A stretch of 64,000 nucleotides of DNA from Myxococcales bacterium. Its GTDB lineage: Bacteria > Myxococcota_A > Polyangia > Polyangiales > Ga0077539. The notes below the pieces were generated by a model. It searched no databases. It was not told the origin of the DNA and saw nothing but the letters and a program-made list of their open reading frames with translations. The position numbers were made by a program, and so were the translations under genes. Of the stretch, positions 1 through 64,000 are shown one piece after another. The DNA lies in the NCBI GenBank assembly GCA_013298625.1, contig JAAFIF010000016.1, positions 11,320-75,319 on the forward strand, in the 5' to 3' direction. Positions within the stretch are counted from its first letter, which is position 1; each line of letters begins with the position of its first letter.

Positions 1-84
1 CCCGGCGAGCCGTCGGCGCCATCCAAGCCCAAGGCGCCGACGGACCCCAGCGAGCCGTCGGACAACCCGTTCAGCGACGAGTGA
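1..84 (+). CDS. 3' end of an unidentified upstream gene (partial, runs off the left edge)
   Basis: Frame 1 is open from nt 1 to TGA at 82-84 (...PSEPSDNPFSDE*). Only 9 nt separate it from the GTG of the next gene, suggesting one operon. Function cannot be judged from 27 low-complexity residues. Confidence 0.35.
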   Translation, partial: PGEPSAPSKPKAPTDPSEPSDNPFSDE

Positions 85-93
85 ACCAACACC

Positions 94-1467
94 GTGTTGC
101 GCCTGGGATTGCGGCTACCCCCCAACGGCGAAGGCGCGCTCGAAGACTTTCGTGTGCGACCCGAGCACCTCGTCACGCACGCCGTCGTCACAGGAATGAC
201 CGGGAGCGGCAAGACCGGCCTCGTCTTCGTCCTCGTCGAAGAGGCGCTGCGCGCGGGCGTTCCGGTGCTCGTCATCGACGTGAAGGGCGACCTCGCGAAC
301 CTCTTGCTCGCCTTCGAGCCGGGGGACCCGAGCGCGTTCGCTCCGTGGCTCAGCGGCGACGACGTCCAGCAGCAAGCCGAGAAGCTCTGCGCCTCGCGCG
401 ACAAGGGCCTCGCGCGCGCGAACCTCGGGCCCGCTGACGTCCTGAAGTTCGCCGAACGAACGGCGGTTCGCGTCCTCACACCCGGAACGACCAGCGGCGA
501 GCCCGTGCACTTGCTCTCGTCCCTCGAGCGTCGCTCTGCGCTCTGGGACAGCGACGAAGAGTCCGCGCGCGACAGCCTCGCCTCGGCGGTCTCGCTCGTC
601 CTGCGGCTGCTCGGGCGCGACGCCGACCCCGCGCGATCCCGCGAGCACGTCTTGCTCTCGGTCCTCGCCGAGCGCCGCCTGCGCGCAGGGCAGCCCGCGG
701 ACCTGCCGTCGCTGCTCGCGGACCTGGACGTTCCGCCGATCGAGAAGGTCGGCGCGATGCCGATCGACCGCTTCGTGTCCAAGAAGGACCGCAACGCGCT
801 CGCGGCGGCGCTCAACGCGCTGATCGCCTCGCCCAGCTTCGAGTCGTGGCGGCGCGGAGCGGCGCTCGACGTCGCCGAGTGGCTCGCGCCCCGTGAAGCA
901 AAGACCAACGCGGTCGTGCTCAGCGTCGCTCACCTCGACGAAGAAGAGCGCAAGCTCGTGCTCGGCCTGGTGTTCGACGAGCTGCTCGCCTACACGCGCG
1001 GGCTCGCGGGGTCTTCGAAGCTCGAAGCGCTGGTCGTCATCGACGAGGTGTACGGCATGCTCCCGCCGCACCCAGCGAACCCGCCCACCAAGCGGCCGCT
1101 CGTCTCGATGATGAAGCAAGCGCGCGCGTTCGGCGTGGGCGTGGTGCTCGCGACGCAGAACCCTATGGACCTCGACTACCGCGCGCTCAGCAACGCGGGG
1201 CTCTGGTTCGTGGGGCGACTGCAGACCGACGCCGACCGCGACCGCGTGATCGACGGCCTCGCCGACGCCGACGGCGGTCTGGGCGACGCGACGTCGAAGA
1301 GCGCGCTCCACGGCGTGGTCAAGCGCCTGAGCCGACGGTGGTTTCTCGTCCGCAACGTGCACGACGGCAACGCGTGCTCGCTGCTGCAGCCGCGGCAGAC
1401 GATCTGCTGGCTGCGCGGGCCGATGACGCGGGCAGAGCTGCGCGGCGCGGTGCGGGGGCGGACGTAG
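94..1467 (+). CDS. FtsK/HerA-superfamily P-loop NTPase (HerA-like / DUF853-like)
   Basis: 457-aa ORF with GTG start. Walker A 'VVTGMTGSGKTG', Walker B 'ALVVIDEVYG', then 'VVLATQNPMDLD' as in FtsK/HerA/VirB4-type ATPases. Confidence 0.75.
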   Translation: MLRLGLRLPPNGEGALEDFRVRPEHLVTHAVVTGMTGSGKTGLVFVLVEEALRAGVPVLVIDVKGDLANLLLAFEPGDPSAFAPWLSGDDVQQQAEKLCASRDKGLARANLGPADVLKFAERTAVRVLTPGTTSGEPVHLLSSLERRSALWDSDEESARDSLASAVSLVLRLLGRDADPARSREHVLLSVLAERRLRAGQPADLPSLLADLDVPPIEKVGAMPIDRFVSKKDRNALAAALNALIASPSFESWRRGAALDVAEWLAPREAKTNAVVLSVAHLDEEERKLVLGLVFDELLAYTRGLAGSSKLEALVVIDEVYGMLPPHPANPPTKRPLVSMMKQARAFGVGVVLATQNPMDLDYRALSNAGLWFVGRLQTDADRDRVIDGLADADGGLGDATSKSALHGVVKRLSRRWFLVRNVHDGNACSLLQPRQTICWLRGPMTRAELRGAVRGRT

Positions 1468-1505
1468 GCGGGGGAGGGGGCGAAGCGCAACCGCGAGCCT
1501 GCTTG

Positions 1506-2252
1506 CTACGGGGGCTCCGCGCTCGGAGTCGAGTCGCGCGGCCGGACGAGCGCGGCCGGCACCTCGCTCGCACGACGCTCGGCGAGCTCGTAGCCCACGG
1601 GCCGCTGCTCGCTCTCGCATAGCGCAGCGCCTCCCAGTTGCAGCGGACGAACGCGCGGGGAGCCGACGCCCTCGCGGCGCTCGAAGGCTTCGAGGTCCTG
1701 CGCCGCCACCTTCGCGAGCTCTCCGCGAAGCGTCGGGAGCAGCTCGCGAAGGTGCGTGGCGAGCGCGTCCGCGATCTTCTCCTGCCACGCGCGATCCTCT
1801 TCCGTGGGCGCGCTCCACGTCGCGAGGTCGACCAGCGTGACGCCGCCCGCCTTCAACAGCGCGAGCACGAAGGTCGCGCAGGTAAACTCGGATTGTGCGG
1901 GGATCGAGCCGTTCGTGTTGATATCGAGCTTCTCGATGGACGTGCCGTAGCGCGTCGGCTGCGGCCAGCGCTCGATCGCGTCGCACATCGCCACAACGCT
2001 CTCGACTTGGAACGGCAATAGATCGAGGTTGATCGCCGCGAGCTGATCGCGAAACGACGCGTCGACGAAACCCGTTCGATCGCCGAACTGCAGGTCGAAA
2101 TACCACGCGAGGTGCACAAGCCGCGTGGCGCCATCGGACTCGTATCGCAGCCCCGCGTGCCACTGCGTCGGCCGGACCTGCGCCAACACGACCGCGACGC
2201 CCGATCGGTCCCGGTCCGAAGGCAGCTCGACGTCCACAAACGCAGAGCTCAT
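1506..2252 (-). CDS. hypothetical protein, 248 aa (ordered His...Cys pair; a permuted papain/NlpC-like fold is only a guess)
   Basis: Track ORF 1506..2318 trimmed to the ATG at 2252 (MSSAFVDVEL...), which overlaps the TGA of the upstream 714-aa gene (ATGA). Motifs 'QWHAGLRY' and 'EFTCATFVLALL'. No family recognisable by eye. Confidence 0.6.
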   Translation of the reverse strand: MSSAFVDVELPSDRDRSGVAVVLAQVRPTQWHAGLRYESDGATRLVHLAWYFDLQFGDRTGFVDASFRDQLAAINLDLLPFQVESVVAMCDAIERWPQPTRYGTSIEKLDINTNGSIPAQSEFTCATFVLALLKAGGVTLVDLATWSAPTEEDRAWQEKIADALATHLRELLPTLRGELAKVAAQDLEAFERREGVGSPRVRPLQLGGAALCESEQRPVGYELAERRASEVPAALVRPRDSTPSAEPP

Positions 2253-4393
2253 CGCTGCGCCGCCATCACCGCCTGACGTGCCTTGCTCTCGGAGAGCCCG
2301 TCGCGCTCGCGCAGCCATCGCTCGACGCGTGCGGCGAACGCGTCGCGCGCAGCGAACGCGCTGGCGCTCTCGCGCGTCATCGAGAGCAGCAGCGTCGCCG
2401 CGGCGCGCGGAAGCGCGTCGGGGTCGTCGAGCGCGACGAACAGCGCGTCGATCGTCGGCGCATCACCGCTCAACAGCAGCGCTCGTAGCCAGTCCAGCCA
2501 CTCGGCCAGCGCCCTTTGGGTCGCGCCCGACGGCTCCCGCGCGCGCAGCTGCGCCAGCCGCGCGATCAACGCGCGGGCTCGCTCGGACCGATCGTTGGCA
2601 GCGATCGAGGCCCACCAGGCGTTGCGCTCCGCTGCCTCCTCGGGTGTGAGCCACGGCCACTCGAACGCGGTCGGAGTGGCGGACGCGCGCGCGCGCTGCG
2701 CGCGGATGAAGCGCTCGATCGCTTGCATCGGAGCGTCGCCGACGGCCGCGGGCAGCTCGCCAACGGTGAACGACCAGGACCACGGCTTGCTCTGCCAGCA
2801 CAGGGTCGCCCGCGCTGGCGCGTCCAGCTGCAGCGCTGGCTGCTCGCGCACGGCGAGGGACGAGACCATCCAGCCCGCGGCGAGCTTCGCGCACATGGCG
2901 TTGAAGTCCTCCCAGGCGCGCTCGCTGTCGGGCCGGTAGTCGCCGAGCAGCTCAATCGCGTCCATCGGCCTCTGCAGATCCACCAGTCGCCGCGCGGTGC
3001 GCGCGTACAACCTCGCGCCGCGATCATCGTGCGGCGGAACGACCTCGGCCGCCCGCCGCATCGCGCTCCGCGCCGCGTCCCGCTCGTCCGCGAGGACGCT
3101 CGCGCGGATGGCGCGCGACCAGAACAGCGCGTTGTCGGGCCAGCCCTCGGTGGCCTCGCGATAGCCCGCGGCGGTCTGCGCGACGGACTCGAGCTCGGGC
3201 CGCGCGTGGGCGCGGTTGAAGTGCAGGTAGTGTAGGGCGTACGCGCGCAGCCGTCCGTCCAGAGCCTCGCGGTCGAGCAGCCGCTGGTAGAGCGTCGCGG
3301 CTTGCTCGAACTGCCTGCTCTCGGACAGGGCGCGCGCGTGCTCGACCAGCAGCTCGACGCCGTACATTGAGCGCGACCATGCCTGGTCGGCGTCGCCGCT
3401 CGCGAGCAAGTGACGAAAGAGCTGATGGGTCTCGGTCGGCGAGGGCGCGCGGTCTTCGCGCGCGATCATCGAGGCGGCGAGCTGCCGGTGCAGCTCGCGG
3501 ACGCGCGTGGCGGGAGCGGCGCGGTCGTACCATTCGACCCAGCCATCGTCGAGCGCGAGCGCTCCTGCGCGCTCGCTCCACAGGCCGAGCGAGAGCCCTC
3601 GCTCGATGCCCTCCGACGAGACGTCGGGCCAGCGCTCGACGAGGGACCGCGCGATCGGACGGCCGTGCACGGCGAGCCAGCGAAGCACGGTGCGAACGGA
3701 CTCTGCGACGAGGTCCCAGATGCGCTCGCGCAGCGCTGTCGCCTCGATCGGCTCGACCGTGCGCGCGCCGAGCGCCTGCAGCGCGAGCGCGAGCCGGTAG
3801 GTTGCGCTGTCGCCCACGTCCTCCCAACTCACGCTGGCCGCGCGCGGCGCGCCGTTCATCAAGCGAACGCCCGGCGCGCTCGCCGGTCGCAGCGGGACAG
3901 CCCTTCGCTCGCGCCGCTCGACCACCGGCGCGCGGCCCGTCACGACCACGGCGCGGTCGAGGCAGAAGCGCCACAGCCGCTGCGCGCGCTCGCCGAGGGC
4001 GTCACCGAGCGAATCCGCTCTGCGCGGCGCCAGTCGATCGAGGTGTTCGACCGCGAGCCAGCGCCCTTCGAGCGCGGCTTCGAGCGTCGCGAGCCACGCT
4101 TCGTAGCGGGACGCTGACGCGAGCGCGTCCCGCAGTTGCTCGCCCTGCGCTGCGCCCGCGTCGGGGTAGAGCGCGTCGAGCAGCGCGAGCGACGCCTCGG
4201 GAACCTGGTCGAGCGCCGCGGGGATGCGCAGCACGACGACGGGACACGGCGCGGCCGCGACGATCGCGGGCACGAGCCGCTCTGCGTCGATCGTCGGGGA
4301 CGGCCGCACGATCGTGAGCGCGCCGCCGCGGGCCTGCTCGATCACCCCGGCCGCTTGCTCGACGAGTTCTGGCGAGTTCTCGATGCGCAGCAC
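2249..4393 (-). CDS. large hypothetical protein, 714 aa: N-terminal alpha/beta region without a P-loop plus helical/TPR-like repeats
   Basis: Uninterrupted 714-aa ORF about 100 nt downstream of hsdS on the same strand. It has no GxxxxGK[ST] and only 3 Lys in 714 aa. Strand-like 'CPVVVLRIP' and 'RWLAVEHLDRL'. The central region 'RQFEQAATLYQRLLD...RLRAYALHYLHFNRA...ALFWSRAIRASV' looks TPR-like. Confidence 0.7.
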   Translation of the reverse strand: MLRIENSPELVEQAAGVIEQARGGALTIVRPSPTIDAERLVPAIVAAAPCPVVVLRIPAALDQVPEASLALLDALYPDAGAAQGEQLRDALASASRYEAWLATLEAALEGRWLAVEHLDRLAPRRADSLGDALGERAQRLWRFCLDRAVVVTGRAPVVERRERRAVPLRPASAPGVRLMNGAPRAASVSWEDVGDSATYRLALALQALGARTVEPIEATALRERIWDLVAESVRTVLRWLAVHGRPIARSLVERWPDVSSEGIERGLSLGLWSERAGALALDDGWVEWYDRAAPATRVRELHRQLAASMIAREDRAPSPTETHQLFRHLLASGDADQAWSRSMYGVELLVEHARALSESRQFEQAATLYQRLLDREALDGRLRAYALHYLHFNRAHARPELESVAQTAAGYREATEGWPDNALFWSRAIRASVLADERDAARSAMRRAAEVVPPHDDRGARLYARTARRLVDLQRPMDAIELLGDYRPDSERAWEDFNAMCAKLAAGWMVSSLAVREQPALQLDAPARATLCWQSKPWSWSFTVGELPAAVGDAPMQAIERFIRAQRARASATPTAFEWPWLTPEEAAERNAWWASIAANDRSERARALIARLAQLRAREPSGATQRALAEWLDWLRALLLSGDAPTIDALFVALDDPDALPRAAATLLLSMTRESASAFAARDAFAARVERWLRERDGLSESKARQAVMAAQR

Positions 4394-4493
4394 GGGGCGA
4401 ATCTAGCCCTGCGGATACGCGCTCAGCAAGCCGCGCGGGCGAGGGGGCGCTACCCTGCGTTGGCGCGCGCACGAGCGCGGTGTCGCCGATCGC

Positions 4494-6038
4494 CTACCGC
4501 TTTCGATGCGAGGGCTTCGCGTACGCCGATTGGACCGCGTGCGTCGCCGTCGCGGCGCGACCCGCGCGCGCAGCGGCAAGGGAGTCGGGGACGGGCTTCG
4601 GGCGGCGTGCAGCAGTCGGCGGCGGGGCGACGCGCTCGGGCTCCTCTGTGGGCGCGCTGGGGGCGCTCTCTCCTCGGGGCTTGCGCGGCTTCTTCGCGGG
4701 CGCGTCGGCCTTCGCGCGCTCGGCGCGGACGCGGTCGAGCATCACCGACGCCGGCTCGTCCGCCGGGTCCTGCTCCACGAGCTCACCGCGAAACGCCTTC
4801 GCGAGCAGAGAGCGTTCGAGCGTGTCGAGCTGCGCGCGCGCGGACTCGGCGGCGGCGAGCATCGAGCACGCCCGGGCGAACGCGGCGTCGATCCGCGCGA
4901 CGATCGCGCGTTGTTCGTCGAGCGGGGGAAGGGGGATCTGGAGATCGCGCAGCTGTCGCAAGCTCAGTGACGCCTTTGTCATCCCGTACTCGATCTCGCG
5001 GATGGTCTTTTGAATCCCCGCGGGATCGAGAAGACACCATGCCAAATAGTCAGAGTCGACTCGATGTGTAGGGCGGCACAGCGCAACGTGTTGATTCACA
5101 TAGGCCTCTCCCAGGGAAGAGCGAACCACAGCTGTCTTTCCAACATCTGCTGTGATCGTGATGAGCACATCGCCTGGCTTCAAGCCGGTACGCGTACCTT
5201 CTGCGTCGCGCGGAGGGTCGACAAACGCGATCGAAGACAGATCGAGCTCGACTTGATTGCGCCCAAAATTTCCAACTCGAACGAAAGTCGCGCCACTCGT
5301 TGCATAGTGCTCCGACCAACCGCGAGATCCGCTTGTCACCGCCGAGCAGATCTCCCCCAGCGGCGAAGCTGGTGCCGTGACGCAGGCAAACGCCACCCCC
5401 AACACGCTCTTCTTGTACCGCTCCACCATCGCCGGCACCGCATCGAGCGCCTCCCGCGCCCGACGGATGCGCCCGAGCAGCGCCTCCAGCTTCGCGACGA
5501 TCCTCCGCTGCTCCGCGAGAGGGGGCAGAGGCACACGGAGTTCGCCGAAGCGTCCTGCTCCGAGATGCGCGATATTGGTGGTGATCTTCGCGATCGCTCG
5601 AAACTGCCCCGAGTGCATCATCCATCGAAAGAGCTGGAGCGCCCACGACTGCGATACGAACGACGCTCCTCGAAACCGCACCAACGAGTTGGTGAAGCAT
5701 GCTCCAGGCAGTTCTCCTCGATACATGGCGGGGCGGCCCACGAGCTCGAGGCTCTGTCCCTCGTTGAGCAGCACATCACCGTGCTCGAGCTTGAACGTCT
5801 CGAACTCCGCTGGCGTGAAGTTCATCTCCATGACATCGCCGATGTCGATGCGATCCTCGAAGACGTTGGCGACGCGCAGATACGGACGCATGTGCGTGCC
5901 GCGATGGTTGTCTGGCGATCGCTGACGGCCAAGTTGCACGCGGCCGATCTCCGCCACCGTCGCCCAACACCACCCCGTCGGCAGCGGCTCCCCTTCGCCC
6001 ACAATCCCCGCGGCCTCGCTGTTCACGCGCTTGCCCAT
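4494..6038 (-). CDS. hsdS: type I restriction-modification specificity subunit HsdS
   Basis: Track ORF 4494..6995 trimmed to the ATG at 6038 (MGKRVNSEAAG...), which overlaps the hsdM stop by 1 nt (TGATG). Two target-recognition halves each end in the conserved HsdS helix: 'LPPLAEQRRIVAKLEALL' and 'LPPLDEQRAIVARIDAAF'. It carries an unusually long Pro/Ala/Lys-rich C-terminal tail. Confidence 0.9.
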   Translation of the reverse strand: MGKRVNSEAAGIVGEGEPLPTGWCWATVAEIGRVQLGRQRSPDNHRGTHMRPYLRVANVFEDRIDIGDVMEMNFTPAEFETFKLEHGDVLLNEGQSLELVGRPAMYRGELPGACFTNSLVRFRGASFVSQSWALQLFRWMMHSGQFRAIAKITTNIAHLGAGRFGELRVPLPPLAEQRRIVAKLEALLGRIRRAREALDAVPAMVERYKKSVLGVAFACVTAPASPLGEICSAVTSGSRGWSEHYATSGATFVRVGNFGRNQVELDLSSIAFVDPPRDAEGTRTGLKPGDVLITITADVGKTAVVRSSLGEAYVNQHVALCRPTHRVDSDYLAWCLLDPAGIQKTIREIEYGMTKASLSLRQLRDLQIPLPPLDEQRAIVARIDAAFARACSMLAAAESARAQLDTLERSLLAKAFRGELVEQDPADEPASVMLDRVRAERAKADAPAKKPRKPRGESAPSAPTEEPERVAPPPTAARRPKPVPDSLAAARAGRAATATHAVQSAYAKPSHRKR

Positions 6039-7456
6039 CACCCCATCTCCTCGACGAGCGCGCGCACTTCGCTCAGCGCGACGCCCAATTGCTCTTCGAT
6101 CGCCCGGGCGATCACGATGGGCTCGTCGAGGACGTCCCCGTGGCCGCTGCCCTCTTCGCGCAGCCACGAGAGGTCCAGGTTGTCTCCGCGCGCTTTGATC
6201 TCGTCCCGCGTAAACGCGCGCCATCGGCCCTTCTCGCCCTGGTCCGTGCGCTTGCCCGATCCGTCGCGCTTGTCGCCGAACGCGGCCTCGAACTCCGCGA
6301 AGTGCGCGCGCGTGAGCGGGGTGCGCTTGCCGAAGCTCGGCATGTTGGTGCGCAGGTCGTAGACCCAGCACTTCTTCGTCGCGCCCCTGTCGCTCTTGGC
6401 GCGCGTGAAGAACAGCACGTTGGTCTTCACGCCCTGCGCGTAGAAGATGCCCGTGGGCAGCCGCAGGATCGTGTGCAAATCGCACTTGTCCATCAGGTCC
6501 GCGCGCACCTGCGCGCCCACCCCGTCCTCGAACAGCACGTTGTCCGGAACGACCACCCCCGCGCGCCCGCCCCCCTTCAGCGCCTGCACGATGCGCTGCA
6601 CGAAGAGCAATTGCTTGTTCGACGTGCTGTAGGTGAAGCCCGAGGCGTCCAGCACGTCCCCGCCCTTCTTCGTGCCGAACGGCGGGTTCGAGAGCACGAC
6701 GTCGTAGGTGTTCTTGAAGGCGAACTCGCTGGTGAGGGCGTCGCCGACGGTCATCGCTCCGTCGATGCCGTGGAGCATGAGGTTCATGAGGGCGAGCCGC
6801 GCGGTGTCTGGGACCAGCTCGACGCCGTTGAGCGCCTCGGTGACCTGAAACGTCTGCTGCGCCGGCTTGAGATCGAACAGGTCGTTGGTCTTTCCTCGCA
6901 CGTACGCGTCCGCGCGAATCAAGAACCCTCCCGTGCCCGCGGCCGGGTCCAGCACGCGCTCGCCTGCCTGCGGCTGGATCAGCTCGACCATGCAATCGAC
7001 CAGCGGGCGCGGCGTGAAGTATTGCCCCGCGCCGGACTTCACCTCGCCCGCGTTCTTCTGCAGCAAGCCCTCGTACATCTCGCCGAGCTGCTCTTTGTCC
7101 TGCGAGAACCAGTCGAGCCCGTCGATGCTCTCGACCAGCTTCGACAGGTTGCGCGGCTGCCGCATGGAAGTCTGCGCGTCCTGGTAGATCGCGCGCACCA
7201 TCGCGTCCTTCGACTTGCTCAGCGAGAGCAGCATGCCCTTGTACGCGTCGAGCCTCGCCTCGCCGACGGTGCTCTTCAGCTCGCTCCAGTGCGCGTCCTT
7301 CGGCAGCTTCTGCTCGAGCTTCTTCTCCGCCGCCATCTTCAAGAACAGCAGGTACGTCAGCTCGGTCACGTACTGCTGATAGGTGATCCCGTCGTCGCGG
7401 AGGATGTCGCAGAAGCCCCAGAGCTTCGCGACGATGTCACTGGTCGTCTCGGCCAT
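6038..7456 (-). CDS. hsdM: type I restriction-modification N6-adenine DNA methyltransferase HsdM
   Basis: Trimmed to the ATG at 7456 (MAETTSDIVAKLWGFCDILRDDG..., an HsdM N-terminal domain). AdoMet motif 'VLDPAAGTGGFL' and catalytic motif IV 'NPPFG'. Confidence 0.93.
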   Translation of the reverse strand: MAETTSDIVAKLWGFCDILRDDGITYQQYVTELTYLLFLKMAAEKKLEQKLPKDAHWSELKSTVGEARLDAYKGMLLSLSKSKDAMVRAIYQDAQTSMRQPRNLSKLVESIDGLDWFSQDKEQLGEMYEGLLQKNAGEVKSGAGQYFTPRPLVDCMVELIQPQAGERVLDPAAGTGGFLIRADAYVRGKTNDLFDLKPAQQTFQVTEALNGVELVPDTARLALMNLMLHGIDGAMTVGDALTSEFAFKNTYDVVLSNPPFGTKKGGDVLDASGFTYSTSNKQLLFVQRIVQALKGGGRAGVVVPDNVLFEDGVGAQVRADLMDKCDLHTILRLPTGIFYAQGVKTNVLFFTRAKSDRGATKKCWVYDLRTNMPSFGKRTPLTRAHFAEFEAAFGDKRDGSGKRTDQGEKGRWRAFTRDEIKARGDNLDLSWLREEGSGHGDVLDEPIVIARAIEEQLGVALSEVRALVEEMG

Positions 7457-7735
7457 CGCAGCGCGGGACGATGCCACGGCCCGCCCCGAGCACGGTGGAC
7501 GCGCTGTCAAGAAATTGGACAGCTGAATGCCTGCGCACCCCCCATCGACTTTGCTGCTTGTTCTTCAGGTCCCGAGCGATGCGTCTCGACCGTGCGAGGG
7601 GCGAACAATGTCTGTCGAAAACTGGCGACACGCCATCTGCGTGGGGCAGCTTCGGGCCGTATCCACATCCATAAGCGGTTCGATGTCCGGGTGATGCCGA
7701 CGTCGCGCCGCGCCACCAGAGAGGAACGGACTGTC

Positions 7736-8188
7736 ATGGACCTGCAGACGGAGATTCGAGCGTCGCTCGATCGCGCCAACACAGCGAGCGCGCGCCTTCA
7801 TCGCGCGACCGACGCGCTGAACAAGAAGCTCACCGAGGTCGAGGCCGCGCTCGTCGCGCAGTCGCTCGGCGTCTCGGCGAGCGTCGTCATCGAGAAGGGC
7901 GAGCTGACGCCCTCGTTGGTCGAGCTCTGCTTCACCAAGCGCAACAAGCAGTGGGGCCTGTTCATCGAGATCACGACGGACGTCTTGGCCTTCGAGAGCA
8001 CGCTCGCGCCCATCGTCAACGCGAGCCGCGAGCATCGCCTCGCCGCCGTGCGCGCGCTGCCCGAGCTCATCGCCCAGCTGGCCACCGCGGCCGAAGCGCA
8101 GCTCGCGTCGGTGCAAGCCGCGACCGTCACCGCGTCGAACATCCTCGACGCGCTGCTCGACGCGAACGACGAGGAGATCCCCTTCTGA
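7736..8188 (+). CDS. hypothetical 150-aa protein, predicted helical/coiled-coil
   Basis: This is the real part of track ORF 6089..8188. ATG at 7736 is preceded by GAGGA at 7721-7725. The stop overlaps the next ATG (TGATG at 8186-8190). No nucleotidyltransferase (GS...DxD) motif. Confidence 0.6.
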   Translation: MDLQTEIRASLDRANTASARLHRATDALNKKLTEVEAALVAQSLGVSASVVIEKGELTPSLVELCFTKRNKQWGLFIEITTDVLAFESTLAPIVNASREHRLAAVRALPELIAQLATAAEAQLASVQAATVTASNILDALLDANDEEIPF

Positions 8189-8748
8189 TGCGCTGGCAGG
8201 ACCTGATTCGCGAGGCGAGACGCCGCATCACCGGCCCCCGAGGACAAGCGCAGATCGCCCGGCGTCGCGCGGTCTCCGACGCCTACTACGCGTTGTTTCA
8301 CTGCGTCACCTCCACCGCCTCCGAGCGTTGGATCGGTGACAACCCGCTGGGGCCGCCGCTGGCCGAGCGGCTCGAGCGCTGGTTTCAGCACGGCCAGCTC
8401 AAGAAGGTCGCCCTGTGGGGGCTCGAGCACCCGCAGCCGCGCAACAGCGCGCCGCTCAAGCCCGCGGTGCTCGAGCTGCTCACGGACTCGAGCACCAGGC
8501 CTCCCACGTCGCTCCTCACGCCCGACGCGCGCCTCGCGCTGCAGGCCATCAAGGACCTGCAGGAGGCGCGACATCGCGCGGACTACGACCGCTCTCCGCA
8601 GGTGAACTTCACGCACACCGAGGCAGCCACGCTGATCGAACAAGCGCGGGACGGGTGCGACGCGATTCGACGGATGCGTCGCACCGCGATCGGACGCGTT
8701 CTGCTGGTGCTCATGTTGGTCGGCGACCAGGCCGCGCCCGCGCGCTGA
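8188..8748 (+). CDS. UPF0332/HEPN-like domain protein, 186 aa
   Basis: Starts MRWQDLIREARR at 8188. 'RRRAVSDAYYALFHCVTS' and 'LQEARHRADYD' match the two signature blocks of UPF0332-type HEPN proteins (the YYAxF helix and R-x-x-x-D-Y). Confidence 0.6.
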   Translation: MRWQDLIREARRRITGPRGQAQIARRRAVSDAYYALFHCVTSTASERWIGDNPLGPPLAERLERWFQHGQLKKVALWGLEHPQPRNSAPLKPAVLELLTDSSTRPPTSLLTPDARLALQAIKDLQEARHRADYDRSPQVNFTHTEAATLIEQARDGCDAIRRMRRTAIGRVLLVLMLVGDQAAPAR

Positions 8749-8792
8749 CCGCTCCGCGACGGGCGCGACGATGTGCTATGGTCGGGGACGCC

Positions 8793-9095
8793 ATGACGCT
8801 CGCCGCATCACTCTCGCGAAGCGACGACGACCTCGCGCAGCGCATCGCCGCCGCCGTCGTGAGCCACTTTCACGACCTTCGTCTCACGCGCGTGATCGCG
8901 CGCCTCGACCTCGATTGGTCCGGCGACGAGGCGGTGTACTTTCGCCTCGTCACGGACCGTGCGCCGACGTCGGCGCAGCTCGCGCCGGTCCGCGACTACG
9001 TGCAGCAGCGCGTCCATGCGGAGGGGTTGCAGCGCATTCCGTACGTCTCGGTGGTGCTCGCGTCCGAGCTCGACGAGCACGATCGAGCCCTCTGA
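8793..9095 (+). CDS. small hypothetical protein, about 100 aa
   Basis: This is the tail of track ORF 8415..9095. Candidate ATG starts are at 8778 or 8793. The stop lies 3 nt from the convergent hsdR stop. No recognisable motif. Confidence 0.45.
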   Translation: MTLAASLSRSDDDLAQRIAAAVVSHFHDLRLTRVIARLDLDWSGDEAVYFRLVTDRAPTSAQLAPVRDYVQQRVHAEGLQRIPYVSVVLASELDEHDRAL

Positions 9096-9098
9096 CGC

Positions 9099-12000
9099 TC
9101 AGCCAGCCTGCTGCCAGATGCGCTCGTGCAGCTCGCTGAGCACCTCGGCCAGCCGCCCGTCGAACCGCTTGTCCAAGACCGCGAACCCGCCGTCGCGCGC
9201 GAACTGGCCGCTCTCGAGGGCCTCGCGGTCCACGATCACCTCGAGCTTCACCTGCGCCGCGATCTTCGTGAGCCACTTGCGCTGGTGCTCGGTCCACGGG
9301 CGCGAGGCGAGCAGCGCCTTCAGCGCCCGATCGACGCGCTCTTCGTATGCGATCAGCGCGTCGCCCACCGCCCGCTGTCGCACGAAGCCCACGAGCCGCG
9401 CCGTCACGTCCACGTTGCTCACCGCGCGCGTCGCCGCTTGCAGCGCGCGCTCGTCGAAGCCGCCCCCTTCGAGCGCCGTCGCCAACGCGCGCAGATCCGC
9501 GCGGGTCAGGTCGCGCGGCCGCGTCGCCAGGATGCGCAGCGCGTCGACGCGGTTGCGATTGTCACGCACGAAGGCCTCGAACGCGTGCAGGTAGTCGTCC
9601 GGCGAGCGACCGCCGAAGTCCTGCCAGACCGCGGTGACCGTGTCCTCGCCCTTGTGAATCACCTTGCGACGGTCCCCGCCCGCCCGCGGCGCGTCGAGCC
9701 ACGCGATCAGCTCGGGGCGATCGACGAGCCAGCGCACGAAGTCCTCGCCGCTCGCGTCGTCCAGCGCGGATAGCGTCGCGCGCACCGGCTCTCCCGACAG
9801 CCCCTCGAACTCGTCCGCGAACGTCCGCTCGATCTGCGCGCGCTTGCGCCGCAGCTTGCGCGCGAAGTCCTCGCGCAGCGAGTCGCGGTAGCGCTCGCTC
9901 GTCCCTGGTTCGAGCGCCATGGTGGCGAGGTCCCGAAACGATCGCTTGGGGACGACCGCCGTCGGCCGCATGTCCGTCGCGTCGCCCACGAGCTCGCACT
10001 GCGAGACCGCGTCGAAGATGCGAAAGCACTCCTTGCTGATCTCGGGGCACAGCCGCGTCGCGCGCCCCAGCATTTGCTCGTACAGAATGCGGCTCTTCAC
10101 GCGCCGCAAGAACACCAGGTTGCAGATCGACGGGACGTCTACGCCCGTGGTGAGCAGGTCCACGGTCACCGCGATCGAGGGCATCCGCTCGTTGCGAAAC
10201 CGCCGAATGAGCTGGTCATACTTGTCTGAGCGCCCGGTGATCTTGAGCACGCACTCGTCGTCGACGCCGCCGAGCTGCGCGTCGAGCGCTTCTTTGAGCA
10301 GCCGCACGACCAGATCCGCGTGGCGATCATCCACGCAGAACACCAGGGTCTTGTCGGGCAGCACCGGGTCGATCCGCGTCGCCAACTCGGCGCACACCGC
10401 GCGGTTGAACCCTTCGGTGAGCACAGCGCGGTTGAAGTCGTCGACGTCGAAGCGTAGCTCGTCGGGCGCCTCGGTCGTCGCCGTCGCGTGCGTGACAGGA
10501 TCGTACGTGTCGATCGTCTCGCCGACCTTGAAGGTGATCCCCGCCCGCGACAGCTCGGTCTCGATGCGATACGGCGGCTCTTGCGGAGAGAGAAATCCCT
10601 CGGCGACGGCCTCGGTGTACGAGTAGCGAAACACCGGCGCGCCGAAGATCTCTGCCGTGTGCAGCGCGGGCGTGGCGGTCAGCCCGACCACCACGGCGTC
10701 GAAGCGCTCGATCACCCTGCGGTACTTCGAGACGTATTCGCTGAGGTCTTCGAAGGCGAGCTCGTCTTCGGTCGCCTCGCGATCGAGGGTGTAGCCCCGG
10801 TGGCACTCGTCGACGATCACGAGGTCGTACGCGTCGACCGCGGGCGCGTCGCGGTCGTCGTCCATCACCCGCTTCATGAGGGATTGGATCGTCGCGACGT
10901 GGACGTTGGTCTCTTTCGCGGGCTTTCGTCGGTCGAGCCCGGCGATGTTGTAGACCTCCCCCAAGGTGCGGCCTCCCAACATGCGCGAGGACGCGAAGGC
11001 CTCGGCGGTCTGGTCTCCGAGCGAGCGACGGTCGACGATGAAGAGCGCTCGACGAAAGCGCCGCGCTTCGAGCGCGCGATGGAGCAGGGCGGTGGCCGTG
11101 CGGGTCTTTCCTGTTCCCGTGGCCATCGCGAGGAGCATGCGACGGCGGCCGTCGAGCACCGCGTGCTCGAACGCGAGGATGGCGCTGCGTTGATAGGGCC
11201 GCAGGTCGAGTCGATCGAACGAGGCGTCGCGCAAGAGCGCGTCGGCGCGCGGGACGTCCTCGGACAAGCGCGCTTCGAGCCCCTCGGGCGAGACGAAGCC
11301 TTGCATCGCGCGCGCGTGATTCGTCGCGGCGCGCACGTCCAAGAACCACACTCCGCTCTCTTCTTCGAGCTGCGCGAGGTACGGCCGCCCGTTGCTCGCC
11401 AACAAGTACGGAACGCGGTGCTCTCTCCACGGCGCCCCCTCCACCAGCGCAGCCGCGCCGGGCTGAAAGTCCTTCGCGTAGCGCCGCGCCTGCTCGATCG
11501 CGCCCGAGACGTTGCGGTTGTCGCGCTTGGCCTCGATCACGGCTACCGCGCGGGTCCCGAGAAACAGCGCGTAGTCCGCGGGGCCGCTGGCCGTGGGCCA
11601 TTCAGCGATGGCGCGGTTGGTTCCGCTCTCGGGGCGCGCGCCGTCGGGGTAGCGAAGCAGCGTCGAGTCCGCCTCCCAGCCCGCCGCGCGGAGCTGGCTG
11701 TCGATGTCCCGACGGACGTCTTCTTCGCTTCGGACGAGGCTGCGCGCGGCTTCGTCCGAGCGCGCCAGAAAGGTTGCGATGGCCTCGCGCGGGTCCGTCG
11801 CGCGCGCGCGGGCTTCGTCCGCGAGCCGCAGGGCGTCGGCGAGGCTCGCTTCGAGCAGGCGCTTCTCTTCTTCGAGCCGCTCGCGCAGCCGCGACTCATC
11901 GAGCCGCCTCGCCTCCAGCGCGGTCAGCGACGCTTCGAGCGCGCGCACTTCGTCATCGGGGTCCGGCGGAACGCGAAACGTCGGCGCCACGAACGTCCGA

Positions 12001-12395
12001 TCGAAGCACGTCCGCTCGAACCACACGCACAGCGCCAGCGCGTCGCGCAGCGCCGAGAGCGCGTCGCTCGATTGCCCGTCGTACCGATGAGCGGCGTCGT
12101 TTCCGAGCTTTCGAATGCGATGAAAGATCGCGATCACATCGGGCGCGACCCGGCCGCCTTCGAGTCGATCGAGCACGTCGGCGAGGTTCTTGAGCAGCGC
12201 CGGGTTGATCCCGAGCCGCGCGGCGGCGTTGCGGCCCAAGAACTCCGAGGCCGTTCGCAGCCGAAACAGGCACGCCGGCGGGTCCCGTCGATAGTCTCGC
12301 TCAGCGTTCGCCAGCAGCGACTCGAGCTCCGATGATCGCGCGGCCACGAATCCGAAATTGAGAGACTTACCCGGAGCTCCGCTGGTCTTCCCCAT
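9099..12395 (-). CDS. hsdR: type I restriction enzyme R subunit HsdR (EcoEI-like C-terminus) with an N-terminal DUF4145/HEPN-like extension
   Basis: ATG at 12395 (alternative TTG at 12398). N-terminus 'FHRIRKLGNDAAHRY' (DUF4145-type). Nuclease core 'DYALFLGTRAVAVIEAKRD'. Helicase motifs 'LLAMATGTGKTRTA', 'VIVDECHRG', 'GLTATPA', 'QMLGRATR'. C-terminal 'DDYLHAFEAFVRDNRNRVDALRILATRPRDLTRADL' resembles the EcoEI R C-terminal domain. Confidence 0.92.
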   Translation of the reverse strand: MGKTSGAPGKSLNFGFVAARSSELESLLANAERDYRRDPPACLFRLRTASEFLGRNAAARLGINPALLKNLADVLDRLEGGRVAPDVIAIFHRIRKLGNDAAHRYDGQSSDALSALRDALALCVWFERTCFDRTFVAPTFRVPPDPDDEVRALEASLTALEARRLDESRLRERLEEEKRLLEASLADALRLADEARARATDPREAIATFLARSDEAARSLVRSEEDVRRDIDSQLRAAGWEADSTLLRYPDGARPESGTNRAIAEWPTASGPADYALFLGTRAVAVIEAKRDNRNVSGAIEQARRYAKDFQPGAAALVEGAPWREHRVPYLLASNGRPYLAQLEEESGVWFLDVRAATNHARAMQGFVSPEGLEARLSEDVPRADALLRDASFDRLDLRPYQRSAILAFEHAVLDGRRRMLLAMATGTGKTRTATALLHRALEARRFRRALFIVDRRSLGDQTAEAFASSRMLGGRTLGEVYNIAGLDRRKPAKETNVHVATIQSLMKRVMDDDRDAPAVDAYDLVIVDECHRGYTLDREATEDELAFEDLSEYVSKYRRVIERFDAVVVGLTATPALHTAEIFGAPVFRYSYTEAVAEGFLSPQEPPYRIETELSRAGITFKVGETIDTYDPVTHATATTEAPDELRFDVDDFNRAVLTEGFNRAVCAELATRIDPVLPDKTLVFCVDDRHADLVVRLLKEALDAQLGGVDDECVLKITGRSDKYDQLIRRFRNERMPSIAVTVDLLTTGVDVPSICNLVFLRRVKSRILYEQMLGRATRLCPEISKECFRIFDAVSQCELVGDATDMRPTAVVPKRSFRDLATMALEPGTSERYRDSLREDFARKLRRKRAQIERTFADEFEGLSGEPVRATLSALDDASGEDFVRWLVDRPELIAWLDAPRAGGDRRKVIHKGEDTVTAVWQDFGGRSPDDYLHAFEAFVRDNRNRVDALRILATRPRDLTRADLRALATALEGGGFDERALQAATRAVSNVDVTARLVGFVRQRAVGDALIAYEERVDRALKALLASRPWTEHQRKWLTKIAAQVKLEVIVDREALESGQFARDGGFAVLDKRFDGRLAEVLSELHERIWQQAG

Positions 12396-12479
12396 CAAGT
12401 GTTGAATGAAAGGTTAGGGCATTCGACGGCGGTCGGTCGAGCCATTCGCGCGCCGCGCCCTGCGATGGCTCCTCGCCGC

Positions 12480-13883
12480 TCACACGTCTCCCTCGCAGCG
12501 GCACACGAACGGGTCCATGCGCACCGCGCGATTGCACCGGCGTGTTCCGGTCGCGCACGGCGGCCCGAGCGCGCAGCTGTTGCCGCAGAAGCCGCAGTTG
12601 TCTTCGCTCGACAGGTCGGTTTCGCATCCGTTGGCGGGTTCACCGTCGCAGTTTGCGAAGTCCGGTCGGCAGCTCAACCTGCACGCGCCGTCCGTGCACG
12701 TTCCTCCGACCGCGTTGGCCGAGGCGCCGCACGCGCGATTGCACGCTCCGCAGTGCATCGCGCTCGACCTCGTGTCGACCTCGCAGCCGTTGGCCGGATT
12801 GCCGTCGCAGTCCGCGAATCCCGCAGTACAGGTGAGCCGACACGCGCCGCTCACGCACGTCGCGCTCGCGACGCGCTCGCCCATGCACGAACGCCCGCAC
12901 ATCCCGCAGTCCGTGATGGTGTTCAGCTGCGCTTCGCAGCCGTTGCGACCGTTGCCGTCGCAGTTGCCGAAGCCCGCGTTGCACGTAGAGACGGTACAAA
13001 CGCGCGTCACGCAGCTGCCCCCCATCGCGTTGGCGAAGTTGCACGGCATGTTGCAGCCCCCGCAGTGAAGCGTCGACGAGTTGGTGTCGACGCACGCTGC
13101 GCCGCAGCGCTCATTGGGAGCGGTGCAGGCGTCTTGGGCGACGCACGACCAGGTCATCATGTCCCTGTCGAACGCACACACCGGAGTGCCTCCGCTGCAG
13201 ACTGTTCCGCAATCGCCGCAGTTCGTGCCGGTGCCAAGCGACTCGCAGCCGTTGCTGGCGTTGCTGTCACAGTTGTCGTAGCCGCTCGCGCAACGCAACG
13301 AGTCGCACCGACCCGCGGTGCATCCGCGCACTGCGTTAGGCAGCGAGGGGCACACGTTGCCGCAGCGCCCGCAGTGATCGACGTTGTTGGAAGTCTGCAC
13401 GCACTGATCCCCGCAGCGCGTCTGTCCCGCGGGGCAGTCGTTTACGCACATCCCCGCGACGCACACCATTCCTGCAGTGCACGCGTTGCCGCAGCGGCCG
13501 CAGTGCGCAGTGGACTCGCTCGTGCGCGTCTCGCAGCCGTTGCTCGCGTCGCTGTCGCAGTTGCCGAAACCCGCCACGCACGCACCCACGACGCACTGGC
13601 CGTTGCCACACCTCGCCGTCGCGCTCGGCAACGCGCACTCCGTGCCGCAACGACCGCAGTTCACGACGCTCTCGGGCGTCTCGCACCCGTTGCTGCGGTC
13701 TCCGTCGCAGTCGAGCCTTCCGGCCGCGCAGCCGGTGCCGCTGTCCGTGCTCGCATCAGCGCTCGCATCGACGCTGACGCTCCCGTCGCGCTTGATGCCT
13801 CCGTCGAACGTCGGCTTCTCGTACAGCGTGCACGCCGAGAGCGCTGTCAGCAGCGCGCAGGACACCCATCGTGAAGCGCTCAT
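12480..13883 (-). CDS. secreted Cys-rich repeat lipoprotein
   Basis: Trimmed to the ATG at 13883 (MSASRWVSCALLTALSAC, lipobox). Six modules 'C-D-x4-NGCE-x6-9-CGxCGxxC' plus two variant modules. The start overlaps the upstream stop (TGATG). Confidence 0.8.
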   Translation of the reverse strand: MSASRWVSCALLTALSACTLYEKPTFDGGIKRDGSVSVDASADASTDSGTGCAAGRLDCDGDRSNGCETPESVVNCGRCGTECALPSATARCGNGQCVVGACVAGFGNCDSDASNGCETRTSESTAHCGRCGNACTAGMVCVAGMCVNDCPAGQTRCGDQCVQTSNNVDHCGRCGNVCPSLPNAVRGCTAGRCDSLRCASGYDNCDSNASNGCESLGTGTNCGDCGTVCSGGTPVCAFDRDMMTWSCVAQDACTAPNERCGAACVDTNSSTLHCGGCNMPCNFANAMGGSCVTRVCTVSTCNAGFGNCDGNGRNGCEAQLNTITDCGMCGRSCMGERVASATCVSGACRLTCTAGFADCDGNPANGCEVDTRSSAMHCGACNRACGASANAVGGTCTDGACRLSCRPDFANCDGEPANGCETDLSSEDNCGFCGNSCALGPPCATGTRRCNRAVRMDPFVCRCEGDV

Positions 13884-14704
13884 CAGAATGCTCCTCCCAT
13901 CACCAACGTCGTCCCGTTCGCCGAAGGAACCACCGCCACGCTCGTCCGCGTCGCCGCGCGCGGCCGCGTGACCGCGACCGCGACGCCTCCGGCGATGCCG
14001 AGGGCCACGGCCCCTGCGCCCAAGCCAAACATCAACCCGCCGCCGATGCTCGCGGTGTTGTACGTGCCCTCTTCGCTCGGCGGACAGTCGAGCCGACCGC
14101 CGATCGCGACGCAGCCGGACGCGCCCGTGTCGAACAGCCGCGCCGAGTTGACCGCGTACAGCGCCGCTCCCACGCCCGCGCCGACCGCGAGCGCCGCGCT
14201 CGTCCCGACGAGCGCCCACGGCCACGCAGGAGCGCGCTGCGGCGGTTCGATCGGCGGCTGAACGACCCGCGCGCGTCGCTCTCGCTCGATGCGCTCTTGC
14301 TCTGCCCGCTGCGCTTGCTGCGCGGTCTCTGCGGCGAGCTCACGGTCCGCGTCGGCGATCATGCGCTCGCACGTCGGCCGCGTCGGCGTCTCGCGCACGG
14401 CGTCGAGAAAATTGCGCAGCGCGCGCCTCCCCTCGGCCCAGTGCCGCAGCTGAATGTGCATCCGCCCGATGTTGAAGAGCACCACGGGGTCGTGCCCCTC
14501 GGTGTACGCCTGCTGGTAGAGCGTGAGGGCCGTCGCGTAGTCCGTCGCTTCTTGCGCGGCGTCCGCGCGGCGAAGCAGCGACTCGACGGCGCTCTCTTGC
14601 CGTGTTGGTGTGCGCTGCGCGTGCGCCGTGCGCGCGCTGCAAATCGAGAGCGCCGCGGCGGCTGCGACGACGAGCGATCGGTGGGTGCGGGGTGTGCGAT
14701 CCAT
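13883..14704 (-). CDS. secreted/membrane protein with a TPR-like segment and a Gly/Ala-rich C-terminal TM region
   Basis: Trimmed to the ATG at 14704 (MDRTPRTHRSLVVAAAAALSICSARTAHA, signal peptide). 'YATALTLYQQAY...VLFNIGRMHIQL' is TPR-like. The hydrophobic stretch is 'WPWALVGTSAALAVGAGVGAALY'. Confidence 0.7.
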   Translation of the reverse strand: MDRTPRTHRSLVVAAAAALSICSARTAHAQRTPTRQESAVESLLRRADAAQEATDYATALTLYQQAYTEGHDPVVLFNIGRMHIQLRHWAEGRRALRNFLDAVRETPTRPTCERMIADADRELAAETAQQAQRAEQERIERERRARVVQPPIEPPQRAPAWPWALVGTSAALAVGAGVGAALYAVNSARLFDTGASGCVAIGGRLDCPPSEEGTYNTASIGGGLMFGLGAGAVALGIAGGVAVAVTRPRAATRTSVAVVPSANGTTLVMGGAF

Positions 14705-14854
14705 GAAGACTGCGTTTCTCTGCGGTTCTGCGCCGTCTCGACCGAGGCCGTCGCGGTGAGTCATCCTGGAGTGTACCGCGATCGCCCGTCGAAATAGGCC
14801 ATTTCTGCGCGATCGCCCCCCTCGGCGACCGAAGCTGAAATGAGCGCGCGCGGT

Positions 14855-17800
14855 TCAACCTGCGACGGACTCGACCAGCGCTTGCAAGACGCGCATCTCG
14901 TCGGCGTCCGTGAATCGCTGCACGGCGCGGTTCATCTCGCCCAGCACTGCCACCGCGTACACCCTGTGCGCGCGTCGCGCGTCGGGGCTCGTCAGCAGCG
15001 AAGCGCCGACCGAGTGGCGCGTGTACACCGTCGCGGTCGCGGTGCTCGACTCGTAGCTCGCGAGCACGCCTGGGGCTCGCTCGTCGCTGACGCGAACGGC
15101 GCTGAGGTCTCGCTCGACCACGCCGTGAGAGCGAAGAAGCTCGAGCACGTGGTCGGCCAGCGTGAGCTCGCGCGGCGCGGCCTTGGGCTTGTCCTTGCGC
15201 GGCTCGTCGGCGGGCTGCTTGCGCTGCGGAGTCGCTGCGGTTTGCGCGGGGACGGCGGGCGCGGGCTGCGGCGCCACGGGCGCGGCTGCGGCGGGCTCCG
15301 CGGGCTCAACGCGAGCAGGCGAGGCGGCGTGCACGAGCGCGAGCTCTTCGAGCACTTGAAACCATCGCTGCGTCGATCGCTGAACGACGAAGCGCTCTTG
15401 CGCGGATCGCGCGTCCCCTTCTGGGCAGAGCTCGAGGATGTTGCCCTCGGCGAGGTGCGCTTCGAGCCGCGCGAACGTCGTGCACGAATCGGGGAGCAAT
15501 CGATCCGCGGCCCACTTCTTCAGCGCGTTGGTGTCGAGAGCGCGCGCGGCGGCGGCGTAGGCGAGGTGCGCATAGACGAGCTCGGACGACGCGGTCTTCG
15601 ACGCGATGAGCTGGCCGAGCATCGCGCGGTACGACCACCGAGCGAGCTCGACGACCTGGTGGGCGATGGTCACGTCGGCGGCTGTTCCGTGGTTGAACCA
15701 GAGCTGGCCGCCGATCGGGAGCGAGTCGACCCGAGAGGTCTGAACGGCGCCGCGCGTGTCGTGCATGCGCAGCGTGCTCTCGCCGGGCTCGCGCACGTCG
15801 ATGCGGCCTGGCTCGAGCGGGTCGGCGAGCAGCCACAGAACGCCGATCGCCCGCGTGGCTCCGCCGCGGATCGAAGGGCTGCCCGCGCTGTTGGTGCGCA
15901 CCATCGCGAGGGCGCTCGGCGGCGCGACGAAGTGCGCGTCGATCGCCGCGCGCACGAGCTCGGCGACCCGCGCGCGCGTGCGGTGAAACGCCGAGTCCTC
16001 GACGGGCGCGGTCTCGCTGCGGTTCGGCTTGAGCTCTCCCACTTCGATCGCCACGAGCGCAGGCCAAGGCGAGCCCGTCTCGGTCTCGCCGAGCGGCTTG
16101 CGCCCTTGCCAGAGAAACACCTTCGCGACCGGCGCTGCCCGCGAGGGCATGAGCAGAACCTCTCCCTCGAAATCGTGCTCTTTGATCGTCAGCGGGTAGG
16201 CCGGCGTGTTGGCCGGGACGCTCTGCCGCACGACGATGGTCTTGGCCGGCGCGAGCTTTCGTCGCGCGATCGCCTGCTGCTCTTCGTGAAGGGCGTCCGT
16301 GTAGTCGAGCGGGACGCGCGCCCCGGTGATCCACGGGGCCTCGGCCTCGCTCAGCCGAAGCACGCGCCGCCCGCTGTCGAGCGGCTCGAGGGGGACGCCG
16401 CTCGTGTTCTTCGTGTACGCGACGTTGCCGAACTTCGCTTGCTGCTCGTCGATGTCTGCCAGGGTCATCGCAGCGCCGAGCGAGTCGAAGAAGGCCTTTC
16501 GCTCGCGCAGAGACTTGATGTTGCTCGGGCCCTGCAACAGCGCCCAGCGCTGCGCTGGCAGCGACCACGCCGGCAGCTCGTCGCCTTTGCGCATCGCTTC
16601 GGTGAGCAATTTTCGGGCGATTCCGACGATCCGCTGCGCGAGCGCGTCGGGAAACTCCCCTTTGCGCGCCTGCTCTTCGCTGAGCGCCGACGTCTCGATC
16701 GCGACCGAAATCGCGATGGGCGAGGGCGCCTCGATCAGCCGCACCGCCTGCGCGTGCAGAAACAAATGAACCAAGAGCTTGTTCGCTCCCGACGTCGTCA
16801 CCCGCAGCTCGCCCACGCCGAGCTTGGGCTCGACGTCTTCGATGCGACAGCGAAGCGCCGCCGACGGAGCGCTCCCCGCGAGGGCGATGTTCTCCTTTGC
16901 GCTGCGCAGGAGCCGCCTCGTTCGCTGCAGCCGGTCGAAGTCTTCCGTCGCGTCGCGAGGCGCCAGCGTGGTCGTGAACTCGAGCGTGCGAAGCACCGCG
17001 CGACGAAACTCTTGCGCGGCCTCGCGCTTGTCCGTCGGCCCGTCGGGCAGCGGCTCGAGGTAGGCGGCGATCGGGTCCGTCTCGCCGTCGGGCGCGGGGA
17101 TCCACCCGTCGAACTCCCGCGAGACGTAGAGCACTCTGCCCTTTCCGTGCACCGCGCACTGCTCGGCGCTCGCGAGCCCCGAAGGGATCGCCTTCCACAG
17201 CACCGCGCGGCCCACGCGCGCGCGCAGCTTGTCGTCCACTCTGCCTGCGTCCCCGCAGAACGCCGCGACCAACGCGCGCACCGACGCTCCTGGATCGCTC
17301 GCGCCGCTCGCGTCCTTGCACACCTCTTCGACGAGCTTGCGAAGAGCCCTCTTGCTCGCGATGGTGAGCGTCGCGAGCCCCGCGGACGTGAGCCCGTCGA
17401 GGGTCGCGTTGAGGGCTTTCTCCGGGGCCGCGAAGCGCACGCGAAAGACCACAGGGCAGCTCATCAGGTCGGTGCCCGTCACCTCGCCGGCCACCGCGAC
17501 GCGATCGCGAACGATCACCTGGTACCGCGCCCGGCCGGGCGTCGGCAGAAGCCCCATGGCGCACTCGTAGTGCTCTTGCTGGACCGTGACCGTCGAGCTC
17601 ACGCGAAACTCGCTCAGGTCTGCGAAATTGACGGTGGACTGCCGCTCGAACGCCTCGAGCGCCAGCCGCGTCTTGCGCACCTCTCGCCGCTGCGGAACCA
17701 CCGAGTCCGCCGCGATGAGCTTCGCGCCGATGCCGACCGCGAGCGCCGCTTCGAACTCTCCGCGCGAGACCACCAGGGGTTCGAAGTCGTCGTCGTAGTC

Positions 17801-20545
17801 GATGTCGTCCGGCGCGTGCTCGACTGTGAACAAGCCCGCGGGCTTGCTCTTGGCTCGCTCGCGAAGGGCGCTCAGCGAGAGGGTCTGCGGCCCGTTCTTC
17901 GTTCTCACCGTCACGAGCGGCAGCTCTTCGCACCGCCGCAAGAGCGCAAAATGCGTGGTCTTCGAGAGCGTCCCGCGCTCTTGCTCCGGCGGCAGCGCCC
18001 GCAGCCTCGCGGTCGCGACGAAGATAAACGACAGGACGTGCTGCGGTGGTGACCAGGGAAGCGATACGTCGAGCATCCGCGCCGCCTCGCGGTCGCCGCC
18101 GATCGCGCGGAGCATGCAAAACAACAGATCGAACGGCGCCTCGTCGTAGAGCTTTCGCGCGTCCGCAGAGAGCTGCGCGCGCGAGAAATCCTTGCCCGGC
18201 CGCGGGATCAGCGCCTTGTCGTGCACGCGCAGCAGGCAGCGCCCGAACGGCCCCGTGTCCGACGCTTGCGAGACGACCTGCCCCGCGTGCAAGAGCGCGA
18301 AGTGCGCGTTGCGCGGCGCGACGCACACCTTCGCCACGGCGTCCGCTTCGATCAGCGAGAGCCACGGCCCGCTCGCCCCGCTCGAGGCGTCCTTGGCGAG
18401 CTGAGCGCGCATCGCGTCGCCGTCGCCCTTCGCGAAGCGCCCGTAGTCGACCAGCTCGCTGTCACCCAGCAGCGCGCCCACCAGCTGCCGCTGGGGCTCG
18501 CTCAGCAACAGCACCGGCGCGCGCGGGTGCTCGGGGCACTCTTTGTTGCTCGTGTACAGCACCGCGCCGCCGCACTGCTCGCTGACCGCTCGAAGCTCGG
18601 CGATGGACCAGCGCCGACCGTTGACCCCAGTGAACAGCGGCACTCGCTCGACCGCCGGCGCCGCAGTCAGCAGCTCGGACAAGCGCGCTCGGGCCGCCTT
18701 GGTCGAGCGGTTCTCGCTGTGCATGCGCAGCGCGAGCTCGACGATCACCGCGCGCTCGCGCTCGTTGAATTTGTGTGCCGCGGGCCCCATCCAGTGCACC
18801 CGCTCGTCGCCCGCGCACGCCTTCGGGTCCGCGACGAACGTCGCCGTAAACCACAGCGCGTCCGCCGCCGCCGCCGTGAGCTTCTCGACCAGCGCGTTGA
18901 GGGCCGCAGAGCGCTCGGGGCCCGAGAAGTCCGCGCGCGCCGTGATGCTCTTGTGCTGGATCGCCGCTTGGATCAGCAGCGGCCCCGCGGCCTCGGCGCT
19001 CGCGGGCAGGGGGCGTCCCTCGACGAAGACCACGAGCTCCATCGCGCGATCGGCGCCGGTCGAGCGGTGGATCACGAGCTCTCCCTCGATCGATCGATCG
19101 CCGTTGATCACGATGGCGGGGCCCGCCGTCGCGCCGTCGCGCCGCGCCTCGCCGATCAGCGCGCGCACGAGCTCGCTCGAGCCGTTGCCAGACACCCGCG
19201 CCTCCCGCGGCTGGTGCGCGAGAAACCGCTGATACCTCGCGTGCGACTCCTCAGCGTGCGCGAGCGCGACGTCGGCGTCCTTCGGCTCGAGCGGCTCGAT
19301 CAGCGCCGAGATCGTCTCGTCCGTCGCGTGCACGACGTTGGTCAGCCACGGGGCGAGCGCCGCGGACGGCAGCTTTTCTCCTCGAAAGAGCATGACTCCG
19401 CCGCGCTCGACCGACGCGAGGTCCGCGAGCGACCGCGGCTTCGCGTTGACCATCGGGATCAACGGCGCGCGCAGCGCGGGCTGCAAGAACAGGTCGTCCC
19501 GCGAGGCCTCGGGCTTCGCCGCGACGACGACCCAGTCGCTGCCGAGCTTGCGCAAGATCAACGCGCGCAGCGCGGCCGCGGTCTCTGCGCCGTGCGCGGA
19601 CTGCAGCGCCTCGACGGCGGCGGTGATGAGCCTGCTCTTGGCGTCCTCGAGCGCGCGGCTGAGCTGCCTGCCGTACGAGCCCGAGCGGTCGATGGCCGAG
19701 CGCGAGACGTTGGTGGGCAGCGAGGGCTCGTCGACGTACGCCCGCAAATTCTGTGGTGGATCGCCGCCGAAGAGCGCCTCGCGCGAGAGCAGCACGCCGC
19801 GCTCGTAGAAGTCTACGACGTCCATCTCGCGCTCGATCGCGCGCACGAGGGCGAGCTCTCCGCGCACTTTTTCTGCGAGCGGGACGCGCACGAGCGCCGG
19901 CGGCGGCGCGCCGCGGTCGAGCTCGGCCCCGTCGACAGCGCGCACGATCGACGCAGGGACGAGCAGGCACCGGGTGCGCAGGACCTTGCTCTCGACGGGC
20001 TCGCCGAACCATTCGCGAACGACGTTGGTGCCGAATCGCTCGCGCACGTGCACGCGGAGGGAGGTGTCGGTGAAACCCTCGGGGGCAGGCACCCATTCGA
20101 GCGCGCCGTCGATCGCGGGCTCCTCTCCCTCGGCCGTGGGAACGAACCGCACGCGCGCGACGGCGCCGTCTTTGCGCTCTGCGCCCGTGTACACGTCGAC
20201 GAACTTCGGCCCGAGCCCGAGCGCGGTGTTGGTCGCGATCGCCAAGAGCCGCACCGCTCGCGCGTCGCTCGAGAAAAGCTGCTCGAACAGCCGCACGATC
20301 AGCTCGGGCTTCGGCGGCTCGGCTTTGCATACGCACTCGAGCGAGAAGTCCCTCGCTGTGTTGTCGACGGTGATCTTCTGCGCGCCGAGCTCGACGGCGA
20401 CGCGCACGAGCTCGGCGACGTACAGCGCGGGGTCGGGCAGCATGAACTCGCGCAATTTCGCGATGGCCGCGCGCGGATCGACGCCGACGGCGCCGCGCGC
20501 GAGGACTCGGCGCTCGCCCGATGGCTTCTGTGCTTCTCTGCTCAT
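14855..20545 (-). CDS. giant (1896 aa) protein with a degenerate Hsp90/GHKL-like N-terminal domain and five about 240-275-aa internal repeats
   Basis: Uninterrupted 5.7-kb ORF starting 9 nt after the stop of the upstream GHKL ATPase gene. N-terminus 'LPDPALYVAELVRVAVELGAQKITVD' aligns by eye with 'FADPLAFYRELVQNSIDAGASAIDVR' of the upstream protein, but the N-box Asn/Asp and the DxGxG box are lost. 'LPTNVSRSAIDR' keeps the Hsp90 middle-domain loop. Confidence 0.8.
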   Translation of the reverse strand: MSREAQKPSGERRVLARGAVGVDPRAAIAKLREFMLPDPALYVAELVRVAVELGAQKITVDNTARDFSLECVCKAEPPKPELIVRLFEQLFSSDARAVRLLAIATNTALGLGPKFVDVYTGAERKDGAVARVRFVPTAEGEEPAIDGALEWVPAPEGFTDTSLRVHVRERFGTNVVREWFGEPVESKVLRTRCLLVPASIVRAVDGAELDRGAPPPALVRVPLAEKVRGELALVRAIEREMDVVDFYERGVLLSREALFGGDPPQNLRAYVDEPSLPTNVSRSAIDRSGSYGRQLSRALEDAKSRLITAAVEALQSAHGAETAAALRALILRKLGSDWVVVAAKPEASRDDLFLQPALRAPLIPMVNAKPRSLADLASVERGGVMLFRGEKLPSAALAPWLTNVVHATDETISALIEPLEPKDADVALAHAEESHARYQRFLAHQPREARVSGNGSSELVRALIGEARRDGATAGPAIVINGDRSIEGELVIHRSTGADRAMELVVFVEGRPLPASAEAAGPLLIQAAIQHKSITARADFSGPERSAALNALVEKLTAAAADALWFTATFVADPKACAGDERVHWMGPAAHKFNERERAVIVELALRMHSENRSTKAARARLSELLTAAPAVERVPLFTGVNGRRWSIAELRAVSEQCGGAVLYTSNKECPEHPRAPVLLLSEPQRQLVGALLGDSELVDYGRFAKGDGDAMRAQLAKDASSGASGPWLSLIEADAVAKVCVAPRNAHFALLHAGQVVSQASDTGPFGRCLLRVHDKALIPRPGKDFSRAQLSADARKLYDEAPFDLLFCMLRAIGGDREAARMLDVSLPWSPPQHVLSFIFVATARLRALPPEQERGTLSKTTHFALLRRCEELPLVTVRTKNGPQTLSLSALRERAKSKPAGLFTVEHAPDDIDYDDDFEPLVVSRGEFEAALAVGIGAKLIAADSVVPQRREVRKTRLALEAFERQSTVNFADLSEFRVSSTVTVQQEHYECAMGLLPTPGRARYQVIVRDRVAVAGEVTGTDLMSCPVVFRVRFAAPEKALNATLDGLTSAGLATLTIASKRALRKLVEEVCKDASGASDPGASVRALVAAFCGDAGRVDDKLRARVGRAVLWKAIPSGLASAEQCAVHGKGRVLYVSREFDGWIPAPDGETDPIAAYLEPLPDGPTDKREAAQEFRRAVLRTLEFTTTLAPRDATEDFDRLQRTRRLLRSAKENIALAGSAPSAALRCRIEDVEPKLGVGELRVTTSGANKLLVHLFLHAQAVRLIEAPSPIAISVAIETSALSEEQARKGEFPDALAQRIVGIARKLLTEAMRKGDELPAWSLPAQRWALLQGPSNIKSLRERKAFFDSLGAAMTLADIDEQQAKFGNVAYTKNTSGVPLEPLDSGRRVLRLSEAEAPWITGARVPLDYTDALHEEQQAIARRKLAPAKTIVVRQSVPANTPAYPLTIKEHDFEGEVLLMPSRAAPVAKVFLWQGRKPLGETETGSPWPALVAIEVGELKPNRSETAPVEDSAFHRTRARVAELVRAAIDAHFVAPPSALAMVRTNSAGSPSIRGGATRAIGVLWLLADPLEPGRIDVREPGESTLRMHDTRGAVQTSRVDSLPIGGQLWFNHGTAADVTIAHQVVELARWSYRAMLGQLIASKTASSELVYAHLAYAAAARALDTNALKKWAADRLLPDSCTTFARLEAHLAEGNILELCPEGDARSAQERFVVQRSTQRWFQVLEELALVHAASPARVEPAEPAAAAPVAPQPAPAVPAQTAATPQRKQPADEPRKDKPKAAPRELTLADHVLELLRSHGVVERDLSAVRVSDERAPGVLASYESSTATATVYTRHSVGASLLTSPDARRAHRVYAVAVLGEMNRAVQRFTDADEMRVLQALVESVAG

Positions 20546-20554
20546 GGTGTTGGC

Positions 20555-22210
20555 TCAGCTCACGGACGCGAACGAATCGAAGAGCGTGTAGTCGCGGCGA
20601 CTGTCGAGCTTGCCCGCGCTGAGCAAGACGAGCCGCGCGTAGCAGAGCGCGGCAAACGCAGGGTCTTTCTCTGCTGCTGCGACGGCCCGCGTCCACGCAG
20701 GGTGCTTGCGGTTGATCGCGCAGCCGCGGGTCGAGAACAGCGTGTACAGCTTGTTGCTCGCGTCGGCGGCGTCGAGCACGACGCCCGAGCGCGTCGCGCT
20801 GCTCAGCGTCTGCGCGTCGACCGCCAGAAAGAGCACGTCCAGCGACACGCCCGAGATCTCGACGGCGCGCACCATGGGGACGTCCACGGCTGCGAGCAGC
20901 TTTCGCGTGCGATCGAGCAGGTCTTCTTCGAAGGGCGGGAGCGTCCCGTCCCGCGGGGCGAGCGCCACGAAGCGCGTGCGCGCGTCGACCGCCCACGGGT
21001 CGAGCTGGCGCCGAAGAAAGTCAGCGTTGCTCTCGCCGACGCAGTGCGTCCACAGGACGAGCTGCTTCTTGCTGCACAGCGCGCGGGTCAACACGCTCGG
21101 CTCGGGCGCGAAGTACCGCACCTTCGCCGCGGGCCCCACGTACACGCGCGCTCGTCCATCCTCTGCGTCGCAGAGCGGCAGCGGAACGTCCACCGCCACG
21201 CTCAACGCCAGCTGCGCCACCGCGCGCAGCGCCTTGCCCGCTCGCGCTTGTGCTGCTTGCAGCGCCGCGGGCTGCTCGTCGTGGGCCGCGATCGCCTCTT
21301 CGAGCGCGCTTCGCGCAGCGGCCGCCGCGGTCGTCGCAAGGTCGCTCTTCACGGCCGCTTCGACCGACGCGATCACCTGCGCAAAAGCCCCGTCGCGCTT
21401 GACGTTGTCGCGCGAGACCGTGTGCACCAACGTGCTCGCTTCGACCTTGAACGAGACCCCCGAGATCCACGTGTTGGGGCACTCGTACAGCAAGATCCCG
21501 CGCTTGTAGAAGGCCGCGCGCCCCTCGTTCGACACGGTCATCGCGATCGTCGCGTTCGAGCGCCGCACCATGACGCTCGGCGTACCTTCGATGCCAAACG
21601 GGCTGTCGACTCGCTTGTCGACCTCGCCGCCGCGCACCGTCGAGAGCACGTGCAGCGGGAGCTCGACGTGCGGACACCACCGCTCGATCGCGTTCATCGA
21701 GCGCTCGACGAACGACCGCGCTTCGCCGAGCCGCATCCCGATCGTCAGCGAGACCACCGTTCCTTTGCGCGCCGAGCTCTCGGTGACCTCGTACGTGTAG
21801 TCCGGGCGCAGCTCGACCCGATACCCGTCGTTGCCCGTGCCCGTGTCCACCCGCACGGTCTGCGGCGAGACCGCGAAGACCGAGAAAAATCCCACGCCAA
21901 ACTTGCCGATCTTCGTCGGGTCCTTGTCCTTCGACGATCGAAACAGCACCAGCAAGCACCGCTCGATGGTCTCGAGGTTCATCCCCGCGCCGTCGTCGTG
22001 CACCGAGACCTGCAGCGCGTCCGCGTCGCTGTCGTAGCGCATTCGCACGTCGATCGCGCTCGCCCCCGCGTCGATGCTGTTCTGCACCAGCTCTCGGTAG
22101 AACGCGAGCGGGTCGGCGAACTGCCTCACCATCGTCCCCACTGCGTCTTTGACCGCGTCCGACGCTGAGATCGGAGCTTCGAGCTTGTCTGCGCGAGTTC
22201 GAAAGACCAT
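20555..22210 (-). CDS. Hsp90/HtpG-like GHKL ATPase, 551 aa
   Basis: Track ORF 20555..24523 trimmed to the ATG at 22210 (MVFRTRADKLE; alternative ATG at 22132). N-box 'RELVQNSIDAGA', G1 box 'VHDDGAGM', G2 box 'GKFGVGFFS', and 'LVHTVSRDNV' resembling the Hsp90 catalytic-loop 'LNxSRE'. Confidence 0.8.
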   Translation of the reverse strand: MVFRTRADKLEAPISASDAVKDAVGTMVRQFADPLAFYRELVQNSIDAGASAIDVRMRYDSDADALQVSVHDDGAGMNLETIERCLLVLFRSSKDKDPTKIGKFGVGFFSVFAVSPQTVRVDTGTGNDGYRVELRPDYTYEVTESSARKGTVVSLTIGMRLGEARSFVERSMNAIERWCPHVELPLHVLSTVRGGEVDKRVDSPFGIEGTPSVMVRRSNATIAMTVSNEGRAAFYKRGILLYECPNTWISGVSFKVEASTLVHTVSRDNVKRDGAFAQVIASVEAAVKSDLATTAAAAARSALEEAIAAHDEQPAALQAAQARAGKALRAVAQLALSVAVDVPLPLCDAEDGRARVYVGPAAKVRYFAPEPSVLTRALCSKKQLVLWTHCVGESNADFLRRQLDPWAVDARTRFVALAPRDGTLPPFEEDLLDRTRKLLAAVDVPMVRAVEISGVSLDVLFLAVDAQTLSSATRSGVVLDAADASNKLYTLFSTRGCAINRKHPAWTRAVAAAEKDPAFAALCYARLVLLSAGKLDSRRDYTLFDSFASVS

Positions 22211-22243
22211 CGGTCCGCAGAGTGTACATTCCCGGTCGAATCC

Positions 22244-24532
22244 ATGGTTCGCACTCGGGTCGCTCTGTTCGTCGCTTCGCTCTCGGCCGCCGCGCTCGCC
22301 TCGTGCGCGCGATCGAGCTGCGTCCAAGCCCCTTCGTCGCTCGTCAACCTCGCTGACGAACAGCGACGAGCCGCCGCCGCGACCGACGCTGGCGCGCGCG
22401 CCGCGCGGCCGAGACACCAGCCCGACCCAGGATTTCTCGCGGATTTCAGCGCCACCCTGCGCTATTCGCTCGGCGCTCCGACGCGCATGTCCCTCAGCCC
22501 CGACGGCGCGCGGCTCTACTTTCTGCGCTCGGGCCCGCGCTCGTTCGTGCGCGATCTGTACGTCCTGCAAGCGGGCGCCCCCGCGCGCGTGCTCGTCACC
22601 GCGGACTCGATCCTGCGCGGCGGCGAAGAGCAGCTCACCGCCGAAGAGCGCGCGCGCCGCGAGCGACAACGGCAGACCGGCCGCGGAATCACCGCGTACG
22701 AGCTCTCTCCCGACGGCTCGAAGATGCTCGTCCCCCTCTCGGGCAAGCTCTACATCGTCGACGCTCAATCCGGCGCGGCCCGCGAGCTCTCGTCGCAGCA
22801 GCGCGGCGCGCCCGTCGACGCGCGGTGGTCTCCCGACGGCCGCTCGATCTCCATGGTCCGCGGCGGCGAGCTCTTCGTGCAAGACGTCGCGACGGGCGCA
22901 GAGCGCGCGCTCACGACCGCCGCCGGAGCTGGGATTTCTCACGCCACGGCAGAGTTCGTCGCGCAAGAAGAGATGGACCGCATGGAGGGCTACTGGTGGT
23001 CTGGCGACGGTCAGTCCATCGCCTTTCAAGAGACCGACGAGCGCGCGGTCGAGCAGCTCCGCGTGAGCAACCCCACGCAGCCGAGCGAAGAGCCAGAGGT
23101 CAATCGCTACCCTCGCGCGGGTACCAACAACGCCGTCGTGCGCCTCGGCGTCGTGCGCGTCACCGGCGGGAGGCCCACGTGGATCGAGTGGGACCGGCAG
23201 CGATACCCGTACCTCGCGCGCGTCGCGTGGCCCGCGCGCGGACCGCTCACCGTCGTCGTGCAGAACCGCGCGCAGACCGAGGTGGTCGTCCTCTCGGCCA
23301 ACACCACCACCGGAGCGACCACGGCGATCCACACCGAGCGCGACGAAGCGTGGGTCAACTTGTTTCCGTCGCTGCCGCGCTGGCTCGCGGACGGGCGGGG
23401 ATTTCTCTGGGCCAGCGAGCGCTCGGGCCACGCGGTGCTCGAGCTTCGGTCGCCGACCGGCGCGCTCGTGCGCGAGCTCGGCGCCGCGGTGAAGTTTCGC
23501 GGACTCGCGTCGGTCGACGAGGGCGCGCGCTGCGTGTACGTCACGGGCGGCGAGGAGCCGAGCGAGACCCACGTATTCAAGATCTCCCTCGAAACAGGGG
23601 CTTCTGAGCAGCTCACCCGCGGCCGAGCCGAGCACGAGATGACCTTCGCCCGCTCGGGCGGCGCGCGCGCGCACGCGATCTTCACCATCGACGGGCCGCG
23701 TCGGTGGAGCTTCGAGGGCGCAGACGGCGCCGAGATCGCGCCGGTCCCGTCGGTCGCAGAGGAGCCCCGAAACCCGCCGACGGTCGAGCTCGTGACCGTC
23801 GGAGACCGGGCGTTTCGCGCGGCGATCGTGCGTCCCAGAGGGTTCGTCCCCGGCGCGCGCTACCCGGTGATCGACGCGGTCTACGGCGGGCCGGGCGCCC
23901 GGCAAGTGACCTCGGCGCGCCATCGGTACGTGATGAACCAGTGGCTCGCCGACCACGGTTTCATCGTGGTGTCCATCGACGGGCGAGGGACGCCGCACCG
24001 TGGCCGCGAGTGGGAGCGCGCGCTCGATGGGCACCTCGATGATGTTCCGCTCGACGATCAAGTGGCGGGCCTGCGGGCGCTCGGGGCGCGCTATCCCGAG
24101 ATGGACCTGTCGCACGTCGGCGTCTACGGCTGGTCGTTTGGCGGCTACCTCTCGGGCCTCGCGGTGCTGCGGCAGCCGTCGGTGTTTCACGCGGCGATGG
24201 CCGGCGCGCCCGTGACCGACTGGCGCGAGTACGACACGCACTACACCGAGCGCTACATGGGCTTGCCCGAAGCCGAGCGCGCTGCATACGACCGCAGCTC
24301 GCTCGTGACCAACGCCCAATCCCTCGAGCGCCCGCTCTTGCTCGTGCACGGAACGGCCGACGACAACGTCTACTTCTCCAACGCCGCGCTGCTCTCGAAC
24401 GCGCTCTTTCGCGCGGGGCGGCCGCACGAGTTTCTTCCGCTCGTGGGCTTCACGCACATCGTGCCCGACCCCATCATCAACCGACGCTTGTACGAGCGCA
24501 TCGCGGAATTTTTTGTGACCCACCTGCAGTAG
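22244..24532 (+). CDS. S9 family peptidase (dipeptidyl-peptidase IV / prolyl oligopeptidase-like), lipoprotein
   Basis: 762 aa. Signal/lipobox 'LSAAALASC', beta-propeller-like N-terminal half, nucleophile elbow 'YGWSFGGY', and later 'HGTADDNV' and 'GFTHIV' (Ser-Asp-His order). Confidence 0.88.
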   Translation: MVRTRVALFVASLSAAALASCARSSCVQAPSSLVNLADEQRRAAAATDAGARAARPRHQPDPGFLADFSATLRYSLGAPTRMSLSPDGARLYFLRSGPRSFVRDLYVLQAGAPARVLVTADSILRGGEEQLTAEERARRERQRQTGRGITAYELSPDGSKMLVPLSGKLYIVDAQSGAARELSSQQRGAPVDARWSPDGRSISMVRGGELFVQDVATGAERALTTAAGAGISHATAEFVAQEEMDRMEGYWWSGDGQSIAFQETDERAVEQLRVSNPTQPSEEPEVNRYPRAGTNNAVVRLGVVRVTGGRPTWIEWDRQRYPYLARVAWPARGPLTVVVQNRAQTEVVVLSANTTTGATTAIHTERDEAWVNLFPSLPRWLADGRGFLWASERSGHAVLELRSPTGALVRELGAAVKFRGLASVDEGARCVYVTGGEEPSETHVFKISLETGASEQLTRGRAEHEMTFARSGGARAHAIFTIDGPRRWSFEGADGAEIAPVPSVAEEPRNPPTVELVTVGDRAFRAAIVRPRGFVPGARYPVIDAVYGGPGARQVTSARHRYVMNQWLADHGFIVVSIDGRGTPHRGREWERALDGHLDDVPLDDQVAGLRALGARYPEMDLSHVGVYGWSFGGYLSGLAVLRQPSVFHAAMAGAPVTDWREYDTHYTERYMGLPEAERAAYDRSSLVTNAQSLERPLLLVHGTADDNVYFSNAALLSNALFRAGRPHEFLPLVGFTHIVPDPIINRRLYERIAEFFVTHLQ

Positions 24533-24540
24533 AACAGCCT

Positions 24541-25086
24541 GTGATCATGCAGCCCGACGCCCCGAGCGCGTCCCCGACCGCCGCTCCACCCGAGAACAAA
24601 GCGCCGAAAGAGCCCGCCTCCGCTGGCTTCAAGCGCTTCATGAAATCCAGCCTCGTCGGCATCGTCGCGACCATCGTCGACGTCACGGTCGTGCTCCTGT
24701 GCCTGCGGGTGTTCGCGCTCAACCCCTACCTCGCCAAGGTCATCGCGCTCGCGGGCGGCGTCACCACGCAGTTCTTGGGCAACCGTCGCTTCGCGTTTCA
24801 AGCCAGCACCGGTCGGCTGCGCAGACAGCTCCAGTGGTTCGCCGTCGTCGAAGCGATCGCCTTCGTCACCACGGTCTTCGTCTTTCGCGGGCTGCTCGCG
24901 CTCGGTCGCCACTTCGACCTGCCCCTCGCGGACCTCGGCGCCAACCTGCTCTCTGGCTCGATCGTCTACTTCGGCTTCAGCTACCCCCTGTGGAAGCGCG
25001 TCTTCGCGCTCACGCCCGAAGAGCGCGCGCTCGCCGAAGCCGAGCGCGCCAAGAGCGCAACCTCCACTCCCTCGGATCCAACGTAA
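24541..25086 (+). CDS. GtrA family membrane protein
   Basis: 181 aa, GTG at 24541 (ATG at 24547), 9 nt after the peptidase stop. Four hydrophobic helices with 'QFLGNRRFAF' typical of GtrA-like proteins. Confidence 0.65.
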   Translation: MIMQPDAPSASPTAAPPENKAPKEPASAGFKRFMKSSLVGIVATIVDVTVVLLCLRVFALNPYLAKVIALAGGVTTQFLGNRRFAFQASTGRLRRQLQWFAVVEAIAFVTTVFVFRGLLALGRHFDLPLADLGANLLSGSIVYFGFSYPLWKRVFALTPEERALAEAERAKSATSTPSDPT

Positions 25087-26268
25087 ATGTCCGTCTCGGT
25101 CTGGCGCGATTTCTCGAAGAGCGACCCCAACGCAGCCTCGCTTCGCGTCGACGTCGCGATCATCGGCGCGGGCGTCGCCGGTCTCGCCGTCGCGCGGCAC
25201 TGCGTCCAGCGAGGCTTGGTCCCCGCGGTGATCGAAGCGCGCGACCTCGCCGCGGGCGCCACCGGCAAGAACGCAGGCTTCGCCATGACGGGCCTCGCAG
25301 ACCCGTACGAGTCCCTCGTCGAGCGCTTCGGCCGCCGCACGGCCAAAGAGATCTGGACCGTCTCGCAAGCGAACCTGCGCGAGATCGTCGACGACGTCGT
25401 CGCGTGCGAGGGCGTCGCGTGCGACCTCGTTCCGTACGGCTCCGTCGTTGCAGCGTGGGACGAGCGCGAGCAAGCCGTGCTCGAGCGCTCGTGCGCCATG
25501 CTCGTGCACGACGGCTTCGACGTGCGCTGGCTCGACCGCGCAGCGTCGCGCGAAAAGCTCGGATCCGACCGGTATTTCGGCGGGATCTTCGTCGCGCAAG
25601 ACCACGGGATCCACCCCGTCAAGCTCGCCCACGCGGTCGCCGCCAACGTCCGCTCTGCGGGCGGACACGTCTTGCTCGGCCACGAGGTGCGCGCCATCGA
25701 ACAGTCCCGCGGCGCCGTCAGCGTGCACACCAGCCACGGGACCATCCACGCCTCGTTCGCGATCCTCTGCACCAACGCGTACACGCGCACGCTCGAGCCT
25801 TCGCTCGGCGCCCTCGTGCGCCCCGTGCGCGGGCAGGCGCTCTGCCTCGAAGGCGTCGACGACTCGCTGCGCGCGCTGCTCTACACGGACGACGGCTTTC
25901 AATACGCCCGGCCGTTGCCAGACGGACGCGTGGTCGCAGGCGGCTGGCGACGCGCCTTCGCCGACAGCGAAGTCGGTCTCGGCGACGAGTGCCCCGAGGG
26001 CGTGCAAGCCGGCATCGAAGCGTGGCTCCGCGATCGCTGGCCGCAGTGGTCGAGCGCGCGCGTCACCCACCGCTGGAGCGGCGCCATGGGCTTCTCTCCC
26101 GACGGACTCCCGTTGATCGGGACGCTCGCGGACCGCCCGCGCGTCGCCTACGCCGTCGGCTTCACCGGCCACGGGCTCGGCTTCGCCTTCGCAGCCGCGC
26201 GCGCCGCCGTGCGCAAGGTCCTCGGCGAAGGGGACGCCGGGATCTTCGATCACGCGCGCTTGCAGTGA
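25087..26268 (+). CDS. FAD-dependent oxidoreductase (DAO / glycine-D-amino-acid oxidase-like)
   Basis: 393 aa. The ATG directly follows the GtrA stop (TAAATG). Dinucleotide-binding 'VAIIGAGVAGLAVA'. DAO-like C-terminus 'GFTGHGLGFA'. Confidence 0.8.
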   Translation: MSVSVWRDFSKSDPNAASLRVDVAIIGAGVAGLAVARHCVQRGLVPAVIEARDLAAGATGKNAGFAMTGLADPYESLVERFGRRTAKEIWTVSQANLREIVDDVVACEGVACDLVPYGSVVAAWDEREQAVLERSCAMLVHDGFDVRWLDRAASREKLGSDRYFGGIFVAQDHGIHPVKLAHAVAANVRSAGGHVLLGHEVRAIEQSRGAVSVHTSHGTIHASFAILCTNAYTRTLEPSLGALVRPVRGQALCLEGVDDSLRALLYTDDGFQYARPLPDGRVVAGGWRRAFADSEVGLGDECPEGVQAGIEAWLRDRWPQWSSARVTHRWSGAMGFSPDGLPLIGTLADRPRVAYAVGFTGHGLGFAFAAARAAVRKVLGEGDAGIFDHARLQ

Positions 26269-26269
26269 T

Positions 26270-28528
26270 TCACCGCGCGTCGTCGCGCTGTCGCAGCTCG
26301 GCCCGAACGCGCGCGATCACCGTGGCGTACCGCTCGATCATCACGTCTGTCACCGCGCAGCCCACGCGGTCCTCGAGCCAGCGCAGCGCGGGCCTTCGCG
26401 CGCCGATCGTGCAGTCGAGCTCCGCGGCGGACAGCCCCTCGATCCACGCGCCGTCCGCGAGCAGCAGGCGTTGGTCCCGCTCGCTCCACCGCGCGCGCGC
26501 GATCATCGTCGTCGATGCGCTCTGTTCGCCGAGCGTCCAGCGAAGGTCCCGCGCTGGCTCGATCGCGCCCGTGTGCCGCGCGACGCAGCGCGCCCCTTCG
26601 CTCGCGGTTCGCTCGAACTCGCTCGCGTCCGAAGGCCACGGGACCCGCGGGGCTTCGCTCGCGATCCATCGCTGAAATCGCTGGCGATACCGCGCGCTCT
26701 CGAGCGTCCCCACGACGTACTCGAACGCCCGCTGCCACAGGGCGTCGCTCGCCTCGAGCCCCAGCCGCTCGCCGAGCGCGCGCAGCCACGCGGGGCTCGC
26801 GTTCGAGCGAAGCGCGCCGTCCTCGAGCCGCTCGCGCGACAAGAGCACCTCGGTCCCGTGCGGGTCCGCGCGAAGGACGCCGTCACACGCGGGCAGGGCG
26901 GTGACGAGCAGGTAGTTCCATCCGCGCTCGGGAGGAGATTGTCTTCGTGTGACGATCGCCAGCGTTTTTTCAGTGCGAAGCGCGTCCATCACCGGCCCGG
27001 TCCGCGCGCGGTCCACCAGCGCCCGGTCGTCGAGCGCCCATCGCTCGTCCCACGGCCGATAGCTCCACCTTCGGATCACCAGCGCACCCTCGCTCGCCCG
27101 CGCGCGCAGCGCTCGCAGCGCGCCCTCGTCGATCGCGAGCTTCAGCTTCGACCGCACTGCGTCGTCGCTCACCGCAGCGTCCGCCAGCGCGCGCACCACC
27201 GCCTCGCACTCTGCTCGCTCGAAGCCGAGCACCAGCGCGTCGCGGCCCGTGATGATCGCCGGGCTGCTCTGCGCAAACACCGCCAGCGTCGAGCTCATCG
27301 CGCGCCACGCTCGCTCGTCTTCGCCCTCCGCGTCGCCCGCGGCCAACACCTCGAACCGATGCTCTGGCGCGCGCGGATCGACCGCACTCCACGCGACCCG
27401 GTCCGCGTCGAGCGCCGCGAACTTCTCTGCGCGCGAGCCCCACAGGTCCGCCCGTCGCACCAGCGAGCGCCCTCCGCGCGAGCGCACGAGCAGCAGCAGC
27501 GCGAGCCCCTGTTGAATATCGAACACGTTTTGATCGCGCGTCCCGTCCGGCGCGAGCAGCCCGTTGCGCGCGGCCCCGTGCAGGTCCAGCACCGAGACCT
27601 CGTCGAACGACGCGCACAACGCTCGTCGCACGGTCGCGAACGTCGGGTGATCCACCCACGCGTGCCCGAGCGCGACCACCGCCACCGCGCGCTCGGACCG
27701 ATCGCACTCCGAGTGAATCCACCGCAAGAACCGCAGCTGCGCCGTGTCGAGCCACTTGCTGTTCTTCTTCGCTCGCTCGTCGCCGCGCGCCCGATAGCTC
27801 TCGGTCGAGCGGGGATCTTGTCCGTGCACGAGCGCGCGCAGCCAGGCGTTCATCGGCTCGTCCGTCGCGTACGGCGGGTTCGCCACGACGATCAACCCTC
27901 GCGCCTCGCGCGGCCGCTGCCACGGCCCCGTCAGCGCGTCCTCTGCACCGACGCGCTCGTCGCTGTCCTCGAGCCCGAGCGCCGCCCGCAGATACGTCCG
28001 CGCCCCGAGCGCCACGATCGGATCTCGCTCGATTCCGTACAGCCCTCGCGCGAGCGCCGGAGCCTCGCGCGCCAACGCCACGAGCAACGCCCCCGCGCCG
28101 CACGCTGGATCGAGCGCGAGCCACTCATCGAGCGCGCCGCCCATCCCGTGCTCGTCGATCGCGCGCAGCGCCGCGCGGGCCATCCATCGCGCGACGGGCG
28201 AGGGCGTCGCGTAGCGATTGGCGTCCACCCGCGCGCGCGGGTCGATCGCGTGTTCGATGTGTTCGTATACAAACGGCGCCGCGTCGACGCTGCCGTGCCG
28301 CTCGGCCAACGCGCGCAGCTCGTCGTCGAGCGAGGGGTCCGCGAGATGCGCGTCGAGCCACGCGTGCGCAGCGCGATCGCCTCCCTCGGCGGGACGCGCT
28401 CTTCGGCAAGACCGCGCGATCAGCGCCGTCGTCGCCGACGCCAACGCCGCGCTGCGCGCTGCTTCGTCGAGCGCGGCGATGTGCGCGCCGATCGCGCGCG
28501 CGCGGCGCTGCCAGCCAAGGTAGGTCAT
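26270..28528 (-). CDS. stand-alone N6-adenine DNA methyltransferase (YeeA / type ISP-like MTase with C-terminal specificity region)
   Basis: 752 aa. AdoMet motif 'ALDPACGAGALL' and catalytic 'VVANPPYATDE'. About 400 aa follow the MTase core. There is no helicase or nuclease domain in this ORF or next to it. Confidence 0.75.
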   Translation of the reverse strand: MTYLGWQRRARAIGAHIAALDEAARSAALASATTALIARSCRRARPAEGGDRAAHAWLDAHLADPSLDDELRALAERHGSVDAAPFVYEHIEHAIDPRARVDANRYATPSPVARWMARAALRAIDEHGMGGALDEWLALDPACGAGALLVALAREAPALARGLYGIERDPIVALGARTYLRAALGLEDSDERVGAEDALTGPWQRPREARGLIVVANPPYATDEPMNAWLRALVHGQDPRSTESYRARGDERAKKNSKWLDTAQLRFLRWIHSECDRSERAVAVVALGHAWVDHPTFATVRRALCASFDEVSVLDLHGAARNGLLAPDGTRDQNVFDIQQGLALLLLVRSRGGRSLVRRADLWGSRAEKFAALDADRVAWSAVDPRAPEHRFEVLAAGDAEGEDERAWRAMSSTLAVFAQSSPAIITGRDALVLGFERAECEAVVRALADAAVSDDAVRSKLKLAIDEGALRALRARASEGALVIRRWSYRPWDERWALDDRALVDRARTGPVMDALRTEKTLAIVTRRQSPPERGWNYLLVTALPACDGVLRADPHGTEVLLSRERLEDGALRSNASPAWLRALGERLGLEASDALWQRAFEYVVGTLESARYRQRFQRWIASEAPRVPWPSDASEFERTASEGARCVARHTGAIEPARDLRWTLGEQSASTTMIARARWSERDQRLLLADGAWIEGLSAAELDCTIGARRPALRWLEDRVGCAVTDVMIERYATVIARVRAELRQRDDAR

Positions 28529-28600
28529 CGGTCAGTGAATTCTCTAAGAGTTTGCTTGCTTTGCGATCGCGAGAAGAGCTCTATGTTGGGTTGTTGCGTC

Positions 28601-29506
28601 ATGTCGAGAGAGCCACGTCCCACGCCGAAGCCGCACGCCGGAGTCTCCGACGATCCGTCGGTGGTGCTCGATCGATACCGCATCGAGTCGCTGCTCGGCT
28701 CGGGGGCGTTCGGCGCGGTGTACCGCGGCCAATCGATCCGCAGCCACACGGTGGTGGCGGTGAAGATCGAGCACACCACGAGCGCCACGCAGCGGCCGCG
28801 GTTCGAGCGCGAGGCCGCGCTGCTCGCGCGGATCAACAACGCCAACGTCGTCGCGGTCCTGGACTTCGGTCACCTGCCCGACGGCGCCGCGGTCGTGGTG
28901 ATGGAGTTCGTCGACGGCGTCTCGCTCGAGAAGTACATCGCGCAGCACGGAGGGTGGATCCCGTGGCGCGAGGCGGTCAACCTCGCGCTCGGGCTGCTCG
29001 ACGGCCTCGACGCCGCGCACGAGGCGGGCGTGCTTCACCGCGACGTGAAGCCGCAGAACATCTTGATTCAGCGCGGCGAGGTCCCGGTCGTGAAGATCGT
29101 GGATTTTGGCATCGCGCGTGACAGCAACGATCGGCTGGCCAAGCTGACAGGCACCGGGCAGATGCTCGGATCGCTGGGGTACATGGCGCCCGAGCAGCTC
29201 GCGACGGACCCGGTCGACGTGCGCTGCGACGTGTACGCCGCGGGCGTCGTGCTCTTCGAGATGTTGAGCGGGACGACGCCGTTCACCGGCGCCGGGCTCA
29301 AGCTCGCGATGAACAAGCTCGCGAGCCCCGGGCCCACGGTGATCGCGCTGCCCGAGGCCGCGAAGCCATGGCCCGAAGAGCTCACGGCGCTGGTGCTCTC
29401 GATGCTGCGCAGCAACCCCAACGAGCGCCCCGCGACCGCGTACGACGCAGCCCAAGAGCTGCGCGCGATCTTGCGCAAGACGATCTCGCGACCGACGCAC
29501 AGCTGA
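28601..29506 (+). CDS. Hanks-type Ser/Thr protein kinase, 301 aa
   Basis: Real part of track ORF 26471..29506. ATG at 28601 (alternative at 28583). 'GSGAFGAVY', 'VAVK', 'HRDVKPQNIL', 'DFG', 'APE'. Confidence 0.88.
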   Translation: MSREPRPTPKPHAGVSDDPSVVLDRYRIESLLGSGAFGAVYRGQSIRSHTVVAVKIEHTTSATQRPRFEREAALLARINNANVVAVLDFGHLPDGAAVVVMEFVDGVSLEKYIAQHGGWIPWREAVNLALGLLDGLDAAHEAGVLHRDVKPQNILIQRGEVPVVKIVDFGIARDSNDRLAKLTGTGQMLGSLGYMAPEQLATDPVDVRCDVYAAGVVLFEMLSGTTPFTGAGLKLAMNKLASPGPTVIALPEAAKPWPEELTALVLSMLRSNPNERPATAYDAAQELRAILRKTISRPTHS

Positions 29507-29669
29507 GCGCTCAGAGGTTGTTGGAGTCGAAGTTCGAGGCTGTTGCAAGGAGACGCGAGAGCAGCGAGGAAGCGGTTCGCCGCAATCGCAGCGCTTGTGC
29601 AAGAAACGCTGACGAAGTTGCTCGACGCGGATCTGCAGCAACAGCCCGAAATGCCACGCCAACACGCTC

Positions 29670-30242
29670 TCAGCGTCGCTCTCGCTTCTCTGTCCGCTGC
29701 TCGGCGCCGCGCGCGGCGTTCTCGAGGGTGACCTCGGCGAAGTGATCACACGCGCTCCACGCAGCCCGCGAGCGCTCGGCTTGCGCCTCGCTCGCGCGCC
29801 GCACTTCGCTCGCTCGCTCGGGCTCGACCCGCTGCACCAGGCGCCAGAGCAATCGACGGTCGGTGACCGCGTCCGCGAACACTCGCGCGCCTCCGTCTGC
29901 GTCCGCCCGCTCGACGCGCGCGATCACTTCGACCGTGTGCGCCGTGGGCGTTCCCGAGAGCCGAACGCGCACGAATCGCTCGCCGTCCGCGCGTGCCTCG
30001 ACGGACTGGTTGAGCGCGAGCGCCTCGGGCAGGCCCCGATAGCCGTCGTCCCGCAGCATTTCGCGCAGCGCGCTCCACGTTTGCGAGTGAGCGCAACGAA
30101 ACTCCCACGCGCCCACGCGCTGCTCGGCGATCCCCTCCGCGCTCGCCGCGCACGTCCTCACGCACGCAGGAAAGCTCAGCCACAGCGCCACCAGCGCGAT
30201 CGAGGACCAGCGGCGCGGGCGTTGAATTCGTGTGTCGTTCAT
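29670..30242 (-). CDS. putative lipoprotein, hypothetical
   Basis: Trimmed to the ATG at 30242 (MNDTRIQRPRRWSSIALVALWLSFPAC, lipobox-like). No recognisable domain. Confidence 0.55.
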   Translation of the reverse strand: MNDTRIQRPRRWSSIALVALWLSFPACVRTCAASAEGIAEQRVGAWEFRCAHSQTWSALREMLRDDGYRGLPEALALNQSVEARADGERFVRVRLSGTPTAHTVEVIARVERADADGGARVFADAVTDRRLLWRLVQRVEPERASEVRRASEAQAERSRAAWSACDHFAEVTLENAARGAEQRTEKRERR

Positions 30243-30393
30243 AGCCCGAGGCGCGGATGCGTCCGACGTGCCGTCGCGAAAACGCTGACATTCGCCAGCG
30301 TACGACACGCACGTCATGGCGGCGCAGTCACACTGGGGCGGATTCGCAACACCGCCGAGCCACACCGACGAGGGCGCGACGCAAACGCGACGC

Positions 30394-31569
30394 TCACTCT
30401 TTGGCGCTGCGTTCGATGCGGGCGCGCGCCTCGCGAACGCGCGCCATGGCGTCGTGCGGATCGTCGCCGGTCGCGATCAAGTGGCCCATCTTGCGGCCGG
30501 GGCGCGCGACGCGCTTTCCGTACAAGTGCAGGTTGACGCCGGGGACCTCGAGCGCGGCTTCGATGCGCGGGGGCCTGGGGCCGCTCCACAGGTCGCCGAG
30601 GAGGTTGGCGATGGCCGCAGGGCGAATGGGCTCGGTGACGCCCAGCGGAAGGTCGCACACGGCGCGCACGAGCTGCGCGAACTGGCTCGTCGGCGAGGCG
30701 AGCTCTGTCGCGTGAAACGTGTTGTGCGGCCGCGGTGACAGCTCGTTGACCTTGAGCGTCCCGTCCTTCAGCAAGAACAGCTCGATCGCGAGGATGCCTT
30801 CGAGCGAGAGCGAGACCGCGATCTCTCGGCCGAGCTCCATCGCGCGCGCGGCGATGATCGTGTCGACCGGCGCGGGCGTCACGCTCACGTCGAGCACTTG
30901 ATGCACGTGCTCGTTGAGGGCCAGCGGAAACACCCGCACTTCGCCGCTCGGCGAGCGCGCCACCAGCACGCTGAGCTCTGCTTCGAGCTCGAGCGCGCGC
31001 TCGACCACGCAGTGATGGCCGCCAAGCTCCTTCCACGCAGCGCGCGCGCCGTTGGCGTCGGCGCTGGTGAGCCGCGCTTGTCCGCGGCCGTCGTAGCCGC
31101 CCTCGCACACCTTCGCGAACGCGCCTTGCCCGAGCGCTGGGGCGACGCGCACAAACTCTTCTTCGCTCGTCGCCTCGCGCCACTCGCCCACAGGAAACCC
31201 TCGCGACGTCAGCCACGCCTTCTGCCGCGCGCGGTTCTGCACGGTGCGCATCAGCTCGACCCCCGGGCGCACCGGCGCGTGCTGCGCCGCGGCCTCGAGG
31301 CTGGCGAGCGAGATCTGCTCGATCTCGAGCGTGACCACGGCGCAGCGACGCGCGAGGTACGCAGCGGCGTCGGGCTCGTCGAAGCGCGCGTCGAGAAAGC
31401 GATCGACCACGGGGCGGATCGGACACTGCGGGTCCGGGTCGAGCGCGTGGACGTTGTAGCCGAGCGCGCGCGCGGCGGTGGCGGTCATGCGACCGAGCTG
31501 GCCACCGCCGAGGATTCCCAGCGTTTCGCCTGGCGAAATGCGGCCTGATTTCTTGCCGTGCCCGCTCAT
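30394..31569 (-). CDS. purK: N5-carboxyaminoimidazole ribonucleotide synthase PurK
   Basis: Trimmed to the ATG at 31569, which overlaps the purE stop (ATGA). 'LGILGGGQLGRM' ATP-grasp N-terminus and 'RKMGHL' near the C-terminus. Confidence 0.92.
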   Translation of the reverse strand: MSGHGKKSGRISPGETLGILGGGQLGRMTATAARALGYNVHALDPDPQCPIRPVVDRFLDARFDEPDAAAYLARRCAVVTLEIEQISLASLEAAAQHAPVRPGVELMRTVQNRARQKAWLTSRGFPVGEWREATSEEEFVRVAPALGQGAFAKVCEGGYDGRGQARLTSADANGARAAWKELGGHHCVVERALELEAELSVLVARSPSGEVRVFPLALNEHVHQVLDVSVTPAPVDTIIAARAMELGREIAVSLSLEGILAIELFLLKDGTLKVNELSPRPHNTFHATELASPTSQFAQLVRAVCDLPLGVTEPIRPAAIANLLGDLWSGPRPPRIEAALEVPGVNLHLYGKRVARPGRKMGHLIATGDDPHDAMARVREARARIERSAKE

Positions 31570-32075
31570 GCGTCGAGCCCTACCTTCATCGCGAGCGCTT
31601 CGTCCGTGCGGGCCGCGCGCCACGCGCGGACGCGGTCGCGCACCGCGCTGTGCTTGTTGCCGACGATCTGCGCGGCGAGGACCGCGGCGTTGATCGCGCC
31701 GGGCTTGGCGACGGCCAGCGTCCCCACGGGGATCCCGCCGGGCATCTGCGCGATGGACAAGAGCGCGTCCACGCCCTGCAACAGCGTCGCCGGGATCGGC
31801 ACGCCCAACACCGGAACGAGCGTCTTCGCCGCCACCATCCCCGGCAAGTGCGCCGCTCCCCCGGCGCCCGCGATGATCACCTCGAGCCCGCGCGGCTCGG
31901 CGTCTTCGGCGTAGCGAAACATCGCGTCCGGCGTGCGGTGCGCGCTCACCACGCGGGCCTCGTACGGGACCTTCAGCGCTTCGAGCGTGATGCACGCGTG
32001 CTGCATCCACTCCCAGTCGCTCTTGCTTCCCATGATCACTCCGACGAGCGGAGCACTCGAGCTCGTGACGTCCAT
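31566..32075 (-). CDS. purE: N5-carboxyaminoimidazole ribonucleotide mutase PurE
   Basis: Trimmed to the ATG at 32075 (MDVTSSSAPLVGVIMGSKSDW...). 'SAHRTP' and 'AGGAAHLPG' are signature segments. Confidence 0.93.
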   Translation of the reverse strand: MDVTSSSAPLVGVIMGSKSDWEWMQHACITLEALKVPYEARVVSAHRTPDAMFRYAEDAEPRGLEVIIAGAGGAAHLPGMVAAKTLVPVLGVPIPATLLQGVDALLSIAQMPGGIPVGTLAVAKPGAINAAVLAAQIVGNKHSAVRDRVRAWRAARTDEALAMKVGLDA

Positions 32076-32284
32076 CACATGCCTCTCTGTGTGCGTGCGA
32101 ACTGTTCGCGGTCCTCTACACGTTTGCGCCGCGCCCCGCCATGGCGCGGAGGTGTCCGAGCCCCTCTCGCGCGCTGAGCGCGCCGCGGCCGTGGCCGAAA
32201 TTTCGGCAGCGTCTGCGATTTCGACGCTTTTCACAGCGCCTCCTCGACGAACGGCCGCGGCCAACCCACTCTCCGCCCTCTTCG

Positions 32285-33667
32285 ATGTCCCTCGACCAGG
32301 ATGCTTCACCCTCGGCGCAGCCCGAGCCGCACTACCGAGACCCCGCGGAGCGCGCGCGGCCAGAGCCCACCACGCGCGAAGAAGCGCGGCTGCTCGTGCG
32401 CCTCGCGCTGCCCATCGCGCTCGCGCAGTTCGCGCAGATCTTGTTGTCCCTCACGGACACCGCGATCGTGGGCCGCACCGACCCGGTCGCGCTCGCGGGG
32501 ACGGGCATGGGGCGCTCGGTCTCGTTCGCGTTCTTCTCGCTCTTCATCGGCGTGGCGGGCGCGCTCGACCCGCTCGCTTCGCAGGCGATCGGCGCGGGCG
32601 AACCTCGCCGCGCGTGGAGCGCCTTCACCTCAGCGCTGCGCGCCAACTTGCTGCTCACGCCGTTCGTGATCGCGCTGGTGTTCACGGGGTGGTTCGCGGT
32701 GAGCCGCTCGGGCGTCGACCCGAGCTTGTCCCGCGCGTGCCTCGATTTTCTCTTGGGCCACGCGCTGGGCGGCCCGCTGTTCGGCGCCTTTCTCTGCGCG
32801 CGCGGCTACCTGCAATCCCAGGGAAACACCCGGCCGATCGTCGTCGCCGCCATCATCGCCAACCTCGTCAACGTGCCGGTCTGCCTCTTCTTCGTGCGCG
32901 TCCTTCACTGGGGAGCGTTCGGCGCGGGCATCAGCACCACCATCGCCAGCGCGGTGCTCACGGGCATCTCGCTGCGCGCGGCCTTCAAGCTGCGACCCGC
33001 CGAGCCGCCGACGGAGGGCGAGCGCGTCGCGGTCTCGAAGGTGCTGCGGCTGAGCGTCCCGGTGGGACTGCAGATGCTCGCCGAAATCGGCGTGTTTTCT
33101 CTGGTCGGAGTGCTCACAGGGCGCTTCGGCGCGGTGCAGTCGGGCGCGCATCAGATCGCGCTCTCGCTCGCGAGCTTCACGTTCATGGGCGCGCTCGGCG
33201 TGTCCGCGGCCACCGCGACGCGCGTGGGCCTCGCCGTCGGCGAGTCGCGCTCTCCGCGCCGCCCCGGCCTCCTCGGCATCGCCGTCGGAACGGCGATCAT
33301 GTCCGTCGGGGCGCTCGCCTTCGCGCTCGTCCCGCACGTGCTCGTGGCGCTCTTCACCAACGACGCTGCGGTGATCCGCGCTGCGGTTCCGCTGCTCATG
33401 ATCGCGGCGCTGTTTCAGCTGTTCGACGGCGCGCAAGGCGTCGCTGGCGGCGCGCTGCGCGGGATCGCCGACGTCAACTTCGCCTTCGTCGCCAACGTCG
33501 TCGCGCACTGGTTCATCGGGTTGCCCGTCGCGCTCGTGTTGGCGTTCAAGTTCGACATGGGGGTGGTGGGCCTGTGGTGGGGCCTCACGCTCGGCCTGGT
33601 CGTCGTCGCGATCTCGTGCACGCTGCGCTTTCTTCAGCGCGCCAAGGGCGTCGTCGCCCGCGTGTGA
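32285..33667 (+). CDS. MATE family efflux transporter
   Basis: Trimmed to the ATG at 32285. About 12 hydrophobic segments. The N-terminus 'LVRLALPIALAQFAQILLSLTDTAIVGR' is typical of MATE/NorM proteins. Confidence 0.85.
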   Translation: MSLDQDASPSAQPEPHYRDPAERARPEPTTREEARLLVRLALPIALAQFAQILLSLTDTAIVGRTDPVALAGTGMGRSVSFAFFSLFIGVAGALDPLASQAIGAGEPRRAWSAFTSALRANLLLTPFVIALVFTGWFAVSRSGVDPSLSRACLDFLLGHALGGPLFGAFLCARGYLQSQGNTRPIVVAAIIANLVNVPVCLFFVRVLHWGAFGAGISTTIASAVLTGISLRAAFKLRPAEPPTEGERVAVSKVLRLSVPVGLQMLAEIGVFSLVGVLTGRFGAVQSGAHQIALSLASFTFMGALGVSAATATRVGLAVGESRSPRRPGLLGIAVGTAIMSVGALAFALVPHVLVALFTNDAAVIRAAVPLLMIAALFQLFDGAQGVAGGALRGIADVNFAFVANVVAHWFIGLPVALVLAFKFDMGVVGLWWGLTLGLVVVAISCTLRFLQRAKGVVARV

Positions 33668-33704
33668 CCGCAGGGGCGGGGGAGATGCGCGCGATCGCGC
33701 TGCT

Positions 33705-33908
33705 GCGCGCCGTCGAGTCGGCGCGCTTGCGTGCGGCGCAGCCGACAAGCGCTCGGGCACGAGGCCCGAGCTGAGGCAGGCGAGCATGAGCGCGGCGGGC
33801 GCGAGAGCGTGCAGAAGCGCTGGTGCTTCAGCGGGAGAAGTGAGTCGCCTAAGCCCAGGCTCTTGCCTGGGCGCTCGTTGGCTGCGCCACGCGCGAGCGC
33901 GCCATCTT
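33705..33908 (-). repeat. fourth copy (inverted orientation) of the about 200-bp structured repeat that flanks the transposase at 42.3-43.6 kb
   Basis: Its reverse complement aligns by eye along its whole length with 42303-42503. It contains hairpins GCTCGGGC-acgag-GCCCGAGC (33751-33771) and CCCAGGC-tctt-GCCTGGG (33854-33871). It starts 38 nt after the MATE stop. It is followed by a 20-nt motif 'atggcgcaccgaagccacgc' present twice, 33 nt apart (33910-33929 and 33943-33962). Confidence 0.85.
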
Positions 33909-34029
33909 GATGGCGCACCGAAGCCACGCGCGCCCCATCAACATGGCGCACCGAAGCCACGCAATCCCCCTCTTGGATGGCGCGCCGCACGCCGGGCCCG
34001 CGCCGAACGCCCCCGTACGCGCCGCTCGC

Positions 34030-34320
34030 TCAGCCCGCGTGCCCGAGGATCTTCGTGCCCTCTTGAAAGAGCACGTGGATCTTCGTCCCCTGAACCATCA
34101 CGATCAGCCCCTTGCCAAACTTGGGGTGCTCGATGATCTCGTCGCGCACGAACGTGGTGCTCATCGACCACGCGCGGCTCGCAGCGTCGGGCTTGTCCCC
34201 CACCGCTTCTTGCCACGCCGGAATGCCCGGCAGCGCTTGTCCGAAGGGCGTCAGCGCCCCCTCGGAGCTCGAACCTCTACCCGCAGGGCCTGTCTTGCTA
34301 CGCACGCGCTTCATCGACAT
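34030..34320 (-). CDS. small hypothetical protein with a C-terminal 'HPKFGKGLIV' (DUF3553/Tudor-like) motif
   Basis: From track ORF 34030..34407. The start is uncertain (ATG 34320, or ATG 34164 giving a 44-aa core 'MSTTFVRDEIIEHPKFGKGLIVMVQGTKIHVLFQEG'). Confidence 0.4.
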   Translation of the reverse strand: MSMKRVRSKTGPAGRGSSSEGALTPFGQALPGIPAWQEAVGDKPDAASRAWSMSTTFVRDEIIEHPKFGKGLIVMVQGTKIHVLFQEGTKILGHAG

Positions 34321-34431
34321 GGCCCTCGCCGCATACACGAAGCGCGCAAACGTCGCAACCAGGGGGTGGTCAACAGAGCACCTGGCCCCAGGACCGTCGC
34401 CCAACACTTTATCCAGAAGATCGCCTCACGG

Positions 34432-35895
34432 ATGACCGCCACACTGGACACACGAAGAAAGCACATCGCGACCGCGGCGATCGTGCTCGGCATGTTCGCC
34501 GCTGCCATCGAAATGACCATCGTCTCGACGGCGATGCCGCGCGCCGCGGGCGACCTCGGCGGGTCCGATCGCTACGCGTGGGTGCTCTCGATCTATTTGC
34601 TCACGAGCTCGGTCTCTGCGCCGTTGTTCGGAAAGCTCGCGGATCTGTTCGGTCGACGACCCTCGTACATCGCGGGAATGTCCCTGTTTTTGCTGGGATC
34701 GTGGGCCTCGGGCGCGGCGTGGTCGATGAACGCGCTGATCATCGCGCGCGCGGTGCAGGGCGTCGGGGGCGGCGCGCTCGCCACAGTCGGGCTCACGGTT
34801 GTCGGGGACTTGTACCCTGCTGAGCAGCGCGCGAAGGTGCAGGGGTTGTTCTCTGCGGTGTGGGGCTTCGCGGGCGCGGTCGGGCCCGTCGCGGGCGGGC
34901 TCATCGTGGACTACCTGTCGTGGCGGTGGGTGTTCTATCTGAACGTTCCGTTCGGGCTGATGGCGATGACTTTGTTAGCGTTTTCGCTGCGAGAAACGCC
35001 GCGCAGCGAGCGCCGCCCGGTGGTGATCGACTGGCTCGGCGCGCTCTTGCTCACGGGCGCCATCGTCGCGGTGCAGCTCGGCTCGGGCGCGCACGGCGTC
35101 GCAGGGATGGGCCGCGCGCCGCTGCTGGTGGGTGTGCTGCTCGCGGTCGCGTTCGTGTGGGTCGAGCGCCGCGCGAAGGACCCTGTGCTGCCGCTGGTGC
35201 TCTTCTCGCAGCGAACGATCACCGTTGCGGTGTTGGTCACGCTCGCCTCGGGCGTGGTGATGACCGTGGTCACCAACTACGTCCCGCTCATGTTGCAGGG
35301 AGGGCAGGGGGCGAGCACGCGCGAGAGCGGACTCGCGATGACGGCGTTCGCCATCGGCTGGCCGCTCGCTGCGTTTTCGACGGGCATGGTGCTCGCGCGC
35401 GTCGGCGTTCGTCGCGCTGCCATCGGAGGCTTCGCGCTGGTCGCGCTCGGGTCGCTCTGGCTGGCCTCGCTCGGCCTGCAGAGCGGACGGGCGCACTGGG
35501 TCGTGGGCACTGGCCTCATCGGGCTCGGGATGGGCATGCAGAGCACGCCGTTGCTCATCGCCGTGCAGTCCGCGGTCGACTACCACCTGCGCGGCGCGGC
35601 CACCGCCGCGTTCTCTTTCGCCCGCACCATGGGCGGAACGCTCGGGGCCATCCTCGCCGGCGCCCTCGTCGAGCAGCGCTTGCACGCGCGCTCGATCGCC
35701 ACGAGCACGATCGACGCCGCGCTTCGCCCCGGCGCGCCGCTCGCGTCCCTCTCGGTGCGCGAAGCCATCGGCGACGTCGTTCACGCTGTGCTCGTGGCCA
35801 ACGCCGTCGTCGCGCTGCTCGCCCTCGCGCTCTCGCGCGCGACCCCGTCGGTCGCCATGCGCGCGACGCACACCCCGACGCCCCCGAGCGAGTGA
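34432..35895 (+). CDS. MFS transporter (DHA2 / EmrB-QacA-like, about 14 TM)
   Basis: Trimmed from 33907 to the ATG at 34432 (MTATLDTRRKHIATAAIVLGMF...). 'GKLADLFGRR' is MFS motif A-like. Hydrophobic throughout. Confidence 0.88.
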   Translation: MTATLDTRRKHIATAAIVLGMFAAAIEMTIVSTAMPRAAGDLGGSDRYAWVLSIYLLTSSVSAPLFGKLADLFGRRPSYIAGMSLFLLGSWASGAAWSMNALIIARAVQGVGGGALATVGLTVVGDLYPAEQRAKVQGLFSAVWGFAGAVGPVAGGLIVDYLSWRWVFYLNVPFGLMAMTLLAFSLRETPRSERRPVVIDWLGALLLTGAIVAVQLGSGAHGVAGMGRAPLLVGVLLAVAFVWVERRAKDPVLPLVLFSQRTITVAVLVTLASGVVMTVVTNYVPLMLQGGQGASTRESGLAMTAFAIGWPLAAFSTGMVLARVGVRRAAIGGFALVALGSLWLASLGLQSGRAHWVVGTGLIGLGMGMQSTPLLIAVQSAVDYHLRGAATAAFSFARTMGGTLGAILAGALVEQRLHARSIATSTIDAALRPGAPLASLSVREAIGDVVHAVLVANAVVALLALALSRATPSVAMRATHTPTPPSE

Positions 35896-35898
35896 CCG

Positions 35899-37209
35899 CT
35901 ACGCGCGCTCGGCGAGCTTCTCGAGGAGGCTCGTCGAGACGCTCACGAGCGAGAACACGTCGATCGCCCAGCCGTCGCGCACCGCCACGCGCTCTTGCAC
36001 GACGTTGAGCTTTCCGTACCGCGCCGAGAGCGCCGCGACGAGCGCCGCTGCGATGTTGGCGCTCGATCCCGTTCCCCCTTCGTTGAGCACGATCCCGATG
36101 GTGTCCTCGCCGAGCTCGACGGGGCGCGCGTACCCTTGCAGCACGTCGCTGATCCACGCGCGCTCGAGCTCGTTCTGCAGCGTCCCCGGCGGCAGCCGCG
36201 TCGCGATCACCGCCACGCGCCGGTGCTGCTCCTTCACCCGCATGCTGCGCGTCGGCCCCTCGAGCGGAACGAGGTTCGTCCCCGACTTGTGCCTCGGCTC
36301 TCCAGGCCCCATCACCTCGGTGAGCGCGCGCTGCAACAGCTCTGCGAGGTCCTCGACCGTGTCGAAGCGCTCGTCCGGCATAAACGACAGCGCTCGGTGC
36401 ACCGCGTGCTCGACGTGATCGGGCCACGGCTCTCGATCATTGGGCACCACCATCGTCCGCGGCGGCTGTCCCGAGCTCTTGTCGACCGTCCCCTTCATCG
36501 TCCGCTCGTCGAAGGGCAGCCGCCCCGTGAGCATCTCGTAGAGCACCACGCCGATCGCGTACTGGTCCGAGCGCGCGTCGATGCGCTGCCCCAACATCTG
36601 CTCCGGGGACATGTAGTTGAGCGTCCCGAGCACTTCGCCCGCGCCCGTCAGATGCAGGTCCTCGGACGTCCCCGCGAACTTGCGCGCCACGCCGAAGTCC
36701 ACGAGCTTCACCCGCGCGGACTCCGTGCGCTCGAGCATCACGTTCGACGGCTTGACGTCGCGGTGCAAAACGCCCGCCGAGTGCACGGCCTGAAGCCCTT
36801 CGATCATCCCGAGCGCCACGGTCGTCGCCTCTTGCCACGGCAACGATCCGCCGCAGCGCTGAAGCATTCGATCCAGTGACTCTCCGTCCACGTACTCGAG
36901 CACGAGCACGCCGCCGCCGTCGGGCAGGCGCCCGAAGTCCAGCAGGCTAGCGACGTTGGGGTGATGCACGCGGGCCATCAAGCTCGCCTCGCGCTCGAAG
37001 CGGCCGAAGAAGAGCTGGTCGGGGTCCCTGTGCTCGACCTTCACCGCCACCGTCGTGCCCGTCTGCACGTGCTGCGCGCGGTAGACGAGCCCCATCGCGC
37101 CTTGCCCGATGACGGCTTCGATCTGGTAGCGATCGAGGAGGATCGTCCCCGCGTCGAAGCTGCGAGCGAACGAAGGGACCTCGGCGAGCGCGATCGATGA
37201 TGTGCTCAT
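35899..37209 (-). CDS. Hanks-type Ser/Thr protein kinase, 436 aa, with an uncharacterised C-terminal domain
   Basis: Trimmed to the ATG at 37209, which overlaps the stop of the GAF gene (ATGA). 'GQGAMGLVY', 'VAVK', 'HRDVKPSNVM', 'DFG', 'SPE'. Confidence 0.88.
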   Translation of the reverse strand: MSTSSIALAEVPSFARSFDAGTILLDRYQIEAVIGQGAMGLVYRAQHVQTGTTVAVKVEHRDPDQLFFGRFEREASLMARVHHPNVASLLDFGRLPDGGGVLVLEYVDGESLDRMLQRCGGSLPWQEATTVALGMIEGLQAVHSAGVLHRDVKPSNVMLERTESARVKLVDFGVARKFAGTSEDLHLTGAGEVLGTLNYMSPEQMLGQRIDARSDQYAIGVVLYEMLTGRLPFDERTMKGTVDKSSGQPPRTMVVPNDREPWPDHVEHAVHRALSFMPDERFDTVEDLAELLQRALTEVMGPGEPRHKSGTNLVPLEGPTRSMRVKEQHRRVAVIATRLPPGTLQNELERAWISDVLQGYARPVELGEDTIGIVLNEGGTGSSANIAAALVAALSARYGKLNVVQERVAVRDGWAIDVFSLVSVSTSLLEKLAERA

Positions 37210-37970
37210 GACCGTCCCTCGTCGTTGTAGGGGCGCATGATCGAGCGGGGCGCGACGCCGGACTCCATCGGGTCGATCGGCTGCGCGAGCGGTCGCAGCG
37301 CGGCGACCATCTCTTGCCACTTGAAGTGGCGCTCTTCCATGTGCTCGAGCATCGAGAGTCCTCGCTCGAAGTGCTCTTCGTCCAGCGTGCCCTTGCGTCG
37401 CGCGAGCGCGAGCCGCGAGAGCGCCGCGCTCTCGATCAAGGGCATCTCGTCTTCGCTCGAGTCGTCCTCGCGATCGAGCTCGTTGAGCGACAGCTCCGCG
37501 AAGCGCGCCTCGACCTCCACGGCCGCTTCGCTCAGCGCCGCGATCACGGATTCATCGAACGCCCGCGGCCGTCGATCCGCGACCACCACCGTCCCCACCA
37601 CCTGTCCGCCCAGCCGCACGGGAACCGTCGCGTAGCTCCGCACCCCGTATCGATCCGAGAACATCTTCTGCGTCCCCGTCCCGCTCGACCCATCGGTGAC
37701 GATCACCGGCCGCCCTTCGCGCACGCACTGGTCGCACGGCGCGCCGATGCGCGAAATCGCGCGGCTGACTTGCAGCTCCGGCGGCATCCCCACCGCCGCG
37801 CGCAGCAGCAACACCCGCGAGAGGGCGATCGTCACCGCGCCCACCGGCGCTCCGACGCGCGCCGTCACAGCGCTGATCACGCGATCGAGAACAGCGTCCG
37901 ATCGAAGCTCCGTCAGCACGGGCCCGATCGCAAGAAGCCTCGTTCGCTCGTCCAATGGCAACTGCGACAT
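37206..37970 (-). CDS. GAF domain protein
   Basis: 254 aa. 'LDRVISAVTARVGAPVGAVTIA...RSYATVPVRLGGQVVGTVVVADRRPRAF' is GAF-like. Acidic linker plus a helical C-terminus. Confidence 0.7.
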   Translation of the reverse strand: MSQLPLDERTRLLAIGPVLTELRSDAVLDRVISAVTARVGAPVGAVTIALSRVLLLRAAVGMPPELQVSRAISRIGAPCDQCVREGRPVIVTDGSSGTGTQKMFSDRYGVRSYATVPVRLGGQVVGTVVVADRRPRAFDESVIAALSEAAVEVEARFAELSLNELDREDDSSEDEMPLIESAALSRLALARRKGTLDEEHFERGLSMLEHMEERHFKWQEMVAALRPLAQPIDPMESGVAPRSIMRPYNDEGRS

Positions 37971-37997
37971 TCTTATTACTCTACCAAATGAATCGCG

Positions 37998-40900
37998 CTA
38001 CGCGAGTGGCTGCGTGACGAACACCGACGCGAACTGCGCTGGCCGTCGAACCCCTTGATCCGTGAAGGCTTTCTGCCCTTGCGCCAGCAGCGCAGCGCCC
38101 TCGTCCCCGCCCACGATCCTGCCGACCGCCAGCCGCGCGGCCGCCGCGTGCAGGTGCATGTCCGCGGTCTCGAAGCCCTGCAGCGCCGCGCGATACAGCG
38201 AGAGCGCCGCGCGGTCGTCGCCGCCGATCGCCGCGCTCGCCGCGCGCAACGAGAGCCCTCGCGCGCGCGCCATCATCCCAGGCTCGCGCTCGAGCTTCGC
38301 GCCGATCGCCGTGACCTCTTTGAGCAGCTCGTCCCGCTGGTATCCCCGCTGCGCGCGCGCAGCGGTGAGCACGACGCCGCCGAGCGCGTTGAGCGACGCG
38401 ACCCTAAACACCTGCGCCGAGAGCATCAGCGAGCGCTCGAGCTTGGGCCACCGCTCACGCAGCCACGGCAGCGTCCGATCGCTCTCTCCCTCGTAGATCG
38501 CGAGCTGCGTTCGCCCGAGGATCTCCAAGAAGTGACCGAACAAGAACGTGCTCGAAGGGATCCGCCGCGCCGCGTCTTCGATCACCGCGTGCGCGCCGCT
38601 CACGTCGTGGTTCATCACCCGACGCAGGGACTCCCAGCGAAGCGCGCTGCGCACGAGGCCCGCGATGAAATTGCGCTCCTTCGCGTCGCGCTCTTGCCGC
38701 GCGGCGCCGCGAAACGCCTGGGCGATCTTGCCCTGGTTCACCAGCGCCTCGGTGATCAACGACGCCGCGGTGTCCGCGTCCCACACGGCGCCGGGGACCT
38801 TCGTCAGCACGTCGAGCGCGCGCTCGCAGCGGGCGATCGCCTGAGACCAGCGGCCCACCATCAAGTCCGTGAAGCCGTAGCCCATGTCGATGCAGCCGCG
38901 CAGGTACGGGTCTCGACAGCGCATCGAGAGCTCTTCAGCCTGGCGCAGCACGTCGAGCGCCTTGTGCTCGTTGCTCGGGCCGACGACGGCGAGCGTCGTC
39001 GAGTACCGAAGCAGCCCGAGCCCCACGCGCACGGGCTCGCCGACTTCGAGCGCGGTCCGCATGAACCGCGTGAGATAGAACATCGAGAGCAGAGAGTTGG
39101 CGAAGGCCGTTCCCATCCCTGCGTGGTGGTAGAGGTCCAGGCGCTGCAGGGTGTCGGCGTCGATCGCGCTGGCGGGGCGCTCGCGAAAGCGCGTCCCCCG
39201 CAGGCGGATCCACATCGTGTCCGCCGCGAGCGCAGCGCCGAGCGTGATCTGGTTGCTCGGGATGCTCACGCCGAGCTGGTCGGCGACCGCGCCGACCGCG
39301 CGCACGCCGTCCTCGTGTCGGCCGTCGATGAAGAACTGCACTCCGCCGTTGCGTCGCAGCTCGATCGAGCGAATCCGGTCGTCCACCAGGTCCGCCGCTT
39401 GAATAAACGTCTCGGCCGCCGCGCCGTTGCGCCCGCAGGACGCGAGCGCGTGCGCCATGCGCGCGAGCAGCTCGGCCCTGGCGCGCCCCTTCGCGTCTCC
39501 CCACGTGATCGCGGCTTCGTACCAGCGCGCCGCGCGCTCGAAGGCGAACGCGCGATCTGCTTTGTGCGCGGCTTCGAGGGCGGCCTTCGCCGCCGCTGCG
39601 AGCTCTCCGGCGCCCGCGAGGTGCTCGGCCTTCAGACCGGGCTCGCTCTCGGGCCGCGCTTCGAGCGCGTCGGCCAGGGCCTTGTGTCTCGCGCGAAGCA
39701 CCGCGGGGTCGAGCTCGCTCACGACGGTCTCTCGAATCCGGTCGTGGTACGGCTCGATCGAGTCTGCTTCTTTCGCGCCAGCGATCCGCACCATGTTCGC
39801 CGCGCGCAGCGCGCGCAGCGCGGGGTACGCCTGCGCGCCCAGGTTGGACGCGTCGAAGATCACCCGCTGCGGCACGGGCTGACCGATCACCGCGATCAGC
39901 TCGAGCAGCGCGCGGGGCTCTGGCAGCAGCGCAGCCACACGCGCGAGCACGACGTCTTTGAGACCGATCGAACGAGATGCGTCCGCGTCCGGGCGCTCTG
40001 CGGTGTACCGAGCGAGCTCGCCCAAGAAGAAGGGGTTGCCCGCGGCTTCGTGCGCGATGCGCTCGGCCTCGTCGCTGGTGTCTCTTCCGTCTGCGCGCTT
40101 GCCGAGCAAGCGGCGCGCGAGCCCGACGGCGTCGCGGTGCGTGAGCGGGCTGACGTCGATCACCCTGCGGTCGAGCGACGAGGACTCGACGCTGTCGAAC
40201 GGCGTGGCGACGTGTCGAGGCGCGCCGCGCAGGGTGGCGACGAAGAGCACGTTGGGGGCGTCTGGGCCCGTGAGCAGCTCGCGCAAGAGCGCGGCGCTGT
40301 CGTCGTCGCCCCACTGCAGGTCGTCGACGGCGATCACCACGGGGCGCAGGGCGCTGACGCGCACGAGCAGCTCGCGCAGCGCGGCGAACGCTGCCTCGCG
40401 TGGCGTCGCGAGCGCGTCGTCTTCTGAGGGCTTGCCGAGGGCTGCGCGCGTCCCGCTCGGTGTGCTGAGCGGCTCGGCGCGCTCTCTCTTGTGCGCTTGG
40501 GTCTCGTCGACGACGAGCACAGGAAACAGCTGTCCGAGCTCGTCCATCGCCTTCGGCAACAGCACCGCGAGCTCGTCGAGCGGCCTGCTGCGAAGGTGCA
40601 CGCTGAGCGCGTCCATCACGCTGTCCAGCGCCTTGAACGGAACGCTCTTTCTCTCGTCGCACCGCCCCGTCAGCACCAGCGCCGAGCGCTGGCGCCGCGC
40701 CTCGTCGAGAAACTTCGCGACCAGCGCGCTCTTTCCCACACCAGAGGCCCCGTACACTTCGACCACCACGGGGTGACCTGCGGCAGTGTCGCTCAGCGCG
40801 CTGCGCAGCGCCGTGAAGAGCTCTTCGCGTCCTACCAGCGTTTCGTGTCCGCTCGTCGGCGTCGACGGCCCGATGTTGAGCGTGACGCCCTGGTGAGCGC

Positions 40901-41852
40901 CCACCATCCGCGCGATCTGCCCCGCGTTGGGCCTGCGCGCGGGGTCCCTCTGCAACAACGCCTCGCACAGCTCGCAGAGGTCCTTGGGCAGCCCTTGCGC
41001 GAACGCCTCGGGCGCGGGCGGCTCGTTGTACTGCCGCTCGGCCACGATCTCCGCGATCGTCCCGACGAAGGGCCTGCGCCCGGTGAGGGCTTCGAACAAG
41101 AGCGTCCCGACCGAGTACCAGTCGCTCGCGGGCGTAAGCGCATCACCGATGCTCTGCTCCGGGGACATGTACTCGGGCGTGCCGACGATGGCCGTCGACG
41201 TGTGCTCGTTGGGCGCGTCGATCAGGACGCGACCGCTCACGGCATCGGTGCTGGCCGCGGGACGCACCAGGCCGAAGTCCAAGAGCACCACCCTGCCTTC
41301 GCGGGTGACCATCACGTTGGATGGCTTGATGTCCCGGTGAAGCATCCCGAGCTGGTGCAGCCCTGCGACGCCTTCGAACAGCTGCGGAAGCGCCAATCGC
41401 AGCCGCTGCACGTCGAGCTGCTTGGACCCCGCGCTGCTCGGATACGCTCGGGGAGAGCGCAGCCGGTCTTCGCTCTCGGGGGCGAGCTCGAGGGTGGCGA
41501 GCACCTCGTCTCGCTCGCGGCGACCGACGCGGACGTGCGAGAGAACGTCCGTTCCGTCGAGAAACTCCATGGTGAAGAACCAGTGGCCCTCGTGCTCGGC
41601 GAGCTCGTACAGGGCGACCAGGTTCGGGTGCGAGACGTCTGCGAGCGCGCGAAACTCTTGCTTGAGCGCGATCAAGGTGTCCGACGTGATCCGCTGCAGC
41701 GCCTTGAGGGCGACGGTCCCGCCGAGCTCCATGTCGAGCGCCTCGTACACGACACCGAAGCCTCCGACGCCGACGCGCCGCACGAGCTTGTATCGCGGAG
41801 ACCCTCGAAACTCACCGAGGTTTGCCGCCCGGCCTGATGTCGGTCCGCTCAC
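37998..41852 (-). CDS. Ser/Thr protein kinase fused to an AAA/STAND-type ATPase and TPR-like repeats (1284 aa)
   Basis: GTG start at 41852. Kinase 'GVGGFGVVY', 'VALK', 'HRDIKPSNVM', 'DFG', 'SPE'. Walker A 'VYGASGVGKSALV' and Walker B 'VVIAVDDLQWGD'. Long helical repeat C-terminus. Confidence 0.9.
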   Translation of the reverse strand: MSGPTSGRAANLGEFRGSPRYKLVRRVGVGGFGVVYEALDMELGGTVALKALQRITSDTLIALKQEFRALADVSHPNLVALYELAEHEGHWFFTMEFLDGTDVLSHVRVGRRERDEVLATLELAPESEDRLRSPRAYPSSAGSKQLDVQRLRLALPQLFEGVAGLHQLGMLHRDIKPSNVMVTREGRVVLLDFGLVRPAASTDAVSGRVLIDAPNEHTSTAIVGTPEYMSPEQSIGDALTPASDWYSVGTLLFEALTGRRPFVGTIAEIVAERQYNEPPAPEAFAQGLPKDLCELCEALLQRDPARRPNAGQIARMVGAHQGVTLNIGPSTPTSGHETLVGREELFTALRSALSDTAAGHPVVVEVYGASGVGKSALVAKFLDEARRQRSALVLTGRCDERKSVPFKALDSVMDALSVHLRSRPLDELAVLLPKAMDELGQLFPVLVVDETQAHKRERAEPLSTPSGTRAALGKPSEDDALATPREAAFAALRELLVRVSALRPVVIAVDDLQWGDDDSAALLRELLTGPDAPNVLFVATLRGAPRHVATPFDSVESSSLDRRVIDVSPLTHRDAVGLARRLLGKRADGRDTSDEAERIAHEAAGNPFFLGELARYTAERPDADASRSIGLKDVVLARVAALLPEPRALLELIAVIGQPVPQRVIFDASNLGAQAYPALRALRAANMVRIAGAKEADSIEPYHDRIRETVVSELDPAVLRARHKALADALEARPESEPGLKAEHLAGAGELAAAAKAALEAAHKADRAFAFERAARWYEAAITWGDAKGRARAELLARMAHALASCGRNGAAAETFIQAADLVDDRIRSIELRRNGGVQFFIDGRHEDGVRAVGAVADQLGVSIPSNQITLGAALAADTMWIRLRGTRFRERPASAIDADTLQRLDLYHHAGMGTAFANSLLSMFYLTRFMRTALEVGEPVRVGLGLLRYSTTLAVVGPSNEHKALDVLRQAEELSMRCRDPYLRGCIDMGYGFTDLMVGRWSQAIARCERALDVLTKVPGAVWDADTAASLITEALVNQGKIAQAFRGAARQERDAKERNFIAGLVRSALRWESLRRVMNHDVSGAHAVIEDAARRIPSSTFLFGHFLEILGRTQLAIYEGESDRTLPWLRERWPKLERSLMLSAQVFRVASLNALGGVVLTAARAQRGYQRDELLKEVTAIGAKLEREPGMMARARGLSLRAASAAIGGDDRAALSLYRAALQGFETADMHLHAAAARLAVGRIVGGDEGAALLAQGQKAFTDQGVRRPAQFASVFVTQPLA

Positions 41853-42302
41853 TCGTCGAAGAGACTACGCGAATGCCCCACCCCCACGCGACCACAACGC
41901 GTGCGCGGCCGCGGAGTGACGCGCTAGTCGCGCGGAGCGAGCGTCGGTTCGAGCGGTTGAAGTGCGCGATGGCCGGCCGCTCTTCGCGTGCATCAATCGA
42001 GTCGTAGAATAGAGGGTGGAAGGTCGAAGATTGTGCCAATGAAGTCGTTAAACAGAGGTTCGACCCTTGGCGTTTGTCTAAATAAGGTCATGGTTTATAG
42101 GTTAGTCCCTTGGATTTCGCGTGTTTGATGGGAGTATCTGTGTCGTTTGCGGCAAATAATGTGGCGTTCGTGCGTGCAAATCATGTCTCGCAACTGGGCC
42201 ATTGAGGCTTCGAGAGCCTGAAACACGGAGCTGCTACTCAGGGGTAGGGCCCTCGATGCTCGGGTTTCTATGCCGTCTGGGCGCGTACGGCCCGCGCCAT
42301 CG

Positions 42303-42503
42303 AAGCTGGCGCGCTTGCGCGTGGCGCAGCCAACGAGCGCCCTGGCATCCGCCAGGGCTTTAGGCAACTCGGGTCTGCCTCTGAAACACCAGCGCTCCGT
42401 CATGTTGTGGCCCCCGTTCGCTCGCGCTCACGTGCCTCAGCTCGGGCTTCATGCCCGAGCGCTTGTCGGCAGCACGCAAGCGCGCCGACTTTGACGGCGC
42501 GCG
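42303..42503 (+). repeat. structured repeat R1 (201 bp)
   Basis: Identical to 43394-43594. Terminal inverted repeat GGCGCGCTTGCG / CGCAAGCGCGCC. Internal hairpins CCCTGGC-atcc-GCCAGGG (42340-42357) and GCTCGGGC-ttcat-GCCCGAGC (42440-42460). Confidence 0.9.
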
Positions 42504-42521
42504 TGGCCTCCGCGCGCCGTC

Positions 42522-42725
42522 AAGTCGGCGCGCTTGCGCGTGGCGTCGCCAACGAGCGCCTTGGCATCCGCCAGGGCTCAGGCAACTCGGCTCTCCCTGT
42601 GAAACACCAGCGCTTCAGCACACAGCCGCGCCCGCACGCTCGCGCTCACGTGCCTCAGCTCGGGCCTCGTGCCCGAGCGCTTGTCGGCAGCGCCGCACGC
42701 AAGCGCGCCGACTTGACGGCGCGCG
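42522..42725 (+). repeat. structured repeat R2 (diverged tandem copy)
   Basis: Same ends and the same two hairpins as R1, but a diverged central segment of about 25 nt. It is joined to R1 by the palindrome GACGGCGCGCG-tggcctc-CGCGCGCCGTC (42493-42521). Confidence 0.85.
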
Positions 42726-42864
42726 AGGGCGCGTGATGGCGACGGGGTTGGCTTCACCGTGCGGCGCAGGACGCTCGTGACTGCCTGTGGTTGCTTCGCT
42801 TCAGTCAGCGCGCCGCTCGACGACGCTCCGCAACTCTGGTTGCGCAACTGCGAGAACGCTCGTC

Positions 42865-43365
42865 ATGAGCAAAGTCGTTCGACGGCATTTTATCCATCTG
42901 GTGTGGTCCACTCGGGGGCGGAGCGCCGTGATCGACGCTGCGCGCGCGGAGTTCGTGCACGAGGCCATCGCGGCGCAGTGTTTTCGACTCGACTGCGGAG
43001 TGATCGCAGTCTCGACCAGCGTCGACCACGCGCACTTGCTTTGCCGAGTGTCTCCTAAGGTGCCCGTGATGGAGCTGGTTCGCGCGACGAAGAGCGCCAG
43101 CTCTGTGCTGTTCAACCGTGCCTTCGGCGCGGACGTGCTTCGCTGGCAAGAGGGGTACGGGGAGTTCTCTGTATCTCCATGGGACGTCGCAGCCATCGCA
43201 GAGTACGTGAAGAACCAGCGCACCAGACACGAGAGCGGCGAGGTCGATCAATGGCTCGAAGATGTTCCTCGCCGCGACAAACGCGCAGATCATCCGCAGG
43301 CGCACTCGATCGAGACGCAAACAGACGCTCCGACAATGTTGCTGCAAACGCGCTCCCGACGTTAG
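42865..43365 (+). CDS. IS200-like Y1 HUH transposase / REP-associated tyrosine transposase (RAYT)-like protein, 166 aa
   Basis: Trimmed to the ATG at 42865 (MSKVVRRHFIHLVWSTRGR...). HUH motif 'VDHAHLL' and catalytic-Tyr helix 'AEYVKNQRTRH' (Y-x-x-N-Q-x-x-H). Confidence 0.85.
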   Translation: MSKVVRRHFIHLVWSTRGRSAVIDAARAEFVHEAIAAQCFRLDCGVIAVSTSVDHAHLLCRVSPKVPVMELVRATKSASSVLFNRAFGADVLRWQEGYGEFSVSPWDVAAIAEYVKNQRTRHESGEVDQWLEDVPRRDKRADHPQAHSIETQTDAPTMLLQTRSRR

Positions 43366-43393
43366 TCGACAGCGTGGCCTCCGCGCGCCATCC

Positions 43394-43594
43394 AAGCTGG
43401 CGCGCTTGCGCGTGGCGCAGCCAACGAGCGCCCTGGCATCCGCCAGGGCTTTAGGCAACTCGGGTCTGCCTCTGAAACACCAGCGCTCCGTCATGTTGTG
43501 GCCCCCGTTCGCTCGCGCTCACGTGCCTCAGCTCGGGCTTCATGCCCGAGCGCTTGTCGGCAGCACGCAAGCGCGCCGACTTTGACGGCGCGCG
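43394..43594 (+). repeat. structured repeat R3 (201 bp, identical to R1)
   Basis: Read base by base against 42303-42503 with no difference found. It starts 28 nt after the transposase stop. Confidence 0.9.
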
Positions 43595-43669
43595 GGCAGC
43601 GCGCGGGCCGCACGCACGCGCGCCGACTCGCACCGCCCCCGCGAAGCCCCCCCCTTTGCTACGCCGCGA

Positions 43670-45517
<1,848 letters not shown>

Positions 45518-45743
45518 GGCGAGCGCTACTAGCAGCGATTCGCGAACAAAGGTCAAGTGAGACTCGCGAGCATTTTCGCTCGAATTTGTCCCGTAAACCC
45601 CGCGTCGATTTGCTACACGAATCGTTCGCGCAGGGGGCGAAATTCAGAGCGGCCTTCAACGGCCTGCGCGATGTCGGCCTCGCCGCTCGTCGAGGCGACA
45701 GAACCGTCGCGGCCCCCGAAAATTGTGCACCTCGCAGCGCTCT

Positions 45744-47291
45744 TCAGGGTCGAAAGAAGAAGCGCACCACCCGGTAGAACCGCGCGCGCCACGCCGCTTC
45801 GTTGTGCGGCGCGTCGCGCTCGTACCAGTGGTAGATGTTCGCCTCTGCGGGCTCGATTCGCGGCGCGTCCGGGTCCGTCGGAAACGTGCTGATCCCCGCG
45901 CGCACCAGCGTCTCGCGCATCACGTTGGTCTCGCAGAAATTGTCGCGCGGGTCCTCGACGCCGTCGAACGTGCACGAGCCGTCGCTCGCGGGCCCGCCGC
46001 CCGAGTCGAGGTAGAAGCGCTGCCCGCTGGCGCGCAGGTCCATCGCGCTCGCGTAGCGCGCGAGCATCGTGTCGCTGCCGCCTCCAAAGCCACCCCACTC
46101 GAAGGTGCTGGACATCCCACCCACGAGCCCGAACACCGCTGGCGCCACCCGCCCTGCGTGAAACGAGATCAGCCCGCCCAGGCTCGACCCGACGATCGCC
46201 GTCCGCGCGCGCGACGGGTCCGTGCGATAGCGCGCGTCGATCAACGGCTTCACGTCACGAGTGATGAAGTCGACGTAGTCGTCGCCGCGGCCGCCCATGC
46301 GTCGGCCGTCGATCACGTCCGCTGTGTGCGTGTACTCGTCCATGCGACCGCTGTTGTTGGGCAACGCGACGATCACGAAGGGTCGCGCGCGGCCCGCGAG
46401 GATCTCGCGATCGCTGGTTGCGTCGACGTCCCAGCTCGCCGGGGCGCTGCGGGGCTGCGCCGTGTCGAACGCGTTGTTTCCGTCGTGCAAATACAGGGTC
46501 GAGAAGCGCTCTTGCTCGCGCTGGTCGTAGCCCGGCGGGACGTAGAGGTACACCGGGCGCTCGTTGCCGAGCCGCGTGGCGCGCACCGCGCGGATCCTCT
46601 CGAGGTGACCGGCCATCGGGCCGCCGCGCACGAACGAGATGCGACCGTTGTCGTCGTACTGAAAGCGTCGCGAGAGCGGGTCGCTGAACAGCGCCGGCGC
46701 TCCGCCTTGCGCGCGCGCGACGAACTTATAGCCCCAGCGCTCGCTCGCGGGCGGCGTCATCGCGAGCGTGGCCACGAAGAGCCCGTGACCGACGGAGGTC
46801 ATCACGAGGGCGCTGTCGCTCCACGCGTTGAAATCACCGGCGACCGTGATGGGCTCTGCGCGTCGTTCTGGGGCGAAATCCTCGGCGGTCGAGCGCGCGT
46901 CGTCCTCTTGGTCCCACTGCGCGGATCGCACATACACAAACCGCGTCGCGCCCCCCGCGACGATGGGAAACCCTCCGCGCCCCTCCACCGCCCGCACGAA
47001 CCGATCGATCGCCGCCGAGACCACAGCGCTCTCGCGCATGGGGTCCCTCGCGCACGCGACGATCGCCTCGAACGCGACCGCGTCGTCCGTCACCGCCCCA
47101 GCGCGCTCGCACGGGTCCCCAGCGGCGTCCGTCTCGCTCGCCGCGTCCGGGGCGCTGTCGATCGTCGCGGCGTCCGCGCTCGCAGCGTCCGCGCTCGCAG
47201 CGTCCGCGCTCGCGTCCTGTGTGAGTGTCGGTCGCGGCGCGCAGCCTGCGGCGACCATCATCCCGAGCGCGAAAGAAGTCGAACCACGCAT
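45744..47291 (-). CDS. secreted alpha/beta-hydrolase (putative esterase / enterochelin-esterase-like) lipoprotein
   Basis: Trimmed to the ATG at 47291 (MRGSTSFALGMMVAAGC, lipobox). Ig/CBM48-like N-terminal part 'ITVAGDFNAWS'. Nucleophile elbow 'IVGSSLGG'. Confidence 0.8.
   Translation of the reverse strand: MRGSTSFALGMMVAAGCAPRPTLTQDASADAASADAASADAATIDSAPDAASETDAAGDPCERAGAVTDDAVAFEAIVACARDPMRESAVVSAAIDRFVRAVEGRGGFPIVAGGATRFVYVRSAQWDQEDDARSTAEDFAPERRAEPITVAGDFNAWSDSALVMTSVGHGLFVATLAMTPPASERWGYKFVARAQGGAPALFSDPLSRRFQYDDNGRISFVRGGPMAGHLERIRAVRATRLGNERPVYLYVPPGYDQREQERFSTLYLHDGNNAFDTAQPRSAPASWDVDATSDREILAGRARPFVIVALPNNSGRMDEYTHTADVIDGRRMGGRGDDYVDFITRDVKPLIDARYRTDPSRARTAIVGSSLGGLISFHAGRVAPAVFGLVGGMSSTFEWGGFGGGSDTMLARYASAMDLRASGQRFYLDSGGGPASDGSCTFDGVEDPRDNFCETNVMRETLVRAGISTFPTDPDAPRIEPAEANIYHWYERDAPHNEAAWRARFYRVVRFFFRP
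47170..47214. repeat. 3 x 15-bp in-frame tandem repeat inside the esterase gene
   Basis: 'gcgtccgcgctcgca' occurs three times head to tail (the last base of the third unit differs). It encodes (SADAA)x3 in the mature N-terminal linker. Confidence 0.85.
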
Positions 47292-47386
47292 GGCCCGCGA
47301 GCGTACGACACAGGCCGCCCGCGCGCTGGCCGCACATCCCCTCTGCCGCAACCGAGCGCAATACGGGTAAGCTCTGCCGCACTCTG

Positions 47387-48232
47387 ATGCGCACTCCATC
47401 GCTCTTCGCTCTGGCCCTCGCTTCTCTCGTCGCCGCGTGCGGACCGGCGCCGGCCAACCCCGACGGCGGCGACGCTGGCGGCGACGCCGGGCCTCCGTGC
47501 ACCGACTGCAACGACGCGATCAACATCCACTGCACCAGCGCTGCGGGCGAAGAGGCCGCTGCCCCGTGCAACACGCGCCTGCAGGCGATGGCGATGGGGG
47601 CGACGTTCTTCATCGGCGATCGACGAAGCTGCTCTCCCAACCCCAACAACGCCAACTGTCGACCGCTGTGCGAGCTGAGCTCGATGAGCTTCACCAACAC
47701 GGGCTCCGCGGGCAGCCCCGCGTTCTGCGAGTTCACCCCGCCGATGCTCGCGGGGTGCAAGATCAATGAGCGCACGGGGTATGCGGTGGTGGTGCAGGCC
47801 GCCAACGGTCGGCGGTCCATCGCGGGCGTGGGCAACGACGGATCGTGCGCCAGCGCGGGTGCGCAGAATCGCCGCTGGGCGCTCGTCGGGTTCGAAGACC
47901 TGCAGACCGCCTCGACCTGCGCGCAGGCCACGCCCGAAGGCGGCTACGAGCCCACGACCACCTTCGTGGGCTGCGACATGAACAGCGATCTGTGCACGGC
48001 CGCCAGCCGCACCACCTGCCAAGAGCGCATGTACCGGGTCATGACGATGGCCGGCCCGCAGATGTATTCGCGCTCGTTTTGCTCGCGGATGTGCTCAGGC
48101 GACGCCGAGTGCGGATCGAGCGGCCGCTGCGTGATGGGCGACTGCTACCACCGCTGCGGCGGGCCCTGCGGCCTCTCGTGCCCCGACTCGTTTACGTGCA
48201 GCGACGGGACGTGCATCCCGACGCCGCTCTGA
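47387..48232 (+). CDS. Cys-rich secreted lipoprotein, hypothetical
   Basis: Trimmed to the ATG at 47387 (MRTPSLFALALASLVAACG, lipobox). About 26 Cys, no recognised domain. Confidence 0.7.
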   Translation: MRTPSLFALALASLVAACGPAPANPDGGDAGGDAGPPCTDCNDAINIHCTSAAGEEAAAPCNTRLQAMAMGATFFIGDRRSCSPNPNNANCRPLCELSSMSFTNTGSAGSPAFCEFTPPMLAGCKINERTGYAVVVQAANGRRSIAGVGNDGSCASAGAQNRRWALVGFEDLQTASTCAQATPEGGYEPTTTFVGCDMNSDLCTAASRTTCQERMYRVMTMAGPQMYSRSFCSRMCSGDAECGSSGRCVMGDCYHRCGGPCGLSCPDSFTCSDGTCIPTPL

Positions 48233-48259
48233 GCGAGGACGGCGCCGCGCAGCGCACGC

Positions 48260-49369
48260 TCAATTGCGCAGCAGATCGACGGTGCTGACGACCCAGCAGC
48301 CCGCGCGCACTTCGCTGCCGCGCACGACGACGCTGCCGCGAGAGCGCGTGCCTTCGAGGCGCCAGGTGACGGCGCCGGTCGCGCGGGTCGGCTCTGCGCC
48401 GAAGCGATCGGTGAGCGCGTCCGTCGCGATCACCAGCGGCGGGACGGGCACCACGTGCAGCACCGCGTGCGCCACGCGCTCGCCGCGCGGAACGATCGTG
48501 ATCGCCTCGAGCCGCTCGTCCTTCGGGTTGAGCTGAATCGCCTCGCCGTCGCCGCCCATCGGACCTTCGGGCGTCCCGAGCACGTCGAGCGCGCGGTCGA
48601 TCGTGAAGTCTTGGCGCAAGATCTTCCACGCGAGGTCGGCCATCCAGACGCCCGAGTCCATCGCCTCGTCGAGCGAGAACTTCACGTTGAGCGCCTGCTG
48701 TTGGTGCGTCGGCGAGTGATCGACGGGCGGGATCGTCGCGTGCTGAAGCATCGAGTCGGTCATCACCGTGTGCTCGCTCGCGTCGTGCTCTTCGACCGCG
48801 TCGCCGTCGATCTCGTCGTCGATCTCTTCGGCGTCGACCTCTTCTTCGTCCGCGTCGCTCGGATACGGCCGACGCAGGTGCACCTCTTCGACGCGCACTT
48901 CGTCAGGGCCGTTGGGCCGGCCCATGTTGGGCGGGTCGCTCGGCTCCCTCCACCAGCGGATGATCACCTGTCCGCTGTACGTCCCGACGTAGTCGTACTC
49001 GATCTGCGTCGAGGCCTCGCCGTCCTCGTTTTCGGGGCCCACGCCGAGCCGCCCAGGCCCGAACCACGACTCGAGCGTCGAGCGCAGGTACGGGACCGGG
49101 CCTCTCAGTACCAGCACCAACTCTTCGATGAAGGGCTCTGCTGCGTACAGCTCGCCGTCCTCGCCGCGGATCGATTCGCCCTCGCGCGGAGGGCGGATCG
49201 CCAGGTCCACGCGCGCGAGCGAGCGAGCGTCGGGCCGCAGAAAAACCCACTCCCGTCCTTCGTGCTCTTGCCTCTCCGTCGCCTGTCCGAGAAGTCCTAC
49301 CGCGTACTCTTCGGTGAACTCGCTCTCGAAGAAGTGCTCGGTGATGGCGGCGATCTCCGCCTCGCGCAT
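48260..49369 (-). CDS. hypothetical protein with an acidic central linker
   Basis: 369-aa ORF with ATG at 49369. Middle segment 'DADEEEVDAEEIDDEIDGDAVEEHD'. No recognisable motif. Confidence 0.6.
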   Translation of the reverse strand: MREAEIAAITEHFFESEFTEEYAVGLLGQATERQEHEGREWVFLRPDARSLARVDLAIRPPREGESIRGEDGELYAAEPFIEELVLVLRGPVPYLRSTLESWFGPGRLGVGPENEDGEASTQIEYDYVGTYSGQVIIRWWREPSDPPNMGRPNGPDEVRVEEVHLRRPYPSDADEEEVDAEEIDDEIDGDAVEEHDASEHTVMTDSMLQHATIPPVDHSPTHQQQALNVKFSLDEAMDSGVWMADLAWKILRQDFTIDRALDVLGTPEGPMGGDGEAIQLNPKDERLEAITIVPRGERVAHAVLHVVPVPPLVIATDALTDRFGAEPTRATGAVTWRLEGTRSRGSVVVRGSEVRAGCWVVSTVDLLRN

Positions 49370-49554
49370 GGTTCGGCTCCGCCTTCGATTGGGTGCACGC
49401 CAAAAGAAATCTGGTTGGACCTGCGCGATGATCTCGCGGCGTGCACGGGCACAACCAGCTTCGAATTCGAGTCACGAACGTTGTCCCCGCGCGCACCAAC
49501 ACGTCAAGCGCGTTTGCAAGGGGCTGACCTGAATCTCGCTCGGCCCGAGAGGCG

Positions 49555-50463
49555 TTATCCTCGCTGCGCCGCTTCGCGCGCGAGCTCGTCGAGCGTCGTC
49601 ATCGCCGCGTGAGCCTCGTCCCGCCGCGCCACAGCGAAGCTTCGAGCGCCCTCGTGCGCGGCCGACAGCAGCTCCTCGGCGATCACGATCCGCCGCGCGA
49701 GGGCATCCCGTGCCGCGCGCAGGTCGTCTTGCGCCATCGCGCACTCGGCCACCGCCGCGAGCGCGTCCGCTTCGCGCTCCCGTCGGTGCGCTTCGCGCGC
49801 GAGCGCCACCAACGCGTCCGCCGCGCGCCTCGCGCCCTCGGCGTCGCCGATCGCCATCCGCACCTGCCACACCGGCGCGACGAACTGAAACCGGTCCTCG
49901 ATGTCGAGCTCGTCGTGCTCGCGCAGGGCCCACAGCCGCTCGCTCGCGTCGCTCGCAGCGTCGGCGTCGTCGGCGTGCGAGGCGAGCTCGAGCAGCACGA
50001 GCGCGCTCTCTCCTCGAGCGCTGCCGCGCACCCCCGCGAGCGCCCTGTGGGCGCAGGCGATGGTCGCGCGGACCGTGTCGAGCGCCTCTGCGCGCAGGGC
50101 GCCGCGGGCGAGGGCGAGCCACGCGCTCGCGGCGACCTCTGGCGAACCGTCGAGCGTTCGGTCCGCGAGCAGCGCAGCGAGCGAGCCCATCGCGCTGCGC
50201 AGCTCCGCCTCGCGCGACGGGACGTCGACGCCCCCCACCACGCGCGCCCACGCTGTGAGCACGATGTCCGCCGGCTCGCCCGCGAGGGCGCGGCCGTCCC
50301 GATGCGCGTTGTGCGCTCGTGCCTCGATCAGCGCGAGGTCGAAGAGCGTCTCGTCGTCGTCATCGACGCGCTCGCGCAGCGCTTCGAACGCCTCTGCCCG
50401 CGCGAGCTCGTCGTCGAACCGCTGCTCGCTCAGCGCGGTGGCCTCGGTGATGATCTCGTTCAT
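49555..50463 (-). CDS. hypothetical all-helical protein
   Basis: Trimmed to the ATG at 50463 (MNEIITEATALSEQRF...), 302 aa, Ala/Arg/Glu-rich helical repeats. Confidence 0.55.
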   Translation of the reverse strand: MNEIITEATALSEQRFDDELARAEAFEALRERVDDDDETLFDLALIEARAHNAHRDGRALAGEPADIVLTAWARVVGGVDVPSREAELRSAMGSLAALLADRTLDGSPEVAASAWLALARGALRAEALDTVRATIACAHRALAGVRGSARGESALVLLELASHADDADAASDASERLWALREHDELDIEDRFQFVAPVWQVRMAIGDAEGARRAADALVALAREAHRREREADALAAVAECAMAQDDLRAARDALARRIVIAEELLSAAHEGARSFAVARRDEAHAAMTTLDELAREAAQRG

Positions 50464-50473
50464 CGTGTGTCTC

Positions 50474-50962
50474 TCACTGCGCGACGCCTCGGGTGCAGCC
50501 TCGCTCGACGCGACGAAGCGCGTGCCGAGCGCCCCCGAGCGCCAGCGCCCAGCCGTCGCCGACGGGCTCGGCGTGATCGAGCAGCGCGAACGCCGCCGAC
50601 GGAGAAAACCGCGCGTCCACGCTCTGGCCGCGCACCGTGCAGTACGGAACATCGTCGCGGTCGATGCGCAGCGAGTCGAGCGCGAGCGGCTCGCGCGTCC
50701 CGTCGCTGAGCGCCAGCGTGACGGCCCCGTCGTCGCCGACGCTCGCCGACCACACGACCAACGGCGCGTCCTCGACGGTGATCCAGCACCAGTCGAGCTC
50801 GTTGCGAAGCTGATAGCGCTGGCTCGCTTCGTCCCAACGCACCCACTGGGCGAAGGCCCGCGCGAGACCCTCGTGCTCGACGCGCTCGCCCTCGTGCCAG
50901 AAGCGCCCGTCGCGGTCGATGCGGATGCGGGACTCCCGCGAAAATACAGGCGCTTCGCTCAT
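50474..50962 (-). CDS. DUF1285-like protein
   Basis: Trimmed to the ATG at 50962, which overlaps the upstream stop (ATGA). 'IRIDRDGRFWHEGERVEHEGLARAF' resembles the DUF1285 N-terminal signature (assignment from memory). Confidence 0.55.
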   Translation of the reverse strand: MSEAPVFSRESRIRIDRDGRFWHEGERVEHEGLARAFAQWVRWDEASQRYQLRNELDWCWITVEDAPLVVWSASVGDDGAVTLALSDGTREPLALDSLRIDRDDVPYCTVRGQSVDARFSPSAAFALLDHAEPVGDGWALALGGARHALRRVERGCTRGVAQ

Positions 50963-52950
50963 CGCGCGCCCGTCTCGTACCGCAGCTGGCCTTCGCCCTG
51001 ACGGATCTCGACGCGGTAGTTCGCGCGGACGTTGTCGAAGGTCTCGACCGTGTTGGCGGAGTCCGGCCAGCGCACTTCGACGCGGTCGATCGCGCACGTC
51101 GCGCCGAGGCCGAAGTGCGCGACGAGCTCTTGCCCGAGCCCGAAGTGCCCAAACGACCCGGACAGCTCGCGGGTCTGGGTGACTCCGCCCGCGGTCACCC
51201 GGATGCGCGCGCCGATGGCCGAGCGATTGGCCGCTCCGCCGCCGCGGCCCACGAGGCGAATCGAGGTCCAGTTGGCCTCGGACGCCACGTTCTCGTAGAG
51301 GTGAACCTCGTTGCCCATGGTCCACGTGCGCGCGCAGTCGCGCGCGGTCGAGCTGCCCACGACGAGGTCTTGATCGCCGTCGAGGTCGAAGTCTGCGAGG
51401 GCGATGCCCACGGGACACGCGTGGTAGATGCCCGCAGGGCGCGAGACCTGCTCGAACGTCCCGTCGGGCTTCTGGTGAAACATCCAGCCGTATTGGCTCG
51501 GGTAGTCGCTGGCGCCGTACCAGATGTCGAGCCGACCATCGCGGTCGAAGTCGAACATCACCGCAGAGATTCCGCCCTCGTCGTTGCTCGCTGACGAGCC
51601 GGGGACGAGCCCCGACGCCGCGCGCGCCACGCGCTCGAAGCGCACCATTTCGGGCGCCGCGTTCGGCGGGCTCACGTTGCGCAGAAGCTGCGATCGATCG
51701 CTCGCCGGCCCCGTGTCTGGATGCGCGATCTCAGCGGTGTACAGATCGATGTCCCCGTCGTTGTCGACGTCGCCGCACGCGATGGTAAACGTGTTGCCGT
51801 TGAGCCTCCACGGCTGGTCGTTGTAGCCCTGCCGCCACCCGCGCACAGGGCACTGGTAGCGCGGCGCAGGCGTCTCGGGCGGGCATCGGCCCGGGGACGC
51901 GACGCACCAGCAGAGGTAGCTCTGGTCTTGCTGAAACTCGCGGTTGTCGTCGCCGCCGACGCCAGAAGCGAGGCCCACTTCGGCGAAGGTGCCGTCGGGC
52001 TTGGAGACGAACAGCTCGTTCCATTGGCGGCCGTACGCCATGCCGATCAGGTCGAGCTGGCCGTCGCCGTTGACGTCGCACGCGCTCGCTCCGTAGAGCG
52101 GCCGTCGGTGCCGCGCCATCGCGAAGTCAGCCATCGTCGTGCCGAGCGCCATCCCCACCGAGTCCGTGACGTCTTCGAAGAGCCCGTTTCCCGCGCCGCG
52201 AAACAGCGTCGGCTGCTGGCCCACTTCGATCCCCGAGTTGGGGTCGTAGAAGTAGCTCACGAACGCGTCGATGTTTCCGTCCCGGTTCTGATCGACGAAC
52301 GCGAGCCCAGAGGCCTGCGACACGAACCCGTCCGCCTGCGGCGGCGCGATCGCGCTCTCGCCCGCGAGCGCAAACTGCCCGCTGCCGTTGTTGAGCAACA
52401 CCACGCCGCGATCGCCCGGGTCCTCTGGGGCAGTCGCCGCCGCGTTGAGGTACACCTGCGTCACCGCGTCGACGTCGCCGTCGTTGTCCACGTCGGCGAA
52501 GCCCGTGATGGTCGTGTTGCGACCGCTCGTCCCGTCGCGCGCCGCGAGAAAACCCGAGTCGCGCGTGGCGTCGACGAACTGCCGCCCGCCGCCCGCGCGC
52601 GGTCGGTTCATCAGCAGCCGCGTGTGGATCACCGGCGGAGTCGCCTCGCTGTTCGTACGAACGTTGGTCGCCCCAGAGTGCACCACGAGGTCCGCGTACC
52701 CGTCGTTGTCCACGTCCGCCGTCGCGAAGCGCGTCCCGCGCACAGCGCTCAGACCCCAGTCCGCGGTGTTCCGCGAAAACGCAGGGCGATCCGCGGTCCA
52801 ACCGGTCCCTGCGCGGCACGCCATCGGCGGCGGCGCAAACGGGTTGGCGTCTGCTCCAGCGTCCGCGTTCGCGTTGGTGCGAGGCCCGCAGCTCACCGCG
52901 CACGCCATCGTTGCGAGCGCGATCGAAGCGAAGAGAAAGCGCGATTGCAT
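50959..52950 (-). CDS. CRTAC1-family FG-GAP/VCBS repeat protein with an ASPIC/UnbV C-terminal domain
   Basis: Trimmed to the ATG at 52950 (MQSRFLFASIALATMACAVSC). Repeated Ca-binding loops 'DVDNDGYADL', 'DVDNDGDVD', 'DVNGDGQLDL', 'DVDNDGDIDL', 'DFDRDGRLD', 'DFDLDGDQDL'. C-terminus 'NRSAIGARIRV...SGSFGHFGLG'. Confidence 0.85.
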   Translation of the reverse strand: MQSRFLFASIALATMACAVSCGPRTNANADAGADANPFAPPPMACRAGTGWTADRPAFSRNTADWGLSAVRGTRFATADVDNDGYADLVVHSGATNVRTNSEATPPVIHTRLLMNRPRAGGGRQFVDATRDSGFLAARDGTSGRNTTITGFADVDNDGDVDAVTQVYLNAAATAPEDPGDRGVVLLNNGSGQFALAGESAIAPPQADGFVSQASGLAFVDQNRDGNIDAFVSYFYDPNSGIEVGQQPTLFRGAGNGLFEDVTDSVGMALGTTMADFAMARHRRPLYGASACDVNGDGQLDLIGMAYGRQWNELFVSKPDGTFAEVGLASGVGGDDNREFQQDQSYLCWCVASPGRCPPETPAPRYQCPVRGWRQGYNDQPWRLNGNTFTIACGDVDNDGDIDLYTAEIAHPDTGPASDRSQLLRNVSPPNAAPEMVRFERVARAASGLVPGSSASNDEGGISAVMFDFDRDGRLDIWYGASDYPSQYGWMFHQKPDGTFEQVSRPAGIYHACPVGIALADFDLDGDQDLVVGSSTARDCARTWTMGNEVHLYENVASEANWTSIRLVGRGGGAANRSAIGARIRVTAGGVTQTRELSGSFGHFGLGQELVAHFGLGATCAIDRVEVRWPDSANTVETFDNVRANYRVEIRQGEGQLRYETGAR

Positions 52951-53000
52951 CGACCGCGGAGGATACAACAACTCCCGCGCTCGGCGCGCGCATCACCGGC

Positions 53001-54503
53001 TCACGGAGCGCGGGTGTCTTGCGCGTCCACCGCCTCGTCTGCGCGAAGAATCCCGACGCGCGCCCGCGCTCCTGCGCGCACGCCCTCGACCCGGACGCCC
53101 ACTTCGATCTCTCCGCTCGACGCGAGCATCCGCGCGTTGAACCCGTTGCCCGTCACGTCTCGGCCGCCGATCGCCAGCGCGACCCGCCAGGGATAACCCC
53201 GCGCCGAGCGCTCGTCGCGAAGCTCGACGCCCACGCGCCACGCCCCGTCGAGCGCCGCGTAGTCCCTCGCCAAGAGCCCCGCGCCCGCGCTCAACGCTCG
53301 CGCGGTCACGCCCGCGGGGTACCGCACGATCGCCTGCGAATCACCGATCGGAGGCTGCGTCACGGTCTGCTCTGGGACGCGCACCCTCGCGCGAAACACC
53401 ACGGCTGTTCCGTCGCGCTCGGCGCGCACCGAGAGCAGCTCGGGGATGCCTCGCGGCCCCACCAGGTGCCCGCTTCGATCGAGCAACAACGTCTCGGCTC
53501 GCGGGCACGGACCCGCGCTCGTCGAAAACGACGCGCAGTCGCCGCACAGGCACCCGTCGCACACCGGAGGCTCGACCGCGTCGCGCGCGCCGAGCCGCTC
53601 GCGCAGCCATTGCTCGAGCGAGATCTCTGTGGCCGTCCCTGGGGCGCTCGCCTCCCAAGCTCTGTGAAATCGCTCGGCGTTCTCGACGCCGATGTAGCGA
53701 AAGTGCCATGGCTCGTGCTTGTAGCCCGTCCGCGGGTCGAGCCTGCCGCGCGCGTCGGCGCGGGGCATACAATCGCTGCCCGCGACGCGGTAGTCCGGGT
53801 GCAGCGGATACGGGAGCACCCAGCCGAAGCGCCAGCTGTTGTCCGCGAGCCAGCGGCCGCCCGGCGAGCAGCCGAAGCCGTCGCGAAAGTGCATTCCGCC
53901 GCGGGTCCACGCGACGGTAAACAAGTCCATCGCCGTCCCGAGCTGGTGCTGCGAGTGGCCGGGGATCGCGCTCGCGTTGGTCGCAGGGCAGAAGCCCATC
54001 GCCGTCCCTCGCCGCCACGCCCACTTCGCAAACACCGCGCACTGCGTGTTGAACCCGCGAAACGCCGAGTCGAGCTTCGGCTGATGCCCCGCTTGCCGCA
54101 TCGCCGCCGCCAACCGCTGAAACGCCTGCGCCGCCTCGCGCCGAAGGCACTGCCGCTCTGGGGGAGTGCACGTGGACGCCGGCGCGGGCCGCATCGTCGC
54201 GACGTCGAGCAGGTCCGTCGGCGCATACCCCGGCGCGAGCACCCACCGCGGCGAGCGGTTGACCAACGCGAGCAGATCATTGCCGTCCACCACGGCCACG
54301 GGCGGCGTGAAGTCCTCTCGCGCGATGAAGTGGCCGCCGTCATCGGGCGTTCGAAGCGCCCCGCACGCGGCGGCCATCGGCGCGGATGCGTCGCGATTGG
54401 CCGCAGTGATTCTGCGGGTTTGCCCTTCGGCTGGCGTGCTGTGCGAGACCGCTACGAGCGCGACGGCCAACGTCGCGAACAGCGTCGCGGCGATCGCGCC
54501 CAT
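53001..54503 (-). CDS. M15-family D-alanyl-D-alanine carboxypeptidase (VanY-like) with an extra C-terminal domain
   Basis: ATG at 54503 (MGAIAATLFATLAVALVAV, TM anchor). The track start at 54530 is GTG. Zn ligand motifs 'GHSQHQLGTAMDL' and 'EPWHFRY'. Confidence 0.82.
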   Translation of the reverse strand: MGAIAATLFATLAVALVAVSHSTPAEGQTRRITAANRDASAPMAAACGALRTPDDGGHFIAREDFTPPVAVVDGNDLLALVNRSPRWVLAPGYAPTDLLDVATMRPAPASTCTPPERQCLRREAAQAFQRLAAAMRQAGHQPKLDSAFRGFNTQCAVFAKWAWRRGTAMGFCPATNASAIPGHSQHQLGTAMDLFTVAWTRGGMHFRDGFGCSPGGRWLADNSWRFGWVLPYPLHPDYRVAGSDCMPRADARGRLDPRTGYKHEPWHFRYIGVENAERFHRAWEASAPGTATEISLEQWLRERLGARDAVEPPVCDGCLCGDCASFSTSAGPCPRAETLLLDRSGHLVGPRGIPELLSVRAERDGTAVVFRARVRVPEQTVTQPPIGDSQAIVRYPAGVTARALSAGAGLLARDYAALDGAWRVGVELRDERSARGYPWRVALAIGGRDVTGNGFNARMLASSGEIEVGVRVEGVRAGARARVGILRADEAVDAQDTRAP

Positions 54504-54552
54504 CGTCTCGGTTGTGTGCGGCCTGCTCACTCGCGTCGGGTAGAGTTACCCC

Positions 54553-57369
54553 ATGCGCGCGCGGTCGAGCCAATCTTCGCTCACGCTCGTCGCGCTCGCG
54601 CTCGCCGGGTGCGCGGGATCGCCGGTGACCGCCGTGCGCGCTTCGCAGAGAACCCTCGCTCCCACGGCCTCGTCGCGCGGCGACGACAGCGCTCCCTCGT
54701 CGCAGCAGCTCGTCGTTCGACACGTCCCGCGCGTGGCGTCGATCGAAGCCGACCTCACGGTGATCGCGGCGTCCGCGAGCGAGACCCTCGTGGCGCTCGG
54801 CGCGGTCCGAGCTGTCTTGCGCGGGCACGAGGTCTTCTTCGCCGACGAGCGACCCGCAGCTCGGATCATCGGCGCCGCCCGCAACGCGCGCGGCTGGACC
54901 TTCGCCACGATCGACGGCCAGCTGTGGGCCGCGGATGAGTTTCTCGGCGAGCTGCGATTCATGAGTCAAATCGCGGGAGAAATCCAAGTCAATCCCAGCG
55001 CAGGGATGCTGGTTGCGATCGATGAATCGCTCTCGGTCACCCTGTGCGACGGGGTCGCCACCTCGCGCTGGCCCGCCGAAGCGACGCGGTCCGCGGCCTT
55101 CGTCGACGAGCGCTTCGGCGCAGCGGTGCTCGCAGACGGCCGCGTGAAAGTGACGTTCGACGGCGGTCGCACCGAGCGCGAGCTCTCCCTCGAAGCGGGC
55201 GCCGCGCGGGCCGTCGAGCTCGTCAGCGGCTCACTCGTGCTCCAGACGTCCGACGGCCTCCGCGCGATCGCCCCCGACGCGACGCTCGCGCCTGCCCAGC
55301 GCGTCGCCGCGCCGCTCGCGCTGTCGTTCGAGCAGCAGTGGGACCTCGCGCGGGCGTTCGCGCTCCGCTGGCCCCGCGCGCTCACCCACGACAGCGCCGA
55401 CCCGTTGTCCGCGCACAACTGGCTCGCCCTCGGTCGCTCACTGCTGCGCTTCGACGCGCGCACAGGCGAGCTCACCGCGACGCTGCGGGACGCGCTGCCG
55501 TCGCCGCGCTGCTCGGCGAGGCCCTGGGGCGAGGGCGCGCTCGTCGCGTGCGCTGGGGGAGACTTCGAAGCGGTGTTTCTCGGCGAGGACGGGCTCCTCG
55601 CGAGCCCCTTCGCCAACCGATCGTCGGCGAGCTTCGTGCTCTCGGACGACGGTGGCCACGCCGTCTCGATGGACTCATGCGAGTCGCTCTTCGGCTTGGA
55701 CCCGAGCCCAGACGCGAGCCTCTGCGCCCTCAGCGCAGGCGGGCGATTCGTTGACCTGTGGCGACAGCGATCGTTCGGCTACGTCTCGGCCGTTCGTGGC
55801 GCCACCGCGGTGGTCGTCGATCAGCGCGACGGTCGAGGCCGACTCATCATGGTCGAGCTGGATCAACGCCGCTCGACGCCGCTCGGCTTCGCGCCGGACG
55901 CGCCGCCGACTCGCGAGCTTCGGGCCTCGGGGATCGCGGCGGACGCGACCGTGTGGGCGACGTACGCATCGGACGCCTCGGACACTCCGGAGCTCTCGCT
56001 CGCGCTGTGGTCGAGGCCCGGTCCTGCTCGCGTGCTCTCGCTTCCCCCCGCGACGCGATCGGTCGCCGTGATCGACGCGCGCCATCTCTTCGCCGCGGGG
56101 ACGACCGCCGCGAGCCTCTCGATCAGCGCCGACGGAGGCGCGCGCTGGGAGCCAGCGACGCTCGCCATGCGCGGAGACCCGGATCGCATCGTCGCGGTCG
56201 AGCCGCAGGTGCTCTTCAGTCGCGCGAAGTGCGGCGTCGATGGATGCTTGCACGGGTCGATGTGGTTCGGTCGCAGCCGAGACGCAGCGCGCGACGTCGT
56301 CGTGGCGGCGCCGTTCGTCGCGGGCAGCTCGCCGCGCCAGGTCCCTCGCGCGTATCCGCTCTGGATCGTGCAGGGAGCGCGCGTCGACTGCGCCGAGCGC
56401 GGACCGAGCGTCGCGCTCTCGAGCGAGCGCCAGGCCGCGTCGTGGGGGCGCTACGACCTCGCCGTCCGCATCAGCTCGCGTCGCGCCGTCTCGCTCGATC
56501 TCTCGTGGCGGACCGACGTCGAGCGATCCGCGGTGATCCATCGCGCGAGCGCCGTCGTCGAGGCGAGCCAGAGCGCGGCGTTCGTCCAGAGCGCGCTCGA
56601 CCGCAGCTGGCGCGTCCCGCTCGCGACCGAGCGATACGCGCTCGTCGAGCGCTGCGGCAACGGCGTCGAGCGCCGCGTGTGCGATCGGTTCGTCGCGAGC
56701 TCGACGGGGCTGCGTCCCCTCGACGCGCTCGACGCGTATGGAGAGACCATCCTGTACCTCTCGCGCCAAGACGGAACGCACGCCGTGCTGCTCGCGCCGT
56801 CCGCGACGCCCTATCGTGTGCTTGCGTTGCTCGATCGCGACGGTCGTGTCGCGGCGACGCACGCGATTTCGCACACGAGCTACCGGTGGGACGCGCCCAC
56901 GATCGCCGCGCTGGGCTCGTCGCTCGGGGTGCTCGTGCACAGCTCCCGTGGCGCGCGGACCGAGCGCTCGTTCGTCGCCCTGTTCGACGGAGACCGGCCA
57001 ATCTCGCCGAGGGTCGAGCCGCTTCCCTCGACCACGGGCGGGGCGCTGGCGCTGTGCCGGGCGCGTCCGCGGCCGGGCGCGCTCGTGGTGGCCAGCGGTG
57101 ACCCAGACACGCTTCATCAGCTCGTCAACGGGCTCGAGCTCGCCGACGCGGGCGCGACGTTCATGGTGGTCGAGCTCTCGACCGATCAGCCGATCTGCGT
57201 GCGATCGAGCAGCACCGAGCCTGGTCCCTTCGCTGCGACGCGGTCGGACACAAGCGATCCCCGCGGCAACGTCACGGCGCTGAGCGTGCGCGCCGACGAC
57301 GGACGAGCGTTGTACGGGAGCATGGTGATCCAAGGCCGCCTTCGACCGCTGCGGTGTGTGCTGCGCTGA
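54553..57369 (+). CDS. large secreted lipoprotein, hypothetical (938 aa)
   Basis: ATG at 54553. 'LTLVALALAGC' lipobox. No catalytic motif seen. A possible beta-propeller-like repeat composition is a guess only. Confidence 0.65.
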   Translation: MRARSSQSSLTLVALALAGCAGSPVTAVRASQRTLAPTASSRGDDSAPSSQQLVVRHVPRVASIEADLTVIAASASETLVALGAVRAVLRGHEVFFADERPAARIIGAARNARGWTFATIDGQLWAADEFLGELRFMSQIAGEIQVNPSAGMLVAIDESLSVTLCDGVATSRWPAEATRSAAFVDERFGAAVLADGRVKVTFDGGRTERELSLEAGAARAVELVSGSLVLQTSDGLRAIAPDATLAPAQRVAAPLALSFEQQWDLARAFALRWPRALTHDSADPLSAHNWLALGRSLLRFDARTGELTATLRDALPSPRCSARPWGEGALVACAGGDFEAVFLGEDGLLASPFANRSSASFVLSDDGGHAVSMDSCESLFGLDPSPDASLCALSAGGRFVDLWRQRSFGYVSAVRGATAVVVDQRDGRGRLIMVELDQRRSTPLGFAPDAPPTRELRASGIAADATVWATYASDASDTPELSLALWSRPGPARVLSLPPATRSVAVIDARHLFAAGTTAASLSISADGGARWEPATLAMRGDPDRIVAVEPQVLFSRAKCGVDGCLHGSMWFGRSRDAARDVVVAAPFVAGSSPRQVPRAYPLWIVQGARVDCAERGPSVALSSERQAASWGRYDLAVRISSRRAVSLDLSWRTDVERSAVIHRASAVVEASQSAAFVQSALDRSWRVPLATERYALVERCGNGVERRVCDRFVASSTGLRPLDALDAYGETILYLSRQDGTHAVLLAPSATPYRVLALLDRDGRVAATHAISHTSYRWDAPTIAALGSSLGVLVHSSRGARTERSFVALFDGDRPISPRVEPLPSTTGGALALCRARPRPGALVVASGDPDTLHQLVNGLELADAGATFMVVELSTDQPICVRSSSTEPGPFAATRSDTSDPRGNVTALSVRADDGRALYGSMVIQGRLRPLRCVLR

Positions 57370-57419
57370 GCGCGTGGGCTGCGCTGCGCTGGGGGATCTT
57401 GCTACGCTCGCTCGCGACG

Positions 57420-58496
57420 ATGACACTCAGCGACTCTCAGCGCGCGTCGATCGCAGAGCGCGCCAGGGCACGAAGCGCGTCCGTGCTCGATGCGATCCGA
57501 AGCGAAGAGCGCGCGCTCGACGGCAAGCACCTCGTGCAGCGCACGCACCTGACGTGCCCCGCCACCGTGTGGAAGTACGTCGAAGCCGCGGTCACCAAGA
57601 GCGACGCGGACCTCGTGATGCTCGACCTCGAAGACTCGATCCCGCGCGGCGACGACGAGGCCCTCGCGCGCGGGCGAGCGCACGTGGCGCGGGCGTTCAC
57701 CGAGCTCGATTGGGGCCGAAAGCTCCGGTATTTTCGTCCGCGTGGGACCGAGCTCGACCCGGGGCACGAGGACCTCGCGTGGGTGATCGAGCGCGCTGCC
57801 GGGCGCGTCGAAGGCGTAATCCTGCCGAAGATCGAGCACCCCGACGAGGTGCGCTCGGTCGATCAGACCCTGAGCGAGCTCGAGCGCGCCCTCGCGTTGC
57901 CCGCGGGGGCGATCCGCGTGCAGGTGCTCATCGAGAGCGCCCGCGCTGAAGAAGCTGCGTTCGAGATCGCGCGCGCGAGCGGGCGGGTCGTCGGGCTGAT
58001 CTTCGGCGCGTTCGACTACTGGAGCTCGCTGCGCGTCCCGCGGGTGCCGTACAGAGTCGATCACCCGATGGTGCATTCGGCGCGCGAGCGGATCGTGAAG
58101 GCCGCGGCGTGCGTGGGGGCGGCGGCGCTGGCGGAGATGACGCTGGAGTTTCCGACGAAGGACAAGAGCGAGGCCGAGCGGGCGCTCGCGATCGAGCACT
58201 GCCGCCGCGACGCGCTCATCGCGCGCGACGCGGGAATGTGCGGAAAGTGGGTGGGCATCCCCGCGCAGATCGCCGCGGTTCATCCTGTGTTTTCGCTGTC
58301 AGAATCGTCCATCGAGCAGGCGATCCGCGAGGCGCGCGCGTTCATCGAGGCCGAGCGCGCGGGCCGCGGCGCGGTGATCATCGACGGCCGGATGGCCGAT
58401 CGCGCGACGGACCGCGTGCACCGCGTGACGCTCGCCTTCGCGCGGGCGCAGGGCATGCTCGACGATCAGACCGCGCGGGAGCTGGGCCTTCCGTGA
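57420..58496 (+). CDS. HpcH/HpaI aldolase / citrate-lyase beta subunit (CitE)-like protein
   Basis: Trimmed to the ATG at 57420. 'DLVMLDLEDSIP' (the CitE-family DLED motif) and 'VQVLIESARA'. Confidence 0.75.
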   Translation: MTLSDSQRASIAERARARSASVLDAIRSEERALDGKHLVQRTHLTCPATVWKYVEAAVTKSDADLVMLDLEDSIPRGDDEALARGRAHVARAFTELDWGRKLRYFRPRGTELDPGHEDLAWVIERAAGRVEGVILPKIEHPDEVRSVDQTLSELERALALPAGAIRVQVLIESARAEEAAFEIARASGRVVGLIFGAFDYWSSLRVPRVPYRVDHPMVHSARERIVKAAACVGAAALAEMTLEFPTKDKSEAERALAIEHCRRDALIARDAGMCGKWVGIPAQIAAVHPVFSLSESSIEQAIREARAFIEAERAGRGAVIIDGRMADRATDRVHRVTLAFARAQGMLDDQTARELGLP

Positions 58497-59140
58497 GCGA
58501 GCTCGGCAAGCCCCTCTACATCGCCGTCGCCGGCACCATCGGCGCGGGAAAGAGCTCGCTCGTGAAGTGGCTCTGCCAGCACTACCAACTCGAGCCCTTC
58601 TACGAGCCGCACGAGGCCAACCCGTACCTCGAAGACTTCTACGGCGACATGAAGCGCTGGGCGTTTCAGTCGCAGCTCTTCTTCTTGGTGACGCGCTTCA
58701 AGCACCACCGAGAGATGGAGCAGCGGGCGCACGCCGTCGTGCAAGACCGCACGATCTACGAAGACGCAGAGATCTTCGCGCGATATCACCGCGAGGTCGG
58801 CAACATCGACGACCGCGACTGGTCCACGTACGAGTCGCTCTACCACGCGCTGCGCGACGAGCTGCGCGCGCCGGACCTGATGCTCTACCTGCGCTGCCCG
58901 CTCGAGACGCTGCGCAAGCGGATCAAGAGCCGGGGGAGGGCGTACGAGCAGGCGATTCCGACCGTGTATTTGCGGGCGCTCGAGGGGTTGTACGACCAGT
59001 GGTTCGAGGCCTACGACCGCTCGCCCAAGCTCGTGATCGAGACCGATCGGCTCGACTATGTGACCCGGTTGTTCGACCGCGCAGAGCTCGTGCGCACGCT
59101 CGATCGACACCTGGGCGCGGCGCGGCCGCTGCTGCGCTGA
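58493..59140 (+). CDS. deoxynucleoside kinase
   Basis: GTG at 58493 overlaps the CitE-like stop (GTGA). P-loop 'VAGTIGAGKSSL', 'FQSQLFFL', 'VVQDRTIYED', 'RIKSRGRAYE' (LID). Confidence 0.82.
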   Translation: MSELGKPLYIAVAGTIGAGKSSLVKWLCQHYQLEPFYEPHEANPYLEDFYGDMKRWAFQSQLFFLVTRFKHHREMEQRAHAVVQDRTIYEDAEIFARYHREVGNIDDRDWSTYESLYHALRDELRAPDLMLYLRCPLETLRKRIKSRGRAYEQAIPTVYLRALEGLYDQWFEAYDRSPKLVIETDRLDYVTRLFDRAELVRTLDRHLGAARPLLR

Positions 59141-59158
59141 CCGCGGGTCATCGCAGAA

Positions 59159-60346
59159 TCAGCAAGGAATGCACACCACGGCGCCGTCGAGGAAGATCCT
59201 GTCGTACGTCGTGTTGTTGCAGGTCGGGCGGCACACCCAGCGCTCGCTTCCGAAGTCGAACGTCGGGACCTGGCCCGTGGGGCACATGATCGTGGGGCGC
59301 CCGGTGCACACCCGACGAAACCCGAACATGTACCCGTAGCGAATGACGATCTCGCACGGCGCTTCGCAGACCCACCCCGAGCCGCGATACGCCGGATGCT
59401 GCCCCGCAGGGCACATCGGCGGCGGCGGAACACAAATCGGCGGCTGCCCTGCGCGCACGACGGACACCTGCCCTTGCGAGCACCGTCCCGGCACGCACGT
59501 CTGCGTGAAGTTCGGCTGCCCATCGCCCGCGCTGATCGAAGAGGGCCCCGAAACCGCCGTCAACACTCGCTCTGTGTACGTCGGCGTCTGCCCCGACGGA
59601 CACAACGACGCCATGCACGACGGGTCGCCCGCGCAGTCCGGGTCTGCGCAGTCGATCGCCATGTCGCAGTCCTCGTCCACGCCGCCAAAACAAGTGTCCT
59701 CGCGCGCCGCCGTGCAGCGCATCATCGTGCACCGACTCGCCGTCGCGCACCCGGGATCCATACAGTCCACGCGCCCGTCGCAGTCGTCATCGCGCCCGTT
59801 CGCACACGTGGTCCCGCTCTCGTCGTTGACCGTCGCGAGGCACCGCGCGCCGGGCTCGTCGGTCATCCCGTTGCAGTCGTCATCGACCCCGTTGCTCGCG
59901 ATCTCGGGCTCTGGAAGCACTTGCCCGTCGCACGCGCCCCAAATGGCCCGCGCGCCAGCGCTCTCGCAGCGCTGATTGCCGGGCCTGCACGCGCCTCGGT
60001 TGAGCGTCCCTTCGGGCCCGAGATAACAAGCCCGCTCCGTGCCCACCGCGCACGTACAGCCTTCGTCCACCTCGCCGTCGTCGTCGTCGTCCAGGTTGTT
60101 GCCGCACTCTTCAGGGCGCGACGGCCCGATCGAGACCACTCCGCCGTCCACCGCGGTCGCGCCGTCGGGCGCGCTCGTGCCGCCGTCGCTCATGGGCTCG
60201 ACGCTGGCGTCCGCGCTCGACCCGTCCGCGCCCGCCGCGCCGTCGCGCCGCGTGGCAGCATCTCTGCCCTCGGTGACGACACCCGCGTCGCACGCTGCGA
60301 GGCCCGCGGCGATCAGCGCCCATCCAACGATCCATCGTCGCTTCAT
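59159..60346 (-). CDS. Cys-rich lipoprotein with MopE-like putative metal-binding motifs
   Basis: ATG at 60346 (MKRRWIVGWALIAAGLAAC, lipobox). Repeats 'CGNNLDDDDDGEVDEGC', 'NGVDDDCNGMTDE', 'CANGRDDDCDGRVDC', 'CFGGVDEDCDMAIDC'. Confidence 0.78.
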   Translation of the reverse strand: MKRRWIVGWALIAAGLAACDAGVVTEGRDAATRRDGAAGADGSSADASVEPMSDGGTSAPDGATAVDGGVVSIGPSRPEECGNNLDDDDDGEVDEGCTCAVGTERACYLGPEGTLNRGACRPGNQRCESAGARAIWGACDGQVLPEPEIASNGVDDDCNGMTDEPGARCLATVNDESGTTCANGRDDDCDGRVDCMDPGCATASRCTMMRCTAAREDTCFGGVDEDCDMAIDCADPDCAGDPSCMASLCPSGQTPTYTERVLTAVSGPSSISAGDGQPNFTQTCVPGRCSQGQVSVVRAGQPPICVPPPPMCPAGQHPAYRGSGWVCEAPCEIVIRYGYMFGFRRVCTGRPTIMCPTGQVPTFDFGSERWVCRPTCNNTTYDRIFLDGAVVCIPC

Positions 60347-60482
60347 CGTCGCTCTCCTCGCCGCGTGTCCGCGGTGCTCCGCTCGATCGTCGGCGCCTGG
60401 CTCGACTGCTTCGGCCGTCGCACGATCTGCCGGTGAAGTTACCGCTCATCCCGCCGCGGTGATAGCCCGCCAGGCAGCGGTC

Positions 60483-62030
60483 TCAGTTCGCGACGAGCTC
60501 GACGCGGTGCACGCCTGCGCCGTTGCAGCGCACTTCTACGCGGCCCGTCTGCGCGTCGCGCGGGCTCTGCACCAGCGCGCCGTCGCAGCGCACCGAGAAC
60601 GATCCCGCGAAGTCCTCCGCCGCGGGGACGAACAGCACCGTGGGCGCGCTCACCGTCGCGCTGCCTTCGTACTCGAGCTCGAAGCGCCGCGCCGCGCGGT
60701 CGAAGCGCCACGACCGCGGCCAGCCCGCGATGGCCTCGGGGTACACGCGCGCGATGGCCCGGCGAAACGCAGGCCGTTCGCTCCAGCGCCCCGACGACGC
60801 GTCGTAGTCGAACAGGCCCCACGCGCCTTGCGAGCGCTCCTTCCACAGCCAGATGGCGGCGCTCGCGCCGAACTCGTCGTGCAGGTCCGACTGCAGATCG
60901 ACGTAGTCTTCCATGCGGATGCCGTTGGGGTCGTAGCCCCACTCGGTGATGATCGTCGGCGTCGCCCACGCGCGCGCCTCTCGCGCCGCGTTGGCGTGCG
61001 AGAGCCGCAGCGTCTGCCGAGTGAACGTCCTGCGAGCGGTCTCTGTCGCCGAGAGGGCGAGCGTGTAGATGTGCGGCGCGTACACCCCGCCTGCGAGCGG
61101 AAACGGCGCGCTCGAGACCGCAGCGAAATCAACGATGTTGCGCGTCGCTGGCGGCTCGAAGAGCAAGAGCTTGCGGGGGTCTGCCGCGCGGATCGCCGCG
61201 CCCACCTCCGCGTGCAGCGCGAGGCACTGGGCTTCGTCGGCGATGGGCTCGTTGAACAGCTCGTAGCCGATGACGGCGTCGTCGTCGCGAAAGCGCCGCG
61301 CGACCTCAGCCGTCATCTGCGCAAACCGCGTGCGCAGCACGACGCCTTCGGCCTCGCGGCCGAAGAACGTCTCGAACGCGCGCAGCACTTGGGCAGAGGT
61401 CCGCCTGCGGGTGAGCTCGTCCGCGGTGATCGGGCCCTGCAAGAGCATTTCGGGCGCGGGTTTGATGGCCCACAGCGGGGCGCCGTCCTCGCCGATCTCT
61501 TTGCTGAACGCGTCCTGGTGAAAATCGATCACCACGAGGAGCCCCGCGCGTCGCGCGAGGTCGACCACGGCGCGCACGCGCGAGAGGTACTCGTCGCTGA
61601 ACGTGGGCGGCATGGTGTTGCGGGGCTCGACGCCGCTCCAGTTGATGGGCAGCCGCAAGAAGTTGAACCCGAGCTGTCGCATGCGCGCGGCGTCGGTCGC
61701 GTCGAAGGTCGGGATGGGCTGGACCGGCATGCGACCGTCGTCGAACGTGACGTCGAAGACGCCGTCGATCCGCGCGTTGACGCCGCGGAGGATCACCACG
61801 CGTCCTTGGGCGTCGACGAGGTGTTGGCAGCGCGTCGAGAGCGGCGCGAAGGGCCCAGCGCTTTGCGCGCACGCGGGCATGACATAGCGCGGAGCTCCGC
61901 CGTCGAGCGCAGCGTCTTGTTCGACCGCGACGTCTGCGCGCGCGTCGGTGGGCGGGACGTTGGGCGGCGCGCCGCAGCGCAGCAGCGCGAAGAGTCCCCC
62001 CGTGAGTGCGAAGCGAATTGGGCTCTTCAT
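60483..62030 (-). CDS. glycoside hydrolase family 5 (cellulase / endoglycoceramidase-like)
   Basis: Trimmed to the ATG at 62030 (MKSPIRFALTGGLFALLRC). 'FNFLRLPINW', 'VVIDFHQD', and catalytic acid/base 'YELFNEP'. Confidence 0.82.
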   Translation of the reverse strand: MKSPIRFALTGGLFALLRCGAPPNVPPTDARADVAVEQDAALDGGAPRYVMPACAQSAGPFAPLSTRCQHLVDAQGRVVILRGVNARIDGVFDVTFDDGRMPVQPIPTFDATDAARMRQLGFNFLRLPINWSGVEPRNTMPPTFSDEYLSRVRAVVDLARRAGLLVVIDFHQDAFSKEIGEDGAPLWAIKPAPEMLLQGPITADELTRRRTSAQVLRAFETFFGREAEGVVLRTRFAQMTAEVARRFRDDDAVIGYELFNEPIADEAQCLALHAEVGAAIRAADPRKLLLFEPPATRNIVDFAAVSSAPFPLAGGVYAPHIYTLALSATETARRTFTRQTLRLSHANAAREARAWATPTIITEWGYDPNGIRMEDYVDLQSDLHDEFGASAAIWLWKERSQGAWGLFDYDASSGRWSERPAFRRAIARVYPEAIAGWPRSWRFDRAARRFELEYEGSATVSAPTVLFVPAAEDFAGSFSVRCDGALVQSPRDAQTGRVEVRCNGAGVHRVELVAN

Positions 62031-62104
62031 GACCAGCAAAAGGAGCGACGAGCGTAGCACCTGCGCGCTGTTTGGGCCGTCGCAGTGATTGCGCGAGCGT
62101 CCGA

Positions 62105-62740
62105 TCACTCTTCTTGCGGCGGAAAATCCGGCCCTTCGAGCTCGTCTTCGCCGAGCGGCTCCGACGGGGGAACCTCCAAAATCACCCGCAGCCGCTTGCT
62201 CACACGAATGGCCTCTGCGCGGTTCGGGACGCGCAGGCGAAAGTTGCTCTCGCCCTCGCGCCGCACGACCACCCAGTGCGTGTAGCCCTCGCGGCTGTCT
62301 CCAGTGGCCTCTGCGTCGACGAAGCGCGTCGTGCGGCTCTCGACCAGCATCGTGGGCTTCGCTTCGAAGTGCAGCTCGACCGCGCGCCGTCGCTCGAGCG
62401 CCGGGATCACTTCGATCGGGGTGAGCTCGTCTTTCTCGGTGCGTCCGCGGGCGCCCGAGAGCGCGAGCAGCACGCCGAGCACCGCGCCGAGCACCGGGCG
62501 CTCGAAGGCGATCGAGAAGATGAACCACCCGAGCGCGGCGCTGAGGATCACTCCGACGACGACGTTCTTCACGACGTCGGCGCGGCGGATCTTGGCCCGA
62601 AAGATCACCTCGACTTCGCTCTTGCTCGGGGTGATGGCGGACGCTTCGGGGACAGAGGGCGTCGGCTCGGGCTTCTCGGCGACGGCGACGCTGTCATCGT
62701 CGTCGTCTGCGGGCGTTGGATCAGGCGGCGGTTTGGCCAT
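62105..62740 (-). CDS. hypothetical membrane protein
   Basis: 211 aa with ATG at 62740. Acidic/Pro-rich N-terminus and two hydrophobic helices ('VVVGVILSAALGWFIFSIAF', 'VLGAVLGVLLAL'). Confidence 0.6.
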   Translation of the reverse strand: MAKPPPDPTPADDDDDSVAVAEKPEPTPSVPEASAITPSKSEVEVIFRAKIRRADVVKNVVVGVILSAALGWFIFSIAFERPVLGAVLGVLLALSGARGRTEKDELTPIEVIPALERRRAVELHFEAKPTMLVESRTTRFVDAEATGDSREGYTHWVVVRREGESNFRLRVPNRAEAIRVSKRLRVILEVPPSEPLGEDELEGPDFPPQEE

Positions 62741-62882
62741 CAGCGGGCCTACCGTACCGCAACACTACCGCGCCCGCGACGAGCGTCGAAGACGCGCGGA
62801 GCGGATCAGCGCGGTTTCAATGAACTCGAACCACTGCCGCGCACAGGGAAAGCTACGAGCCCCGGCGCGGTCGTGGTTCAAC

Positions 62883-64000
62883 TCAGTTCTTGGCGCTCTC
62901 GCGGTCGAGGCCGATGCGCGCGACCCAGAGGCAGACGAGGGCGTTGACCGTGAGCCACACGAAGCCCGCGAGCGAGCCGAGCGGGGCGCGGTGAAACCCA
63001 GTGGCGAGCGTTCCGAGCAAGAACGCCGCGGTGCCGAGCGCGAAGCCTCCCACCGGCGCGCGCAGCGCCGGGCGGCTGAAGAACACGCCGACGAAGAGCA
63101 TCGGCAGCGCGGCGTTGGCGAAGGGGAGCCACTTGTGCACGCCGACGCCGAGCAGCTGGCTCCAGTCGCCGAGCGGGCGCGACAACAAGTCGATCGCCGG
63201 CGTCGTGTGCGACAACAGCTTCGGCAAGAACCACGGTCCGACCGCGGTCAGAAACGCGAGCGGCAGCCACGCGAGGGGGTTCGCGAGCTTGCCGTTGCGC
63301 ACGCGAATGCGCGCGAAGGTCAGCGTCGCGAGCAGCGCGAGAGCGATCGCGCGAAAGGTCGCGCTCTTGTCGACGGCCTGGCGAACCGCTGCTTGGGCGT
63401 CGAGCACGCCGGCTCCGTACAGCTCGCGATCCGTGCTGCCGTTCTCGGGGCGCGCCGCGCTCGACTGCAGCGCGCGCTCGATCGCGTCGGGGTCGGTCAC
63501 GCCGACGCTCACGAGCAGCGCGGCGACGCCGGCCACGTGGGGGGCCGCCATGCTGGTGCCCGACCACGACGCGAACTGCTCGCACCGGTCGCGGCCGCGG
63601 TTGCAGATGGTCTGCTGAAGGATGTTCACGCCAGGCGCGGCGATGTCGACCTCGGGGCCGCGCGAGGAGAAGTACGCGAGGTCGTCGGTCGCTGGGCTGA
63701 TCGCGCTGACCGCGAAGGCGCCGGGCTCGGCGGCGGGGCTCTCGACGTAGCGACCGTTGTTTCCTGCGGCGCACACGACGATGGCGCCGCGCGCGCGGGC
63801 GTAGGCCACGGCCTCTTCGAGCACCTTTACGCGCCGTCCGCCGCCGAGCGAGAGGTTGATCACCTGCGCGCCTGCGTCGGCGGCGAAGCGGATCCCCTCG
63901 GCGACGTCCGCGAGCGTCCCGCGCCCGCGCTCGTCGAGCACCTTCACAGGAACGATCGTCGCGCAGTGCGCGATGCCCGCGACGCCGAAATTGTTGTTCG
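62883..64000 (-). CDS. S8 (subtilisin-like) serine peptidase fused to a polytopic C-terminal membrane region; the 5' end lies beyond the right edge
   Basis: The frame stays open to the window edge (...NNNFGVAGIAHCATIVPVKVLDERG...). 'AAGNNG' and catalytic Ser 'SGTSMAAPHVAG'. The last 160 aa or so form several hydrophobic helices. Confidence 0.85.
   Translation of the reverse strand, partial: NNNFGVAGIAHCATIVPVKVLDERGRGTLADVAEGIRFAADAGAQVINLSLGGGRRVKVLEEAVAYARARGAIVVCAAGNNGRYVESPAAEPGAFAVSAISPATDDLAYFSSRGPEVDIAAPGVNILQQTICNRGRDRCEQFASWSGTSMAAPHVAGVAALLVSVGVTDPDAIERALQSSAARPENGSTDRELYGAGVLDAQAAVRQAVDKSATFRAIALALLATLTFARIRVRNGKLANPLAWLPLAFLTAVGPWFLPKLLSHTTPAIDLLSRPLGDWSQLLGVGVHKWLPFANAALPMLFVGVFFSRPALRAPVGGFALGTAAFLLGTLATGFHRAPLGSLAGFVWLTVNALVCLWVARIGLDRESAKN

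Follow-up and report, generated by a model that had tools for sequence, protein, structure and literature searches.

Defense genes embedded in type I restriction-modification (R-M) systems and in BREX loci have published precedent (PMC11411939, 10.1101/2024.01.29.577857, PMC12839542), and such genes have repeatedly turned out to be working anti-phage systems. TgvAB of Vibrio cholerae VPI-2, PrrC, and the 'guilt-by-embedding' candidates of Payne et al. 2024 are all small cassettes located between or beside hsd genes. Among sensors, Avs/NLR-like STAND proteins (Avs4, 8dgf; EfAvs5, 9jap) and the protein 6mfv comprise a NOD-like domain, a helical/winged-helix region, and a C-terminal TPR array, and Avs/NLR-like proteins have an effector encoded together with them. 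The 'inactive STAND' proteins BrxB and BrxF (PMC12839542), found in methylation-based defense loci, have a STAND-type fold in which the Walker motifs are degenerate; that paper describes BrxB as the product of a core BREX gene, consisting of one compact domain. Finally, the HEPN proteins (UPF0332/PF05168-type) of HEPN-MNT pairs (2hsb AF0298, 9xbd, and HepT 7bxo) are all-alpha, and DUF853/YjgR-like HerA-clade ATPases form a family without an established defense role.

The window, that is, the whole stretch of 64,000 nucleotides analyzed here, is part of a myxobacteria-like chromosome with a G+C content of 70%, which crowds raw ORF lists with spurious frames. The gene map was built from GC3 frame analysis and homology, and its left part held the following features.

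1-84, plus strand: 3′ end of a cut ORF with coding-type GC3 and a Pro/Ser-rich tail (...PFSDE, then stop), the left part of which lies beyond the window edge
94-1467, plus strand: G1, 457 aa, DUF853/HerA-like P-loop ATPase (Pfam HerA_C, DUF87, TrwB)
1506-2252, minus strand: G2, 248 aa, member of an unannotated family, putative Cys/His hydrolase
2249-4393, minus strand: G3, 714 aa, STAND-like domain plus TPR (AF2 model, Foldseek)
4464-4484: synteny breakpoint relative to the close strain L110/L111, just 3′ of the hsdS stop codon
4494-6038, minus strand: hsdS, 514 aa, two target-recognition domains (Pfam, PADLOC, NCBIfam)
6038-7456, minus strand: hsdM, 472 aa, methyltransferase (N6_Mtase at 3e-70, HsdM_N; Pfam)
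7736-8188, plus strand: G6, 150 aa (164 aa with a start at 7694), divergent from hsdM
8188-8748, plus strand: G7, 186 aa, all-alpha, marginally HEPN (UPF0332)-like
8304-9042: hypervariable segment that takes in most of G7 and G8 and matches nothing in the DNA of the close strain
8793-9095, plus strand: G8, 100 aa, acidic (105 aa with a start at 8778), reading toward the 3′ end of hsdR
9099-12398, minus strand: hsdR, 1099 aa (NF008521, Pfam, PADLOC)

The genes that an earlier note on this DNA had listed within 1-12.4 kb were all present according to GC3 frames and homology, and its remark that none of the products looks metabolic agreed with our searches, in which no product of that segment matched a metabolic family in Pfam or NCBIfam. 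The segment contained one certain system (type I R-M) and two uncatalogued candidates. From the observed gene content, predicted fold, embedding, variability, and domain relationships we favor, with moderate confidence, the reading that 1.5-12.4 kb is a composite, strain-variable defense locus arranged around an intact type I R-M system, with G3-G2 and G6-G8 as small, rare accessory modules. It is a real defense locus of a known kind and contains one good candidate system new to the catalogues, namely G3-G2.

Evidence for the R-M system came from several sources. HsdR matched NF008521 over its full length (1263 bits, cut-off 729; residues 12-1098) and PADLOC REase_I at 4e-217, with Pfam domains running from a DUF4145 N-terminus through an HSDR_N nuclease and an SF2 helicase (ResIII, Helicase_C) to EcoEI_R_C. 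HsdM contained an NPPF motif and matched PADLOC MTase_I at 2.3e-202, while HsdS had two Methylase_S stretches (Pfam) and matched PADLOC Specificity_I at 4.5e-80. Pfam, PADLOC, and NCBIfam thereby confirmed the complete type I R-M system reported in the earlier note; by its gene content, hsdR, hsdM, and hsdS constitute such a system, with predicted methylation and restriction activities. G6, G7, and G8 were three plus-strand genes sitting between hsdM and hsdR. To the right of hsdR, the next gene encoded a Cys-rich lipoprotein and was not a defense gene; beyond it, a GHKL ATPase and an 1896-aa protein formed another candidate. Further right, there was a type ISP/IIG-like methyltransferase fragment, and the GHKL ATPase had weak TmtA-like matches.

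The left end of the segment fared differently. A HerA-type ATPase with a truncated operon partner had been proposed there, and the ATPase part held: G1 carries a Walker A motif (GMTGSGKTG) as well as a Walker B motif. The partner did not, since the ORF, the stop codon of which is 9 nt upstream of G1, is merely cut by the window edge; genes upstream of distant G1 homologues (36-45% identical) were not conserved. Homologues of G1 numbered at least 5594 (DUF853 family), and the closest, 450-510 aa long and named DUF853 or HerA-like, were 60-73% identical over 94-100% of the query. G1 equals hundreds of DUF853/YjgR-like members in length and domain matches, and nothing sets it apart from them. Because this family is huge and the PADLOC matches of G1 were weak and partial (mad8 at 1.7e-14, HerA models), its inclusion in a count of immunity modules was unfounded. 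As judged from its sequence, G1 is an ordinary full-length DUF853 protein, a neighbor rather than a demonstrated defense module.

Comparison with related genomes, as the earlier note had recommended, revealed that gene content varies (L110/L111, L001, and L112). The close strain represented by L110 and L111 is 95-97% identical to the window at the DNA level and collinear with it from 17459 down to about 4464-4484, where collinearity ends; past this point the tails of L110 and L111 were identical to each other and had no match anywhere in the window. That synteny stops right after hsdS indicates a variable locus, which bears out the expectation that this was not a conserved housekeeping block, and further exchanges were found inside it. 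The HsdS proteins of the window and L110 were 50.6% identical; blocks at 4464-4928 and 5388-5534 were conserved, and both target-recognition domains are swapped in the close strain. Likewise, G7 and G8 were replaced there by alleles approximately 40% identical, the flanks of the unmatched segment being 96-98% identical at the DNA level, and G6 was 99.3% identical. In the more distant relative L001, the order was hsdR-G8-G3-G2, with hsdMS, G6, and G7 absent between these genes, and the neighbors in both L001 and L112 differed from those in the window. L001, L011, L110, and L111 each had a G8 homologue (29-41% identity in the comparisons made) or a gene matched in size and position.

Two genes directly 3′ of hsdS, G3 and G2, proved to be the real 714/248-aa pair of the earlier note, and their ORFs overlap as ATGA and are translationally coupled. 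Their G+C and GC3 were typical of the host. The AF2 model of G3 (pLDDT 84.9) begins with a STAND-like domain, continues through a winged-helix-like region and TPR repeats to a small beta domain, and has near its C-terminus a helical domain, at about residues 604-699, that resembles the c1 protein described below. Both AF2 and Foldseek placed a NOD fold (P-loop alpha/beta) ahead of a helical/winged-helix region, and the top Foldseek matches were to the STAND+TPR structure 6mfv (1.6e-7), SAMD9 (2.6e-5), CED-4 (2e-4), Avs4 (1.3e-3), and then Avs5. The helical repeats, at about residues 295-506, matched multiple TPR structures; a TPR_19 match was faint in one homologue, and two homologues carried the JGI name 'TPR repeat protein'. 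None of the ten family members aligned (0/10) had the GK[ST] of the Walker A pattern GxxxxGK[ST], and in G3 the loop between the beta-strand at 26-29 and the helix at 37-47 reads RPSPTID. A Walker B-like acidic residue was retained (hhhh[DE], E116). The loss of Walker A suggests that G3, with its STAND-like NOD domain and TPR repeats, is probably a nucleotide-independent sensor or scaffold. No match was found to any Pfam, NCBIfam, or PADLOC model, those for known Avs and other defense proteins included, and more broadly G2, G3, G6, G7, and G8 had 0 matches to the 5027 PADLOC v2 models, including the HEC and PDC (candidate) models. G3 thus shares its architecture with the Avs proteins but differs from them in lacking the Walker A lysine and glycines in 10/10 family members and any PADLOC Avs match, in having its effector as a separate coupled gene, and in its extra C-terminal domain. 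In contrast to BrxB, it is 714 aa long with TPR repeats, is inserted between pglX and pglZ or after hsdS, and has its own effector gene.

G2 belongs to an unannotated family with 424 cluster representatives (50% clustering), in which H32, G34, C125, F128, W146, and P218 are invariant; H32, C125, and F128 were each found in 50/50 members and H47, which is near-invariant, in 45/50. This amounts to a His...His...Cys pattern, the Cys being in a TCATFV-type segment. G2 had no match in Pfam, PDB, or PADLOC, Pfam LRAT or NLPC_P60 domains were detected in 0/50 family members, and comparison of the G2 profile with PLAAT3, an LRAT-like Cys/His/His enzyme (sequence confirmed against 4fa0), was negative (hhalign probability 1.5%). 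We regard G2 as a putative Cys/His hydrolase and the proposed effector, its chemistry being suggested by the conserved residues. Directly before G2 homologues, a small gene, c1, was present in 34 of 80 metagenome loci and 11 of 16 IMG/VR loci. The two form a tight pair in many genomes, including near the ends of prophage-like contigs. The c1 protein aligned with the C-terminus of G3 at 20.2 bits (best of 1000 shuffles, 12.5) and by hhalign with a probability of 68% (E 4.8e-5), a remote likeness at 20 bits, and P0002 by itself scored at shuffle level (11.6 bits). The surroundings of G2-family genes were mixed, some defense-like (AriA/AbiL-like ABC ATPase, methylase plus SNF2 helicase, MoxR) and others housekeeping (RecQ, heme synthesis, peptidase).

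The ten G3 relatives came from a word-indexed search, which may miss relatives in other contexts, and all four of the independent readable contexts were inside methylation-based defense loci. G3 was located after hsdS in the window, after hsdR and G8 in L001, between PglX and PglZ in L003-6, and after PglW and PglX in L002. With all readable relatives in type I R-M or BREX loci, the priority that the earlier note gave to unknown genes was warranted for G3 and G2. Readable relatives were paired either with a G2-type protein, 53% identical to G2 in L001, or with a metallo-beta-lactamase-fold (MBL) protein, and overlaps of 1-11 nt between G3 and its partner were preserved in L001, L002, and L003-6. 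The BREX-type relatives aligned with G3 only over residues 1-567 or 52-584 and had a different C-terminus, and their MBL-fold partner had weak PADLOC matches to LmuA, RTasMBL, and Avs1a, the last a further likeness to Avs systems. A different C-terminus together with a different partner suggests that the sensor is conserved and the effector exchangeable. G3-G2 would be a candidate system of two genes for abortive infection or 'backup', in which the last ~95 residues of G3 may serve as a c1-like adaptor for holding or regulating G2, the component that would inflict damage. In this proposal we infer that the pair acts against phages, how sensor and effector are linked, and what chemistry G2 performs.

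The same contexts bear on what would be sensed. G3-G2 might guard the methylation-based system in which it is embedded, with G3 sensing phage anti-restriction proteins (Ocr-like DNA mimics or Stp-like peptides) or an inhibited R-M/BREX complex and then releasing the effector, in the manner of PrrC with EcoprrI or PARIS with Ocr. The four-of-four embedding, with none elsewhere, is in keeping with this, as are the L001 pair, which still adjoins an HsdR 77% identical to that of the window although hsdMS is not adjacent there, and the backup effectors described inside BREX loci (PMC12839542). However, independent systems landing in R-M/BREX insertion hotspots would give the same embedding, L110/L111 retains its R-M system without G3 adjoining, and G3 has no apparent sequence similarity to any Hsd or Brx protein. 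We consider guarding doubtful. More improbable still is clustering without functional meaning, by which chance alone would have put G3-G2, G6-G8, and G1, as common lineage-specific genes of a gene-rich myxobacterium, near an R-M system. The huge, widely conserved G1 family, the host-like composition, and the lipoprotein gene directly adjoining hsdR would fit such a view, as would the lack of mobile-island marks (the 64 kb lack a tRNA gene, flanking repeats were absent, and no integrase or transposase was among the scanned products). Yet G3 relatives recur within BREX/R-M loci of unrelated samples, the synteny break and cassette exchange occur relative to a strain that is 95-97% identical, and the STAND/TPR arrangement is characteristic of immune sensors.

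As to the second accessory module, the earlier note described a HEPN-containing cassette; the cassette stood, while its HEPN assignment was marginal. The G7 model is all-alpha (pLDDT 86), with invariant residues RRAVS..YYA.F, R64...H68, and R128-H129-x-A-D-Y133, and matched no HEPN model in Pfam, PADLOC, or NCBIfam. Its profile hit solved HEPN proteins in PDB at marginal E-values (0.0014, 0.014, and 0.016), and no Foldseek match was significant (best E 0.5; Csm6 at E 1.6; HepT, with the best TM-scores, at TMt 0.51 and E 3.6). G7 and solved HEPN proteins share an AxSxAYYAxF helix and an R-[NH]-R-x-D-Y-D motif, the second G7 motif (R128...Y133) matching R-N-R-S-D-Y-D of 9xbd. It differs from the proteins of HEPN-MNT pairs in having no Pfam HEPN match, no MNT-like partner, and, in place of the Rx4-6H catalytic motif, R64-x3-H68 and R128-H129-x-A-D-Y133. 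G7 appears marginally HEPN-like on its profile match. Distant homologues were in two-gene cassettes with a 91-104-aa upstream partner amid housekeeping genes, and neither those upstream genes nor G6 were similar to one another or MNT-like. G6-G7-G8 may be an R-M-embedded cassette whose G7/G8 pair changes from strain to strain in the manner of a toxin-antitoxin or specificity module. In location, G6-G8 and G3-G2 resemble TgvAB, PrrC, and the candidates of Payne et al. 2024, with which they have no sequence relationship.

Allele replacement of G7/G8 is typical of toxin-antitoxin (TA) loci, and this raises the question of whether G3-G2 and G7-G8 are addiction modules that stabilize or hitch-hike with the R-M locus without a direct anti-phage role, the c1-like domain serving as the G2 antitoxin. 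We consider this rather unlikely. The tight c1-G2 pairs near prophage ends and the two-gene cassettes of distant G7 homologues among housekeeping genes agree with it, but a 714-aa STAND/TPR protein is far bigger than an antitoxin requires. The addiction reading also overlaps with the main explanation, because many TA modules are abortive-infection systems.

Returning to the composite defense locus, a broader and quite tentative extension, which we think improbable as a whole, would make G3 a Walker-A-less 'pseudo-STAND' guard confined to immune loci that rely on methylation (type I R-M and BREX types 1 and 2). Through its TPR repeats the protein would monitor the complexes of these loci, or their phage inhibitors, and it would fire an exchangeable effector via a docking domain, c1-like for G2 and another for an MBL nuclease, and c1-G2 would be a widespread uncatalogued effector cassette used by several unrelated sensors. 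G3-G2 is outside Pfam, NCBIfam, and PADLOC v2, pairs a predicted NTPase-dead STAND/TPR protein with interchangeable partners, and points to a sizeable unannotated family (the 424 G2 representatives) along with its c1 partner. If functional, it would add a new effector chemistry to the known set, show how signaling by a STAND scaffold can proceed when no nucleotide is bound, and provide a concrete case for whether backup systems sense the inhibition of restriction.

Since the G+C content of the window was ~70%, the raw list of open reading frames was crowded with spurious frames, and we called ten features in the first 12.4 kb by codon-position G+C (GC3) and homology. The resulting gene map agreed with the inventory of an earlier note, which had counted four candidate immunity modules here, and none of the products matched a metabolic family.

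Features called in the first 12.4 kb
1-84, + strand, end of an open reading frame cut by the window edge
94-1467, + strand, G1, HerA-like/DUF853 ATPase
1506-2252, - strand, G2, 248-aa protein
2249-4393, - strand, G3, 714-aa protein
4494-6038, - strand, hsdS
6038-7456, - strand, hsdM
7736-8188, + strand, G6, small gene between hsdM and hsdR
8188-8748, + strand, G7, small gene between hsdM and hsdR
8793-9095, + strand, G8, small gene between hsdM and hsdR
9099-12398, - strand, hsdR

G3 and G2 were joined by an ATGA overlap, as were hsdM and hsdS. The type I restriction-modification (R-M) system is complete. Specifically, HsdR matched the equivalog NF008521 over its full length (1263 bits, cut-off 729) and contained DUF4145, HSDR_N, ResIII, Helicase_C, and EcoEI_R_C domains, HsdM had an N6_Mtase match (3e-70) with an NPPF motif, and HsdS had two recognition domains. 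The G+C of the region from hsdS through G6 (0.64-0.67) was somewhat below that of its surroundings (0.69-0.74). Additionally, the DUF4145-containing N-terminal extension of HsdR (residues 13-208, window 11775-12362) matched the PADLOC candidate model PDC-M16A (5e-18), indicating that this module is also present in another putative defence protein.

Contigs of HsdM cluster mates at ≥90% identity, L110 and L111, were 95-98% identical to the window in DNA and collinear with it from 17459 down to ~4464. Relative to L110, HsdR (99.5%), HsdM (99.4%), and G6 (99.3%) were essentially invariant at the protein level, whereas G7 and G8 were 39.9% and 40.7% identical, respectively, the divergent DNA segment corresponding to window 8304-9042; between two close strains, G7 and G8 had been exchanged as a unit. 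HsdS was only 50.6% identical to its L110 counterpart (L110:11419-12996), in that both recognition domains had been replaced while the spacers at the centre (5388-5534) and at the C-terminus (4464-4928) were retained, the classic pattern of specificity switching through domain exchange. Both contigs diverged from the window just past the hsdS stop, and their tails, identical to each other, matched nothing in the whole window, so that hsdS is not followed by G3-G2 in the close strain. With G7/G8 and the HsdS domains replaced and synteny ending after hsdS, the block is not one that is conserved and syntenic everywhere. In a more distant relative (L001), HsdR (77% identical) was followed by homologues of G8 (29%), G3 (52%), and G2 (53%), and no hsdMS, G6, or G7 lay in between. 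Another contig, L011, with a G7 80% identical to ours, had the G6-G7-G8 arrangement of the window, flanked by opposite-strand genes at the hsdM and hsdR positions.

The cassette embedded between hsdM and hsdR, which the earlier note had described as HEPN-containing, was present, and the HEPN assignment is plausible rather than established. G7 had 13 detectable relatives sharing the invariant blocks RRAVS..YYA.F, R64...H68, and R128-H129-x-A-D-Y133. When the family profile was compared with solved structures, it matched 'HEPN domain-containing' proteins and UPF0332 AF0298 at E 0.0014-0.016, the alignments including both signature segments, but G7 matched none of the curated HEPN models, a Foldseek structure search returned nothing significant (best TM-score 0.51, to HepT), and the Rx4-6H RNase motif was absent. 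Distant G7 homologues were located among housekeeping genes, paired in two-gene cassettes with an unrelated upstream gene of 91-104 aa; G6, compared with the 91-aa gene at that position, had no similarity to it. In all relatives seen, a gene at the G8 position adjoined the hsdR 3′ end; it was a confirmed homologue in L001 and L110, and in L011 and L111 its size and position matched those of G8. G6 and G8 had no informative matches. The cassette is most likely of toxin-antitoxin or abortive-infection type.

By comparison with its closest homologues, G1 is intact and ordinary. Among at least 5594 homologues in the full search, the closest were 60-73% identical, 450-510 aa long with ends matching those of G1, came from Polyangiales and Myxococcales MAGs, and were named DUF853 or HerA-like. 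That G1 is a truncated remnant had been proposed because all 14 genome loci of a pattern scan carried homologues of 785-868 aa; the full search, with its shorter closest relatives, overturned this, and renders moot a search for the missing 'C-terminal half' elsewhere in the window, which found none. The long forms (L014-L029), from Chloroflexi, Acidobacteria, Actinobacteria, Planctomycetes, and Verrucomicrobia, belonged to a distant subfamily (36-45% identical), with a C-terminal extension of ~330-400 aa reached via a low-complexity linker, without a Pfam match, and their gene neighbours were not conserved. PADLOC matches of G1 were partial (mad8, 52 bits; HerA, 40 bits). One further contig, L112, had a 5′-truncated G1 copy (84% nucleotide identity), and next to it, on one strand (L112:2303-12087), lay genes for a reverse transcriptase of 470 aa (RVT_1), a protein of 614 aa, and one of 2170 aa with WD40 repeats. 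This block looks like a defence-associated reverse transcriptase system at the place held by G2/G3 in the window, and such differing neighbours indicate that the G1 neighbourhood is plastic. Nothing ties G1 itself to immunity. The defence reading of the earlier note is thus supported in part, holding for a variable locus built on the type I R-M system and being unfounded for G1 as an immunity module.

The G3 family was small, with 10 proteins found among 5.8 billion in a word-indexed search and no relatives in IMG/VR; these 10 had no curated domain except for one faint TPR match. The AlphaFold model of G3 (pLDDT 84.9) best matched the STAND-TPR protein 6mfv (E 1.6e-7), with further matches to SAMD9, CED-4, Avs4, Avs5, and many TPR arrays. 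P-loop glycines and lysine are a defining feature of active STAND NTPases. At the P-loop position (residues 30-36, RPSPTID) both were absent in all 10 family members, while the acidic residue at the Walker B position was kept, which suggests, on the predicted structure, that G3 would work like a STAND scaffold while lacking this feature of the active enzymes.

Among the G3 relatives with readable context, those of BREX type had other partners. L003-L006 encoded PglX, the G3 homologue, a 350-aa MBL-fold protein, and PglZ, a BREX type 1 layout, and L002 had a BREX type 2 layout, with PglW, PglX, a pair of SEC-C proteins, the G3 homologue, and an MBL-fold protein. The SEC-C-motif proteins of the latter (L002:8135-9915; 193 and 343 aa; PADLOC PDC-S12, 1e-9), between PglX and the G3 homologue, make up a second passenger embedded at this site. 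The MBL partner had weak PADLOC matches to LmuA, RTasMBL, and Avs1a. BREX-type relatives aligned to G3 residues 1-567 or 52-584 only, the C-termini differing between R-M-type and BREX-type relatives in correlation with the different partner. Backup effectors and inactive STAND domains have been described for BREX (PMC12839542), in a paper in which the terms 'TPR', 'MBL', and 'lactamase' are absent.

G2 belonged to a sizeable family (424 representatives in a full HMMER scan, mostly 215-250 aa) with invariant H32, G34, C125, F128, W146, and P218 and near-invariant H47, Y102, T124, D153, and R200. There were no matches in Pfam, PDB, or PADLOC, and one to the phage family phrog_11836 (1e-7), the function of which is unannotated. 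The His...His...Cys pattern resembles that of permuted NlpC/P60 (PLAAT/LRAT) enzymes; a verified PLAAT3 sequence gave no support when the profiles were compared, so a relationship to these enzymes is kept only as a hypothesis at the level of the motif, and the chemistry of G2 is inferred.

Across 80 metagenome loci, the G2 homologue typically closed a small operon. Directly ahead of it was c1, encoding a protein of ~190-240 aa, in 34 of these, and a gene of the c5 cluster in six more; c5 seems to be a diverged form of c1, as both profiles matched the same open reading frames in viral loci. The first gene of the operon, before c1, varied and in some loci encoded an AriA/AbiL-like ABC ATPase. 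At L040:737-2116, L063:3467-4831, and L034:3957-5300, an AAA_21/AAA_15 ABC ATPase was followed by the G2 homologue. The ABC ATPase before the G2 homologue matched PADLOC AriA (6e-18) and AbiLi, with a GajA/PtuA-like N-terminus, which connects the G2 family with conflict systems of the OLD/ABC-ATPase type. The order c1 then G2 homologue also occurred on 11 of 16 IMG/VR virus-classified contigs (L113-L128), and in 15 of the 16, by our own reading of the coordinates, the G2 homologue was within ~6 kb of a contig end, which fits prophage-border cargo or included host flanks.

The c1 profile scored 20.2 bits on G3 residues 558-699, compared with a best of 12.5 and a next best of 5.7 bits on 1000 shuffles of G3, and ≤2.2 bits on BREX-type relatives. 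An alignment of the whole G3 family was uninformative when compared with c1, because eight of its ten rows carry the other C-terminus type, and we repeated the comparison on the two R-M-type C-termini only (hhalign probability 68%, E 4.8e-5, 92 columns). A c1-like adaptor and a G2-like enzyme would thus constitute a recurrent two-part cassette, the adaptor being putatively fused in the window to the STAND/TPR protein G3, a reading only moderately supported because the similarity is remote.

To the right of hsdR, the following features bear on the extent of the locus.

Features right of hsdR
~12480-13883, - strand, Cys-rich repeat lipoprotein gene preceding hsdR (lipobox MSASRWVSCALLTALSAC and repeats)
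13883-22141, - strand, co-directional block encoding a 528-aa GHKL ATPase, an 1896-aa protein, and a 273-aa protein
26270-28309, - strand, 679-aa protein with Type_ISP_C and partial N6_Mtase domain matches

The lipoprotein signal is followed by ~6-7 Cys-rich repeats (C..GF.NCDG...NGCE ... HCG.CG..C), which appear in the DNA as 57-nt and 27-nt repeat families. Frames on the + strand at 12418-13971, called by GC3 and, in L110/L111, by JGI, were rejected as probably wrong, since the - strand encodes the lipobox and repeats. Rightward from this gene came the 273-aa protein (sub-threshold TPR match), the 1896-aa protein (no match in Pfam, PADLOC, or PDB), and the GHKL ATPase (HATPase_c_3), the N-terminus of which resembles Tiamat TmtA, with weak PADLOC TmtA matches over the ATP-binding motif only. 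The block may be a further defence-like module; the part covered by L110 (to window 17459) was conserved (94-95% identical). From ~22 kb onward, genes were largely housekeeping (peptidase, purK, purE, transporters, PEPCK), alongside Ser/Thr kinases. The exception was a type ISP/IIG-like methyltransferase fragment, the 679-aa protein, which matched only positions 552-1058 of the 1096-residue type IIG model, the N-terminal part being absent. This would make it a remnant or else an orphan methyltransferase-specificity protein. No tRNA gene, integrase, or flanking repeat was found, Rfam had no family match in 1-23 kb, and promoter and terminator scans gave background level only.

Genes embedded in type I R-M and BREX loci have been shown or proposed to act in defence, as for TgvAB of Vibrio cholerae (PMC11411939), for 'guilt-by-embedding' (10.1101/2024.01.29.577857), and for the BREX backup effectors and inactive STAND domains named above (PMC12839542). 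The locus is of a known kind, namely a variable defence locus with type I R-M as its anchor, in which G3-G2 and the wider c1-G2 cassette are a well-supported new candidate whose function and mechanism we infer. Its value lies in this candidate, together with the hypervariable cassette embedded in the R-M system.

Follow-up and report, generated by a model that had tools for sequence, protein, structure and literature searches.

We propose, with a probability of roughly 60%, that the locus described here represents a mobile element, roughly 1.36 kb long (about 42280 to 43646), which was inserted between a PEPCK and a Ser/Thr-kinase gene in a Polyangiales genome. The window, meaning the whole 64-kb stretch of DNA that was analysed, holds the parts of this element in the order R1-R2-tnpA-R3, with the gene of a Y1 transposase (tnpA) placed among arrayed units of a repeat, R, that belongs to the element itself. 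The original prediction, made from the sequence alone, had read positions 42283-43594 as a RAYT-like transposase bracketed by long direct repeats; the element extends beyond these limits on both sides. It seems to be a mobile element, accompanied by solo or non-autonomous derivatives, and not a domesticated RAYT, because a solitary repeat (R4) stands elsewhere in the window, sister genomes have empty sites, a closely related contig (L109) carries a single R in its place and tnpA occupies another locus in a second lineage. The host was thought to be myxobacteria-like and indeed the PEPCK of the window is 92-95% identical to the PEPCKs of Polyangiales and Myxococcales MAGs.

Anatomy of the element and of the repeat unit R

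Two R units precede the transposase gene and a third follows it, as had been predicted. R1 (42303-42503) and R3 (43394-43594) are in direct orientation at an offset of 1091 and are identical at 201 of 201 bases; mismatches break the identity at 42302 and 42504, and a further nine bases match at 42293-42301. R2 follows R1 head to tail with an identity of about 83% over the whole unit (85-90% in the listed blocks). The palindrome with an 11-bp stem that was said to join R1 and R2 is present (GACGGCGCGCG at 42493-42503 and CGCGCGCCGTC at 42511-42521), and the spacer remnant GCGTGGCCTC of this junction also precedes R3.

Table 1. Coordinates of the element, its parts and the solitary repeat in the 64-kb window.
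Feature	Position	Strand	Remarks
Left-terminal motif GGCGCGTACGG	42280-42290	+	second copy in the window at 34013-34023, minus strand
R1, 211-nt foldback unit	42293-42503	+	42303-42503 matches R3 at 100%
R1/R2 junction palindrome	42493-42521	+	11-bp stems, 7-nt loop TGGCCTC (42504-42510)
R2, divergent unit	42512-42725	+	identity to R1/R3 83%; orthologous by position to the upstream unit of L001
Leader, R2 to tnpA start codon	42726-42864	+	
tnpA, 166-aa Y1 HUH transposase, subclass 1.2 type by motifs	42865-43365	+	
Spacer remnant and R3	43372-43594	+	remnant GCGTGGCCTCCG 43372-43383; R3 43384-43594
Right tail of the element	43595-43646	+	includes a degenerate partial copy of the right arm
Solitary R4 insertion	33668-34026	-	core unit 33691-33918, left-terminal motif, right tail

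R is about 210 nt long and consists of two inverted arms (about 45-61 nt, with about 80-87% complementarity) around a spacer of some 90 nt that is poorly conserved, and a single strand of R therefore folds as one long hairpin. Within each arm a linker joins the terminal hairpin to an inner one. The 12-bp terminal inverted repeat noticed originally (GGCGCGCTTGCG / CGCAAGCGCGCC) is real and forms the core of a longer one, which measures 27 nt in R1 (85%) and 61 nt in R2 (82%), and both internal hairpins were recovered as well (CCCTGGC-ATCC-GCCAGGG and GCTCGGGC-TTCAT-GCCCGAGC). The folding that had been suggested as a check gave for R1 a single long hairpin (dG -75 kcal/mol) that contains two internal ones, with z-scores of -4.2 as DNA and -5.4 as RNA. 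The 27-mer core occurs three times against 0 expected, which together with the folding z-scores excludes a chance origin. Hairpin H1 carries a compensatory change from U-A to A-U in R4 and in the R copy of a metagenome contig, L095. Inverted palindrome-bearing modules, a poorly conserved spacer and foldback of the whole unit into a hairpin are the architecture of a REPIN, and the description of R as REPIN-like stands. Its units had also been called unusually long, which is true to a moderate degree since REPINs with a variable spacer, including spacers of 110 bp, are known in Pseudomonas (PMC3337134). The Rfam search returned sub-threshold hairpin look-alikes alone (plant and animal miRNA families and SorX) that we rejected as spurious. 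We also rejected R as a coding sequence, the only ORFs that overlap the units being spurious high-GC ones.

The 11-mer GGCGCGTACGG occurs twice in the window, each time as the left boundary (in the orientation of R) of an R-containing insertion. The right boundary was estimated from the empty sites of two sister genomes (L110 and L112), and the degenerate right-arm copy in the tail (42 nt, 43606-43647) runs 1 nt beyond this approximate end. The leader between R2 and tnpA is variable in its promoter-distal part and conserved with the second lineage (L001) in the final 75 nt or so before the ATG; no sigma-70-like promoter was found in it, and a promoter/terminator scan gave nothing above expectation. 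Close to the R units we noticed no further transposase gene.

The transposase and its relatives

Judged by its sequence, TnpA is not a RAYT but an intact HUH transposase of the Y1 kind, and its type is that of the IS200-related subclass 1.2. The 166-aa ORF with the motifs DHAHLL and YVKNQRTRH had been recognised correctly as a Y1 transposase: it matches Pfam Y1_Tnp with 68 bits and passes the NCBIfam IS200 model NF033573 (63.1 bits, cutoff 55). It also carries WQEGY, and its key residues are H55 and H57 of the HUH motif, W94-Q95, Y114, Q118 and H122. All of these, as well as D54, are invariant in the best 150 HMMER relatives, every one of which (150/150) has the subclass-1.2 motifs WQxGY and Y---Q--[RH]H, where the last histidine is invariant and the residue before it is R or H. 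The HUH motif, the catalytic tyrosine, the glutamine four residues after it and an IS608-like fold place the protein in the HUH/Y1 superfamily. The closest PDB sequences are the TnpA proteins of IS608 and ISDra2, and the AlphaFold model (pLDDT 88) matched IS608 TnpA in Foldseek with an E value of 3.6e-9. The E. coli RAYT (4ER8) ranked 30th by structure (E 1.1e-5) and gave no phmmer match from TnpA at E<=10. With Y---Q instead of the Y---NP of RAYTs, the part of the original prediction that made this protein a RAYT has to be given up. Many TnpA relatives carry the JGI label 'RayT', but this label is not specific to RAYTs because the best 150 relatives have subclass-1.2 motifs and not Y---NP. 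The assignment to subclass 1.2 is made at the level of motifs, against the signatures W-Q and Y---Q--HH in Table 1 of PMC6006769. The alternative envisaged at the outset, grouping with ordinary IS200 elements, was thus half right: TnpA is a class 1, IS200-related protein, but of a non-IS subclass, and canonical IS200 subterminal hairpin ends were not found at the element.

We take tnpA to be under purifying selection, as its dN/dS is 0.21 overall and drops to 0.07 in the core. Its GC3 is 72% compared with about 91% in the neighbouring genes, and its dS is 0.26 versus 0.67 in the sole shared neighbouring gene, whose orthology is uncertain. The window contains one copy of tnpA, its protein cluster turned up on a single contig, and the 100%-identical and the 90%-identical proteins were each found at a single locus; an exact look-up of the window TnpA in the contig index returned no record. 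Unlike typical IS200, the relatives are hardly found on plasmids (2 of 72,556 records).

The only description of subclass 1.2 that we found in the literature (Quentin, Siguier, Chandler & Fichant 2018, PMC6006769) gives these genes as free of IS features, IS ends and REPs. The window locus and six others contradict this 'no repeats' descriptor. Structured repeats were present beside all six distant subclass-1.2 genes examined (L098, L099, L101, L107, L108 and L113): four of these loci have inverted two-hairpin repeats of 52-78 nt on both sides and one has direct ones, the inverted brackets being clearest at L099, L107 and L108, and at L113 four REP-like hairpins precede tnpA. Four of the six share one element with clear stem covariation. 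A covariance model built from nine arms of four distant relatives retrieved its training loci alone and neither the R arms nor those of L101; homology of the R arms to this distant two-hairpin element is not claimed and we regard the architecture as analogous only. We tentatively suggest that subclass 1.2 may be the transposase of unrecognised small elements that span phyla and whose ends are two-hairpin modules bracketing the gene in inverted or direct orientation. In this Polyangiales lineage these modules might have expanded to 210-nt REPIN-like foldback units able to spread or to persist where the gene is missing, a REPIN/RAYT-like partnership that would have come from class 1 independently of the class-2 RAYTs.

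Filled, solo and empty sites

Three sister Polyangiales genomes (L110, L111 and L112, with PEPCKs 95%, 92% and 94% identical to that of the window) have no element at the transposase locus. The spacer between the PEPCK and kinase genes is 97-147 nt in these empty sites versus 1817 nt in the window. The L110 sequence also spans the junction of the MatE and MFS transporter genes, between which R4 lies in the window, and lacks there the 359-nt R4 segment. Relative to L110 the R4 insertion begins 3 nt before the left-terminal motif, and its right tail resembles that of the full element (GCAGCGCG...CCCCCGC); two to three short terminal-hairpin repeats accompany the core unit. At R4, the one site with clean boundaries, we saw no convincing target-site duplication, and no common target sequence emerged from the two insertion sites (R4 and the tnpA locus).

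A different allele is found in L109, about 98% identical to the window over 20 kb, which has a single R in place of R1-R2-tnpA-R3. This solo R has the left flank of R1 and the right flank of R3. The presence of one R in so close a relative agrees with the earlier view that the identity of R1 and R3 reflects very recent dynamics. The solo R is not identical to R1 and R3; it differs in the spacer from R1, to which it is otherwise allelic, and its central 100 nt or so resemble R2 and R4, which calls for at least one conversion from another copy. L109 comes from a metagenome assembly in which a repeat-flanked loop could have collapsed; the different central 100 nt of its R argue against this, as does the lack of any record of a tnpA at >=90% identity from the same sample. 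Synteny between the window and L109 stops at the R4 site.

The tnpA gene is associated with R in two lineages and at different loci. Four contigs, each from a different sample, encode a 90%-identical TnpA; the three with available DNA (L001-L003) share their context and the fourth is 706 bp long. In L001-L003 the gene lies next to a HerA-like gene, a locus that differs from that of the window, and once more has directly oriented R units on its flanks, with partial arm copies and arrays of short hairpins. Positions 42512-43364 of the window align with 9692-10500 of L001 in one contiguous alignment of 855 nt. The R pair that flanks tnpA is 98-100% identical inside each genome, compared with 76-83% to other genomes or to other copies in the same genome.

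The window holds four R copies at two loci. That the repeat also occurs away from the transposase, which the original prediction had left to be checked, is borne out by R4 and by the solitary copy of L095. These are the two tnpA-less R copies that stand at a site of their own; the third, the solo R of L109, stands at the tnpA site itself. The solitary copies are diverged (71-82% identity), and R copies within one genome are 77-83% identical to each other, which is as diverged as between genomes; R1/R3 excepted, nothing points to a recent burst. Among the matches listed for the invariant 18-mer TGCCCGAGCGCTTGTCGG in the genome collection we saw only chance hits in unrelated GC-rich genomes and no R unit. 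A metagenome scan with a hairpin pattern of 23 specified bases yielded three contigs, of which L095 alone is a real R; L096 and L097 were rejected as coincidences in coding sequence. The viral collection gave no matches, and no extra copies of the short terminal hairpins, such as independent dispersed REPs would leave, were found within the window.

Proposed mobility and comparison with known systems

By analogy with IS608/ISDra2 and with the E. coli TnpA-REP system we infer that TnpA binds, cleaves and moves R. A TnpA dimer would bind the arm hairpins in transiently single-stranded DNA, then cut and rejoin at the element boundaries without target-site duplications. Its cargo could be either the whole R-tnpA-R element or tnpA-less units served in trans; no guide or cleavage-site pairing was identified. 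Since the R units that flank tnpA are direct repeats, homologous recombination and gene conversion would in addition act on R copies. Such exchange between the flanking units may homogenise the pair (R1 = R3), may delete or re-acquire the 1091-bp R2-tnpA-R segment and so give the solo-R allele, and among R copies at large could produce mosaic units and rearrangement breakpoints.

It is possible, if rather unlikely, that the locus is an ordinary autonomous insertion sequence of IS200/IS605 type with long ends, in which only R-tnpA-R transposes and tnpA-less R copies are recombination relics comparable to solo LTRs, with no mobilisation in trans. The L109 allele, with the left flank of R1 and the right flank of R3, is exactly what recombination between R1 and R3 leaves, but its R2/R4-like centre demands at least one further conversion from another copy. 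R4 shares the outer left motif and a similar right tail with the full element, the solitary copies are old and diverged (71-82% identity), TnpA passes the NCBIfam IS200 equivalog cutoff, and the foreign composition of tnpA and its different loci in the two lineages fit an insertion sequence. Against this stand the single tnpA in 64 kb, the single locus of each of the 100%- and 90%-identical proteins and the published portrait of subclass 1.2 as low-copy and not IS-like (PMC6006769); the arrays of partial arms and short hairpins near tnpA also suggest a local processing of REP/BIME type.

A classical RAYT/REPtron, that is a domesticated and vertically inherited transposase that keeps a genome-wide REP/REPIN population for its host, seems very improbable to us. 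Hairpin-forming repeats do flank a Y1 transposase that is single-copy by appearance and do occur elsewhere, R has the REPIN architecture with a variable spacer known from Pseudomonas REPINs (PMC3337134), and many relatives bear the (unspecific) 'RayT' label. However, the protein has Y---Q and not the class-2 Y---NP, 4ER8 is unmatched by sequence at E<=10 and 30th by structure, and no REP hairpin with a GT[AG]G foot is evident. Domesticated behaviour, which the original prediction implied, is contradicted by the absence of the locus from three sister genomes, its polymorphism in a 98%-identical strain, its different position in the L001 lineage and the foreign GC3 of tnpA. Least probable of all is an unrelated foldback MITE, where R would be moved by another transposase (of DDE type, for example) and would gather around tnpA, or tnpA would have inserted into an R cluster. 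This would account for long terminal inverted repeats (27-61 nt) in a unit with no coding capacity and for its solitary copies, and no logic by which TnpA would recognise R emerged. Yet R-tnpA-R with a homogenised pair recurs elsewhere in the lineage of the 90%-identical TnpA (dS 0.26), the six other subclass-1.2 loci examined all have hairpin repeats of their own, no target-site duplication is seen at R4, and no further transposase gene was noticed close to the units.

HUH/Y1 transposases are the model for single-strand 'peel and paste' transposition as well as for the way in which REP/REPIN populations come to fill bacterial genomes. Proteins of subclass 1.2 are widespread, the present query alone giving 3,176 representative proteins at E<=1e-3. 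The present locus offers candidate substrates for it (arm hairpins, the left-end 11-mer and insertion boundaries) together with natural filled, solo and empty alleles, and the question of what subclass 1.2 acts on is therefore directly testable in vitro. If the link between TnpA and R holds, REPIN-like partnerships would have arisen more than once from IS200-like ancestors, and long foldback repeats would drive deletion, conversion and rearrangement in large myxobacterial genomes.

Compared with published subclass 1.2, which is described as low-copy, not IS-like and mostly cyanobacterial or from Bacteroidetes (PMC6006769), TnpA has the same W-Q motif and Y---Q---H signature (YVKNQRTRH here, consensus YIKNQKEHH), a short C-terminal tail past the core and, as far as the 64-kb window goes, a low- or single-copy appearance. 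It departs from that description in that the middle residue of its HUH motif is Ala and not Ile/Val, Arg takes the place of the first histidine in the HH pair (a trait that many relatives share), the gene belongs to a Polyangiales genome, structured repeats bracket it and it forms an insertion with empty sites in sister genomes.

IS200/IS605 elements (IS608, ISDra2 and IS200; subclass 1.1) provide the best sequence and structure matches and share HUH plus Y-x-x-x-Q, hairpin-forming DNA in the same orientation on both sides of tnpA, the lack of a visible target duplication and tnpA-less derivatives comparable to PATEs. Subclass 1.1, however, has DH[VI]H, W[TS] and Y[IV]ENQ where TnpA has DHAH, WQ and YVKNQ..H. 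Moreover there is no tnpB here, the ends are 210-nt foldback units instead of small subterminal hairpins, and over the 64 kb covered there is no evidence of several near-identical tnpA copies.

RAYT/REPtron systems (Nunvar 2010; Bertels & Rainey 2011; Ton-Hoang 2012) likewise have a Y1 transposase amid presumed cognate palindromic repeats. R resembles REPINs in its two inverted hairpin modules with a variable spacer, its single-hairpin fold and its solitary intergenic copies, and BIMEs in its tandem arrays with the fixed spacer TGGCCTC. In contrast to RAYTs, TnpA belongs to class 1 and lacks the Y---NP of class 2, and its locus is polymorphic and non-syntenic instead of vertically inherited. 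R has no GT[AG]G hairpin foot such as marks RAYT-linked REPs: by inspection the single GTGG of R1 (42321-42324) lies in a linker and not at the foot of a principal hairpin. With about 50-60 nt and two hairpins apiece, its arms exceed a REP (about 20-40 nt), and unlike in a REPtron the units that flank tnpA are in direct orientation. Finally, long inverted repeats bracket the Y1 gene as in TIRYTs, most clearly at three of the distant loci. TIRYTs belong to class 2 (mostly subclass 2.1) and have HTH tails and GGGG[AT][CG]A[CG] repeats (PMC6006769), whereas the element described here has neither the class, nor the tail, nor these repeats.

Family of the transposase and architecture of its repeats

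The window gene tnpA encodes a Y1 HUH protein whose 166-aa ORF and motifs DHAHLL and YVKNQRTRH are present as first described. The original prediction had read it as a RAYT in a REPtron-like locus; the architecture stood, RAYT family membership and domestication did not. TnpA matched Pfam Y1_Tnp with 68 bits and passed the NCBIfam IS200 equivalog model (63.1 bits, cutoff 55), and no further NCBIfam model was matched even at E<=10. Among solved structures its sequence matched IS608 TnpA (E 7.7e-7), ISDra2 and archaeal IS200 TnpAs, while 4ER8, the E. coli RAYT, gave no sequence match at E<=10. Using an AlphaFold model (pLDDT 88), structure ranks 1-29 were IS608, ISDra2 and IS200 (about 4e-9 to 5e-7) and 4ER8 came at rank 30 (1.1e-5). 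Quentin et al. 2018 (PMC6006769) distinguish subclass 1.1 (IS200; DH[VI]H, W[TS], Y[IV]ENQ; multi-copy, with subterminal hairpins), subclass 1.2 (DH[IV]H, WQ, YIKNQKEHH; low copy, "REP: no", "does not share IS properties") and class 2, the REP-associated RAYTs (Y---NP). The window protein has DHAH, WQEGY and YVKNQRTRH; WQxGY and Y---Q--[RH]H recur in all 150 of the 150 best matches of an exhaustive HMMER search, and 23 aligned relatives all keep D54, H55, H57, W94, Q95, Y114, Q118 and H122. Set against the published groups, these motifs and their conservation therefore make it a subclass-1.2 TnpA-Y1, related to IS200 and not a RAYT, an assignment made from motifs, HMMs, nearest neighbours and structure and not from a tree against the reference set. 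Purifying selection acts on tnpA: compared with the 90%-identical homologue P0002, its dN/dS is 0.21 as a whole and falls to 0.07 in the catalytic core.

Many of the best HMMER relatives (P0005-P0009, P0011, P0012, P0016-P0019 and others) have a length of ~270-320 aa and contain a tandem pair of Y1_Tnp domains, of which often only one keeps the Y---Q--HH motif. They look like single-chain pseudo-dimers of a normally dimeric transposase; we found no description of them in PMC6006769.

The R units, foldback repeats around tnpA, are REPIN-like in architecture, and their predicted anatomy was borne out. Base-by-base comparison showed R1 and R3, in direct orientation, to be identical at 201/201 positions when shifted by 1091 bases; the stretch is bounded by mismatches at 42302 and 42504, with a further nine matching bases at 42293-42301. 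The tandem unit R2 follows R1 with ~83% identity over the whole unit and 85-90% in blocks. The 12-bp terminal inverted repeat proposed earlier is the core of longer complementary arms, for which a repeat search gave 27 nt at 85% in R1 and 61 nt at 82% in R2. Each arm carries an inner hairpin (H1, CCCTGGC/GCCAGGG; H2, GCTCGGGC/GCCCGAGC), and the palindrome said to join R1 and R2 is present. Folding of one R strand, as DNA (dG -75 kcal/mol, z -4.2) and as RNA (z -5.4), gave a single long hairpin that contains both inner hairpins. A fourth unit, R4, has a MatE gene on one side and an MFS transporter gene on the other and comes with two or three short terminal-hairpin copies; the 64-kb window holds one tnpA.

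Positions of the features in the window and on the comparison contigs
Sequence	Feature	Position	Description
Window	Whole element	about 42280-43646	~1.36 kb
Window	R1	42303-42503	
Window	R1/R2 palindrome	42493-42503, 42511-42521	11-bp stem, loop TGGCCTC
Window	R2	42512-42725	head to tail after R1
Window	tnpA	42865-43365	between R2 and R3
Window	R4	33691-33918	minus strand; mismatch-tolerant search and nhmmer profile
Window	R4 segment	33668-34026	359 nt
Window	11-mer GGCGCGTACGG, two copies	42280, 34013	plus strand, minus strand
Window	Non-coding segment	41853-42279	between kinase start codon and left end of element
Window	HerA-like gene	94-1467	41 kb from tnpA
L001	HerA-like gene	10962-12358	adjoins element
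Window	PEPCK-kinase spacer		1817 nt; R1-R2-tnpA-R3
L109	PEPCK-kinase spacer		795 nt; one R, no tnpA; PEPCK 99% (~98% nt over 20 kb)
L110 (GCA_046351515.1)	PEPCK-kinase spacer		97 nt; empty, no R; PEPCK 95%
L112	PEPCK-kinase spacer		147 nt; empty, no R; PEPCK 94%
L111 (GCA_016793325.1)	PEPCK-kinase spacer		131 nt; empty, no R; PEPCK 92%
L109	First alignment	1-12174	window 55541-43381
L109	Second alignment	11946-20445	window 42519-34021
L109	Synteny breakpoint	20380-20560	window 33668-34026
L095	Solitary R over ORF 5' end	4116-5801	minus strand
L099	~54-nt element	2903-2961, 3426-3484	60-nt inverted repeats beside gene, 98% complementary
L108	~54-nt element	2920-2973, 3408-3461	53-nt inverted repeats beside gene, 98%
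L107	~54-nt element	2930-2982, 3454-3506	78-nt inverted repeats beside gene, 86%
L107	13-nt tandem array	2738-2945	directly upstream of left inverted repeat
L101	Direct repeats		52 nt beside gene, 96%; third copy inverted
L098	~54-nt element	1440-1493, 1967-2074	one arm upstream, inverted doublet downstream
L113 (Bernardetia sp. plasmid NZ_CP147018.1, complete replicon)	REP-like hairpins	19793-19973	four, alternating orientation, upstream

Occupied, solo and empty sites

The neighbouring PEPCK, used as search query, had Polyangiales and Myxococcales MAGs as best named matches (95% and 92% identity), which placed the window in the Polyangiales. The same search yielded the syntenic contigs L109 to L112, whose PEPCK-kinase spacers range from a solo R to an empty site. 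The two alignments of L109, from a sister strain, overlap over exactly one R unit, and therefore one R replaces R1-R2-tnpA-R3; tnpA was not found across 21.9 kb of this contig. The L109 unit has the left flank of R1 and the right flank of R3, and its arms are the same, down to a 5-nt deletion specific to the lineage. Its central ~100 nt differ from R1/R3 and resemble R2/R4. The unit is a mosaic, for which gene conversion is needed. Since L109 is a metagenome assembly, a repeat-flanked loop could have collapsed, but against this stand the differing central region and the absence of any tnpA at least 90% identical from its sample in the protein collection. In L110 the end of the downstream gene directly follows the MatE stop codon and the R4 segment is missing between them, so that this segment is also an insertion. 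Read in R orientation, each copy of GGCGCGTACGG lies at the left edge of an insertion that contains R; at the R4 site no target-site duplication was visible.

The synteny between the window and L109 stops exactly at R4, with different genes beyond, and all that L109 keeps at the breakpoint is GCGCGCCATCGAAGGCGC, similar to the terminal hairpin of R. This pattern suggests a rearrangement associated with R. The non-coding segment beside the element contains a GC trough (47% at 42000-42200 vs 70% for the window); L109 has the segment at 91% identity, and the empty sites of L110, L111 and L112 lack it. It had no Rfam match and no second copy among the sequences compared, and may be either an insertion of earlier date or a promoter or leader that evolves rapidly. 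On the metagenome contig L095, the ORF overlapped by a solitary R encodes only the last ~55 positions of Oxidored_FMN followed by a complete Pyr_redox_2 domain; this R may border a truncated 2,4-dienoyl-CoA-reductase-like gene.

The P0002 gene occurs on metagenome contigs L001-L003 and on one 706-bp contig, its context being readable on the former only, where it faces a convergent HerA-like gene, with an RHS toxin gene nearby, unlike in the window. Here again R units in direct orientation stand on both sides of tnpA, and the neighbourhood also holds partial right-arm copies in tandem and the ~24-nt terminal hairpin in arrays. The R pair flanking tnpA is 100% identical in the window and 98-100% in L001 and L003, whereas every non-flanking pair is only 71-83% identical, even R1 against R2 or R4 within one genome. 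Local homogenisation therefore acts on the flanking pair, and the R family as a whole is old. Between the two lineages dS is 0.26 for tnpA vs 0.67 for the sole shared neighbouring gene (HerA-like), a calibration on one gene. GC3 of tnpA is 72% vs ~91% in PEPCK and the HerA-like gene, and its overall GC is 62% vs 70% for the window; tnpA is foreign in composition. The HerA-like genes of the window and L001, taken as orthologues, encode proteins that share 68% identity, and no R remnant was found beside the window gene.

Structured repeats at distant subclass-1.2 genes

Around six distantly related subclass-1.2 genes (27-39% identity), structured repeats adjoined the gene at 6/6 loci, in contradiction to the published descriptor "REP: no", which came from a search for GT[AG]G-footed hairpins (PMC6006769). 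Arms from L098, L099, L107 and L108 align as hairpin 1 with a TGAA loop, a linker (~CTGCAACAACGCAAAG) and hairpin 2, with clear compensatory changes in the stems, and a covariance model of this ~54-nt element scores 52-63 bits at these sites. The element brackets four unrelated genes. The model detects neither the window R arms nor those of L101; the cis elements are therefore clade-specific and we do not claim homology. At L113, whose gene is annotated "IS200/IS605 family transposase" and encodes a canonical subclass-1.2 protein, the motif AAGTTGCAGAGCAACGTAATAT (23-29 nt) occurs in four copies 28-210 nt upstream, with no additional copies in 40 kb. Relatives are nearly absent from plasmids (2/72,556 records), which fits the non-IS-like copy behaviour reported for subclass 1.2. 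The tandem array at L107 consists of at least 11 copies of a 13-nt unit (~GGCGCGGACCGCG).

The element and its known counterparts

Taken together, the locus is a mobile element and not a domesticated RAYT locus. It is best described as an IS200-related Y1 transposase element of subclass 1.2 that ends in 210-nt foldback repeats, has solo or non-autonomous derivatives and has been active or has recombined recently in this Polyangiales lineage. That R1 and R3 are identical is best accounted for if one of the direct repeats flanking tnpA was very recently converted by, or duplicated from, the other, much as originally proposed; through these repeats the 1091-bp R2-tnpA-R segment is gained or lost. 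We found no earlier description of such repeats in Myxococcota in the literature searched, of which coverage was incomplete. An orphan transposase subclass thereby gains a candidate substrate.

Units without tnpA occur at the tnpA site in the sister strain and at independent sites elsewhere. They may move by themselves with TnpA acting in trans, as REPINs or PATEs do, or they may be only recombination relics of complete elements, comparable to solo LTRs; the shared outer flanks are compatible with both. By analogy with IS608/ISDra2 and with the biochemistry of E. coli TnpA-REP, TnpA would bind the R-arm hairpins on single-stranded DNA and would cut and rejoin at the element boundaries.
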